A stretch of DNA of 64,000 nucleotides, from NCBI GenBank assembly GCA_964234715.1, contig OZ174279.1; one strand, 5' to 3'. Source of the stretch: Podarcis melisellensis (taxonomy: Eukaryota). Numbering within the stretch: the stretch's first letter is position 1; each line of letters begins with the position of its first letter. The position numbers were made by a program, and so were the translations under genes. Of this stretch, positions 1 to 64,000 are shown piece by piece. The notes beneath the pieces are model-generated. The model had not been told where the DNA came from. It did no database searches and was given only the letters and a program-made list of their open reading frames with translations.

Positions 1-420
1 TAGTGACCACCTTCAGTCCTGCATTTCCCAGTGATTCATATCCAAACATTTTATCACCATCTCACTGCACAGCTTCTCTCTTGCCAACAAACAGCTTGCT
101 TGCTCGATGTCTTGCTCCTCTCAAAGCCTTCAGCTGAATTATACCTGGGCACTTATTTGGTTGGGCTGTTGTTTTTGGTTATGTGACTCTAGCTCAGGAA
201 GCAGTGTGAGGTCAATCAGTTAGGTCCAGACTTAAGTTAGTGATTTAATGGGGACCTCAGGGCACTTAAATTTCAATGGGAACTATATGCAAATACCATA
301 TTTTTCCGTGTATAACACGCCCCCGTATATAAGACGACCCCTATTTTGGGGGACTCGAAATTAAGGAAATGGGAGGAGATTGCCCGGAGCTCTTAAGCTT
401 TTGGGGGGGGGTTGCCCAGA

Positions 421-728
421 GTTGTAACTCAGTGGCAAAGCATATGGTTTGCATGCAGAAGGTCCCAGGTTTGATCCTCAGTACCTCCAAGCAGCGCCGG
501 GAATGTCTCTGGCCTGAAACCCTGGAGATCAGGTGCCAGTTAGCCAACCTGGTGCCCTCCAGATGTTTTTGGACTACAACTGCATCAGCCTCAGCCTGTA
601 TGGCCAATGATGATGGGAACTGTAAAGCAGAGGGCCCCATGTGGGCTGCCCCAGGTACAGTATAGACAGTACTGAGCCAGACAGACCAGTGACCTGACCC
701 AGCATCAGGCAGCTTCCTACGTTCCTAT
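421..728 (+). mobile_element. Degenerate tRNA-headed SINE with CR1-like tail, interrupted by a short repeat (~545-640)
   Basis: GTAACTCAGTGG…GGTCCCAGGTTTGATCC head; tail GGCAGCTTCCTACGTTCCTA. Confidence 0.55.
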
Positions 729-859
729 GGACACAACTCAATGGATGTTTTGGGTTAGAGGAGAACACAGGGCAAAGGGAAAACCAGCAACCATCCTCAC
801 AGGTTACAAAAGCCTTTGACCAGCTGCAGATTATTATTACAACATAAAATCCAATAAAC

Positions 860-1556
860 CAGCGGTTTTCAACCAGTCCGTCGTGGCACCCTGGGGTGCC
901 TTGAATGATGGTCGGGGTGCTGCGGGCAACACTGGCCTCAATCCCTCTTTCCTTCTATCCCTCCTTGGTTGCCCTCTTGCATCTCTGCCTCCCAAAGGCT
1001 TGCACAGCTGTTTGTTGCAGCAGCCTTGGCTACAAGCTCCTCAGGAGAGTGGTGCCTCTGGGGCTGGCCAGGAGTGCTTCCCAGGCCCCTGTGTGGCAGT
1101 GTGAGGAGGCACTTCTCTTTTGGGGGGAGCGCAGAGACTAGGGGCAGCAGCAGCAGCAGCTGCCCAGAGGTCTCCCAAGGGGAGAAGAGAGGAGAGGAGG
1201 CTGAAGGAACACTCCACAAGGGAGGGTGTTGGAAAAGGGGTGAGGGGTGTCACAGAAAGAGTGTACAGTGGACGTTCGGGTTGCGAACGTGATCCGTGTG
1301 GGAGGCACGTTCGCAACCCACAGCGTCGTGTCTGCACACACGTGGGTCGCGATTCGGCACTTCTTTGCATGCGCAAAGCGCGATTTAGTGCTTCTGTGCC
1401 TGTGCGAGCACCGAAAACTGGAAGTAATCCGTTCCGGTACTTCTGGGTTCGGCATGGTGCGCAACTTGAAAACGCACAACCTGAAGCATTTGTAACCCGA
1501 GGTATGACTGTAGTTGCTCAAGGGAGCTGTGGACTCAAAAAGGTTGGAAACCTCTG
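860..1556. mobile_element. hAT-type non-autonomous element carrying a nested mariner MITE
   Basis: Termini CAGCGGTTTTCAACC / GGTTGGAAACCTCTG; perfect 8-bp TSD caataaac (852-859 / 1557-1564). Confidence 0.85.
1266..1510. mobile_element. Tc1/mariner (Tigger-like) MITE, family A, nested in the hAT element
   Basis: TA|CAGT…ACTG|TA; homologous to 4839-5053. Confidence 0.8.
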
Positions 1557-1602
1557 CAATAAACCACAAAATAATAAAGCTGTTCACAACATAGTAATGC
1601 TC

Positions 1603-1606
<4 letters not shown>

Positions 1607-1650
<44 letters not shown>
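1607..1650. repeat. (CA)n microsatellite
   Basis: Direct reading. Confidence 0.95.
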
Positions 1651-1651
<1 letters not shown>

Positions 1652-2027
1652 CCAATTAGCCCCGTTCATTTAGGCTCACCCGTACTTCCCTCCGTCAAAC
1701 AAAGCTTTGGTACGTGCATTATTTATGACTCGGATCAATGCTGTGCAATCTCAGAACCTTTGAGAGTGCTCAAAGAAACTACAGCAGTTAGCCCCATGGA
1801 TTGCCAATGCTTTTGTGATCTTATGTACTGTGGGCAGAAGACTAGTTTTCCCATCTCCCTTGTGGGATTATCCCTGCAGGGCAGTTACTGGAATGTTTTT
1901 GCGTTTCATTAAATCTTCATTTCATGAATATCCTTGTCTTATTGCTGTGCACCCCAGTGGCTCATAGAAGGATAATTGCAACTAAATCCACCCGTGTGTG
2001 TAATTTTTCACACGAGATGCTATTCAT

Positions 2028-2062
<35 letters not shown>

Positions 2063-4563
2063 ATTTGTGTTGGGGGGAAGGTGCCCCATGAGAAACATCC
2101 TCAACTTGATTGGATAAGGCTTGATTGTGCAGGCCAGATACATCTCTCCTTCCAAGGAGTGCATCAGGCTTCCATAACCAACCAGCTCCTCCCCAATACT
2201 GCAGAAAGCTACCTTTGTTTCCAGTGGGGATTTTCCCCATCCTTTATGACCGCCTTCCCCTCTAGATGTTTTGGATTCCAATTCCAGTCAGCTACAGCCA
2301 GCATGGAGGGATGACAGGAGCTGTAACTCAAAACATCTGGGGAGCACCAGGTTGGGAAAGGCTGCCCTGTGGAATTACTTTGTGGATAAATTCCTTATGA
2401 CACAGGTGGGGCAGCTGTGGCCTTCCATATGTTGTTGTTGGACCACAACTCCCATCATCCCTCGCCATTGTTTGCATTGGTTGGGGCTGATGGGCGTTGG
2501 AACCCAACAACAGCTGCAGTGCCATTGGTTCTCCACCTCTGCTTTATGGTCGTACCTCTCTCTATGAACTGGTGTCATAACCAGTGTCTTTCCCACTGGC
2601 AGAGCACCTCAACATCCATCTTGAATCATGTCGCAAGGCTTAGGTGCAATCTGCCTTAGCAGCAACATGCAGACCAAAAATAGTTGAACAATGTAGAACC
2701 TAATTATATTGTGTCGGTCATTTGGCTCAACAACCAACAGACCCAAAATGTCCAGTAAGAAACTGACTATAATATACCAATGAGAAAGCATTTCCTACTC
2801 AATGAAGAGTTGTGAATAGTTATTTGGATCAGTCACAGAGATGCAATTTATTCACTTCAAGGAATACCTAATACTTATATTGCTTTTTGCTGTATGTTTG
2901 GGCCTGCATGCATCAATACTTTCAGTAATTAACATTTTAATCACATTGGGAGGTGCCTTGCAAAGTTCCCTGACAGAAGCCAGATCGTATCAACGTTTTC
3001 TCATTAATGAGCCTTAGCATAGAGTGGGTTTCAATTCAAGATGGAGCTGAAACTTTGCACTAAAGATACAACTTCATTCCTATTTGCTCGTGTTGTACTT
3101 CTGCTTTATAAAACAAAAAACCCATAATCAATACCATCTTTTCTAATTGGTTTTTGTTACTTTATTAATATACCTAATTCTTCCTTTGAAACACCCAGAG
3201 TTGCCACTAAATTCCCATTCTTGCAGGTACTGAGCATATCCTCAGTTGGAACCCTAAACATATGCCATTGGATGTTAAATTCTAAGCATGTTGCTCAGAA
3301 GTAAGTGTTAATGTCATACACACACAAAAACTTAAATATGTGAGACATTTTAACACCTCAAAATCAACTTGGCCTCTTCTTTGCCATGTCCTTTGGTTGT
3401 TTATTGTTAATACAGCTTTTTTGTGGATTTTAATTGTATTTAAAATTATAGTTCTTGCTTTTAATTTTTGGAAGCCACCTTGGGAGGCTTCTTGTTCTTG
3501 AAGAATGAGGTATAAAATTATTTAGTAAATTAAATAACATAAAGAAAACTTTCCAGTGATTCTACTGAAAGCTAGGTCAGGCCTTTTCAATTACACGTGT
3601 CACTCCTGTGTGTATTTAATTCTTCACATATTCTTCCTTTAACCCTTCAAGAGATATTCCTCTAAGTGCAAGCCCACTTAGCATTTTAAATATAAAAATG
3701 TTTTCCCACATATCAGCTTCATTCTCAACCACAGTTTTTCTACTCCACTGCATTATTTTATATAGTCAAGAGTGTGAATCAATACCACATTACGTTTTAA
3801 ATTAAATCTATAATGACTTTATAGCACAGATCCAAATTGTCATAACAAGGAGCTGCAGGCATGGGTGCCTCTATCTTTTTCGCTTTCTTGTAAAACCATT
3901 CACTACTCCTACAACCATATGTACCGTGTCCATCAATTAAATTAGTATTAATGACAAGCAAGAGACCGTATCAAATTCAAGTTGCCTGCTACGGGGACTG
4001 ACACCAGTGAGTCAGCATCTGCAAGGATGTCTTGCTGCCTCTTTGAGCGCCACTAGCAATAATCTTCTAAATGCTTTCCTTACCTGCCATATTGCTATTT
4101 TCTAACAAAACTCAAGTCAGTTTTGTTGGCACGTATTAACATTTCACCCTCCAGGATTATAGATGGCAGATTTGCTAAAGTTAACTTCAAGAACAGGTGC
4201 CGACCATTTTGAAGATCTTCCTTGAGGGAACTAATAAATCCCTTTCTGAACAGGTGGTAGAATATTTGAATGTTGACCTGCTAATGTTGTTAGCTTCCAA
4301 CTTTCCGCCTTTTTCTTTAGAGGCTGTGATTTTTTAAAAATATTTTGTACTTTCTTTCATGCTTGAGTTGATAATAGTAAATACTTGATTGGCTGATTGA
4401 TCTGTGTGTTTCCTCACCTTCTTTGCACCAGGTACCTCTCAGCTCAGTCAACTACCTGAGGGTCCCTTTGTCTGAAAACATTTGCCAGAAATTAAAAGTG
4501 ACAGTGAGGTTTCATTTTGGAAGGGGAGCAGCTATGGCAAAAAGCTGACTGACTCACCACCTT

Positions 4564-4803
4564 AGAAGAAGAAGAGTTTGGATTTGATATCCCGCTTTAT
4601 CACTACCCGAAGGAGTCTCAAAGCGGCTAACATTCTCCTTTCCCTTCCTCCCCCACAACAAACACCCTGTGAGTGAGGCTGAGAGACTTCAGAGAAGTGT
4701 GACTAGCCCAAGGTCATCCAGCAGCTGCATGTGGAGGAGTGGAGACGCGAACCCGGTTCCCCAGATTACGTGTCTACTGCTCTTAACCACTACACCACAC
4801 TAG
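4564..4803 (-). mobile_element. tRNA-derived SINE, Squam3-like
   Basis: Reverse-complement homologue of 6481-6740; (CTT)n tail; pol III A/B-box head. Confidence 0.8.
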
Positions 4804-4838
4804 CTCTCTTAGATTGACCATCACTCCGAGTAAATGTA

Positions 4839-5053
4839 CAATGGACGCTCGTGTTGCGAACGTGATCCGTGCGGGAGGCACATGTGCAACCTGCAACCCA
4901 CACATCTGCATATGTACGGGTCATGATTCGGCACTTCTGCGCATGCGCAAGTGCCAAAACCTGGAAGTAACCTGTTCCGTTACTTCCGGGTTTGGTGCGG
5001 TGCGCGACCTGAAATTGCGCAACCTGAAGCGTCTGTAACCCAAGGTATGACTG
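4839..5053. mobile_element. Tc1/mariner MITE, family A
   Basis: TA TSD; high similarity to 1266-1510. Confidence 0.8.
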
Positions 5054-5497
5054 TACACTGCTTGAAGTTTGTTTGGTTTTTTAAAACCAATGTTTGCACA
5101 ATTAATGAAAATCCAAAGGAGCTGCTAAGTTTTTGCCAAGTGACCTAGTGAATGTGCCATCAGAAGATGCCCACGAAAAAGAGATGGTGTGACTCGCACT
5201 TTCATTTTTTCACTATCCCCAGTGCTGAAAAATCAGTGGGCTGAGAGAGTTGCTTCTTGGTTAGCAATGCAACAACTCCACCTGCTGGATGTCCAGCCAG
5301 AGTGAATAAAGAGTTCATAAACCACAACATCATAGATATAACTATGAGTGTTGATCTCATGAGGCCCAGTTAATGATCTGGGCTCAACTGATGCAAAAGC
5401 ATTGTTGACGCTAAGCAAATCAGTTCCTTGGATAGGATTACAGGTGTAACAAATAATTATTTGCAAGAGTTGGTCTCATCCTCCATTATATCCCTTA

Positions 5498-5855
5498 AAG
5501 GTAAAGGTAAAGGGACCCCTGACCGTTAGGTCCAGTCGCAGATGACTCTGAGGTTGCGATGCTCATCTCACTTTACTGGCCGAGGGAGCCGACGTACAGC
5601 TTCCGGGTCATGTGGCCAGCATGACTAAGCCACTTCTGGCGAACCAGAGCAGCACACAGAAACGCCGTTTACCTTCCCGCTGGAGTGGTACCTATTTATC
5701 TACTTGCACTTTGATGTGCTTTCAAACTGCTAGGTTGGCAGGAGCAGGGACTGACCAACGGGAGCTCGCCCTGTCGCGGGGATTCGAACCACTGACCTTC
5801 TGACCGGCAAGCCCTAGGCTCTGTGGTTTAACCCACAGCACCACCTGCGTCCCTT
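5498..5855 (-). mobile_element. Sauria SINE, full length
   Basis: GGGACGCAGGTGG head and (ACCTTT)n tail on the minus strand; 13-bp TSD attatatccctta (5485-5497 / 5856-5868). Confidence 0.9.
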
Positions 5856-5921
5856 ATTATATCCCTTAGTAACGTGATTTAACAAATGCAATTAATACCC
5901 AGCCTGCATGTTTAATATATA

Positions 5922-6022
5922 CAGTGGTACCTCGGGTTAAGTACTTAATTCGTTCCAGAGGTCTGTTCTTAACCTGAAACTGTTCTTAACCTGAAGCACC
6001 ACTTTAGCTAATGGGGCCTCCT
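5922..6022. mobile_element. Tc1/mariner MITE, family B, truncated
   Basis: TA|CAGTGGTACCTCGGGTTAAG…; only one end present. Confidence 0.75.
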
Positions 6023-6480
6023 GGGCACACGTAATGAGTAAAAAACCCATCCCTAGGAGGCCTGGTAAAGGAAGCTACGCAAAAGCTCTTCGCTCCCCTA
6101 CTCTCTTTTAAGCTAACAAATGTGCAAGTAAACTAGTGAAAAGGTGGCTTAGTAACTTATATCAGACTTGGAAACTTATGCAGAGCGGTAAAGATGAGAT
6201 TAGCTATTACATTTCTATCCTGTAACTGAAAAATGAATTGATGGATTTATTTTTACTTCCTATCTTCTTAAATTCCTTTGTCATTTCAGCATTTGCCAGT
6301 GGAATTCTGAGAATTTGTCAATCACAGCCTCCCTGTAATATTGATCAACCTCACAAGGTATTGTAAGAGGGGAGAAACATGATAAAGTATATTTTATAGC
6401 CAGAGCACCATAGGAATTGTAACAGTGATTGATCCAAACATCAGACCAAGAGTTGTGTTTCTTCACCTTCTCCTCCTCCT

Positions 6481-6740
6481 CCAGTGTGGTGTAGTGGTTA
6501 AGAGCGGTAGTCTCGTAATCTGGGGAACCGGGTTCGCGTCTCCGCTCCTCCACATACAGCTGCTGGGTGACCTTGGGTCAGTCACACTTCTCTGAAGTCT
6601 CTCAGCCCCACTCACCTCACGGAGTGTTTCTTGTGGGGGAGGAAGGGAAAGGAGATTGTTAGCCGCTTTGAGACTCCTTAAAGGGAGTGAAAAGTGGGAT
6701 ATCAAATCCAAACTCCTCCTCCTCCTCCTCTTCTTCTTCT
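6481..6740 (+). mobile_element. tRNA-derived SINE, Squam3-like
   Basis: Head GTGGTGTAGTGGTTAAGAGC…GGGTTCG (A and B boxes), body, then GATATCAAATCCAAAC and (CTC/CTT)n tail. Confidence 0.8.
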
Positions 6741-7061
6741 CCTTTGAGCACTACTTGAATCATTATTCAAAGGTCAATTGAATAAAAAAATAGAACACAA
6801 CTTTTAAAAGAGAAATCAGGGCTGCAAGTAGAGGGTTACACTCTCATCTTCTAAGGTTGAACCATCCCAAATTGGATAGAGTGGAGAATGTAATATGTGC
6901 TAAAACAGTAAGTTTGTGTATATTGGTTTAGAGTAGCAATGCATCTGATGGATGTGTGTTGACCATGTAATGGTGAGCTTGAATGAAACTGAACATTCTT
7001 AGCTGCAGCTAGATCAAGTTGTGTTTATTGCTGTACAGAGGACTGGGAATTTAACTGCATT

Positions 7062-7215
7062 ATAGAATCAAAGAATTATAGAGTTGGAAGGGACCCCAAG
7101 GGTCATCTAGTCCAACTCCCTGAAATGCAGGAATCTCAACTTGATCATATATGACACATGGCCCTCCAACCTCTGCTTAAAAACCTCCAAGTAAGGAGAG
7201 TCCACCACCTCTCAT
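7062..7215 (-). mobile_element. CR1 LINE 3' end fragment
   Basis: ATAGAATC…AGAGTTGGAAGGGACCCCAAGGGTCATCTAGTCCAAC, the typical CR1 3' terminus in reverse orientation. Confidence 0.7.
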
Positions 7216-7775
7216 TGTCAAGCAGTCGATTCATTTAATGATTTGATTGATTCAAGTATTGTGGTTGTGAAGTGGATTCCCCCCCCTTAATTGTCAATCA
7301 TGTTATTTTAAAAATGGCCTCTATACTTTTTAGGTGATGTTCATTTGTAACATTTTACTTCCTGGTATATTTTGTTTAGTTGTTTACTATGGCTACTATG
7401 ACTTTTCCATATATTTTTGAGGCTGATTGTTACATGTTTTACTTTGATACTAAAGAGGTCTTTCTATTTAGTAGTTTATTGTGCTTTATATAATGAAGAA
7501 ATTCTGTTTGTTTTTATATTCATTGTTTACATAGTTTTAAACAGCTTAGAGTAGCACTAGGGTGTATGAACTTGTTGTTGCTGTGATTCTCTCTGCTTTG
7601 AAACAATTATCTTGTTTTTATACACGTTTCACTTCCTGCTCTGTCGAATTCTAGTTTTAGAGGAACTGTGGATTTGAATTCATTTTATTTTCTATGTCAC
7701 CTGGAGAACTGGCACTGATGGGCAACTGATAAGTGTATTACTTTGGCTTTCCTCTGAAATATTTCTTTCACTTAC

Positions 7776-7857
7776 CAAGCGAATCTGCTTTGTTTTCAAC
7801 CGTTTCATTCACTTTTCTGGCTACTCTGGCAACTGCTTCTCCCATCTTTTTCTCCAT
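7776..7857 (-). CDS. LRRC20: LRRC20 first coding exon (MEKKMGEAVARVARKVNETVENKADSL+1 nt); rest of the gene not found, probably left of the window
   Basis: Minus-strand translation nearly identical to the human LRRC20 N-terminus as I recall it (MLKKMGEAVARVARKVNETVESGSDTL). 82 coding nt end at a GTAAGT donor (GT at 7775-7774). Polypyrimidine ttttag acceptor puts the exon start at 7894. Synteny with EIF4EBP2 fits. Confidence 0.95.
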
Positions 7858-8449
7858 GCAGTCACGTCCCACCAAGAAAACACTTTGGAAGTTGCTAAAA
7901 CAAACAAACAACAGATTCCATTGGACTAGTACTTCATAAGGGTTTTCAAAACATTTTTTAAAGACAGACAAATAGCACTAAAACCAACATGCAGCTAAAA
8001 TTCAGCATCGACCACAACTGCCAGGATGCCCCCGCCCCCAAGAATCTTTACCAAGAGACAACATAACTGGGACAATTCTAAGAAAATATTGTCCCTTAGT
8101 CCCCTTTCCTTCTTTGCAACTGGTGTTGCCTGAGACATGCAATGAGTTCAAGAGGCAAATACATCTTGCAGTGCAGAAGCTGGCCAGTAGATGCAAATTT
8201 ATGCTGTGGGAAAGATACACGTGGACGTAAAAGGGCTAAGCCTCTGATTGTAGAAGTTACGGCTCTTCGTCAGCAGCCTGCAGGAAAGTTGGGAGTCATT
8301 TTCTTTTATTTTGTAGGTAACATATTAAAAGTGGATCTCTGTCATCTTTCAGTTTATCTCACCATCAAACATCTGAGTAAGAGGGGGAGTGAAATACTAC
8401 CAAATCCTTGTGAATTATTTCCGTGTACTTCTAGCTATCAAAGAAACTA

Positions 8450-8675
8450 CAGTGGTACCTCAGGTTCAGTACTTAATTTGTTCTGGAGGTCCGTTCTTTA
8501 CCTGAAACTGTTCTTAACCTGAGGTACCACTTTAGCTAATGGGGCCTCCTGCTGCCGATGAACTGCGGGAGCATGATTTCTGTTCTCATCCTGAAGCAAA
8601 GTTCTTAACCCGAGGTACTATTTCTGGGTTAGCAGAGTCTGTAACCTGAAGCGTATGTAACCCGAGGTACCACTG
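8450..8675. mobile_element. Tc1/mariner MITE, family B
   Basis: TIRs CAGTGGTACCTC / GAGGTACCACTG, TA TSD; six copies in the window. Confidence 0.9.
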
Positions 8676-11458
8676 TAGATAATTTATAACAAGGAAGGCT
8701 CTATCAGTCCCAAACAAAAAAGCAGGTTAAACTAGAAGACTACAGATATTATTTGTTCATTGTCAGGGATACAAACAGTTTACCCTAACAGTATTTCTGA
8801 AATCTGAAGCATACATATGGGAAGGAAATCCAACTGAAATCAATAGGCTTGCATCTGGTACCCCACCACTGAACGATATAAAACTATTTGTGTGAATCCC
8901 AGTGGGTGAATTTAAAATGGCATAAGATGAAATAAGGAAAAGAGGAGAAATACCTCCCTTTCCATATGAAAAGTTAGAAGAAGGTCCCATGCAGTTTGGC
9001 ATTAAAGACAGAACCCAAATCAGAAAATATTCAAGGCTACAGAGGCAATTGACCTAGGAAAGGACTAACTTTAGACATACTCAAAGCAAAGCAACTTTTC
9101 CACTGTTATCAATGGGCCAACTCCAAGTTGCATATTGCCCATTATTATTTCCACAGACATTATTAAATTGGAAGACTAAAAAGACACTCAAGAGACATTA
9201 AAACAGGCACCAGGCAGGCCTCTTTAGGGTGGGTGTTCTACAATGGAGGGGCCACTGTTGAGAAGGCCCTTACAGACTCTGCTAAGCCAGAAATAGGAAT
9301 ATAGTCACTATTAGCTGTCCGGGTAAAAATTACACATGTATTACCAGCAATTTCTGGAGCAATCTGATTACTTACACGCTGGTCAGACTCCGGCCCGTCT
9401 ATGTGGTCTGGTCCAATGTTTACTGCCCAATGCTCAGCATATTCCAGTCTACAATTGTTAGCGTGTTCTGCTGGAGTTTTAAGTTAGTAAAGATACATGC
9501 AAAGAAATACTGAGAGGTTTTTCTAGCCACCGCAGAAGCAGCCCAGCAGCTTGGTCCTATATTTAGTTGACAGAATAGCAAAATTAAAATGCTGGACCAG
9601 TGGTGGAAAACCAATCTGCTGAGCTGAGGGACACTGCCAAACAAGTAATACTAAACCTGTCTGGGACTGGGGGTTATTTATGCCTTGAACAAATCTCAGA
9701 GTACAGTACAAAGCTAGGAGTATAACACAGCCTCCATCTGCCAACCACAACTGTGTTGGAGCGGAGAACACACAAGCTCAACGCCACCATGCACAGCAGC
9801 CCGTAACTGATTGTATTCAACCAGCATGTATGCCACAAGCTTCTACATACTGGCATAGTAGCTAAATCTTGTTGATTTCAAAGGGAACTTAATTCTAAGC
9901 AAGCATGCCTAGGACAGCAGCCTTTTAAAGTTATCCACAACGTTTGAAAAAGCTTACAATTTGTGAGTGCTGCATTATTTTTCTATGGTTGAAGATGACT
10001 ACATATAGTAGCCTATATGATTTCTATGGTTGAAGATGACTACATATAGGGCGGTTTTTCAATATATCATTTTAAATCAGTTATGAAGTCCACAGCACGG
10101 TAACCGTTTCATAAAATGTTATCTGGCAAACATCACGATTTTGAGACAACTGTGTAGCCAGCGAGTGATTCCTCTGTTTCTTTTCATTCTGCAGCCCTTC
10201 CTTACCCCCATGAAAGAAGAAACTGAGGTTGTTTTCTACCGAGTAAGAACAAAAAACGTCGCCCTGTTATTTAACTCTTTTTCTTTACTCCCATCTCCCT
10301 ATTCTGCCTGTGTGTGCACGGGAGAAGTCTTTCTCTCCCCCTGTAATGACTTTACTGCCATTTTAATTAATATTTTTTACAAAATCTACTACTTTTGTAA
10401 ATTTTAAATTTGCCCCTAAAACTGCATAGAACATTAATATATTCTCCAGAAATCTTCAGTTGAAGCATGCTATCATTAATTTTCCTATAATTATATGCAT
10501 CAAATTTAGATTTTGTTGTTGTTGTTCAACATTTTCCCTGATTAGTTGCATTCACTGTGACTCATCACTGTATTTTGGATTATCCTGGACCTGAATACCA
10601 CCATTTGGTATCCAAGCCCCCAAGCAAAGTCCTGTTTGGATGCGTTTTGGCTCGCCTGCTGATGATTTCATCAGTGTGTGGTGATTTAGACCTGCCACTT
10701 AGTAGCAGATGCCAGGACATTACCATGTTCGCCTCTACGTAGCTCCATCTTCTTTCAGATATTGTGCTACATCGGTATATCGTGATGTTTAGCTGGTGCT
10801 ATATCATGATATTGAAAACCAGATATCGCCCAGCCCTAACATACAGTACTTTGCAACCTGCCATTCTCATATTCCAAGGTCACATTTCTCTCACACTTAG
10901 CCTGGATTCTGGGCAAGGACTTCTGCCTTTTACTCTCTCGCTCCACCACTAGGCTTGTAGCTGTTTTTAATCATTCCCCACCCCACTAAATATTTTCCAG
11001 TCTGGTATAACACTGCCCTCCACAATTATGTGAGGATTGTTGAGTACAGGCTCTGCACACCAACACACAAAACAGGCACTTCCCCCAAAATGTTACTTTC
11101 ACAAGCCAACAACCCAATCTTGTTGTTTTTCTTAAAAAATGTTTAGGGGTACTCTCATTTTGACTCAAGAAAAATCACCATTTTATAGTTCAAAGCAGGA
11201 AAAATAAATACAGTAAATGGACAAAAGTACAAAGATTCGCAACATGTTTAGGGGTATGCGTCCCCGTGTCCCCCCAGAAAAAAAACACTGCAACAACCAA
11301 ACAGAACTGACCTGCTGAGGATGTGTCAGGTTGAGGGGACCCAAGCTAAGGCTGTGTGCACGTCACGCATTGAAAGCACATCTTTTTCCACACACAACCC
11401 AAATGCGGAGTAGTTTGCCCCTCACAGAGCTACAATTCCCAGAAGCCTTTAAAACAAA

Positions 11459-11461
<3 letters not shown>

Positions 11462-11492
<31 letters not shown>
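11462..11492. repeat. (CA)n microsatellite
   Basis: Direct reading. Confidence 0.95.
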
Positions 11493-11495
<3 letters not shown>

Positions 11496-11989
11496 CAGTT
11501 CCATTAAATTTGCTCCATTTGTTTAAAATGGGAGGGGAGGGGATCAATAAAAATGAATGGGTAACAAAACCAAAGCAAACCAAAAAAACTACAGTTCCCA
11601 GGATTCTTTAGGGGAAATTAATGTTTTAAAGAGATATCATCGTGCCTGCAGTCGAGCCTTCACCGAGAAGGCATTTTGGAGCCACTGCCTAGTGAACAAG
11701 CTATAAATCTAACTTGAAACTGGAGACAACACGGAAAACAGAACCTCAATCTTGTTCCATGAGAAGATTCCCTCCACCAGTTTTTTTGGTTTAAAACCCT
11801 TCATTTCCTTGGGCGGGGGAAAGATATCCCTTCATTCTAAGAACAGCAGAGGCAGCTGCAAAACAGAGAGACAGAAAAGGCATCCCATAACACACCCATG
11901 TTGTGTTTAACAGGGGTTTCCACTCAAGGCCTGTTAAAGGAAATGAGGCCTTGAACTACAACTCCCATCAGCCCACCCTGCCGCGGCAG

Positions 11990-12560
11990 ATAGCTAGGGA
12001 CGATGGGAGCGGTGGTTCAGGGTCGCACCAGGGACCCTCTCTTTCGCGTCCTCCGCTCTGCAGCTGAATGGCAGCCGGAAGTGGGAGCTGTGCGCCGCGC
12101 TCGGTTCCTTCCCCACGAGCCGCGGAGCCTCCTGCGCTCCTTCGCCGCCGCCGCCCCAAGCTCCGCTTTGCTGGTTGGCAGATGCGCCTCTTACCGGAAA
12201 GCTAAGGCGAGCTGGTCCTTTGCACGCCGCCGCTGCAGCTCCACGCACCTGCGGGGCAGACCATGGTGAAGAGCAGCAACAGCTGCCTCTCCCCTTCCAG
12301 GAGGGATGGAGGAAATCCAACACAAGGGAGCCGGAGGGGGAAGCGGCGGCAGAGCAAAGGAGAGCCAATCGGTGCAGGAGCCGATGCAAGGGGGCCTGCG
12401 AGCCTGCAGGGGAAAAGGGAGCAGGCACCTAATTCCCTCCCCGTGAGAGAGCGCCCTCCCCTGTTGCAAGGAAGGGACCCCGCGCAGCCTAGTGCCGGGA
12501 GCGACCGGCCAACTTTAGACTGCCGCCGCGGAATACCGTGGTCGCATTTTGATTCAGTCC
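11990..12560 (-). promoter_or_regulatory. LRRC20: CpG island, probable LRRC20 promoter and non-coding exon 1 (candidate donor CCG|GTAAGA, exon end 12195)
   Basis: CpG-dense stretch 4 kb upstream of the first coding exon; ETS motif CCGGAAGT (~12075) and CCAAT (~12365); strong minus-strand donor at 12194-12189. Confidence 0.7.
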
Positions 12561-12829
12561 TCCGGTTAGAAAGCTATCCGATCAGAGAAAGAGCTTGAAT
12601 GCTACTCCTTTGCGCGTTAGGAGATTTAGTGTGCGTGAGGAACAAACTCAGTAGCCCACCTTGCATGTTGGTTTGTTTTACTATTCGTGTTTATAGCCCA
12701 GCCCACCCTTCGCCATCAGGTCTCAGGGTGGGTTACAAAAGCAAAGTAAATGCAGTTTATAGGAGAGTTATAAAGAAAACGGCTCTGGACTGCAGTACCT
12801 CAAGGGCGGCCTCTTCACCCAGACCCTGC

Positions 12830-13130
12830 GATCATCATCTGAGGCCCTTCTTCATGTGCCTTCTCCACAAGAAGCCCAGAGGACAGCAAAACAAGAACAG
12901 GCCTCCTCTGTGTTGGCTCCCCAGTTGTGGAATTCTCTCCCCAGGGAGACTCGCCTAGTGCCTTCATACTTTAGGCTCCAGGCGTAAACATTCCTCTTCT
13001 CTCTGGCCTTTGACTAATTAAACAATTGGGTGACCTTTTCAACTGGGTGTGGGTGTTACCGCTTAGTTTACTATGTTATGTATTATTTTGTGTTCATACT
13101 GTAATCTGCCCTGAAGGGCATTGTAGGAAT
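12830..13130 (+). mobile_element. L2-like LINE 3' fragment
   Basis: GGCCTCCTCTGTGTTGGCTCCCCAGTTGTGGAATTCTCTCCCC resembles the RAFSxxAPxLWNSLP ORF2 end; AT-rich tail. Confidence 0.55.
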
Positions 13131-13776
13131 ATAATAAATAATAATAATAATTTTAAAACGTACTATGATGCTTATGTTCTACCTTCATTGTCTCTCTTTG
13201 TTTCTGAATATCACTTGCTGGGAAATGGCACGGGGGAGTGCTGTTGCCCTCAGATCCTGCTTGCAGACTTCCCTTAGGCATCCAGTTGGCCACTGTGAGA
13301 ACAGGATGCTGGGCTACGTGGGCCTTTGGCTCTTATCTAGAATGGCTCTTTTTGTGTTCTTGATGTCACAAAACAACAACAGTAAAATAAAAAGTTCTGC
13401 TTCAAGTGTCGAAAATACTTGACAAGTCATTGCAAGGTTACATTGCAAGGTCCTCTTGTGGGAAAGGAACGTGGGAACGGTTAAATTGTTTTCTGGTAGA
13501 AAACTTTGATTTTCTTGGCAATTCTGTTTTCCCTTCAGCGATTTTTCATGCTACAAAAAGCTACTTTGTTTCCTTGGAGGTAGCAGGAGCTAGAAATCAT
13601 GTCACCTTTAGAGTTTTGGAGTAAGTTGTCAGCAATATGCTGATGACACACAGCTCTACTTCTCCGGACCTTGGGACTGGATGAGAGCTCATTCCAGATA
13701 AAACCGAGGCACTGTTAGTGTGAAGCAGATTTGCAGATTTCTGTGCTCGGTTAGAGGCTAATCCTATGCATAGGTA

Positions 13777-14007
13777 CAGTGGTACCTCGGTTTACAGATG
13801 CTTCAGGTTACAGACACTTCAGGTTACAGACTCCGCAAACCCAGAAATAGTAACCTCGGGTTAAGAACTTTGCTTCAGGATGAGAACAGAAATCGTGTGG
13901 CAGCAGCGTGAGGTCCCATTAGCTAAAGTGGTACCTCAGGTTAAGAACAGTTTCAGGTTAAGAACGGACCTCCCGAACGAATTAGTTCTTAACCAGAGGT
14001 ACCACTG
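13777..14007. mobile_element. Tc1/mariner MITE, family B (orientation opposite to 8450)
   Basis: Same TIRs and TA TSD. Confidence 0.9.
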
Positions 14008-14068
14008 TACACTTAAACTCACCAATGAGTCCAGGTGTGACACAGGATATACAGGTTTGTTTCTATTA

Positions 14069-14432
14069 AAGGTAAAGGTAAAGGTACCCCTGCCCGTACG
14101 GGCCAGTCTTGACAGACTCTGGGGTTGTGCGCCCATCTCACTCAAGAGGCCAGGGGCCAGCGCTGTCTGAAGACACTTCCGGGTCACGTGGCCAGCGTGA
14201 CATCGCTGCTCTGGCGAGCCAGAGCTGCACACGGAAACGCCATTTACCTTCCCGCTAGAAAGCGGTCCCTATTTATCTACTTGCACCCGGGGGTGCTTTT
14301 GAACTGCTAGGTTGGCAGGCGCTGGGACCGAGCAACGGGAGCGCACCCCGCCGCGGGGATTCGAACCGCCGACCTTTCGATCGGCAAGCCCTAGGCGCTG
14401 AGGCTTTAACCCACAGCGCCACCCGCGTCCCT
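14069..14432 (-). mobile_element. Sauria SINE, full length, young and CpG-rich, variant 3' region
   Basis: Same head and tail as the other copies; 13-bp TSD tttgtttctatta (14056-14068 / 14433-14445). Confidence 0.9.
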
Positions 14433-14996
14433 TTTGTTTCTATTACTCTCCAGCAAAATATGATTTCTTTTCTAGAACTGCCTTGTTCAAGGTCAAGAGC
14501 ATAAAGTTTATCCGGTACATTTGACTTTCCACCTTGTGATTAAGTATGTTGCCATGTGTGCCAAAAGAAACATTCATTCTTTTTTACCTGTGGTGATGAA
14601 GAATTACGTAATAGAGAAAAATAAATAAACAAGTCTGCATTCATGCTCTATTAAGGATCTTTTCAAAATCTGATGTTATTCAATAGAGCCCAAGACTACT
14701 TCTTACTTTTGAGTAAATCCCCACTTTGCTCAAGGGGACTTTCTGCCAAGCACATGGTTGTTATCCCTGCCCCACAGAAGGGTGGTGGTTAACCATGTTT
14801 GACTCAAGAGCAGACCCACTGAAATTAATGAACCTGGCTAAAGAACTTAATCTCATTGGATCTGTTCTGAGAAAAAACTTGGCTGACTACAATCCTAAAT
14901 TGCTGTTCTCAAGTAAACACAAATATGACAGACACACAGGAGCTGGCTGTTGTTTACAATATGTGCAAAACTGAGCCACCAACCGATGCCAGCATT

Positions 14997-15190
14997 CAGA
15001 GGTGCCAGCTTGAGTAAAATTGGGGGGGGCTAGGTAAGCCCCACCCTACATAATCACGCAGAAGATGTGGCATATGCACACCATTTGAACGGCAATGCCC
15101 AGCAACTTTTGGGGGGCGACTCGACCCCCTCAAATATTTTTTTTGGGGGGGGCTCTGAAGGGCCCTTAGACCCAAGGACTTTGCTCCTAT
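14997..15190. repeat. Dispersed repeat, probable DNA-transposon derivative, homologous to 41241-41405
   Basis: Shared blocks CTTGA.TAAAA.TGGGGGGG…TGCACAC.ATTTGAACGGC.ATG.CCA.CAACTTT…CCCCTCAAATATT…TGAAGGG.CCTT. Confidence 0.7.
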
Positions 15191-15379
15191 TCCTGAATTC
15201 ATCCCGCAGTTGTGCGCAGTATCAAAAAATGTAAACGAGATCTTCGGTTTTCTTTTTTGGTTTATTGATTTTCAGTTACATTCACGGAGAGAAAAGATAC
15301 GATCAACAACAGGTTGGAGTACAGAGCCATCACAAAACAAAAAAGGGGGAAATATAACAGAAGCAATCGCAGATCCTCG

Positions 15380-16960
15380 TTCCAGCAGGGCTTGCCCGGG
15401 GCTCCAGAGCACGAGGCCAGCTTCGCCTTCCTGCCCCCGGCGCGGCCTGGGAGGCGAAGAAAACAGCCCGAGCGGAGCCCGGCCCTCTCGCTCCGACGCC
15501 AGGCGTGGTGTTTACACGGGAGGAAAGCCCGCTAAGGCTTTTTTGCACGCCCAAGCAACCGCTCCGTCCCCTGACAAGCCGCTCCTGCCTGAAGCAGCAG
15601 CAACAGCCAGCGCGGCCCTCCCACCCGGCCACTCCTCCGCCGCCGCGTGTCCCCGCCTCCCCTGGCGGCCCCCTCGTTTCCTGCTGCTGGCGGAGGCCGA
15701 GGGAGAAGGTGGCGGTGGAGGCGGTGGACGGAGGACAAGAAGCGCCCCGCAGCCGGAGCGAGCCTCGTCCGCGGAGGAAGCGCAGCAGCGCCGCCGCCCC
15801 CACCACCTCCTCCTCCCGCTTTCCTTCCGTGTGTGTGTTTGTGTGCATTTGCTCCACCGCCGCCCCCTTCCTCCTCCTCCGCTTCCCTTTGCAGCCCCTT
15901 CGCGTCTCTTCCTCCCCGCAGCCCGGGACAATAGAAGCAAGGGAGATGTCCTCCTCCGGCGGCGGCGGCGGCCACCAGCACAGCCAGAGCCGCGCCATTC
16001 CCACCCGGACGGTGCTCATCAACGACTCCTCGCAGCTACCTCATGACTATTGCACCACGCCCGGGGGGACGCTGTTCTCCACCACGCCCGGAGGTAACAT
16101 CAGAGCAGTAATAATAATCAGCCTCATCCTCTGGATGCACACGGGCCTTGCCGAGAGCTGTCCGTTGTGCATTTGCTCGCGGGCATTGCAAAAGGGGGCG
16201 CGGGCGCCCTATAGGTCGGGGTGGAGGGAGGAAGAAAAGGAGACGTCGCAGGGGCGCCAGCGAGCATGGCCAGCCAGGCTTTAAAAAAGGGGGACGAGGC
16301 CTCCAGAGGCGAGGCCGTCAATCATAAATGTAGCGGCGGCGGGGTGGGCGTGTAATTTTCTCTCCCCCCCCCTTAATAAGATTGGGGAGGAAGTTGGGAA
16401 GCTAAGTCGCTGAGTCTCCAGGCCATATGCTGGAAGCCCCCTTCGGTGGGCCTTGCTCTGCCCGGGTCTGCAGGGCGCCCGCAAGAAAGACGCGTGTTGG
16501 CGCGCCCCGACGCATGGCGGCGAGGTGGTTCTCTTTCCCCCTCGTTGCTCGAAAGGGGAAGCTGCTTCGGTGTACAAAGCATGGTGGGGAAGGGGGAGTT
16601 TGCCCCCAGAGCTAACGGGGAGGCCCTTCCCTCTCTCCCTGTCTCCCCGCCCCTCTTCCCGTCGTCAGTTTGCCTTGCCGCTTTCCTGGGCCGACCCGGG
16701 TCTAGCTAGGCCGCGCTCCCGGTGCGCGGGGCTGCTGGCGGCGAGTTATTTGTAAACAAGGCCCAGGAGCCTCGAGGAAAAAGCCCGTGACGGTTGCACA
16801 ATAGCAGGGGAGGAGCGCCGAGGCGGGCGGGGGATTTCTCCGACAGCTGCAGCCCCTGCAGGGAGACGGAGCGCCGGCTCCGCCGAGGGGTCGGCCAGCC
16901 TCCCAAGACAGGGGGAGATCGAGGGATCCCGACCAAAAGAAAGGATAACCCTTTTGCAGA
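15380..16960 (+). promoter_or_regulatory. EIF4EBP2: CpG island covering the EIF4EBP2 promoter, exon 1 and start of intron 1
   Basis: Very high GC and CpG density around the EIF4EBP2 start codon. Confidence 0.9.
15946..16093 (+). CDS. EIF4EBP2: EIF4EBP2 (4E-BP2) coding exon 1: [49 protein letters not shown]+1 nt
   Basis: RAIP motif and two TPGG phosphosites; 4E-BP2-type [11 protein letters not shown]; donor G|GTAAC at 16094; 148 nt, phase 1. Confidence 0.98.
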
Positions 16961-19900
16961 GCTAGCGGGGATACGGATTGTGCCAGCCACGTTTTGCACA
17001 AGCCTCCTCTGTTCACGCCTGTCCCTGGGAATTCAGCCTGCTGCTGCTTTCCTGAATGACTTTGTTTTAAAATTTAAAAGGCTCAGGCGCCAGAGCCCCT
17101 TGCGATCTTGCATGTTTTAAGAGGCATAAAGGGTCTCTGCCACTCCTGCGTGGCCCTATAGTAAAATAAACTCCTTTGCTCCACCCTGAATAATTTACAA
17201 ATGCTGTATTCTGTGGCGTTTTACATGCATTGAATACTGTACTGACAGAAAGAAGGTATGAAGGCAAGGCAAGCAAAATTCCTCATTTTACTGGTTGAGA
17301 GGTGGTTTGAGATTATGTACAGAACAGAGCAGGGTTTCTCTCACTCCCCTCCCCCCACCCCTAGCTGGGTAGGCATTGCACTTTTCCTGGTTCACAGCCC
17401 AAAGCTCATTGCTGAAAAATGTGGAAGTAGGTCCTGCATTCTGAGCTGTTTCTTTCTGAAAGACAAGACGAAAACAATGTCTAGGGCTTGGAACCTGCTG
17501 CTTCTCTGTAGCCTAGACATTAGGACTTGGCCTGAAGCTTAGTTTAGTTTCCAGCCACTTAAAAAGGCAGGCATTAGCAGCTTTGTCCACCTTTCTTTTC
17601 ATTATATATGCTTGAAATGCTGAATTGCAAATTATGGTGGCATGCGGCTTTCATGGCATTAGAATCATTGCAGCTAACAAATTTGGATCTGGACCTCAAA
17701 AGCAGGTGACACAATAAATCTTTCAAGTCCTTAAGCCTTAAAGTTTATGGTGTCAAAATGTTCTTCATAAACTAAATGGTGACACTGTGCCAAATCCATA
17801 CCATTGTTCTCTTCCCAATTTATCCTTCATGCCTGCCTTTGGCTGCTATTCATGTCATGCACACATGCTACTTTGATTTGTGCATACATAGGCATTATAG
17901 ATTGTGGGCCCCCTAAACCCTAGAAATTGATAAATGGTAGGATTTTGTTGATTCGGGATGTGAAGGGATGTGAAGGGAGGAAGGAACGGAAACTGCAGAG
18001 GAATTCCTGGGCTAGTCTATGCAAAACTACCTGGCCAATCTAGGGCCATTAAGAAACCATAGAGGGCCATTAGCAATGCAAGACAACTGTCATCCCCCTT
18101 GCCCTGAGGTGTGAACAGAGACGGGTTTGGAAGGTTGCTAGCTTTGGGATGTCAGGAAAAGGGAGTCTTGGTAGCAAGGGGTTCTGGGAAGGAGAAGGAG
18201 GAAGAGAGATTGGAATCCATCTTTGGGCAGGCTGGCTGCAAAGCTGACAGGGAGAGATGTCTTGCACTCCAGGACTGCACTTCTCTGGTGTACAAGCCTC
18301 TCTTGAAATGACTGTGCAGTGAGATCTGTACTCCCTCCATGCAGAATGAAGGTGAACAAACCATCTTTCTTAAAGCTACAACAGTTCATTATGTCTCAGT
18401 TCTCCAAAGGAACACACCCTGGGAGAGTGCCTGGAACCCCATGGGCTTTTGCCACCAATTGGCAGAGAAAGGGGGAGGCACCCAACTTTTATAGCAGAGT
18501 TGCGGCCTTCCCTGCTACCCACTTTGGTGAGTCCTGGCAGGCTTGTAGGTTTAAAAAGGTTCTTCATTTTACCTTTGCATGCAGCTAAAATTGTGCCTCT
18601 TTGGAACGGGGCTACCTGTGAGCCTTCAGAAGGCCTTCTTAAGGAGTTGCAGCTTTCCTTTTTTCAATAGTAGATTTCCCTCATGAACTCATTGCTTCCT
18701 GTGTATTCTGCTTTTCCTCTTTTAATCCAATCATTCCAAATTACTTGTGATTTTGGGCAGTACTCACCTGTTTCTTTGACACATGGTAATTTGCTGTCCT
18801 GTGTGTCTGCGAAGGCTGCCTGCTGAAATGAAGGTAATAAGAAGGGGTGTTACGCATATAACAGTGGTGGGAACCTCATCTCAACCCCCTTCACAGCAGC
18901 CTTCTAGAAGCCCCATTCCTCTGGTTGGCAAGGCCAGAGGTGAAAGTGGGTGGAGCAAATAATGTAAATTTTACCACTGTACTAGTTTCAATATGCACTC
19001 ATTCTCCCCCCACAAATCGTTGCTCCAGGCAAGCAAGAATTATTACCAGAACTCAAGGGCACATTCCTGCAAGGCAAAACTGAGGGTGCCAAGTGGGGGT
19101 TGCTATGAGGAGAGCCCCGGAAGCTAAGTAGAGAGGCGTAGGGGGCTGCATCTGCGCTCCTGACCTGAGGTTTCCCATCCCTGGCATAGAAAGTTTCAGG
19201 TTGCAATTATTTTATTCTGTTTTGATCCAAATTTGCTGTGATTGGGGATTTAACTAATTAAAATCAGTGACACGTTCATACACTTCCCTAAAATAGCCTT
19301 TAATATTCTACACTTGGAACAAAATGTCCTCCAGTGATTAATTCAGTTATAATGGTAAGATTTTATTTGTGCACACGTAGAGCTCATGCAGATCAAGGGA
19401 GATCATATATAACATTACTGTTCTCTAAAAACAGGTTTGGGGAACTTCTGTCCCTCTAGATGTTGCTGAACCACAACTCCCATCATACCTGGCCATTGGC
19501 CATGCTGGCTGGGGTTGATGGGAGTTGTAGTTCAAAACATCTGGAGCGTACTGAGTTGGGTAAGGCACTAGATTCTAGTGTTGGTTTGGAGGATTTCTGT
19601 AAGAAAAATTGGGCTAGGTTTTCCTTGCTCTGTTCCAGCAAGATAACTTGCATTCTTGAGTAAAAGTGCATACTTGGGATCACTTGTCTATAAAGACGTA
19701 AGAAATCTATACAAATACAATATCTTGCTTTATCATTTTGAAATTCTTTACTGGACAAAGGGGTTCTTTCCTTCCTTTTTTTTTAAGGTAAGCCATGCTA
19801 AACTTGTTGACCTACCCCCATCTTAACTGAATCTGCCTAGGTCATCCCTACACTGAAATAATCAGGAAAGAGGACAGAGCCTGCAGATCAAGCTGGCCTG

Positions 19901-20674
19901 ACTGCAATTTGGTTTTGAAAACAATGTTAGGTGCATGATACTATGATTCTACGATCTCCAAACATTCATATTTTCATTCTTGGAACCCGGGGGCCTTGTT
20001 TTGCTAGGCCGCTTCTACTGTTCCAGGAATTGGAGCAAAATAGCAAGCACCAGAAACTGAATATTACTCCTGAGTGTAGCTGTAGATGTGTAAAGGAGAA
20101 GGAACTTAGAAGGACAAAGTATCAGCTTGCTTCTTAGGAGTGCCAGCAGTCATGAGGAACTGAGAAGGGGCAAAAAACACAGAAATTTAGCAACATTTGG
20201 ATTGGTTCCCCAGCTTATACAGAGTTTCTTCTGTTTTGTTAGAAGACAAATTCCATGCTCATTCTGAATTTGTTTTGTTTCGTTTGAAAGCACTGAGTGT
20301 GCCTTACTACCTGCCATGGACACTGGAATGTTGCCCAGGTCAACAAGGGGGGGGGTGAGGATTAGATGGGTTCCAGGAGCAAAGAGACATGAATGTTCAA
20401 GTATTAACACTTCTGCTGAAACCTGCCTTGAAAAACAACCTCTCAGAAGGCCTCTTAGGAGCCTTGTGGGCTGAAAACTTCGAACCCACAGTGTATGTGT
20501 CCGTCCGTCCCCCCCCAATTCAGGCAAGTCGCCTGCTTATTTTCCAAGAACTGAAGAATATTGCCACTAGATAATCACAATCGTAATAAAAAATCAATAT
20601 AAACCATTAGGGTTTTCCAATAGCATTTCTAGCTTTGTGCTTTGGAGAGGCAATGACTGTTCCTTGTGCCAGTA

Positions 20675-20900
20675 CAGTGGTACCTTGGGTTACATGCGGT
20701 TCAGGTTACAGACTCCGCTAACCCAGAAATAGTGCTTCAGGTTAAGAACTGTGCTTCAGGGTGAGAACAGAAATCGTGCTCCGGCGGTGCGGCAGCAGCA
20801 GGAGGCCCCATTAGCTAAAGTGGTGCTTCAGGTTAAGAACAGTTTCAGGTTAAGTACGGACCTCCGGAATGAATTAAGTACTTAACCCGAGGTACCACTG
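20675..20900. mobile_element. Tc1/mariner MITE, family B
   Basis: Same TIRs and TA TSD. Confidence 0.9.
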
Positions 20901-22213
20901 TAGTTTCTTCTCTCCCCTGTTCCCCATATGTAGCTGCTAAGAAGACCTTTAATTTATAATCACTACAGGCAATCCTTGCTCCGTGACAATAGGCCTCAGC
21001 ACCCTGTTTTCAAGTTCAAGTTCTTCAGGCTCATTATTCCCTCTGGATTAAAGCTGCAAAACACAAGATACGTGTGCAAATACGTTTCAGACTGCTGCCT
21101 TGCTTGAGGCGGTCAAGATCAAGGGCCCAGAGTTCCGAGACTGTTCAGGCGCAGAGATAAACTGATAAGCTAGCACATAAAAATAAACTTTGTGTGCATG
21201 TTTGGGGTGAGAGGTAGGCTACAGTATCAGAATGGTTCTTGTTGACCTCAGTTCCCCTGAGCTTGTAGTCTTGTGTTTGTTCTGTTGTTCAAACACGAAG
21301 AGGGGCTTTTCTTTTGGTACAGGATACAAAGTATTTTTGTTGCCAAGTAGCCCGCCCATGGGTGAGACATTTGAAATGAACAATGAAAACGGGGGCAAAA
21401 TTGCATTATGCTGCTTTTTTGGGATCTCGGTTTGGGATGGTGGAATAAGTGAGCTGGCAGATTTGGCTAGGAAAACCCTTACATTGCAATGCAGCATTGC
21501 AAACGAGTTGTTCATCTCTCTCCCAGTATTATTGTTTATCTTGGACCATAGTGGGGTAGGATATTTTACCCCTGTACTTTATTTTACTTATTTAAAGCTA
21601 CAGTTTACACATACTGTGTATATCAAGTTTGAGTTTCATAAAGCCACCACACTGGGGGGGGGGGGAGAGTTTATGGAGTATAACTTCAGTTCATTTATGG
21701 GTAGAATTTAACAGCTTCTTTTTCAATAGTATTTCCAAGGGATCAGCTATTCTAATATGTGCTTCTAACCCTCAGCTTGCACCTCTTAGTTTCAAATGCC
21801 TTTGCTTACTTTCCTTTTTGTATCTGTATTTAATGAGGTTAATGACCAGAAAAATGACTATGAAACTCGCCCTCGTTCCTCAGTGTCAAACGCAGCATCT
21901 GTTGGTTGTATTTCTGTCAGCAGAGAACATAACAGAACCCACAGAGCTGCCTATTAGCCGGCCCTTCTCCTTCCAGTAGACTTTTTGGACACGTTATGCG
22001 TCTAAATTCCATCACTTGCAGTGCCTTCACATATAATGATGGCTGTTATGCAGATGTGAAGCTACTACTTGAACTCAGTGGTACCTTTTCCAAGATAAAT
22101 GTGATCGAAGTGTTGGATTGCAAGACTGAGCTGGCTCAGCTAGCAACTTTGGAAGGGAATACCTTTCGGCAACAGAATAGACATCTTCATGGAAGTTACT
22201 GGAAGGCTGATAA

Positions 22214-22649
22214 CCGTATTTTTCGTTCCATAGGACGCACGTAATTTTTTTTGGGGGGATAAAGGAATTTGTCCCCCCTTTATTTCCCCCCCAAAAAAAA
22301 CCAGGTCGGGGAACAGCGGGATGGCGGCGCTGCGCCTCCCTGCTGTCCCCCGAGCTTGTGGGGCTGGCCGATGTCTGCCTGAAGCGTGGGGCGCTCTGCT
22401 TCAGGGCATTTCGCGCGCCGGGTGGCACGCTGCTATCCGCAGCGTGGGGAGCCCTGCGGGAACTCCCGCAGGCTCCCCAGGCTTGCTGATAGCTTCCTGA
22501 AGCCTGGAGAGCGAGAGGGGTCAGTGTGCACCGACCCCTCTCGCTCTCCAAGCTTCAGCGAAAGCCTGTATTCGCCCCATAGGATGCACACAGATTCCCC
22601 CCTCACTTTTGGAGAGGAAAAAGTGTGTCCTATAGGGCAAAAAATATGG
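22214..22649. mobile_element. pogo/mariner-type MITE
   Basis: CCGTATTTTTCGTTCCATAGGACGC / GTGTCCTATAGGGCAAAAAATATGG termini, TA on the right flank. Confidence 0.75.
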
Positions 22650-22693
22650 TATATCTCCTGGCCATGCTTTTGCCTGCCCCTACTCCTTCTTCA

Positions 22694-23036
22694 AGGGACG
22701 TGGGTGGCGCTGTGGGTTAAACCACAGAGCCTAGGACTTGCCAATCAGAAGGTTGGCTGTTCGAATCCCCGCAACGGGGTGAGCTCCCGTTGCCCGGTCC
22801 CTGCTCCTGCAAACCTAGCAGTTCAAAAGCATGTCAGAGTGCAAGTAGATAAATAGGTACCGCTCTGGCGGGAAGGTAAATGGCGTTTCCGTGCACTGCT
22901 CTGGTTCGTCAGAAGCGGCTTAGTCATGCTGGCCACACGACCTGGAAGCTGTACGCCGGCCAATAAAGCGAGATGAGCGCCGCAACCCCAGAGTCGGCCA
23001 CAACTGGACCTAATGGTCAGGGGTCCCTTTACCTTT
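22694..23036 (+). mobile_element. Sauria SINE
   Basis: GGGACGTGGGTGGCGC head, CCTTTACCTTT tail; TSD ta(c/t)tccttcttca. Confidence 0.9.
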
Positions 23037-24370
23037 ATTCCTTCTTCAGCAGAGAAACCTCTGAACTCAAATCCAGCAATTGGAACAAAATGTATAAATT
23101 GCATATTTTTTCTTGTAATTCTTTATACTTGCTGTGCTTTTCCTCTTGCAGAAATGGGGAGTTTTGGGTTCTGATTTATTGTAAGCTGGTTTTAGAATAA
23201 ATACTGCAGAGTAAAAAAAATGGGAGAGCTGCAGAAAAAAGGCTACCAAGCAGAGAGAATAGGTTCCTGGGAATGTGCTTAATGTCGACAGCAACAGGTG
23301 GTTGCTGGAAACCTCAAGTGCCTTCTTTCTAGGTTCTTAAACTGAAACGACTTACACGTTTCTAGGATTTTCTCCTCTTAAAAAGCTGTTAGGATTTTGT
23401 GCGTGTTATTTTAATCTTGTAAATAGGTCTGCAAAAGTTGCTATCCCTCAAGCCTTGATCCTGTGTACCTTTTAAATACGCACCTTTAGTCAGTTTTGTA
23501 GCATTTGTGGCCTGAAGGAAAGGTTGGCAGTGCGCGGAACAATTCCTGTCTGGTTTACAAAAGTTTCCTTTGCTGTTCCTTTAGAAATATTGCTTACCTT
23601 TCACAGCTGATTTGGCCGAGTGGTTGTTTACAAGCTGGGTTGTTCAGTTTCTATATTACCTCTGCATCCTAGGAATGTGCACAAACGGTGCTGTTATAAG
23701 GGTTTCACTCTCCTAATCTTAGTGGAGCATGATTCATCGTAAGGGAGGAAGCAGTTGCTTACCTGTGTTGGGCCCAAGCCACAGTAAAAGACAGTTTGGT
23801 TGTTTGTAGTACTTCTGCAGCCACTCAAGCCATTTTGTTTACTGACTGCAAAAGGAAACTGGAGGCCCAGGTGTATAGCTCCACAAAAACAAAGCAACCC
23901 TAATGGGAGGAATGGTCAGATCACAGGAATTTAGCCAAATGATGAAGGATGAAGATGGGATTTAAGAAGTGTGACCAGATATGGAGAGTGGGTGGGTTGG
24001 AATAGAAGTGTGTTCCATGTGCTTCCCTGCCTCCCTGTTAAGTTTTTAAAAGTCTCCTCCTGTTTCTGAAGTGTTCAGCCTTGCCTCACTTTTCTCCCTT
24101 TTGCATACAGAGATGGAATTCATTCCAGACTGGTGCCTCTAGGGTTTCATTCAAACCAAACAACCAGATAACTGCTGTTTAAACTATACAGTACTTGCTG
24201 TTCAGATTACAGCTCTGCTCTTACTGTGAAATGCAGCAGAGTTCATAATATTGCCTTCCGAAAGGAGCTCTGTGGTGACAGAGAGGAACAGCTTGTTTGG
24301 TTGGCCACGAGCATTTCCTGTAAATATACAGTCACCAGAGTTTTGTTGTTATGTGACATGTTGTCAGAGA

Positions 24371-24784
24371 CAGTGTTAGAAACTGGGATAGAAAAGCTAG
24401 GAGCCAAATGGCTTCCGGGACCTGGGTTGTGGGCGCCAAAACAGAATGTTTGGTCGCCACTTTGGGGGAGGGGGGATGTCGGCAGCACTATTTATTCTTT
24501 TGATAAGCATGACATAATACGTAATTCACATGACACATTGTTATTATCACATTTTTAGCAGACATGGCTAATGCATGTTTAATTTGGTGTTTACAATGAA
24601 AATATTGGTACCATACTTCGGTTTTCAAAACATTCTACTCTTTATTGTTAAACTCCTTAGTATATTATCTATCTTTGACTGTCAACCAGATGCAAAAAAT
24701 GGCAGCTAGACTTTTTGAATTGCTCGCAAATGGAGAATCTTTAGGCGCAAAATGTGCCTGGCGCCCTGCTAGTTTCGAACCCTG
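24371..24784. mobile_element. hAT-type MITE
   Basis: TIRs CAGTGTTAGAAACTGG / CTAGTTTCGAACCCTG; perfect 8-bp TSD gtcagaga. Confidence 0.85.
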
Positions 24785-24821
24785 GTCAGAGACACAAACT
24801 TCTCTGTTTTCTCCTTGTATT

Positions 24822-24972
24822 CATAGAATCATAGAATTGTAGAGTTGGAAGGGACCCTGAGGATCATCTAGTCCAACCGCCTGCAATGCAGGAATTTGCA
24901 GCTGTCCTATATGGGGATCGAACCTGCGACCTTTGCGCTATCAGCACCATGCTCTAACCAACTGAGTTAGCC
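24822..24972 (-). mobile_element. Short tRNA-headed SINE with CR1-type (ATTCTATG)n tail
   Basis: Minus strand TAACTCAGTTGGTTAGAGCATGGTGCTGATAGCGCAAAGGTCGCAGGTTCGATCCCC fused to a CR1-like 3' end. Confidence 0.7.
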
Positions 24973-25481
24973 AGGCATCTCAGGTTAGAACATGAACCCT
25001 GCTGGATTTGAGACCAAAGTCTATCTTGTCCAGCGTGCTGTTTCTCTCAGTGGTCGATGTCTGAAACTACCAAGAAACCACAGGCAGGGCATTAAAGCAA
25101 GTCTCTTCCCCTGTTGTGTTGCCCTCGGCACCTGGTATTCCAAGGCACATTGCCTCTCAGCATCCCTTCCTGTTGAACTGATATGAAAGCCACATGCACC
25201 CTTAACAGGACTGCAGGGAAGCAGCATGAGGAGTCCCCATCTATATCTACATGCTACACGTGTAGTCAGATGTGTCATCTTTAGAATATATAGATGAGAA
25301 AACTGGTTTTCATCTCTCCTAGGAAATTGACATCCATACATCATAGTCAGTGAATGCTGTTTCTTTAAAAAGAAAATAAAGAGCCATACCCACTCAGCGT
25401 GAAAATAGCAGTCTATTGATTCTACTTGCAGTACAGTTCTGAGTTTGTCCACTCAGATTTAAGCCCTAGTTCGTTTAATGG

Positions 25482-25671
25482 TAGGGTTCCCATATTTCTA
25501 AAAGTAAAAACTAGGCTAGCCCGAAAGTTGTTGAGCTTTCTTTAGATGAACCCCTGAGTTGTTTTACAATAAACATGATTTTTCGATTGAAATGCCTAAG
25601 ATCTAGAACAAAGCACTACCTTTCGGAAATCCCCTCACCCCGACGTCAATTCTGGATGTATGGCAGCCCTA
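25482..25671. mobile_element. hAT-type MITE, degenerate
   Basis: TAGGGTTCCCATA / TATGGCAGCCCTA termini; 6/8 TSD tttaatgg / ttcattgg. Confidence 0.6.
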
Positions 25672-25743
25672 TTCATTGGGATTTATTCCCTTGTAAATAA
25701 GTTTATTATTTGCAGCAAATTAATTAGCAAACTGATGGGCTTA

Positions 25744-26069
25744 CCATAGATTCCGGCATATAAGACAACTTTTTAACCCTGGAAAATCCTCTAAAAAGTC
25801 GGGGGTCATCTTATACGCCGGGTATGGGTTTGCTGGGCAGCGACAGTGGGCAGCAGGCTCCACACCAGGAGGAAGCTGCCCAGCGATGCTAAGCCGGCTT
25901 AGCATCGCTGGGCAGCTTCACCGGGCAGCTTCCTCCTGGCGCGGAGCCCGCTACCCAGCGAAGCTGTCGCGTATAAGACTGGGCGTATAAGTCAACCCCC
26001 CAAATTTGCAGCTGCCAATTTGGGGGGTCGTCTTATACACCCATTTGCCTAATATGCAGGAATCTATGG
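25744..26069. mobile_element. pogo/mariner-type MITE with internal palindrome
   Basis: TA|CCATAGATTCCGGCATAT…ATATGCAGGAATCTATGG|TA. Confidence 0.8.
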
Positions 26070-26177
26070 TATATAAAGACTTGGGCCTTACTTGAGTTAT
26101 TATATGAGTATTGTTTGTAACCTCATCTATTGGAAAATGATTCTGATAGGCCAATTATCTTCTTCCTCCGCCCCCAG

Positions 26178-26354
26178 GTACCCGAATCATCTATGACCGC
26201 AAGTTTCTGTTAGATCGCCGGAATTCTCCCATGGCTCAGACTCCTCCTTGCCACCTTCCAAATATCCCAGGAGTTACCAGCCCTGGTACAATGACTGAGG
26301 ATTCCAAAGTGGAAGTAAACAATCTGAACAATCATGACGGGAAGCCTATAATTG
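26178..26354 (+). CDS. EIF4EBP2: EIF4EBP2 coding exon 2: (G)[58 protein letters not shown](G)
   Basis: eIF4E-binding motif YDRKFLL and IPGVT non-canonical motif; polypyrimidine cccccAG acceptor (26176-7) and G|GTAAGA donor; 177 nt keeps the frame. Not in the ORF track. Confidence 0.98.
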
Positions 26355-27151
26355 GTAAGAGCATGGCACATTTTGTTGTATAACTTTTCCATGATCGACT
26401 TTTAGGGTTTCGTAAAGTTTTGCTTCAAAATCATGTCATTTCTTTCCTCAGTGCAGCATATATCTTTTTATTTCAAAGTTGTGGGATATAGTGCTTTTCT
26501 TTGTCTTTAAGGAGCCTCTGCGTATGGAGCGCAGACTCAGTGAACTGTTGCACTGATCTTGTGTGGGTTGCTCGTATGCTGAATTATCGCCCTTAGGCTA
26601 CTAAAAACTCTGTAAAAGCGTAAGTTGATTGACAAACAGGAAACTGCCTCCTGTTCTGTCATAACTATTTAACACTGGTGAATTACCTCAAGGTTGTCTT
26701 GGATTTTGGATGGTGTGGTGAAAATTCAAGTCCGGACGTATGAGGTTGTAGGTCACACAATCCCCACTTCCTGACACAATCTCCACCTCCCCACACCCGT
26801 GTGGTTTTGATAGCATAACTTGCTCACATAGACTATCTGGAGCATGAAATATCCATTAGGAGAGCTAGATTTCAAGCCATCCATTAGGACTATTGGCTAC
26901 AAGCATATATTTAGCCTAAATGGGAGTTGGACAGCAAACCTATAGTGGGGAAAATGAGGCCAGTGGCATCTGGCATTCATTTTAATATATGATTTGACTG
27001 GTCTCAAACATGAGTTATTGGTATTTGTATTTAAATATGGTAATAAATGTGTGGATTTTGTGATGTACAGGCATATGATCATCAGGAAGATAGTGATCAA
27101 GTTCACTCCAGAAACATAAATATAGAACATGCTATACGTATGTACTGTATA

Positions 27152-27483
27152 CCGTATTTTCCCGTGTATAAGACGCCCCCTATTTTGGGGGACCCAGTTT
27201 CAGAAAATGGGAGGAGATGGCACAGAGTTGTTGAGCTTTTTTTCCACCTCTTGTCTGTCCCCTCACTGGCAGAAGCTACCAATTGTCTGCACACTTGCCG
27301 CAACATCAGTCAATCAACAGCACCCATTGACATAGCAACCAGAAACACGCACAATAGTTGCTGACAGCCACAGCAGCAACCAATCTAACGCCCACCCTAT
27401 GCACTACCCATGTATAAGACGACCCCCATTTTAAGCATGATTTTTACATGAAAAAAAGTTGTCTTATACACGGAAAAGTACAG
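27152..27483. mobile_element. pogo/mariner-type MITE (related fragment at 296-~405)
   Basis: TA|CCGTATTTTCCCGTGTATAAGAC…GTCTTATACACGGAAAAGTACAG|TA. Confidence 0.8.
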
Positions 27484-28396
27484 TATATACTTAAAGTTAT
27501 GCCCCCTGCTTCAGTGATGATAACAATAATTAACACAAAATCAGATCAAACAAACTGGTAAACAGCAGACATCTAAAAATAGGACAGCAGAAACAAAGAA
27601 TAAAAAGCAACTTGGCTGACTAGTCTTGGGAAATAGAAAGGTCTTCACTTGGCGCCTGGAAAAGGGATTGTCAAACTGCAGCCCTCCTGAAGTTGTTGGA
27701 CTACAACTTCCATCATCCATGATCATTGGCTATGGTGGCTAGGGTTCATGGGATGGAAATTGGAGCCAAGGTAAAAAAGAAAAAGGAAAAAAGGAGGGTT
27801 TGACCACCATTCACAAAAGAGAAAACCCATGTTATTCCAAGCAGGGGGCGGGGGTAAAATAATGTAAAGTGTATTCCCCATCCCTGGGAGAAAAGCCTTG
27901 TAAAGTTAAGGCAAGAGGTGGTCAACTTTAGGCCTACCATACGTTGATGGACTGCAACTCCCATCAGCCTCTGCCAGCATGGCCAGTGGTTAGTTGTGGT
28001 CCAGAAACGTCCACAGGGCCACATTTCCCTCATCGCTGCATTAGAATGAAGTAGCACAATCTTGAGGATGTAGAATAAATTGTACCACTTAAGTATACAA
28101 AAAGTATATACAGACTTGTATGGATTGGTATTTTTTTGTATTTTTTAAATTCTCTCTCTTTCTGTGTGTAAATAAAAGTGACAAAATGTGGAGTTTTGCT
28201 CCACATTATGAATTTTATACATGTATATATAAACACCAGCAGCTGCATACTCTATCTGGAAATGATTCCAGACCAATCCTTTCTGCTGTGCTGTTTTCCT
28301 ACTTAGAAGGAATTTTGTTTTATTTTTTAATGCACTCTTGCACGCGCGCACCCCCCACAACGACAATCTGAACAGCACACACCCCTGTCTCCTATA

Positions 28397-29979
28397 CAGT
28401 GGTGCCTCGCAAGACGAAATTAATTCGTTCCGCAAGTCTCTTCGTCTTGCGAGTTTTTCGTCTTGCGATGCACGGTTTTCCATAGGAATGCATTGAAAAT
28501 CAATTAATGCGTTCCTATGGAAAACGCCTTCCCCCGACCTCTTCTGGCGGGCGGCATTTTAAAATCACCCGGGACAGCGGAGGACTTCTCCGCTGTCCGG
28601 GGCGATTTAAAAGCCCCTGGGAAGGCAGGCAGGGGGACAAAGGCTTTCTCGCCCCGCCGCTCGGCTTCGGGACATCGTTCCGATGCCGGGCGGAGGGGGG
28701 AGGCTTTCTCGCCCGGCCGCCCGGCTTCGGGACATCGTTCCGATGCCGGGCGGTGGGGGGAGGCGTTCCTGCCCCACCGCCCGGCATCGGAACGATGCCC
28801 CGAAGCCGGGCGGCTGGGGGAGGCGTTCCTGCCCCACCGCCCGGCATCGGGACGATGCCCCGAAGCCGGGCGGCTGGGGGAGGCGTTCCTGCCCCACCGC
28901 CCGGCATCGGGACGATGCCCCGAAGCCGGGCGGCTGGGGGAGGCGTTCCTGCCCCACCGCCCGGCATCGGGACGATGCCCCGAAGCCGGGCGGCTGGGGG
29001 AGGCGTTCCTGCCCCACCGCCCGGCATCGGGACGATGCCCCGAAGCCGGGCGGCTGGGGGAGGCGTTCCTGCCCCACCGCCCGGCATCGGGACGATGCCC
29101 CTAAGCCGGGCGGCGGGGGGAGGCTTTCCCGCCCCGTCGCCCGGCATCGGGACATGGTTCCGATGCCAGGCGGCGGGGGGAGGCTTTCTCGCCCCGTCGC
29201 CCGGCATCGGGACGATGCCCCGAAGCCGGGCGGCGGGGGGAGGCGTTCCTGCCCGGCCGCCCTGCATCGGGACATGGTTCCGATGCCAGGCGGCGGGGGG
29301 AGGCTTTCTCGCCCCGTCGCCCGGCATCGGGACGATGCCCCGAAGCCGGGCGGCGAGGGGAGGCTTTCCCGCCCCGTCGCCCGGCATCGGGACATGGTTC
29401 CGATGCCGGGCGGCGGGGGGAGGCTTTCTCGCCCCGTCGCCCGGCATCGGGACGATGCCCCGATGCCGGGCGGCGGGGGGAGGCTTCAAAAGCCGTCCGG
29501 GGGCTTTTAAATCGCCCCGGACAGTCCCGGGGCGATTTAAAAGCCCCCGGTTAGGCAGGCAGGGGGGGCAAAGACTTTTGCCCCCCGCCCGCCTTGGGAA
29601 GAGGTCCAGGACCTCTTCCCAAGGCGGGCGGGGGGGCAAAAGTCTTTGCCCCCCCTGCCTGCCTTCAAAAGCCGTCCGGGATAGCGGGAAGCGCTTCCCT
29701 GCTATCCCGGACCGCTTTTAAAATGCTGGCGGTGGGGAGCAAAGCCTTTCGCCCCCGCCGGCCTTCCTGGACCTCTTCTGAAGTCCGGAGGGGGGGAAAA
29801 GGCTTTGCTCCCCACCGCCAGCATTTAAAAAAAGGTCCCCGAGATTTCCCTATGGGCTTTCGTCTTGCGATGCAAGCCCATAGGGAAAATCGTCTAGCGA
29901 AGCGTCGCAAAACCCGAAAAACCCTTTCGTCTTGCGGGTTTTTCGTCTTGCGAGGCATTCGTCTTGCGGGGCACCACTG
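28397..29979. mobile_element. 1.58-kb Tc1/mariner non-autonomous element containing a GC-rich 60-bp minisatellite
   Basis: 22-bp TIRs CAGTGGTGCC(T/C)CGCAAGACGAA (21/22 match), TA TSD, subterminal CGTCTTGCG repeats. Confidence 0.9.
28625..29485. repeat. 60-bp tandem repeat, about 14 units
   Basis: Unit cgaagccgggcggctgggggaggcgttcctgccccaccgcccggcatcgggacgatgccc repeats in register with the 60-nt lines. Confidence 0.97.
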
Positions 29980-30125
29980 TATGTATTAATGAGGCCTGCC
30001 TCAAATGTCATGGAGGGCTGACAGAGAAACTCACCGTTTCTCTTAGGAGACACTTAAAACTGTACATGTGTGATGCTTCCTCAACCCGCCCCATACTGAC
30101 TTGCGTCCTCTTGTCCTTCAACCAG

Positions 30126-30157
30126 GTGATGATGCTCAGTTTGAGATGGACATCTGA
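30126..30157 (+). CDS. EIF4EBP2: EIF4EBP2 coding exon 3: (G)DDAQFEMDI*
   Basis: TOS motif FEMDI then TGA (30155-30157); acceptor ccAG at 30124-5. Total CDS 357 nt = 118 aa. Confidence 0.98.
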
Positions 30158-33100
30158 TCTTCCATGAGGGGCAACCATGGGGAGACAACAACTCCTGATC
30201 ACCTGTGCACATCTGATTTGGCCAACAGGATCAACAACTGAAGGATGGAAGAAGAAGAAGCTGTTTTCCACTGGAATCTTCACTTCAGCTTTTGAAGTGC
30301 CAAAGGATAAGAGGACTATTTACCCCACTCCCCTTGATTCCCATTAGCCATGCAATGCTTCACCCCTCCTCCTTTGCTCTCTCCCCCCCACTTTTTGTTT
30401 TTAACCCTTTCATATCCCTGGTTTGTGACTGAATGGAAACCCATGATAAATTTATAGAGCTAAGGAGTGTCCCTTGGCTTCTCGCACTTTAGAGACAACT
30501 TATCAAATCATGCACACGCGAGAACTTGGCTTCCATCAGCATTTGGATAATTATTGCAATCTGCAACAACACCACAAAAAGGGGCCACGGAAGGGGTGGA
30601 TATATGCTTGAAGGGACACAACACTGCCGTTGTTCTCCTCTCCCTTAACTGCTGTCAATTTAATCCCATTTGGTAACCTGTTTCCGTGTATCTTTCATTT
30701 GTGTGTGCAGTGCACTCACTCGGATTCTTCTGTTTCTCCTTACTAATTAGTATATCTCGGCACTTGGTGGGGTTCTGTCTTGTACAAGGGCTTTGCTGTG
30801 ATGCCTTTCAAAATTATAAGTTCCCATCCTGTTGCGTAGAACAGGTGAGAAACCTAGAAAGAGCCACCACTCAAATCATGCATATTTCTCCTAGTGCCTG
30901 CTAGAAACTCCCCAATTCAAAAAACCAACCCTTCTCTCTTCAGCTTCCTAATTTGAACCCATCAGTGTTAAAGGAGAACCACATTTCGTTCTGACTTAAT
31001 ACCATACTTGATGGTCCTCTGGACTGTTTGTTTCCAAGTCTACTCTTCCCATTTTTGCTGCTGTTAACATCTGCCGGATTCTTTCCAAGTCTACTATTGT
31101 GCCAAAAGCATTCATTGAAACACCCTGGCTGTGCTTGACTAGAATAAGCTTTGCAAGAGTCTAGTGCTCTTGCATAAGCTTGGGACACCCTAAGATTTAC
31201 TTACTGGGCTGTTGGAATATGCCATTCTGATTTCGTGATGTGTGACTTGGGGTGGCGGGCAATCAAAAAGTTAGTAAGCCTATTGGAGCAAAACCACCCA
31301 GCTGTGATCCTGTTCACCCATCTTCTTGCACATTTCCTGAATTCACACATTACTAAATCAGCTGGGTGAGCAAGGTACCCTTTAGTTGCTGATGGCCTCA
31401 TTTAATTCGATTCTTATGGGTGAACTGCTTGCCTGGGCTTGAAAGGGAGAGAGCCCACTCATCATGGGAATTATAAGGCAGTCAGGCTACCTTGTGAGAG
31501 TGGATGAGTTCATGCCTTGGTTGCGGTGCTAGCTGATAACTTGAACTGTGTAAAAATGCATCTCCCTAAGGCTGCAATATTTTGTCACGTTTAATTGGCT
31601 AGATCGATCCATTAAAACCCATTTTCTCGAGTAAAACAAACCTTTTTTAATCTGACTATTTTTAGTGTGAGTACCTAGCAGAACCTACATGCAGGCAGCC
31701 AAAGAGACATAACAGGAAGGAATGTTTTGAATATGATGCTGCTTATGAAACATGGCGTGCATCATATACCATGCATGTTAGGTTTCCCTCCCTGCAAACA
31801 ATTTTTATTAATATGCACAGCTGGTAGGTTGATTTACATCACACTCCTGTGCATGTTTACTTAGAAGTAAGTCGGGCTTGGAACACACAAAAAGCGTGTT
31901 CGAGAAGACAGCTGCTAAAGTTCCTTTGCTTAGATGTCAGCTTTCTCCCAGGTACTAAGCGGTTGATGGTCGCAGCGGTTCATATGGTATCATCAGTGCT
32001 TTTTTTCTGGGGGGACGATGACGCAGGTGAACGCATACCCCTAAACATTTTGTGAATCTAAGTTTGGCCTCATTGAGGGGCAGTATTTCAATACGAGTAG
32101 GAAAATGAGAGTACCCCTAAACATTTTTTTAAAGAAAAAAAGCACTGGGTATCAGTATGCCATGGCAGCCTCTTTTTCCTGGGGCAGGATCTCATCCTGC
32201 TCTGGTAGTGTTTGCAAATGGGATGAATGGATCGTATGGTCCACAGTGGATGTCACAGTGTGATGTGGCAATTTCCCCCAAAGGATTTCATTCGGTTGTA
32301 GCTTGGTAGTTGTAGCACGGTACCCCAGCCTCAGGGAAAGTGGCAGCCACGCTATATTTGTAACTTCTGAATCGGTCCTGGGAGTTAAGCTGAACACAGA
32401 TGAATAGGTATTGGTAACAGAGAAAACTTCCAACACATGAACTCATCCCTTGGAATAGAATTCTGCCCCAACATCTCTTCTATAAATTGGCAAAGATCTT
32501 TTCTTTTGATTTAAAAGGGAGGGTCTAGTAACTTTTTTTTCTTTTTGCCTGCACTAAAATGTGAATATAGGAGCAAAATTGCTTTGTAACTGTTGATCTC
32601 TCAGGAATAGGCTCTGCTTGCAATGTTTCTGGGCAAGGCAACACTGCCCCTTAATAGTGGTGGTGGTGCAAAAGTGAACTAAGCTGTGATAAGCAGAGGG
32701 GATGCTCTTTAGCCGCGTTGCAAAACTTCCTGATTTTGCTTTGTTTTTGGTCAGGGTAGTTCTGAAGTGCACTATTAAGTCCAGCCCAGAGTCAGGGCAC
32801 AGTTGGATTTCCATCCTTCCTCTTGCATAATTGCCAGCAGTTGTTTCTAGAACCTCGTCGGCTTTTCTGTTGATGAGGCAGAACAGAGACCGTTTGCTCT
32901 GCAGTGCTGACAGTAGTGGAACTCGGATTTGTCTATGACCTAAGCCAATTTAGGCTGCAGTCGTAACCCCATTTACCTGGGAGTAAGCCCTGTTGAATTC
33001 AGTAGGACTTAACTTCAGGGTTGACATTGTTAGGAATGTGCTGTTAATTGGTGAGATGGAGGAGAAGGGCTGTACTTCAGATGTTGCTGACACCCACTTT

Positions 33101-36100
33101 TCTAATAGTATTTTTCAGAAACTCTCTTGGACTAAAGGAATGGCTTCAAACTTGCACACTCTCCCAAATCTCCAAGGGGTTATTACATACTATGAAATAC
33201 ATTTGGTAGTACCATTCCTTCCACCTCATAACAGAAAGTTAGCATGAAATGCATCAGGGCTTTCTATGTGTCACAATCAGTTCAGTTGCTGCTGCTGCTG
33301 CTGCTGTTGCCTCCATAATCTTTTGGACAAAGATAAGGAAAGAAAGACTATTTAACTAGTTCAGTGTAGGTGATCATATTTCTCTTTCTTGTTCTGCAGC
33401 AAGTTTCCAGCATGTCTCCAGGCAAGTCTCTTTGTGCCTCAATTCCCCACTTGTTAAGATGGGGACAATAGACTCCTGCCTCACAGGGTTATTGTGAGGA
33501 TAAATTGGTAGATATTTGTAAGGCACTCCCCCCAAAAAACCAACCCCTGGCATGAGTACCACAAAGAAACCAATAAATCTTACATTTATTTTAATACCCA
33601 GCCAGGTGGTTCAGTCGTGGCCATGAAATAAGAAAGGTTGCTAGCATCTCCTGGATTATTTCCCTATGGCGAACAACTTAGTTTTTAAGAGAGCATCATT
33701 TTGATGGAACAAAGGTTGAAGGGCCAGCAACAGTTGCTCTGAGAGTTGAATGGGCTAAGGGCTCCTTGGTGCCTTTCCTCTGCAGAGGCTATACCAGAGG
33801 TTTAACCCCCTTGTGCATTTCGGTTGCCCAGTCCCTTTTTGCCTGTGGCTTGGCCTGCCCAGGGGAGTGAGTAGCCAAGCTGCCCAAGGAGAGAACTCTT
33901 TCTGGGGAGATGGCAGAAAGCCCTTTGCCTGTGACTCTGCTCCATGCTGAAGAAAAGGGCTGAGATAGCACAGCATAAGGACTGGGGGAGCTATATGAAA
34001 GGGCCCTGGGCTGCCAGCTGCGCCCATCACTTCTCTGGCATACAGCAGTGCTGAGCTGAGCCAACTGAACACTAAGCCTACACAGCAGCCTTTATGGTTC
34101 TGGCTGTCTAGTTTGAAGGAGGGGGGAGAGTCCTTTAAATGCCCGTGCAATTGCAGTTCTCTGTACAGTCTTCTTGCTGCATCCTGTGCTTCCAAGTGGT
34201 GCTCCGGTTTATGCAAGAGATCAAACCGATTCCCCATCAGGTTATAAGTTGTGTTGACTGAACAATCACAAGTACATATTCAGTGGCTTGCCATTTTAAG
34301 ACGCCAGAACACACAGGCACTCCGAACATGCCCTTTCCCATTACTATTAATCCTGATTCCAAGATACTAAGATGGAAAGTTGCACTTTTTTAAAAACAAC
34401 AACAACAGTGCAGTTTTCTGCAACTGCACTGAGGAATGGTGTTTAACCCTTGGCAGTCACTTAAAATTATGTTTGCTGCTGGCTTTTATGCTGTAATGAT
34501 GTTACTTGAAAGATTTCTACTTGATGGCTGAGTGAGTAAAAAGTTAACAAAAAAGAACCCGACAGCAAGTTAGTATTTTTACCCCCACAAACTCAAAACT
34601 GCAATTTCTTATATTGTGTCTTCCTCACAATGTCACCACCAAAGCTATATGGTGGGTGTTTAGATTTCATTTTATTTTGCTTTTGAAAAGCATCTTTGGC
34701 TGGCTGAGACTCCCAAGTGCTGCTGTGACAACTCTGATCTATACCAGTCATTTTAGATTACCAGGGCTGCAATATTTGGTCTATCAATCTTTAGATTAAC
34801 AGGGCTGCAATATTTAGTCTATCAAACATTTTGGTCAGCAGAAAAAAGGAACAGTAGATTGAAAAAATAAACTTTAATACAAGTACTTCTACAAATTGCA
34901 GTGAAAACATCCCTTTTAGAGCCGCCCCTCCATTTGTGAGAGAAAATGGGTATGGGTTGTTTTTTTAAAGCTATTGTATATGCAAATACATGCAGTTTTA
35001 ATTAGTTACCTGACTAAAACTTAACCATCAGCTAAGATTTATTTAATCACTTGACAGCCTTGTTGATCAGTCTGTATTAGCTTGTCTTTATTCACACCAG
35101 TAAGTGACGAGTCAGGGATGGCCAATGTCTGTATTCTGTGGCTGTTCTGGAGGCCAGAAATGTGCTTTGCCTCCCAAACTGGATGGCCAGGCAATCTTGC
35201 AGTAAAGGGACATCACAGTTGTGTCTGAGCCCAGACATTGTGTGCAAAAAGCCAAAGAGAGTTGTAGCATGAACCGTATCTCTTGCTTACCCCACTTGCA
35301 AACATTCCCCCCACCCCACCCCATTAGTGCTGAAATTGTAAGATACTTTTTACTATGCCTTTGATTAAAGTACATTAGGGCCACTAGCTAATACAATATT
35401 GGAAGATTGGGAATTATGAGGCTACCCTGGAAGAAGGAATACAGCTCTGGCCTTATCGCCTAGTGTAGTAAGGAAGCAAATTGTGGCTTCAAACATTGTG
35501 ATGTTATGAAGAGACATCTGATGTGGGGCAGGGGGAACCACCACTGAAAAAGAAACCCAATGACATGGCACAGTGGTATATGATTTGGGGGCATGTTGCC
35601 AGAAATACCTAGATAACATGCATTTTGGGTGTGCCTTCATTCTGAGATAACCGAGAACGTGTATAAAACGCCATGCAAAAAAAGATATGGTAAATGTAGT
35701 GCATACATTGGCTGAAACCTGTGGTTGGAGTAGGCAGTTTTCTGCTTCAACTTGGCTTCTAAACTTCCAGCTTTCTGACATAACTGCCGCTGAAAGGAAA
35801 ATGTGCCAGGAGGCCTGAGCCTCTACTATGCCTTATGTTTCCAATGCCCTTCCTTACCTATACAAAACAAGAATATTCAAGCTCCAACACCTGATTGTCC
35901 TTGTTTCTACGTTAAATCTTGCATCGTGAGTTTCTTGTTGCAATAACAAGTCAGATCCCAGGTTTTCAAAGAGCACTTTTGTTGGCCCTTAGCTAAAATT
36001 GGACATTTGGGCTTGCTATACCTGTAAGAACCCTTACAGCCCTCAAGAATTGCCGCTTTAGTAAGCCTTTCGTTCTTACGCCTTTGTATTTGGGAACCAC

Positions 36101-38350
36101 CAGCTGGCTTTCACAACCAAGGGTTTGGTGCAGATGAGTCTTGAGTGGCGTAGAAAGATTGGGAACCGAGTCAGTATTTCATTTTAAAGGGGGATGATTG
36201 TGATGGTCTGGAATCAGGAGTCTTATCAGGAATATGTAGTTACACTTTTGCTTAATTTCCCCCATGATAGGTATCCTGATAGGTAGCTCACCAACTCATA
36301 CAGATCACCAGTTTTTGTGACATAGACTAGAATTGAAGATACTCAAGTACTTAACTTCTACTGTGACTTACTTCTGTTGTATTAGTAACAGCTTTAGCAT
36401 ACTGAACTAACAGCAACATAATGGATGCTTAAATGTGGCCTTGGAATCTGTTCTGTGTTATGCTGGAGTACCACGTTTATTGACTTTGAACAGAAACCAC
36501 ATTTGGAAAAGTTGGCCAAATCAGTGGTGGAGTTCTTCGTACTGTCACCAAAGATCACTAGCACAGCGTTGTATCAAGTTGTACAAGTATTTCCACCAAT
36601 GAAAAATGTTTCCAGACCCCAATTAAAAATCACAGTCACTATTACTTTTAAGTGTCACATTCTATGGTATTTGGTTGTGTACATAGGATGTAAGTTGCCA
36701 GTGGGATTTACCATTGTAAATCAACTAAGGCACTGGAAGGGATGCTAGCTTCCTTAAGAGACCCATGGAAGGTTTGAGATTTCACATCAGTAGGCCATTT
36801 CTTGTCCGGGATCCCTTCAAGCAGCCAGCACCAATTTCACACCGGGGAGTGACATTCTAATGTCAGCCTTGGGTTCCTGCTGTCCGCTGCCATTGTAGCC
36901 CTGATACTTCTCTTTGCAATTTCTGGTGCCTCTCAACCATTGATGATACTGTCCTTGAAATTTCAATAGATTGTTTTATTTCCACTAGTATAGTTAGCCA
37001 TTGATTATATTCAGTATTTCACTTTGGGTCTCAGGACTGTGCTAAAACATTCTGGAGTAGTTTTCTAGTTGGGATATTTTGGCGTCAAAGATGAAGAGAT
37101 GTTTCACTCCTTTCTTTTTTTTTTCATTTGTGCTAATTTTATTTCTCTCTAAATGTACTTGGCTGATTGATGTAGCAATGAGTTTTAACTCAGTTTTTCT
37201 TTCTCTCTTTGGGCTGGGAGAATAATTCCCTTCTGCATTTCCGTAATTGTTCATAATGGTAAAAGAGTTCATATAGGAAACCTTGATAGGCATTTTGAGA
37301 AGTAAACTTTGTTTATGCCCCTGCGACATTCTGTGAACTGAACTTGATTGCAACAGTTCATAAAATGGATTTACAGAAATTAGCTGCTCCTTATGTACAT
37401 TCTGTGTGGCAATGATCTGCTTGCCTTTTTCTTTTATTTTTGTCTCCTTCATCCTGACATTATGCTGCACAGAAAGCTTGAGAGGTTGAAAGATTGGCTT
37501 TTGATAGTCATCAGCAAAATTGGGTAACTGTGGAAAATTATAAATCTATTGTGTGGAGAAAGGGTGAGTGCAAAAATTAAATATGTATATGTATGTGGGT
37601 GGATGCTTATACACACACACAAATATATATAAATATATATAGATATATATATGAATTTTTAGAGAAATAAAGAACTGTGTTGATGCTTTTAATGCAGGGA
37701 GAAATTTTACTTAGGGCTGATCATAGGGAATATCTGGTTTAGCAGAGCATATATTTCACAAAACCAGCTTTACAACATCCAAGGATAATTTATCTTGATC
37801 CCAAAATGCAAATGCAGCAGGAACCAGGTATAAAAAGTATGTGTGCGAGTCAAATAAGATTTGGAAGATTTCATCAGCATCTTGGCCTGTGTTTACATCA
37901 AGAACACAACAGGACTTCCCTTCCTCCTCTTGCAATCTCCCTCTCTCATGTCAATCTGCATCTCTGCAGGATGGTAATCCAGTGTGCCTTTCTTCACCTT
38001 AAGACAGGAGAAGAATTATTAACATTTGTGGGGCAGCTTGTTTTCTGGGTTTTTGTGGCCTCCTCGGGAAAAGTGTGGAGGCTGCTGCCAATAAAATTAC
38101 TGAATGTCTCTGACACAATTTTTTTTTAATTGGTTATACCTGTCTCCTTCCTATTTACTGAACACGTCCTTCCTCACCCTCCATATTCTGTCTTTGTCTA
38201 AATGTAATCCTGGTTTAAAAGAAAACAGAAGTTGTCTGAACAATCCTTGGGCTACTTCTGTACAAATCTGGTTTTTACTGAAACAGGTGTTTAGGGAAAA
38301 CACTCACCAATGGTTGCTGTTACCATGAGATCAATAAAGATCTTGATTAT
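30158..38350 (+). other. EIF4EBP2: Probable long 3'UTR of EIF4EBP2 (~8.2 kb), distal poly(A) signal AATAAA at 38333-38338
   Basis: TE-poor, AT-rich region after the stop. AATAAA is followed by GT/T-rich sequence, and young MITEs resume just beyond (38478). Mammalian EIF4EBP2 has a multi-kb 3'UTR. The end point is inferred. Confidence 0.6.
31994..32147. mobile_element. hAT-type MITE within the putative EIF4EBP2 3'UTR (related copy ~11120-11290)
   Basis: CAGTGCTTTTTTT / AAAAAAAGCACTG TIRs; TSD ggtatca(t/g). Confidence 0.8.
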
Positions 38351-38477
38351 ATCAAGCTGCAGTGTTGCGTGTTTTTCCATATTGAATCGGTAAGAAAACG
38401 TGGGGTTGAGGATAGCAAAAGCCAGAGCTGAGCACATTTCTCTTTGAAGAAATAAAACTTGATAGAAATATAGAATA

Positions 38478-38692
38478 CAGTGGTACCTCAGGTTACATAC
38501 GCTTCAGGTTACAGACTCCGCTAACCCAGAAATAGTGCTTCAGGTTAAGAACTGTGCTTCAGGATGAGAACAGAAATCGGGCTCCGGCGGCGCGAGGCCC
38601 CATTAGCTAAAGTGGTGCTTCAGGTTTAGAACAGTTTCAGGTTAAGTACAGACCTCCGGAACGAATTAAGTACTTAACCTGAGGTACCACTG
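38478..38692. mobile_element. Tc1/mariner MITE, family B
   Basis: Same TIRs and TA TSD. Confidence 0.9.
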
Positions 38693-40187
38693 TATTGGAC
38701 AATAATTGGATTTGTAGTGAATTATTATATAGCATATAATAATTATATAGCATATAATAATTACCAAGAGACCTTCAACATCCATCATTTTGTTGATCAT
38801 CACAAAGTCCTTGCTAGATAGGCTGATGTTACCTTTAACTATTGTGTTAGAACTGGTAGTACTGAATAATGCAATAGGCCATTCAATTTGAGAACCTGTT
38901 TTTCCCCCAACAGATGGGAGAAGAATACCAGTAATCAATGGCTTGTATTTTCTTGGATATTTTCTTGTGAACCTAAATCTGGATCAGAACATTTAGATCT
39001 TGTTTTAGGAGGAAGTCCATCCCTCTTCACCAAAACAAAGACATCTCCATCATCATTGCCATAAAGGTTTGCTCATTTATTCCCGTTTCTTCTTTCAGGA
39101 ACATGAGGATGATTTCCTGCATAATTTTTACCTATCAAGAGTAACAATATAGATACATTTTAATGCTGATTTATTGAACAAGACACCCTGCTCTTACATG
39201 GAGTTCCCAGTGGTCTCTCAAATTAGTGGTCAGGTCCAAACTCGATTAGCTTCAGAATGCAATAACTTCTGGTATCCACAGTCCATATACCAGGTCCCAT
39301 TTACAATATTTACAGTCTACTGAATGTTTACATATGGCATTGGAGTGATGCTCTTACTTGGCTACAGCCATTCATAAGCAGAAACTGTTTTCAATGAAAA
39401 GTGTTACCTAGGGCCAGCCTTTCAATTAGAGAAGTGTGATATCTGCCTCAAAAGTACAAGTCTTGCAAAAACTGGCTGACGAATGAACAGCAGCTGGCTG
39501 CCTCTCAATACTGACACCCTCAAATTTAGCTTCATGAAGCCCTGGGATTCTGAGGAAGTTGGGAATGCAGTGCAGAAGTCCTGCTGTTGCCTGACTGGGA
39601 TTGGGAAGGGGATACAAGGAAACCAGTGGTGCTGGGGTGGCATGTCCAGGTTGGGAAGAGGAGAAGGGTGTGGTTCACAGAGCTGTCTTCTAGAGAGGAC
39701 ACAGGATGGTTTGCTTTATGTACATTTTGGGAACTTGTTTTCAGTTTAGCTCATGTGAGGACCTGCAACGGAATGTTGCAATGCACCCCCCACTTAGTGC
39801 AAGTGGGCTTTTCTCCTGGGCTTTAACCACCCTGGAACAAGAACTTTATAGTCGTGTTGAGCTGAGGGCTCTGAGAAGTGGTGAGAAAGTTCTCTGGAAA
39901 GCATAAGGACAGTATTCCCTTTCTTCACTTTCTTACTCTCTGCAAACTTTCCACTGTAGTACTACATGATGCTAGCCCTGAACCTGAGCTGCTTATTGCC
40001 AAATAGTGGTGAGCATAGTGGGAAGGTTTCTGCAAAAAGGAACTGTGTCCTTTTTCATTCTCTTCCTCCAGGCCTCCCCTTGATGGGAATGATATGTATG
40101 CTACTCTGAACTCCTTAGAGAAGATATTAAACTGAGCTTGATCCAGTTTCTTCCAAAATTGGTGGGTGCTACTTTTGGCTTACTTAC

Positions 40188-40441
40188 CAGCATGTAGGTA
40201 TTTTTTGCTGGCTGGAATCCCTCTTTCAATGGGGCAGAACAGTCCCTCATGGTAGAAGGCATTGTATTGCTTGGGGGTATACAACTGAGGAGCTCCTGCC
40301 TATCTCCTCAAAATTCACATTGAAGTCCATTCTTTCATGCAACTCCAGTTCTTTCAAGTTCAGTAAACGAGAGTTCCAGAGTTATTTATTGTTGTGCCTT
40401 TGCCTCTTGGTGACTTTTGGGGTCTCCTGCATAACATATTG
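40188..40441 (-). pseudogene. NODAL: NODAL (Nodal1 paralogue) pseudogene, 3' part of exon 2: prodomain end, degenerate furin site and N-terminal half of the mature TGF-beta domain
   Basis: Minus strand reads QYVMQETPKVTKRQRHNNK*LWNSRLLNLKELELHERMDFNVNFEEIGRSSSVVYP[+1]KQYNAFYHEG[-2]DCSAPLKEGFQPAKNTYML|GTAAGT. Human NODAL reads KRHRR…[52 protein letters not shown]|GT. Same phase-0 intron position, and same position and orientation (tail-to-tail with EIF4EBP2) as mammalian NODAL. Confidence 0.9.
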
Positions 40442-41240
40442 GCAGTGGATATGCTGGGCCGTTATCTTGCCTTGGTAATGGGACTGGATTAGATCCAACA
40501 AACTGAAGCTCAAATCAGATAAAGACTGTTAGTGGGCAGTTCCATAGACTGGATGGATGAGAAGTTTGCCTGCTCTTGGTCACATGAATCACGTTAGATG
40601 GAATAAGGCAAAATGCAGTGAGCAGCTCAAACCCCAACCCATGTACAATATATGAGAAATATTCTTGATGCCCTGTGTTGACAGATGAAAGTTGGAACGC
40701 TGCTTATTTTGGGACTTGGATGTGGGCATCAGCAGGATGATATCACCTATGCTGATTTTGCACCTCAGTCTCCAGCTATTAATTAGGAAACTCAGTGAAA
40801 GTGTCTGCATGGCTAACAGTGAACTTCCACATTTGGCATGTTGTCAGGGGAGAAAAAGCCCTTCAAATGACGCTTCCTGTGCTTTGGCATGTTTTCTACT
40901 GCACTGAACTGAGAGCACATCCTGTGTGGTCTCAACTTGAGCGTGCCCTTGCCAAACTCAGTGTAGCAGTTCCTGCTTCAGTTATTCTGCTTACTCTCTT
41001 AAGTAAAATACAACAGGAACAGGTGCCTGTGGAGTGTGTGCGTGGGAAGGGGAGATAAAGGGAGAGGTGAAAGAGAGAGACCCATCCTCACCTTAATTCA
41101 ACACTGGCCTTCACCTGGCACCATCACCTTGCCTTGTCCGACTCCTTCTTCCCAAGGACTTCCGCCCAGTCAAGACGATGACATTTGCTTACTGTATGGT
41201 GGCACTTTTGGGGAAGGGCGCCCCACTAAAGGCTCACCAT

Positions 41241-41405
41241 CAGGGGGGACAACTTGAATAAAAATGGGGGGGGGAGCTGAGCCCCGCCCTGTGTCGTTGA
41301 TTACATGATATGGTGCATGCACACTATTTGAACGGCGATGTCCATCAACTTTGGGGGGCTCTATCCCCCTCAAATATTGGGGGGGCTGAAGGGACCTTGG
41401 CCCCT
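41241..41405. repeat. Dispersed repeat homologous to 14997-15190, inside putative NODAL intron 1
   Basis: Same shared blocks as 14997-15190. Confidence 0.7.
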
Positions 41406-41419
41406 GTACACACCGTATA

Positions 41420-41970
41420 AGATGGCACAGCTGAGGAGGAAGAAAAGGAGAAGCGTCCTTCCCTTCCCTGCTTGGCCTGCAGCCTCACCGGGCTCCTCGG
41501 GCTCCTCCTCCGGCCACTTTTTGCGCCAGTCCCGCCGAGAGAAGGTGCAGCCGCCACCGCTTCCTCCTCCTCCTCCTCCTCCGCAAGGATTGCCAGGGTC
41601 GTGCTGACCAGCGGCGGCGGCGGCGCCTCCCCTGCCCTGACTTGCCGCTTCTGTTTCGCCGGCCCTGCGAGCTACGCGCGCAAGGCGCCAAAACTGAAAG
41701 GGGAGAAAGCGCACAGGGGAAAGCGGGGAGGATTGGAGATCTGCAGGCTTGGGGGGGGGAGGGGGGTGCAGCAAAACAGTGAAAGGGGGAGAGCAGGCTA
41801 GACTTTCACCAAAACGGAGACGACGAATACATTTTTGTCCCACCTATCAGCTTCTGAAAATATCATCCACTTGCTCTTGGACTCTTCGACTTCTTCCTAC
41901 GCGGAGAGGCAGACAGCCCTCCCGCCTCCCTCGCGAATATCGCTTGCGTCATTTGCTGCCTCAGTCCCGG
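41420..41970. promoter_or_regulatory. Orphan CpG island inside the NODAL relic
   Basis: CpG-dense, (GGC)n and (CCT)n runs, E2F-like TTTGGCGC and GGCGGGA motifs; no recognisable protein. Confidence 0.6.
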
Positions 41971-43294
41971 CGTAATTATTCCTTATTTTAGCAAAGAAAA
42001 GGCATATGCATTATAAAAGCCCATGGCACCAACCATGTCTGAGGGAACCAAACAGTTGTCGGGACCCATTTGGTAAAGACAAAAAATGTAGGGTCCTTTA
42101 AGTCATCCCAATGAGGACTGAGCAAATGTGAGCTGACTGCGGAATAGCGCTGGATTTCGGGCCGTGCAGGACAAGCCCAGGGGGCACATCCTCCTCCTCT
42201 ATTTATAGGGTGTACCAAATTTTGTCTTTGCTCAGGGTGCCATATTACCAAGGTCCACCTGGGGGCAGGGAATGAGAAGTAAGGAGTTTGGCTGAGATCC
42301 TTACTTAGGCCCCACTTTCCTTCTTCAGCATCCCTGGATTTATCACCAGAGTCTCCTGCTGCACCAAATCCTCTGTTCCCTAGCACCCTCCTTCGATGCC
42401 CTCAGAATGCCTCCTCCATAATCCCTCTCCTCACAATATTGCACCTTCATAAATCCTGAGCTCACAAACTTCTATTGCTGCTTTCCCACCTGAACTCCAG
42501 GTGAAAATCATTGTATATAGTTTTATGTTCAAGAATTGCCTCATCCACTCTTACGGATTCAAAACTCCCTTCACCTTGGATCTTTCACAATTGTGCCACA
42601 GGCCTACATTTCTCAACTTTTTAGCAATAAACTCCCTGCGTTGTCTTCCTCCTGGCCTAGAAGTCTGTTATCACTATAATCAATTTAACCACAACTCTCG
42701 CAACAATCTCTCCAATCCCACACCAAATTCCCTTTCTCCAGATTCTCCTGCATGTCATAGCAAGAAACAATACCTTCCTGACTCATCCTCACAGCCTCCA
42801 TGGTTCTCTGATTCACTTTATACCCTCACACCCTCCATAGCTTTGAATTTATTTTCAGGATGCAACTTTACATTATTAATTATATAATAACACCCTTTAA
42901 TATAAATATTTCCAGGGCTTCAGACACTCTTAATAAAAGCAATAAAGCAACAAACAGATATAACAAAAAGAGAAAATTGTAGAATCAGAATTTTTTAAAA
43001 AGCAAAGCCTGGGAAAATAACAAGGGGTTTGCTGGGGTGTCAGAAATAGTGAAAATTGGGTGGGATGTTTGCCCTAGGGAAAGCATCACCACTGATATGT
43101 CTCTTCAATAGACACCTGCCTCAGTTTAGATGGCAGGGACACACAAAGAGTATCTCTGAGGATGACCTCAGTTCACAGGCAGGGTGGCGGGACAGTAGGC
43201 AATCCTTCAGCTGCCCAGATCCAAACATTTGAAGCAAGGTGCGGAACCTCTGGCCCTCCAGATGTTGCTTGATTGTTACAATTATCAGTTTCGA

Positions 43295-44334
43295 TGACTG
43301 TGTTGACCACAGCAAACTATGGCAAGTTCTTAAAGAAATGGGAGTGCCTGATCACCTCATCTGTCTCCTGAGAAATCTCTTATGTGGGACAAGAAGCTAC
43401 AGTTAGAACTGGATATGGAACAACTGATTGGTTCAAAATTGGGAAAAGAGTATGACAAGGCTGTATATTGTCTCCCTGCTTATTTAACCTATATGCAGAA
43501 TTCATCATGCGAAAGGCTGGGCTGGATGAATCCCAAGCCGGAATTAAGATTGCCGGAAGAAATATCAACAACCTCAGATATGCAGATGACACAACATTGA
43601 TGGCAGAAAGTGAGGAGGAATTAAATAACCTTTTAATGAGGGTGAAAGAGGAGAGTGCAAAATATGGTCTGAAGCTCAACATCAAAAAACCGAAGATCAT
43701 GGCCACTGGTCCCATCACCTCCTGGCAAATAGAAGGGGAAGAAATGGAGGCAGTGAGAGATTTTACTTTCTTGGGCTCAATGATCACTGCAGATGGTGAC
43801 AGCAGCCACGAAATTAAAAGACGCCTGCTTCTTGGGAGAAAAGCAATGACAAACCTAGACAGCATCTTAAAAAGCAGAGACATCACCTTGCCAACAAAGG
43901 TCCGTATAGTTGAAGCTATGGTTTTCCCAGTAGTAATGTATGGAAGTGAGAGCTGGACCATCAAGAGGGCTGATCGCCAAAGAATTGATGCTTTTGAATT
44001 ATGGTGCTGGAGGAGACTCTTGAGAGTCCCATGGACTGCAAGAAGATCAAACATGTCCATTCTTAAGCAAATCAGCCCTGAGTGCTCACTGGAAGGACAG
44101 ATCCTGAAGCTGAGGCTCCAGTACTTTGGCCCCCTCATGAGAAGAGAAGACTCCCTGGGAAAGACCCTGATGTTGGGAAAGATGGAGGGCACAAGGAGAA
44201 GGGGAAGACAGAGGAGGAGATGGCTGGACAGTGTTCTTGCAGCTACCAGCATGAGTTTGACCAAACTGCGGGAGGCAGTGGAAGATAGGAGTGCCTGGCG
44301 TGCTCTGGTCCAACAACAACAACAAACAACAACA
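43295..44334 (+). mobile_element. BovB (RTE-clade) LINE, 5'-truncated and inactivated, 3' part of reverse transcriptase
   Basis: DCVDHSKLWQVLKEMGVPDHL…QGCILSPCLFNLYAE…NNLRYADD…FELWCWRRLLRVPWTARRSN. One +1 frameshift (~43380) and an in-frame TGA (~43453). Ends in a (CAA)n tail. Confidence 0.95.
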
Positions 44335-44489
44335 TGCTTTCTGGCAAACGAGTAAATCTGCACATCCAAGTTTCTGAAGCCACGTCCATCCTTCGGCGGT
44401 TCAAAACATGCACTGAGCTTTAGGTTTAAGTTCTGCATAATGAGGTGTGTGCAAAGAAAGAAAGAAAGAAAGAAAGAGAGGAAAGGAGG

Positions 44490-45260
44490 GGCGGTTCCGA
44501 GTGCTGCTTTTTCGTGGGACGGGCACAAGAGCAGTAGCTGAAAAGAGCCATCTGTCTGCGCCGGGAAACAGCTGCAGCAGCTGGCAAAGCGCAGCCGGCT
44601 GCGCATGTCCCTCCCTCCGCCGCCGGCGCTTTTGTGCGCACATTTGTAGCCAAGCGAGGGCGGCCGGTGAGCCTGAGGGGGTTCCGTCCGCGGGAGAAGA
44701 AGCGGCGATCGGAACCTGGAGCTAGGGCAAGAGGCAGGAACTCCGCCCGGCTCCTTGTTTGGGGAGGAGCGCGCGGCAGTGGATGCGCCCCGGGCTCTGG
44801 GGAGGAGGAGGAGGAGGAACAAAAGGCTGGCCCAGGCGGCGCCCCTCGGCGCAGCTCCTCTCTCCAGAGCCGGCAGGGGATGCCGTCCCTCCGGTGAGTG
44901 AGTCCCCTCCTTTGGTGCTCCGCCTTTTGGGTCCGTCCCGCCGCCCTCGCTCCCCGCGTCTCCTGGCGAGCTGGCAGGAAGTGCTGCTGCTGCTGCCGCT
45001 GCTGCCTGAGTCTCGTCTCCATGCACCGGTTTACCGCGAAGAGCCACCGGGAAGGAGGTGAGGCAACAGGGGCCGCCTTGAGTTCCCCAGCTCTCGTGAC
45101 TCCCGCAGCCCGCCGGGGATCGGAGGCCTGCCCTGGCGAGGGCAGCTGTTGGGGCTGAAGGGCAAGATCTCAGCCGTCGCCCCTGCAGACTTTCTTGGAT
45201 GCGAGACGCTCGCTGGCTTGGCGAAGGGAACCTCGCGTTGGCATCCCGGCGCGCTTCATG
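44490..45260 (+). promoter_or_regulatory. PALD1: CpG island, probable PALD1 promoter and non-coding first exon (donors at 44894 and 45058)
   Basis: CpG island with GC boxes and plus-strand donors CCG|GTGAGT and GAG|GTGAGG. Assigned by synteny only (EIF4EBP2-NODAL-PALD1 order); the PALD1 MGTTAS start was not found in the window. Confidence 0.6.
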
Positions 45261-46818
45261 CCTACTCGTAAGTAAACCCCACGGGGCTCATTGCAGCTGG
45301 CTGCCTAGGAAGGGGTGCTTGGGGTTGCAGCCTCACAGCAGGCTAGTCCATACATGTTTACTCGGAAGTAAGTTTCCTTCAGTGGGACTGAATTGGGTTC
45401 GTGTCCTATTGCATGCATGCATACTCTGAATGGGCAGCATGTGTGCGATCCAATATTTTTCCTTTAAAAAAACACCAAAACACCCCATTCCTGGTCGGAG
45501 ACCAAAAGGCATTGTTAAATTAGGCATTGTTCCACGGTTTCCTTTGCATAGGTAGGGGAAGGTGTGGGTGCAATTCTCTGTGTGGGTCTCTAAGGCAGTC
45601 ATCTCCATCCTGACCTCTCCAGATACCTTGGAGTACCAGTTCCCATCAGCCACAGCCAGTGGGGTCAGTGGTCAGGGGTGATGGGAGTTGTGGTCCAGAA
45701 CATCTGGAGGGCACCAGGTTGGGGAAGGCTGCGTAGAGGGTATGAGCCTCACTTTGGAAGAGACACAGAGCGAAAGGTGCTGTGTTCAAAACCTAGGCAC
45801 TCTCTTACATACAATGGTGTGTTAGTTTGTGGCCATCATCTAGAAATAACTAATGTGAATCTCAGTAGGATCTGCGTTTTTTTGTATGTGTGTTTAGGAT
45901 CACACAGTGTGTTAAGTGGTGGTTAGTGCATGGCTAAAAGAATTCACATATGTATTATGGTTGGTGTTTTTACTCAGAGTAGAACTACTGAAGTTAATCA
46001 GCCTAACTTAGCCGTGTTCATTTATTTCAGTGGGCCTATTCTTAGTGAAACTTAGTGGAATGCCACCCTGTTCTGTTCTGATCTCTTGCCTCATGCCTAC
46101 TGTTTTAAGCACTTCTTTGTTCACACAGTCAATGGGGCTGTCTTATTTCTCTGCAACAGCCTGATAATCCACAATGTTGCTAACTGGGGGGGGGGGGAAG
46201 CCACCTTCCTAGAAAATTGAGCCGTCTCTGCTTCATTTGCTTTCATTTTGACTCTTCAGCCTTTACCCTAAAAATATATACAGTATATCTTCCCAAAAAT
46301 ACCCTCAGGGAAAAAAGAAGAAAACATTCCACATCTCCCCGTGGGATCCCTGATGGAATCAGGACTCTTTAGTCTAGCACAAAAGCCTTGCAACCAGAGG
46401 AGGCAGTTCCTTCCATTAGGAAGGAAATAGGTTTGCTTTGCCTTGGGAGTTAGAAGGCCTGCACTGACTGGGAGCGATATTTAGCATTTTCGAGGCTTTC
46501 CCTGCTAGACTTGGCCATGTACCAAACCACGTTGTGTGCTTACTGCATGAGTCTTCTCCAAATGCAACTGTAATTTCTTTGCTTCACTTGCTATGCTGCA
46601 AGATACAAATGGACACGATCATAATAGAAAACCCTTACTGAGTCAGCACAGGCGGCTGTTGGTTTCCATGGCATGGCTTCTGCTTTTACTTAAATACAGT
46701 ATAAATGGGTGCATCCAGACCTGTGATGTATTGCCCAATCTCCATCCCCTGACATGTCTCTGTCGCTCCTTTCTAGGTGAATTTTCTCACAGCAGCGCCT
46801 GCTTCTTCTTATAGAGCT

Positions 46819-46858
46819 CCTAACCCTAACCCTAACCCTAACCCTAACCCTAACCCTA
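46819..46858. repeat. Interstitial telomeric repeat (CCCTAA)~6.7
   Basis: Perfect vertebrate telomere hexamers. Confidence 0.95.
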
Positions 46859-48079
46859 CTGCAATTGTTGTGGACCAGTCTTTCTGAACACTTCTTCTCT
46901 TCCCAGCCACTGACAGTGTTTGCACATAATGCTAAGCCAGCATCCGCCAGCCTTTTGGAGCCTGTGGGCACCTTTGGAGTTTTGAGAGAGTCTCATGGGC
47001 AATATTCCCTCTGGTTGCTTCTCTCTTCCACACCCCCCATGTTCCCCCTACAGAGAAAAAGAGATTTCCTTTGCATAGGTAGGGGAAGGTGTGGGTACAA
47101 CTGGGGTCCAGGTAAAAGTAGGATCCCGTGGAATTAAAAACAAATCCTCTTGAATTCGCATAACTTTACAAGGAGACTCCAAAAAGCACACTGCAAGATG
47201 GAAGTTTACAATGGTAATAAGGCATTTTAGAGCCTGTGCCTACTATTAACGGGGGGGGGGGGGACATTGATCCTCCTGGATATTCATGACATAAGATGGC
47301 AGCAACACCATCAACAAATGACAGAAGTCATCTGTAGACAATAGAAGAGACCTATGATTTAACAGAGGTTTTGAGTGGATCCCTTGTAAAAAAAAAGTTA
47401 TGAGGATCAAAAGGATTCATGTATCAAGGCCATGTTTTTTGCAGGTCATTCAATGGAGATGTGATTTCAGGGTGGTTTGGTGGGGATGGAGGGGAGGCAG
47501 GATCCATGGGGAGATTATTCCATTTCAATATTATTCAATTTACTGTGTAAATTGCACCTGCCTTAGTTCTCTGGCATTCCCTCTTTTCCCTCTCTGGCAC
47601 TGTCTCCCTCTTGACTCCTGCAACACTCAGCTTGGTCTTCTTTGCCTCCCCTCCGATCACTGTTTTCCTCCCCCCCCCCCCGGCCGCTCAAACCCTTTCT
47701 CTCCTGCCCTTCTTAGTTGCTCCAGTTTCTGCTCAGGTGCCGCTCTGGGCCTTGAGAAGCATATAGAGCTGAAAGAGGAAGTGGGAAAGGGGACCACTCT
47801 TCCCATGCTTGCTTTCATCTGTATGTGCTTCACAAGAAGAAAGGTAACCCTTGCCCCTTCACCAGGAAGTGCGGAGGACAAGCAATAGAGTGTGCAGAAG
47901 CTTTGTGTGCACCAGGGAAAGTCTTCAAGGGTGCCATTGTGCCCGAGGGCATCATGTTGGGGACCCCATAAATATGGTTTAGTAAGCCACAATGTGCATA
48001 AGCTGTGTCCTGAGCACTCCTGCTTTGCGCCTGTCTTTGCACAAATGGGTAAACAAACCATGATGGGGATAGCTTACCA

Positions 48080-48337
48080 CAGGGATCAGCAAACTTTTTC
48101 AGCAGGGGGCCAGTCCACTGTCCCTCAGACCTTGTGAGGGGCCAGACTATAATTTTTTTGGGAGGGGGGGGGAATGAACGAATTCCTATGCCCCACAAAT
48201 AACCCAGAGATGCATTTTAAATAAAAGCATACATTCTACTCATGTAAAAACACACTGATTCCCGGACCGTCCGCGGGCCGGATTTAGAAGTTGATTGGGC
48301 CGGATCCGGCTCCAGGGTCTTCGTTTGCCTACCCATG
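48080..48337. mobile_element. hAT-type MITE
   Basis: CAGGGATCAGCAAAC / GTTTGCCTACCCATG termini; TSD gctta(c/g)ca. Confidence 0.8.
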
Positions 48338-51300
48338 GCTTAGCATGATGTCCAAGCCCAGGATCATGGTTGTGCTTGATTGTGGTTTAATAGGGTGAAA
48401 CAAACCAAGATTATGGATTTGAATACCAGGCTATGCAGCTCAACTATCTCCATTGTGGTTTGTTTACTTGCTTGTGCAAGATGGAGGAAAGCAGCAGTGT
48501 TTGGACTGTGTGCACAAGTTAGTTTACTAAACCGTACTGAATGGCTTAGTGTAATGTGCAAACACTTGTCTTTTATTATCATAGACTTTTTTTAAAAAAG
48601 CAACAACATATTTTTGATGAACGCACATTGTTGCTGCTGTGTGCCTGGTGACCTATGCCTCTGTGTTAATTTTATCTGTTGAAAGGGAAGGACTCAGATC
48701 TCAGGCAGAAAACATACTTGGAAAGACATTTGATAAGAGGCCTTTTCTGTCCTTGGAGAGTCAGAATATTAGACAATACTGCACTGGCTTTGATAGAAGA
48801 TTGCTTATTATGTTCTTCTTAAAGAGGCTGTACTGTCACCCCTTCACAATCCTCTCAAAGCTTCTCCCATTTTTTGGCTGTGGTTGGAATGTGTCTTTTT
48901 GTTGTTGTTGTAGCAGCATACAGTTTATATTTTACTGGCCTTGCATCTGTGGGTGTTCATATTCAGCATTATCCCCACCTAAGAGTGCCTCTCTTGTCAT
49001 GTGGATAGTGCATCAATGGCATAATCAAGTGGGTGCTCTCCGCTGGTCTGGCAAACTGTCTGTTGTTTGTTCTACTCATTGCTTTCTGAAGCAGAAATCC
49101 TTGTGTGCTTAGCTACACCTGTGCATAAAAGACAGCAGTCACAAGCTTGCAAGGGTATCCTAGAGAGCAGCTGGGCTTCTGGTGTTTTGGCGCTCCAAAT
49201 GTGGAGCTACTAATGTCTTGCCCTTGCTTAGACTGGGTTATGGAGCCTTTGCATGCCTGTATGTTAGTAGTAGTGGTAGTAAGTAAGTAAGTCCCTGGGT
49301 GGCTCCTAACAAAATATTAGAAACAATTTTGGCTTTAGACCTATAACAGTTACCAGAGAATAATTCTCCTTAAATTTCAGTGTAGGCTTACTTTTGAATA
49401 GGCATGTATAGGATTGCCCTGTTGATGACAGTTTTGTTCTAGAAATTTGTTTTTGTTGATAGAGAATTACTAGGGTTTCTTCTTGAGCGTTTGTGCTCTG
49501 CAAACAAATCCAGAATGGTCCAGAGTGGATCATTAGACTTCCTTTATTTGTTGCTTTTTCACAAAAAAGCCACAGAACCCCGTCACCAATTGTTATGTAC
49601 AATTCTTATCCATGCATCTTTTAAAACCTTGTGTTCTTATTATGCAGTTACAACCACTGCTTTTCTCTCTCTCTCTGTGGGGGTACTCAAGGGTACACAG
49701 TACCAGAACCTTTATTTTCTAGTAGAAAAGTACAGGTTGCAATTATTTTGTTCTTGCAGTCATTCACGCTGGCATCTGATGGGTCTGCAGCCTGTAAGTT
49801 TTATCCAAGGAAGAGGGTTAGACAGGCACATCCATAGGGAGAGTCCAGCTCTCCCTCCCATTCACTGTGGATGCATATCTGAGGTATAAGTCTGAAAGTG
49901 GGAGCATAAGCAAATGTCCTGGAAGCAAATTAAAATGCACAAGGCATTAAGACTGGTGTCTGAAACAGGTATGTCCATATATGAGCTTCACGGTGCATTG
50001 TCTAGTGGCAGGCATTTTGCACATAGTTTCAAAGTCTAGAGAAGAGTTTTGGAATTAATTTCCAGTCTGCATGCCTCGCGTTGCACAAGGGCTCAGTAAA
50101 CAAACACAAGACCTGTGTTGTTAAGGCTGCAAGCTTTTATAGCTGTTTGCTGAGGACCAACTTCAATGGGGATACAAATTAAGAATTTGAAGGTAGCATT
50201 TCCTTCTAACGACATATTATGTTTGCTTTATATAAAATTGCCATACATACATTACATTCTTTACAGATAAACTTAAGCAAAAAGGGGGGGTTGCTTGCAA
50301 TGTAGAGACAGAGGCAAAGGGTTTCAAAGAGTCTGAAAATGAACAAGTGCAATTGCATGCATTTAGCTTATAGAAGAGGAGGATTGTGAATGGCAACTTG
50401 CAATTTTATAAACCAAAGCTTTCTTGCACTTCCTTCAGTATCTCAAAAAGGCAACTCTCCTGTAGTTTTAATAATATGCAGATGTATCCAAGCAAGAGGA
50501 GGTAGTTAATCAGCTGATAGCCCTGTGTATTGTAGGGGGAAAACACCCCACAACTTGTAGTGCTTACACATGTTTTGAAAAGTGTTTGATGTGGGTCAGT
50601 GGTGTGAAGTAGTACCTGAGCCCTGCTCCACGTTCCAGATCTTAGGAATATGTCATTTGTAAGTTTGCCTTCTGTTGTTGAACTGGGTAAAATTTCTGTA
50701 AAACCTTTCCCAATACAGTAGTTTCAAACAGAGCTTTCTGAACTTTTCATGTTGGTGATACAGTACTCTTTTTAAACAAGTGTCATTTTGCGAAACAGTA
50801 ACTAAGTTTTACTAGGAAACAGGAGACTAAACTAACCCCTTTCCAGCCCTGGTAGGAGCAAGCTCTGGTTTTTTGTTTTATTAAAGATTTTGTTGATTTA
50901 CAAAAGTGTACAATATATCTCTCTCGCGTTTTTTCTTCCCTTGTAACATTTTTACAAATCAGTTTCATTTGTGGAGACATTAGGAAGAAAAGGGGAAAGA
51001 GGTGGAGGAGGGGAAAGATGGGTGGGGGTGGGGTCGGGTGGCGATGTTTCTATTTTACTTACTATATGTAGGGTTTGGTGTGAGCGTTGCTTGTGCAGGT
51101 TCTTTGCTGTTCGCTTGTGTTCCTTTGGTGGTGAGAGAGGTTTGGTAAGCTCTGGCTTAAAGGAAGCAGTTTGTGTGGGAATGCCTTACTTTGCCAGAAG
51201 AGGTCCCTATTTGACAACTTATTGAAGTTTTTGATATGCTTTAAATAAAAATAGAACCGAGCTGTCCTGGTGTTAAATGCAATGGTAATGAATAAAATAA

Positions 51301-51503
51301 TACAGCAATGATTAAAAGGTATAGATCTAGTATTAAAGTAGCTGTTGACTTTTGTGGTTCATATTGATGGCTTTGCTGTGCACCCTTTAGAGATTTTTAA
51401 AATATGAAGTGGTTTAGAAATGAGCTTTAGGTGTGGAAGGAAAACAGCAAATGATTGTGGATGAAAAGTGGTGGGAACCCACTGACCTTCTAGATGTTGC
51501 TGA

Positions 51504-51652
51504 ACAGCGCCACCCGCGTCCCTCTACCCACAGCGCCACCCGCGTCCCTCTACCCACAGCGCCACCCGTGTCCCTCTACCCACAGCGCCACCCGCGTCCC
51601 TCTACCCACAGCGCCACCCGCGTCCCTCTACCCACAGCGCCACCCGTGTCCC
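51504..51652. repeat. 26-bp minisatellite (~5.7 units) derived from the Sauria SINE 5' end
   Basis: Unit acagcgccacccgcgtccctctaccc; ACCCACAGCGCCACCCGCGTCCC matches 14409-14431. Confidence 0.9.
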
Positions 51653-53789
51653 ATTCTTAGATGTGCTCATTCATATATCAGCTTGCGTCCCTATAATTCA
51701 CAGAGAACCTAATGGCATGTACCATGCCAGAGGCACCTGAAAGTAAAAATAGTGTTTCTGATCTTAACCTGCCATATTTATGTCAACAAAAAGGCTTGTG
51801 GCACCTTAAAGATGGAGCAGATTTATTACGGCATAAGCATTTGTGCATCAGGGTGCACTTGGACCTTGGTGCATGAAAGCATATGCTACAATAAATGTGT
51901 TAAGGTGCCACAAATCTCAGTTGTTTTATTTTTTGTGGCAAACGACTAAGACAGCTACTTATTTGGAAGATGGCACGTTTATGACAACATCAAACAACTT
52001 GCACTGCTTGAAGGAGAAAGGCCTGTGGCAGAGATTTTGGCAGGAAACCCCCCCCCCCATTTGCATTATCTTTTTCAACCATCTTCTAAAACTTTTTAAA
52101 CAAGCAGGCTTTTTAAAATCCCAAAACCCATTCACTCAGGGGACTGAATGGAGGCCTGGGGCTACTTGACCTTTACCGAAGTTAAAATGGTTACCAATGC
52201 AGGGGATTGTCCCATATTAGGTTGTTGTTGGTGCCTGTACGGCAAATTTGCGCGGTTTCCTTACAAACATTGTTTTTCAGAGCATAAGCGTCTCTCTCAC
52301 CATGGAACAGAACTCTTGCAGACTTCCTTTCCTTAGGAAAGTTAATGCTGAGCTGTTTCCCCCTTTCCTCTTCAGCTCTCTGGTTTCACAAATAGCATTG
52401 TGGCAGCAAGAGTTAACAACAAAGATCTGTGAAAGGAAATCTCCACCACTTGGAAACAGCTTGGCAACAGTCCTCATTTGAAGAAGTGGGGGGGGGGTGA
52501 GAAGAGAAAATAAAATGAAAATACTGTAAATCCATTCTCTGGGCAGAATTGGCAACAACAGGAAAGAATCCCCCCCCCACCCGCGATTGTTGCAAAATTC
52601 TGCTTAGCTTTGAATTTTGCCTTTAAAAAAGGGGGGGGGGGCAATATCATGTGAACTTTTAGCTCTCTTCCTTTGTTGGCCTGCTGTGTCTTGCCCATTT
52701 TATCTCTTTGAAAGGACCGCTGTAAATCTCCACCACACATTCCTTGCAGGGGAAATTTTCTGATTTCTTATGCCATGCCTTTTAGTTTTCTTATCTTGGT
52801 GCTCAGAGTGACATATGCTTAAGCCTATCGAAAGCAAACCTAGGCCACAGCACCCTTAGCAGCCTGGCCAGTAAGGAGTTCCTGGGCCAAGCCAAAGTAA
52901 AATGAATTCCTATTGCCAGCTTGTAAGGAGCCAGTGTAGTTTGGCTAGTATCTTAACATCCATAGCATGAGCATTGTATTAACAGCCTTCCATGCCTTCA
53001 AACGTTACCATTTTCGGGCACTGCCTGGGTTCCCTTTACATTCCTCCTGATGTTTATTGGGCCGAATGCCTTTTCACTACTTTTCCTTTGGCTCAGTGGC
53101 CTCCTATAAATATTTGGCTTCTGCTTGGCAGCTGCAGTGCAGGTTGGCAGCGTTGTAGTAGGAGGAAGCATAATATTTAAAGAGCGTGTCCCATTTATGC
53201 ATGGTTGCCACTTAATCCAATGCTTTCTCAGATGAAACTTGCTGACCGTAGAGAGAGACTCCGAAAGGTGAGGGATGTGATAATGTTAGGGTGGGCAAAG
53301 ATATTTCGTAGCCCTACCTGGAGTTGCCAGGGACTGAACCTGCGATCACCTGCTTACAAATAATCGACTCTATGACTGAGCTAGCTGCAGACATTAAACA
53401 GTTTTCCACAGAAATGTTTTAGAAGCCAGTAGTGAAAAACGCCACAACGGTTTACTAGCAGAGCTGGCCCTACTATTAGGCAGAGTGAGGCCACTGCCTC
53501 ATGAAGCTGATTTTGGGTGTCATGAAATAGTAGCAAATTATTGTTTTGATTGTTGTTGTTTCACTCCCAAGGTGAGATGCCTGTGAGATTTTTTTTTTCC
53601 ATTTTGGGGGCCAAAATGTGAGTACTACACACCTTGACTGGGGGAGGGCACTTGGAATTTCTGCCTCAGGTAGGAAAATGTATTGGGCTGACTCTGCAAA
53701 AGAAACACCAAAGCAAAAGACATTCGGAAGATTTGTATATGTGGTGGGCCTCCTTAGGCAGGGCAAGATCTGTTTTGCTGGGTCTGGTC

Positions 53790-53812
53790 TGTGTGTGTGT
53801 GTGTGTGTGTGT
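53790..53812. repeat. (TG)n microsatellite
   Basis: Direct reading. Confidence 0.9.
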
Positions 53813-55129
53813 ATCTTCTCTCAGTCTCTGTTCTGATGTCTGCAGCTGAATCTGAAGAGAATCCTGAAACTGAACTTATATATTTATATTAGTTGGACCT
53901 GGAAGCTTTTGCTTTTCTTCCCTTGTGCTATGGTGCTGCTCTCTGTTTTAGTTTTTTTTTGGGTGGGGCAAAACTGCAGACTGCAGGTGAAAATGGATGG
54001 TGGATGAGACACGAGGAGTAATAAGCTTGGGGCTGCTTCGTGCATTCGGCGAAATAGTGGGAAAGGGATGCGCAACTGACGTGCTTCCAGGTATCGCGAA
54101 AGGAGAACGGGTGCATCTCTCCTGCAAAGTGATGCACATTTGGAACACTGACATCTTGCCAGAGAGGAGCTAACAGTTCCTTATGAAACTGCTGAGTCAA
54201 CATTGTGCCAGCCATCTCAGGACCTGGTTCACTGCGGAAATGATTAGCAGTTCAGTGCAATAAGATGGATATATTTTAAAAATTGACTTGAAGTATTGTT
54301 GCATGTTAAGACTAATGGACCTCATATTACCTGCCAGGAGAGTGGTTAATACTAAATCAAGCAATTTCTGGTGCTTCCACCGACCTACACCGTAAGAAAT
54401 GAGTCTTGAGTCTTTGCTCCAAGCAGATTGTAATTTAGATTTTTAAACAGTAGCGGAAGTGATAAGGGATATGCAGAAAAGTTATCGGCTAGGATGAAGC
54501 TGAATGAATGCAATCAAGTGCAGTTGCACGTAGGCTATTTTCCATTAGCATCTCCCTTTTCAAAGAGAGAAGCTTTTATTAATTCTCCTCACTTCTCCAA
54601 ATACTCAAGGCTGCCTATGCTTTTGAAAAACAAGATGAAAACCATAGACATCAGTATGCAGCCCCTGTAAAGCCAGCCAGTCGAAGTAGATAATGACACA
54701 TTCTTATGTGATTGTATACCAGTCCCTGCCTGTTTAATTTTATATACTGATAGTTGGGTGGGAATAAAATATTTTAGTAATTACCTTGAGAGTGTTGGAG
54801 CATTTCAAGGAAAGAACAACCAGCAGTCAATTCCTTGTTTTACGGATTCTGCTTTTCCTCCTGGATTGGTGGTTGCTGAGACATCTCCTGAAAAGGAGAA
54901 TAAACGCGAAAAGCGAATGATGGCAGAAAGCTACATCTAGAAAAGCATCCCTGTCAGGGGAGATGGTGGTGTTTCTCAAAGGTGCAGAAGAAGCCCGTCC
55001 AGCGGTTCGATTCCTGAGCTGAGAAATCTGCGCTTTCCTCATCTTCTGTAGGAAACCTTGTCCTGCTTTGGCAGTCTCTCTAGCCTGTGGTCTCCTAGTG
55101 CCTTGTGGCTTTGGTTGCCAGGAATCCCA

Positions 55130-55621
55130 AGCTTTTCATTGGCAGAGAAGCCCACTGAGCTGGCCCTCTTTTTATATAAAGCCCACCCCCACACCCTCCA
55201 GCACACAGACAGCCGAGGCTGTTCTGCTCAGAGTGTGCAGATTCCCGGGGCTCTGCCGGCCCCTGTTTTCATTGGCAAACGGGATAGGATTTTTGATCTC
55301 TCGAAAACAAAAGTGCTACAGTCTCTCGGCTTCGGCTGAGAAGACTCTGCTGCAGCAATTGTTTTGCCCCCCCCCACCCCCAGAGATGGTTTTAACTGCT
55401 TAGCCACCGAAGTAGCAGCGGCGACAGCAGCAGCAAAGCCTTTGATGGAACGTCCTGAGAATTTGCAGAGAGAAAGGAGGGAAGAAGCTCCCTTTTAAAT
55501 CGCTCCCGAGAAAGTTGGGCGGCATCGTTTGAATCGCCGAAGTTTATGTATTTATTTATTGTTGTTCTTCAGTGCACCGGGAAAAGGATACTGGATGCGC
55601 TCCCTTTATTCCTCAAGTCAG
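55130..55621 (+). promoter_or_regulatory. Possible secondary promoter or alternative first exon in PALD1 intron 1
   Basis: Inverted CCAAT (ATTGG ~55138), TATATAAA (~55173), local CpG enrichment, donor CAG|GTATCT at 55622. Confidence 0.35.
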
Positions 55622-57014
55622 GTATCTTCGGAATTTTCTCCTCTCTGCTGTTCTCTTTTATGGTTCGAAACCCTCTCCTCCCACACTCTGGGATGGAAAA
55701 AGGGTCAGTTCTTCCATGGATGTAGAAATCTTTGATACCTGTCCCTCTTCATCTCAGCTCCTCACTTACTGATTTCTGTGGCTATTTAGTAGGCTTGTTT
55801 GTTTATATATCTATAAAAGCAAATCAGAAATGTCAGGTGCTTAGCCCTTGGATTTTCTATTTTAATTCTCAGGTTTGTGGAAGGTGCCTTACATTCTTGG
55901 GTGTTGCATGTTGTCTTGATGCTGTTGAAATGCAATTTGCTTTGAGCATTGAGGAGCACATTGGAAACATAAAAAATTTGCTACCTTTCTGCACCAATGT
56001 GTCTTTTTTAAGCTATATGAAACAAAAGTAATCTTTCACAAACTGGAGATTGACTTTTAAAAAAGAAAGAAATCAAGCAGATCAATACGTATCGTTTATA
56101 TACAGCTTTAGGTTGTTCAATGTATTATCTAGACTTTTAAAAAAGCAAGCAAGCAAGCAGATCAATAGGTAACGTTTATATACAGCTTTAGGTTGTTCAG
56201 TGTATTACCTAGATAAAAACCCTGATATATGACCAACAGGAAGTTATGAATGTTGGGCTTATCTGTGGAATGGAAAATTATTCTCTCTGTAATCAAGGAG
56301 GGACTACTCCCCCCCTTTTTCTGTTATTGTTTTTGAAGCTAGGATTCTGAGAATTCTAATTTGGAACTTGTGGACAATAAAAAATGTCATTGAGACCCTA
56401 GGTGGGCAGTATGTGGTGCGTCCTCGCTATCTCTGTTTTTCTTTTATTTTTCTTAAGGACTAGCATGCTGATCTGGAAGTGAATGCTGCTGACAGTGGAA
56501 TGCGATTCCAAGTGCGCTTAGAATTAAAGCCATAGTTTTATTTCTTCTCGTGCCAGATTTGGAAAACTCCCATGCAGCAAGTTTCTTTGGCAGTCTCCCA
56601 AGTCTATTTGTGCCTCCCATGGCTTGTTTGTAAGCCTAACGGTTTTCAAGACAGTATACTCTAGCAAATGGGGGTGGGGAACCCATTGTTTCCCTGGCAG
56701 AGGCTAAAGGCACTTTGTGGTGAAAAGGGGAAGGAAAGGCCTTGTGTGATGTTATGCTGAATGGTTTATTTGTTTTTTAAATGCTTGATTGTTCATACTT
56801 GCATCTGTACATCAAATACATATCTTCCTTATTTTACATAAGTCAGTTTTATCAAAATGAAAACCCAACAAAAGAATATAAGTCCTCCTACAATATATTT
56901 AGTAAATAAGTTTGACTTCCTGTCCTTTCCCAATTTTTCCACTCTAATAAACCTATTGCCTCATGAAACAATAATTCTGTTTTCTCCCTTTTATATGCCG
57001 AATGTTTTAAGGGA

Positions 57015-57474
57015 TGGACTTAGGGCCAGGTCCTTTTCAGTGATGGCTCCAACCTGGTGGAATGCTCTGTCCCATGAGACTAGGGCCCTACGGGCCTGTA
57101 AGACAGAGCTATTCCACCTGGCCTTTAATTTGAATTCAGCCTGATCTTTGATTTTCCCTTTCTCCTCCCCTCCCCTTTTATGAAGATTACTCGTTCTGAG
57201 ACCCCACAGCTAATTCTCCCCTGGCCTCCTCGCTGGCCCACGTAGGACTAATTCAACCAGCTAGCCCTGGTGACTATCTAATGTTTATTGGATAGATTTC
57301 CCCCAAATTGATTTTTGAACTTTGAATTTTATTGCCATTCCTGCATTTATGCTGTATTTTATGCTGCTTCTATGTTGTATTAAAATTAAGTGTTTTAAAT
57401 TTGTTGTTAGCTGCCCTGAGCCCGGTTTTCTGAACCGGGAAGGGCGGGGTATAAATAAAAAAAATATTATTATT
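57015..57474 (+). mobile_element. L2-like LINE 3' end
   Basis: RARSFSVMAPTWWNALSHETR…KTELFHLAF ORF2 C-terminus, 3'UTR with a terminal stem-loop (CCCGGTT…AACCGGG) and (TAT)n tail. Confidence 0.7.
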
Positions 57475-58169
57475 AGGCTGCAATCGTGTATCCCAGGAGT
57501 AAGCCCCCATTGAACTCAATGGAGCTTATACCTGAATATGTTGTTATAGGATTGTGCTGTTAGTTAGCTCGGAGGGCATCAGAACATTTTGCATAGCCAT
57601 GTGCAGCCCATGAGCCTGTTTGAAACCTTCAGAATGAGGGTAGGGGAAGGTTTGAAATGGGTTTGTGTCCCGGGAGTGGCTTCATTGGTCTGCTGTAGCA
57701 AAAGCAACCTTATAGCTGCAGCTGGTTTACTGTGTTATATACAAATCATATCCACACCATGGCTTCCCCCAAGGAATCCTGGGAACTGCAGTTTATGAAG
57801 AGTGCTGGGGATAGTAGTTCTCTGAGGGGGTAAACCACAGATCCCAGGATTGTTTGGGGGAAGTGACGTGCTTCACATGTGTGGTACGGATGTGACCCCA
57901 AGGTTTTTGTGGGCTAGAAACTTGCCCCATCTTCATCAAAGATGTTTGAAGTAGTTTTCTTTCTACTCTCTCTTGTATTGCTCAAACCATTGGCTTACCT
58001 TTTGTATGGGAGAAAAAAAAAACCTATGTGTGTAGGACAATGGACCTACCCCAGCAAACACTTGATGCATGTGATATAGTAGGATAGTGGTTTTCATCTT
58101 TTTCAAGTCCACGTCTTTCTTGACAAGCTACATTCTTTCTGCGGCTTCCTTGTGGAAGCCACTTATACT

Positions 58170-58521
58170 GGGATGCGGGTGTCACTGTGGTCTAAACCAC
58201 TGAGCCTCCTGGACTTGCCAATCAGAAGGTTGGCGGTTCAAATCCCTGCAATGGAGTGAGCTCCGGTTGCTCTGTCCCAGTTCCTGCCAACCTAGCAGTT
58301 TGAAAGCACACCAGTGCAAGTATATAAATCGGTACCACTATGGCTTCCATCACAGTGTTCTGTTGCACCAGAAGCGGTTTAGTCATGTTGGCCACATGAC
58401 CCGGAAAACTGTCTGTGGACAAATGCCACCTCCCTCGGCCTGAAAGCGAGATGAGCGCCGCAACCCTATTATCACCTCTGACTGGACTTAACCGCACAGT
58501 GGTCCTTTACCTTTTACCTTT
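58170..58521 (+). mobile_element. Sauria SINE, more diverged
   Basis: GGGATGCGGGT head, shared body, CCTTTACCTTTTACC tail. Confidence 0.85.
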
Positions 58522-59862
58522 TTACACTGGGGTTCCATTATGGGATGCTTTCACCTTGAGCAAATAGACTCTTCCTACCCTTGCTGTCGGCAAACTGTAA
58601 CAATGAAGTCACAGCTGACAAGAGGAAGCTCTGGTCCCTACGTTTTTTTTTTGGCTTCCTTAACCAGGCAGCCAAGAATGATGCCTAGGAACTCAGACTT
58701 CCCCTAACTGGTGCCCTCAAGATTTTGCTGGACTACAACTTCTATCATCCCTGACCATTGGCCATGCTAGATTGGACTGATGGGAGCTGGAGTGCAGCAA
58801 TATCTGGTAGAAAAAAGGATGAGGTAACTGGAGAACCGAAGTTTCCTGAACAACGTCTACGGGGCTGCTGTTTTCTTTTGTTTGTGTTTGGCATGTACGA
58901 GGTCTAATTTTTGAAAAGAGGAGTCCTGGGGTTTGGGCTTTTATGGCGCTCCCTCTGCTTCATCTGCAAGCCCTACCACACCCTAGATGTGTGAGGTGGG
59001 AATGCAGCCTGCATCTTCAGAAGCCCTTAGGTTGGTTCATGCGTGCCTCGGCTAGTCTTGACATTGGTAATGGGTATCAGGACTGAGGTCTGGCTCAAAT
59101 TAAGCCCTGGATGTTGAGTAGAACTCTAAAATTACACTTCTTCAGGCACTGAGACGTGTCTATTATGGAGGGTGTGCTGCCAGCTGTCTGACGGGATCAG
59201 CCTTTGTGTTCCTAACCCGGCTCCAAACCATGCCTTGTCACAGAACTATTGTTAAGAGGCTGCTATAAGGAGCTATAAGGCAGTCTGTCTGTCTGCCTCT
59301 GGATGTCTTTCTGTCTTGTTTTCAGTAATTTGGTGGAGTAGTGAAGCAATCTTAAGCTTGCATGTGCCAGAAAAGTAATTGGCACATGTGCTCCCCTACC
59401 CAGATTAGGCCACGCCCAAATCTAGTCACACGCAGAGGAAGTTTGTCCCAGCTCAGGAGGAAACAGTTAGTTTTCTCCTGGTTGGTATGAAGCATCCCTT
59501 AGCATGTCTATTCTAGGAATGTTGTACTTGACTGCTAGGTGTTTCATATCCCACTGTGGGTGGGTGGGGGGCACTCCCATGCGTGCAGGGCAGGGGTAGC
59601 CCTGTTTGTTATCAGTATTAACCCACATGGCCAAATATGATACCAAGCATGACTTCATCTTGCTATCTGGCCTGATCCTGGATTGGGTGGGATTACTCAA
59701 GGAGGTATATAGAATGGCAGCAAAGTTGAGAAATGTATACTGCAAAGTATACAGCTGGGCAAGGAGAGGATGGGGGGGGCATCATTTGCCCCCTCCAAAA
59801 TCACAACTTTCTTTTTGTCCTGAGAATGTCCAAACATTCAGCCACAGCCCTAATTCACTGTA

Positions 59863-60059
59863 CAGTGGTACCTCGGGTTAAGAACTTAATTCATTCTGGA
59901 GGTCCGTTCTTAACCTGAAACTGTTCTTAACCTGAGGTACCACTTTAGCTAATGGGGCCTCCCGCTGCCGCTGTGCGAAGCAAAGTTCTTAACCCGAGGT
60001 ACTATTTCTGGGTTAGCGGAGTCTGTAACCTGAAGTGTCTGTAACCCGAGGTACCACTG
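59863..60059. mobile_element. Tc1/mariner MITE, family B, internal deletion
   Basis: Same TIRs and TA TSD. Confidence 0.9.
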
Positions 60060-60998
60060 TACAGAAATTAACACAAGGTGGGACTGTCAAATCCACTTAT
60101 TTACTTTTGCTGTCATTTTGAAAACTGCTGTTACTGAAACAAGCAGACTGAGGATTGTGGCATAGGTTGCATTTTTTAAAAATTCAGACTTTGTTTACAT
60201 ACAAATGTATTTCTAAGCTGCATAACATTTTAAACATCTGTAAAACGAAAACACTAAAACAATGTAATAAAAGCTGAGAGGAAAAACAGAAGTCCAGAGG
60301 TCTTCAGGGGTCCAGTCTTATGGATCAGAGAAAGCCTTTGCGCATATGCCTTTACAAGACTCCTAAAGCAAACAATTGAAGGTGTTTCTCTTTTATATAC
60401 AAATATGATCTCCAGTTTATTTACAAATATGATCTTAATGGATGTTTGACTTTGGAAACCATGATGTTTCCAATCTATTATGTAACGTTAAAGAAGTATT
60501 TGTAATTCATGATTTTGAATCGGGTATGCGCCCCAAATGCTATTTAACCAGGAAAAATAAATATTGGGAGGAATCGACTTGGTTCTCTGTTTTGCCAGTT
60601 TCCCCTCTGCTTTGGCAGAGACTGTGGCAATGGGGATGGATCGGCTAAGATAATCTCTGCTCTTCTGTTTGTTCTCCTGTTGGTTCAAGCAACCTCGTCT
60701 CCCAGAATCGCAGAATAGGTACAACCCAATGAAAACAATACATGTAAAATCATGCTAGTTACATAAATTTCCGACCTTATGCATATGTGCCCCATTGCAT
60801 TCAACGAAATCTTACCTGCATATAAGACAGCACAGTGCAGGATTGCAACCTCCCTCAAGATCCCTTGAAATTAGTGGAGCTTATTTCTGAGTAGACATGT
60901 ATGGGATTGCATTAGATGCATGCTCAACTTAAGGAGATTGACATTTTTATGGCATTCAGTGTCGCAAAATGTGGAATTGTCTGCTAGGATAGATAGTT

Positions 60999-61000
<2 letters not shown>

Positions 61001-61043
<43 letters not shown>
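61001..61043. repeat. (TAA)n microsatellite
   Basis: Direct reading. Confidence 0.95.
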
Positions 61044-61046
<3 letters not shown>

Positions 61047-61888
61047 GCAGATGATGGAGGATTGGCTGCTATTAGTCTTGATAGCTAAATAGAAGCCTCC
61101 ATCATCACAGGCAGACCCTGCTTGTCATCTTCCCAAAAGCAATTGGATAGCAATTGTTGGAAATGCCATTTCAGTGTTTTGTATACCAAACAGATCACGG
61201 CGCTTTGCAAGGGAGGTCCTCCTTCCTGCCAGTAATACCCATTAGGATATCTCTTCTGTGCAAGGTAAGAATTGTGTATTTTCTGTGGTGGCACCTAAAC
61301 ATCTCTGTTGTCTTTTTGAGATGAGCATAAACAGTTGTGGACTGTAAAGTGGGACGTCTGCTAAAACCTTTGTTTGCACTGGGCAGGGTGGTGTGCAGGG
61401 TTAAAGAGCCCTTGTGCTTTGGCAGCTCCCAGAGAGATGCATAATGAGACGTGGTGTTTGGGAAGCTCACAAGGACTTCAGTTGTTGTCTCCTGCAGTTA
61501 TATGCTGCTGGCCAGCTCGTATTTTCCATTGCAAGTCTTGGCCTTCTTCCACCTCACTCACCTTCTTTCATGCTCATAGCTCCTAGAAACCTTATTGACA
61601 TTTATATTCTAACTTTCCTCAAAGAACTTCAAGGGGGTACACACGCATGGTTCTCTGTATCTCCATTTTGTCCTCAAAAGGCTGAGAGACTTTGGGCAAA
61701 TGGCCCAAAGTCACACAGCCAGCTTTGTGGCAGAATGGGGATTTGAACTCTTGACCTCTTGGGTCCTAACCTGACACTTTAACCACTATACCACATTGGC
61801 TGTCCTGATGGGAGTTGCAGTCCAACAACTTTTTGAGGACCACAGATTCCCCATCTCTCCTGTAAAGGCTGTTAATCTGACAAAAATA

Positions 61889-62095
61889 CAGTTGTACCTT
61901 GGTTGACGAATGCCTTAGCAGTTGAACGTTTTGACTCCTGAAAGCTGCAAACCCAGAAGTGAGTGTTCTGGTTTGTAAATGTTCTTTCGGAAACCAAACA
62001 TCCGGCAGGTCTCCTGTGGCCGATTGGAAGCCGCGCCTTTTGGAAGTCGAAGGGACTTCCGGAACGGCTTCCTTTCGGCTTCCAAGGTACGGCTG
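61889..62095. mobile_element. Tc1/mariner (Tigger-like) MITE
   Basis: TA|CAGTTGTACCTTGG…CCAAGGTACGGCTG|TA. Confidence 0.75.
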
Positions 62096-64000
62096 TAAAT
62101 CCAAAGTTAGGTATTGGAATAAAAAAACTGTAGTGAAAGGGGCATAGATCGCCTCGTCTTCTGTTTTAAGGCCAGCCCATCAACACATCCCCTCCTGCCT
62201 GTGACACACCTAGATTGAGGTTGCGGTGTACCATATTTGGAGAGCAACTGTACCCCTAAGGCTGCTGGAGGAACGATTGGCTGTAGGTGACAGAAAAGCT
62301 GTGTGTCACAGGGAAAGGCAGAAGCCCCCTCCCTTTCTCTCTTCGCACCTCCAAATACAGTGGAACTGAAATAGAACTGGTCAGGCTTCCCACCCCCAAA
62401 TTTCTCTCCGTGCTGCTCCCTGTCCAGTTACTAGCAGGTAGATGGTTCCGAAGTAAGTTTTATTTGGGTGGTTGCTAGGCTGCATGTGTATAATCTGGCC
62501 ATGGGTAAGAACAACCTCTGTGAGTTGACGAGAGCCTTCCGATAATAAGCATACAGTATTGCCTTTCTGGGCTAACCTCAGATTGCACTGCAGCAGCTCC
62601 AAGCAAAACTGGAGAGCGCCAGGGTCTGCTGCCCTAAAACAGGGAGGGAGATTTTTGCTGAACTGCTTTGTGATGTTCATCTGGTCCCCATTAACTGGTC
62701 TAGTGCTACTAGTCACATAGGATAAAAAACAACCAGAGGTGGATCAGGGGCTTAATTCTATTTTGTAAAGTATTGTATTCATGTATTCAGAATGGCCATG
62801 TACTGCATTTAATAACTTGCCCCATCGCCATAGACGATCATGAATCCCATACAGGGGAATGAGCAGGCTGGTGGAGGCAATGGTTTTTGTTTTGCTTTTA
62901 AGAAACATACTTTGCAGGGCACTCCCCCCCCCCACTTACAGACTGTGCTCTCAGGTGTCTTAATTCTTTCAGTGTGGAAATATTATGAGTGTCTTGTAAA
63001 CATGGTCGTTGCTGTTTTCAGGATTCTCTAAATTGGCAGGAGGAATGGTGGTTTTTGCTACGAATAGAACAAAATCATAGTCTTGAGTTTCCAAATATAC
63101 ATCCTTTTGTATGCTGTGTGCTTTTCCCCAGGCCAAAGCTTACACACGAGTGTTTCTTGTTATCTTAAGTGCTATGTAGCGTTTGGGTTTTGCCTGGGTG
63201 TTTCCTCTTATACTGGGTCGAAAACCTCATACTGATCCTTAGGTTCTTTCCCTTCTCTTGGCTTCTGTACGAAGAGATTTCTGGTCACCACGAAGAGCAG
63301 CTCTTTGCAGCTATAGATAACCACTTCATTCTTCTTCTTTTATGCAGAGGCATCAATAGATGTGGTGCCTGTAGAATCAACATGAGCAAAAACACACCAA
63401 ACCCAGTTTTGTGGTTTCACACACACCCTCTCTTTCTTGACCCAAAGCACATCACAAGATTGTGGGGTGATAAGATGCATGCCATCCATAGCTCTTTAGA
63501 GGAGCAGTGAGATACGAAAGAAATGGCAACCCGCTATTTATTGTGTTATGACACCATAATTAGGGGCCTCTCCAAATTTTCCTTGTATTTGTGCATTCAT
63601 GATGATTTGTTCATGTGATAGTATTGGGTAGATTATACATGATCCTGCTTTCAAAATTGTTTGCTTTTGCAAAAGCTTTGGGAGCAGAGACACTGCTTCA
63701 TTTCTAACCAGTGCATGCCCTGTGGCTTCCTGCTGAAATCCCGTAATTTTTCATACTGCAAACGTCCCCAGGTTTTGTTTTTTTTGTCTCGCTTTTGTTG
63801 CACAAGGGTGCTCCTCCAGACCTCAATAATGTGATAACACTGGGGGGAGAGCATAGCAGAACAAATAATGAAATGAAATGATGTGTGGATAATACAGTAT
63901 GAAACTACCACGAATTATTGCAGTTGCATCAGTGGCATGCTGCAGAATTTACCTTAAAAACCCACCTATCTAGAGGGGCCCAAGTCAATTTTTAACGTGT

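What the first reader, a model, noticed from the sequence alone, without database searches (positions are those of the whole stretch)
40188..40441. Hidden NODAL (Nodal1) unitary pseudogene between EIF4EBP2 and the presumed PALD1 promoter
Seen: joining three minus-strand frames gives KRQRH (40408-40394, eroded RxxR furin site), TAA (40384-82), then LHERMDFNVNFEEIGRSSSVVYP, a +1 C (40273), KQYNAFYHEG, a 2-nt deletion (~40245), DCSAPLKEGFQPAKNTYML and a GTAAGT donor (40187). It aligns residue by residue with the NODAL mature domain ([52 protein letters not shown]) and ends at the conserved phase-0 intron. Two knot cysteines read as His, both Trp are lost, and there are two frameshifts and a stop. 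Established, as I recall: vertebrates have two Nodal paralogues, one at EIF4EBP2-PALD1 (kept by eutherians) and one at EIF4EBP1-ASH2L (kept by chicken and other reptiles), and both were reported expressed in veiled chameleon. Inference: this is the fossil of the mammalian-type left-right and mesendoderm ligand. That it is still readable suggests a lineage-specific loss within squamates, not one ancient sauropsid loss. The ORF track misses it entirely.
Basis: partly seen in the sequence, partly recalled or inferred. Interest (0 to 1): 0.92.

Follow-up and report, generated by a model that had tools for sequence, protein, structure and literature searches.

The report
Dead Nodal1 exon beside lizard EIF4EBP2
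A wall-lizard-type (Podarcis-like) genome carries a broken 51-codon remnant of a Nodal growth-factor gene at the place where mammals keep NODAL, so this lineage appears to have lost that gene while keeping its bird-type paralogue.

Summary
On the minus strand, 40342-40188 reads in three frames as 51-52 codons colinear with the end of Nodal exon 2. There is one extra C in the run 40273-40277, a 2-nt loss at about 40243-40245, and a GTAAGT donor at 40187-40182.

A frameshift-tolerant alignment of a real lizard Nodal2 exon 2 (Podarcis lilfordi, L011) against both strands of the window puts its best hit here. It scores 91, against about 50 elsewhere and a maximum of 66 in 150 shuffles (P about 1e-6). 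A profile of 119 sauropsid Nodal2 proteins scores 93.7, against a maximum of 46.8 in 379 kb of other genomic DNA.

The remnant ends at the phase-0 intron shared by Nodal2 and human NODAL (c.891+1). It lies tail-to-tail with EIF4EBP2, 10 kb past its stop codon, as in human.

Contigs of four related taxa carry it. Two demonstrably share both frameshifts, so these are not assembly errors. The TAA stop is not shared by all.

No exon 3, prodomain, exon 1 or PALD1 exon was found. The Nodal1 assignment rests on synteny plus three Nodal1-only residues. Decay (19 of 38 invariant residues replaced) suggests an old loss.

This is a new case of a known patchy reptile loss. Interest is moderate.

The parts
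40188..40342 (-). Remnant of the 3' end of Nodal exon 2. It covers the first half of the mature ligand, from the Leu before knot Cys 1 to the codon before intron 2, as 51-52 codons in three frames.
   Evidence: reading; score 91 against a shuffle maximum of 66, P about 1e-6 to 2e-8; profile score 93.7 against a background maximum of 46.8; traceback.
40273..40277 (-). Five-C run holding one extra C (+1 frameshift between the Pro and Lys codons).
   Evidence: One search shows no indel difference here in the contigs of runs X12 and X15.
40240..40245 (-). Loss of 2 nt (-2 frameshift) between the Gly codon and the retained knot Cys codon.
   Evidence: One search shows no indel difference in X12 and X15.
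40182..40187 (-). GTAAGT splice donor directly after the last aligned codon, in phase 0.
   Evidence: The position matches the Podarcis lilfordi Nodal2 exon 2 end and human NODAL c.891+1 (PMC10988827; peptide numbering from PMC4613256).
40382..40384 (-). In-frame TAA in the variable N-terminal arm. It is not fixed: two of four related taxa read TCA.
   Evidence: 40383 T>G in X4 and X12.
40394..40408 (-). Basic cluster K-R-Q-R-H, 19-23 codons upstream of the first knot position. It may be the old furin site but this is unverified.
   Evidence: The alignment does not extend this far.
40460..40640 (.). Genome-wide repeat immediately upstream of the remnant. It interrupts where the rest of exon 2 should lie. 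Boundaries are approximate.
   Evidence: depth is 100 to 1000 times the neighbouring bins, and contigs break at 40525-40543.
15946..16095 (+). EIF4EBP2 coding exon 1.
   Evidence: The product is identical to P0122.
26180..26356 (+). EIF4EBP2 coding exon 2 (approximate ends).
   Evidence: E 1e-37 to lacertid 4E-BP2, PF05456.
30128..30157 (+). EIF4EBP2 last coding exon with its stop codon. The Nodal remnant's donor lies 10,030 nt downstream, on the opposite strand.
30158..38200 (+). EIF4EBP2 3' UTR or conserved downstream blocks, alignable to Anolis, Sceloporus, Heteronotia and Hemicordylus.
41400..42100 (.). CpG island upstream of the remnant. No Nodal exon 1 or prodomain signal was found in it.
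   Evidence: GC 0.57-0.65, observed/expected 0.63-0.88; no hit above shuffles.

Best explanation
This is a non-functional relic of the ancestral Nodal1 gene, the 'mammal-type' NODAL, in a Podarcis-like lacertid lizard. It is a pseudogene left at its original locus with its intron boundary intact. About 155 nt survive in recognisable form. They are the last 51-52 codons of exon 2, which once encoded the N-terminal half of the secreted TGF-beta ligand (finger 1 and the pre-helix loop).

The relic can no longer make a ligand. It has two frameshifts, two of the three cystine-knot cysteines in this stretch are replaced, both Trp are lost, a repeat is inserted just upstream, and no exon 3 is detectable.

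Shown: homology to Nodal, the shared intron position, the convergent arrangement with EIF4EBP2, and presence of the lesions in related taxa.

Inferred: (1) that the parent gene was Nodal1 rather than Nodal2, from position; (2) that no intact Nodal1 exists elsewhere in the genome; (3) that inactivation is old, on the order of 1e8 years; (4) that Nodal signalling in this lineage now runs on Nodal2 alone.
For: 1. Similarity to Nodal. A frameshift-tolerant alignment of Podarcis lilfordi Nodal2 exon 2 (L011: PF00688 + PF00019; orthologues named 'nodal homolog') against both strands of the window peaks at 40191 on the minus strand. The score is 91 after two penalties of 15, against about 50 elsewhere. 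150 shuffles gave mean 48, sd 4.3, max 66; 400 shuffles of the last 80 aa gave a max of 57. Gumbel P is 1.4e-6 and 2e-8.
2. Profile and background. A profile of 119 sauropsid Nodal2 scores 93.7 at the same place. The maximum is 46.8 in 379 kb of other loci (both strands) and 37 in the masked window. The true Nodal2 exon scores 268.
3. Alignment path. The traceback is gap-free over 51 columns.
4. Intron position. The exon ends at the same codon as Nodal2 exon 2, with its donor right after the H-A-Y-I-Q motif. It also matches human NODAL, where c.891+1 means the exon ends after codon 297, which is mature residue 60.
5. Synteny. EIF4EBP2 is verified on the + strand. NODAL and EIF4EBP2 are convergent in human (PMC10988827). 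The Nodal2/EIF4EBP1 pair in L011 is arranged the same way.
6. Family specificity, by hand counts from printed alignments: 22/52 identical to human Nodal and 23/52 to the Nodal2 consensus, but 14/51 to BMP2 and 16/51 to BMP10.
7. Nodal1-only states. Three residues match human Nodal1 and are never seen in the 119 Nodal2: Phe at column 7, Ile at 14, Gln at 25.
8. Not a recent Nodal2 copy. DNA similarity to Nodal2 is limited to 20 nt.
9. Not an assembly artefact. Contigs from four other runs span the relic. For X12 and X15 every gap in the spanning contig is accounted for by listed rows, and none falls at the frameshift sites.
Against: - No Nodal1 protein could be fetched by reference, so no program-scored comparison or tree against Nodal1 was made.
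- Residues at diagnostic columns are mixed: R4, D6, E12 and V21 match Nodal2 rather than human Nodal1.
- Exon 3, the prodomain and exon 1 were not detectable with Nodal2 queries.
- PALD1 was not found in the window.
- Absence of an intact Nodal1 elsewhere in this genome was not tested.
- For runs X4 and X5 some indel rows were hidden, so shared frameshifts are shown for only two of the four taxa.
Confidence: 0.85

Rival explanations
1. The fragment descends from a copy of Nodal2, or another Nodal-family duplicate, that landed next to EIF4EBP2. It would then not be the ancestral Nodal1 orthologue.
For: At four or five diagnostic columns the relic matches the invariant Nodal2 state rather than human Nodal1. 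Overall identity to Nodal2 (23/52) is not lower than to human Nodal1 (22/52).
Against: DNA similarity to the congeneric Nodal2 does not extend beyond 20 nt. Three states are identical to human Nodal1 and absent from all 119 Nodal2. The position and convergent orientation relative to EIF4EBP2 are those of Nodal1 (PMC10988827, PMC11398420). The intron boundary is retained, so it is not a retrocopy. The states shared with Nodal2 can be ancestral states that mammals changed.
Confidence: 0.06
2. The resemblance is chance, produced by freely joining three reading frames.
For: Each piece alone is undetectable in Pfam and PDB. Plain tblastn gives only E=3. The PROSITE-type TGF-beta signature alone, with one mismatch and free frames, would be expected by chance in 128 kb (my estimate).
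Against: The null models allowed the same frame-joining and reached 66 at most, against 91. Real genomic DNA reached 46.8 at most, against 93.7. The hit also sits at the expected locus, on the expected strand, and ends at the conserved splice site.
Confidence: 0.01
3. The gene is intact but divergent, and the frameshifts and stop are assembly errors.
For: The window assembly was not checked against its own raw reads. Only Logan contigs were available.
Against: Independent contigs of four other runs carry the same sequence. Two of them provably have no indel at either frameshift site, and one has an additional 24-nt deletion inside the core. Knot Cys and both Trp are replaced by substitutions, not indels. 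No exon 3 is present. The CpG observed/expected ratio of 0.05-0.16 fits neutral decay.
Confidence: 0.01
4. The relic is dead as a coding gene, but the DNA has been reused, for example as part of a non-coding transcript from the CpG island at 41.4-42.1 kb that still uses the strong GTAAGT donor.
For: The donor is a perfect consensus, and a CpG island persists 1.2 kb upstream.
Against: No RNA run holding the stretch was found. Related taxa show substitutions and a 24-nt deletion at ordinary neutral density.
Confidence: 0.05

Closest known systems
Human and mouse NODAL (Nodal1), the EIF4EBP2-linked TGF-beta ligand
   Same: The locus and convergent orientation with EIF4EBP2 are the same. The exon 2/intron 2 boundary is the same (after codon 297, phase 0). 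22 of 52 residues are identical, including the seven-residue Y-P-K-Q-Y-N-A run and the retained third knot Cys.
   Different: Here the gene is broken: two frameshifts, knot Cys 1 and 2 and both Trp replaced, a repeat inserted upstream, and exon 3, prodomain and exon 1 not recognisable.
Sauropsid Nodal2 ('bird-type' Nodal; Podarcis lilfordi gene in L011 next to EIF4EBP1)
   Same: Same family and same intron position. The arrangement with a 4E-BP gene is a mirror image. 23 of 52 residues are identical to the consensus. This is the sequence against which significance was computed.
   Different: Nodal2 is intact and lies on another chromosome. It is invariant for Met, Thr and Lys/Arg at the three columns where the relic has the Nodal1 states Phe, Ile and Gln. 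No DNA-level similarity extends beyond 20 nt.
Eroding or absent Nodal1 in other reptiles (partial Nodal1 in Paroedura picta; absence in snakes, softshell and sea turtles, crocodiles and birds; PMC12344233)
   Same: The same gene was lost or is decaying in a sauropsid lineage that keeps Nodal2.
   Different: A lacertid case and a located, datable relic are not described in the papers I could search.
BMP2 and BMP10 (the next nearest solved TGF-beta ligands)
   Same: The general cystine-knot framework and the family signature around the C-x-G-x-C motif.
   Different: Only 14-16 of 51 residues are identical, and the A-P-P-G-Y motif stands in place of Y-P-K-Q-Y. BMPs have no intron at this position (from memory, not tested).

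Membership tests
Nodal subfamily of TGF-beta ligands (by descent) | Significant sequence similarity of the mature-domain segment to bona fide Nodal proteins, better than to other TGF-beta ligands | tested here: met
   (P about 1e-6 to 2e-8; score 93.7 against a background of 46.8). Hand counts are 22-23/52 for Nodal against 14-16/51 for BMP2 and BMP10.
Nodal subfamily of TGF-beta ligands (by descent) | Phase-0 intron inside the mature domain, directly after the H-A-Y-I-Q motif | tested here: met
   GTAAGT at 40187 follows the last aligned codon. The boundary is the same in L011 Nodal2 and in human NODAL c.891+1.
Functional TGF-beta ligand | Open reading frame with all cystine-knot cysteines and a furin cleavage site | tested here: not met
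   Two frameshifts; Cys to His at two of the three knot positions in the segment; both Trp lost; exon 3 (four more Cys) not found; no R-x-x-R motif.
Nodal1 orthogroup (as opposed to Nodal2) | Location next to EIF4EBP2, convergent with it | tested here: met
   EIF4EBP2 exons lie on the + strand at 15.9-30.2 kb and the relic on the - strand 10 kb past the stop. Literature: PMC10988827, PMC11398420.
Nodal1 orthogroup (as opposed to Nodal2) | PALD1 on the other flank | tested here: inconclusive
   No PALD1-like coding exon was recognised in 45-64 kb. My motifs came from memory. The CpG island at 44.4-45.4 kb is unassigned.
Nodal1 orthogroup (as opposed to Nodal2) | Groups with Nodal1 proteins in a tree, or carries Nodal1-diagnostic residues | tested here: inconclusive
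   Three Nodal1-only states (F7, I14, Q25) stand against four or five states shared with Nodal2. No Nodal1 sequence was available by reference, so no tree was made.
Unitary (unprocessed) pseudogene | Disabling lesions at the ancestral locus with the intron boundary retained, that is, not a retrocopy | tested here: met
   The sequence after the donor shows no similarity to exon 3.
Unitary (unprocessed) pseudogene | No intact copy of the same gene elsewhere in the genome | not testable with these tools
   Only this window is readable. Unchecked scan notes mention only an intact Nodal2 elsewhere.

The most novel reading that the evidence does not exclude
Nodal1 was inactivated early in the lacertid or lacertoid stem, on the order of 100 million years ago, independently of the losses in snakes, turtles and archosaurs. 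Wall lizards would then pattern mesendoderm and the left-right axis with Nodal2 alone. The two shared frameshifts would give a datable marker for when a squamate lineage gave up the mammal-type ligand.
Probability: 0.5. Interest if true: 0.45.

Novelty: new member of a known kind. Interest (0 to 1): 0.38.

Why it matters
Which reptiles keep the mammal-type Nodal1 and which keep only the bird-type Nodal2 bears on how left-right symmetry breaking changed in amniotes. Published surveys describe a patchy pattern: anole, chameleon, Gekko and some turtles keep Nodal1, while snakes, other turtles, crocodiles and birds lack it.

A located relic in a lacertid adds one more independent loss. Unlike a mere absence from an annotation, it offers concrete lesions that can be traced across lacertids, amphisbaenians and teiids to date the event.

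It also warns that embryological work on wall lizards should expect a single Nodal gene. It does not reveal a new mechanism.

Tried and rejected
Searches on the three pieces, one at a time:
- Pfam and PDB gave no TGF-beta hit.
- The large protein search with the 44-aa piece found no candidate sharing three words.

- The joined, frameshift-corrected peptide was never sent to any search or fold tool, because it has no reference. It was only scored inside my own scripts, directly on window DNA.
- Program scoring against human NODAL was left out for the same reason. Only hand counts from the printed peptide table and the printed PDB alignment are given.

Attempts to reach a squamate Nodal1 gene, by fetching EIF4EBP2 plus or minus 10 kb:
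- Species tried: Anolis sagrei, Sceloporus, Heteronotia, Hemicordylus, Xenopus laevis, Cottoperca, Podarcis muralis, P. raffonei, P. lilfordi, Lacerta agilis and one more lacertid.
- All flanks stop short because the EIF4EBP2 3' UTR is about 8-10 kb.
- The Podarcis flanks end 20-85 nt before the relic.
- An Elgaria '4E-BP2-like' gene turned out to be a retrocopy.

Other dead ends:
- The last protein search, with Nodal2 exon 2, returned 120 Nodal2 and no Nodal1.
- Motif and profile searches for exon 3, for the prodomain and exon 1 and for PALD1 found nothing.
- No RNA run holding the stretch was found.

Full report
WHAT IS IN THE SEQUENCE

- a basic cluster K-R-Q-R-H at 40408-40394;
- TAA at 40384-40382;
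- three coding-like pieces in three different frames (40345-40274, 40272-40243, 40244-40188);
- a consensus donor GTAAGT at 40187-40182.

The shift between pieces 1 and 2 is one extra C in a run of five C (40273-40277). The shift between pieces 2 and 3 is a 2-nt loss at about 40243-40245. The window has no N.

PIECES TAKEN APART

- None hits TGF_beta in Pfam or any TGF-beta chain in PDB.
- The large protein search found no candidate for the 44-aa piece.
- Plain tblastn with a real Nodal gives only E=3 for the middle piece.

The claim therefore stands or falls on a frameshift-aware comparison. The joined peptide has no reference, so I sent it to no search or fold tool. It was scored only in my own scripts, on window DNA.

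CONTEXT

EIF4EBP2 lies on the + strand, with coding exons at 15946-16095, about 26180-26356 and 30128-30157. Exon 2 matches lacertid 4E-BP2 at E 1e-37, and the spliced product equals P0122.

The window is 93-95% identical to Podarcis muralis, P. raffonei and P. lilfordi, and about 90% identical to Lacerta agilis. The source is therefore a Podarcis-like lacertid.

Conserved blocks of the long EIF4EBP2 3' UTR reach about 38.2 kb. The relic's donor lies 10,030 nt past the EIF4EBP2 stop codon, on the opposite strand. This is the convergent arrangement described for human NODAL and EIF4EBP2 (PMC10988827).

I could not find PALD1 coding exons in 45-64 kb. That flank, and the assignment of the CpG island at 44.4-45.4 kb, stay open.

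GETTING A REAL NODAL BY REFERENCE

Ten-kilobase flanks of EIF4EBP2 in eleven species all stop short of Nodal1. I therefore took a detour:
1. A representative search with 4E-BP2 gave a Podarcis lilfordi 4E-BP1.
2. Its locus, L011, holds a convergent TGF-beta gene with PF00688 and PF00019.
3. That gene's exon 2 (coding end at L011 49385) and exon 3 (46157-46306) can be read by reference.

Its orthologues are named 'nodal homolog', and all 119 usable hits carry the Nodal2 signature P-K-K/R. In this gene exon 2 ends right after the H-A-Y-I-Q motif, with a GT donor, and exon 3 starts with S-L-L-K.

THE TEST

I wrote a local protein-versus-DNA alignment that allows frame changes. It uses BLOSUM62, with a penalty of 15 per frameshift and 12 for the first gapped residue or codon plus 2 for each further one.

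- Single-sequence query. P. lilfordi Nodal2 exon 2, run against both strands of all 64 kb, has its best score of 91 ending at 40191 on the minus strand. Elsewhere the best is about 50.
- Shuffled queries. 150 shuffles of the 286-aa query gave mean 48.0, sd 4.3 and max 66. 400 shuffles of the last 80 aa gave mean 42.6 and max 57. Gumbel P values are 1.4e-6 and 2e-8.
- Profile query. A profile of 119 sauropsid Nodal2 scores 93.7 at the same place. The maximum is 46.8 over 379 kb of other fetched loci on both strands, and 37 in the window with the relic masked. The true Nodal2 exon scores 268.
- Traceback.

INTRON POSITION

The last aligned codon is followed at once by GTAAGT. The same boundary is seen in Nodal2 and in human NODAL. 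A splice variant c.891+1G>A is listed for NM_018055.5 (PMC10988827), so exon 2 ends after codon 297. By the peptide numbering of PMC4613256, codon 297 is mature residue 60, the Q of H-A-Y-I-Q. The reading after the donor shows no likeness to exon 3, so this is not a retrocopy.

WHICH FAMILY AND WHICH PARALOGUE

By hand, from printed alignments, the relic shares:
- 22/52 residues with human Nodal;
- 18-25/52 (mean 22.9) with individual Nodal2 sequences, and 23/52 with their consensus;
- 14/51 with BMP2 and 16/51 with BMP10.

My hand BLOSUM62 sums are about 120 for human Nodal and about 70 for BMP2.

At columns where Nodal2 is invariant in all 119 sequences, the relic has the human Nodal1 state three times: Phe for Met at column 7, Ile for Thr at column 14, and Gln for Lys/Arg at column 25. 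It also shares R4, D6, E12 and V21 with Nodal2 against human Nodal1. The simplest reading is that the shared states are ancestral and mammals changed them. Without squamate Nodal1 sequences this remains an inference.

DNA similarity to the congeneric Nodal2 is confined to 20 nt, which excludes a recent Nodal2 copy. The Nodal1 assignment therefore rests mainly on position.

REST OF THE GENE

- Exon 3 is not detectable between 37.5 and 40.19 kb with the Nodal2 profile (26.1, below the null mean of 29.5).
- Prodomain and exon 1 are not detectable between 40.4 and 43.4 kb with seven Nodal2 proteins.
- A genome-wide repeat occupies about 40460-40640, directly upstream of the relic.
- A SINE lies at 38476-38695.
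- A BovB-like reverse-transcriptase ORF lies at 43468-44355.
- The CpG observed/expected ratio around the relic is 0.05-0.16.

ARTEFACT OR REAL

Logan contigs of four other runs cover the relic colinearly at about 97-98.5% identity. One run carries the same species label from another sample; the other three are related taxa.

For X12 and X15, the gaps listed by the tool add up exactly to the gap totals of the spanning contigs (14 and 84). None lies at 40273-40277 or 40240-40245, so both frameshifts are shared. For X4 and X5 some rows were hidden, so I cannot say.

Other differences seen:
- X15 has a further 24-nt deletion inside the core.
- 40383 T>G in X4 and X12 turns the TAA into TCA, so the stop is young or polymorphic.
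- At 40208 all four runs read the ancestral Thr codon where the window has Ala.

These are the marks of neutral drift in a dead sequence.

AGE (ROUGH INFERENCE)

Of 38 columns identical between human Nodal1 and the Nodal2 consensus, the relic keeps 19. With about 2.3 non-synonymous sites per codon, this implies about 0.3 substitutions per site. Podarcis and Lacerta differ by about 10% here. Assuming a split of about 30 My (from memory), the rate is near 1.7e-9 per site per year. That gives an order of 1e8 years, with an uncertainty of at least a factor of two.

The loss is therefore old, probably predating the lacertid radiation. It must still lie within squamates, because anole, chameleon and Gekko keep Nodal1 (PMC12344233, PMC10126504).

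WHAT IS KNOWN

The two Nodal paralogues, their synteny and the patchy loss of Nodal1 in reptiles are published. No paper in the searchable library mentions Nodal1 together with lacertids. Unchecked scan notes say the same genome holds an intact Nodal2 between ASH2L and EIF4EBP1. I verified that arrangement only in P. lilfordi.

VERDICT

This is a further, located case of a known kind of gene loss.

Noticed in passing
window 28641-29486 (within 28397-29976): A GC-rich 60-bp minisatellite (14 copies, 90% matches) lies in EIF4EBP2 intron 2. The 1.6-kb block has no counterpart in Podarcis muralis or P. lilfordi. It produces long spurious ORFs on both strands (404 and 374 aa, no Pfam hit).
   Followed up: partly
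window 46819-46858: Perfect (CCTAAC)x6.7 interstitial telomere-like repeat.
   Followed up: no
window 43468-44355 (+): A 295-aa reverse-transcriptase ORF of BovB/RTE type lies between the two CpG islands. It is about 72% identical at DNA level to a copy in the Anolis sagrei locus L001 4120-4518.
   Followed up: no
window 38476-38695; L002 33969-34201: The SINE at 38476-38695 is absent from Podarcis lilfordi (L012). P. muralis has a different SINE inserted at the point equivalent to window 40130. The P. raffonei alignment breaks at the same point, which hints at a shared insertion. These are young, lineage-specific insertions next to the relic.
   Followed up: partly
window 41400-42100 and 44400-45400: Two CpG islands lie upstream of the relic. 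Neither could be tied to Nodal exon 1 or to PALD1.
   Followed up: partly
L011 41796-46154: In Podarcis lilfordi, Nodal2 and EIF4EBP1 are convergent and only about 4.4 kb apart. This mirrors the Nodal1/EIF4EBP2 pair and supports duplication of the whole block.
   Followed up: partly
L010 10001-10351: The '4E-BP2-like' gene of Elgaria multicarinata is an intronless 351-nt retrocopy with an intact reading frame.
   Followed up: no
window 39837-41757 versus run X4: The run carrying the same species label as the window but from another sample differs by about 1.5% plus 18 gap letters over 1.9 kb. That is unusually deep for one species, or the label covers a distinct lineage.
   Followed up: no
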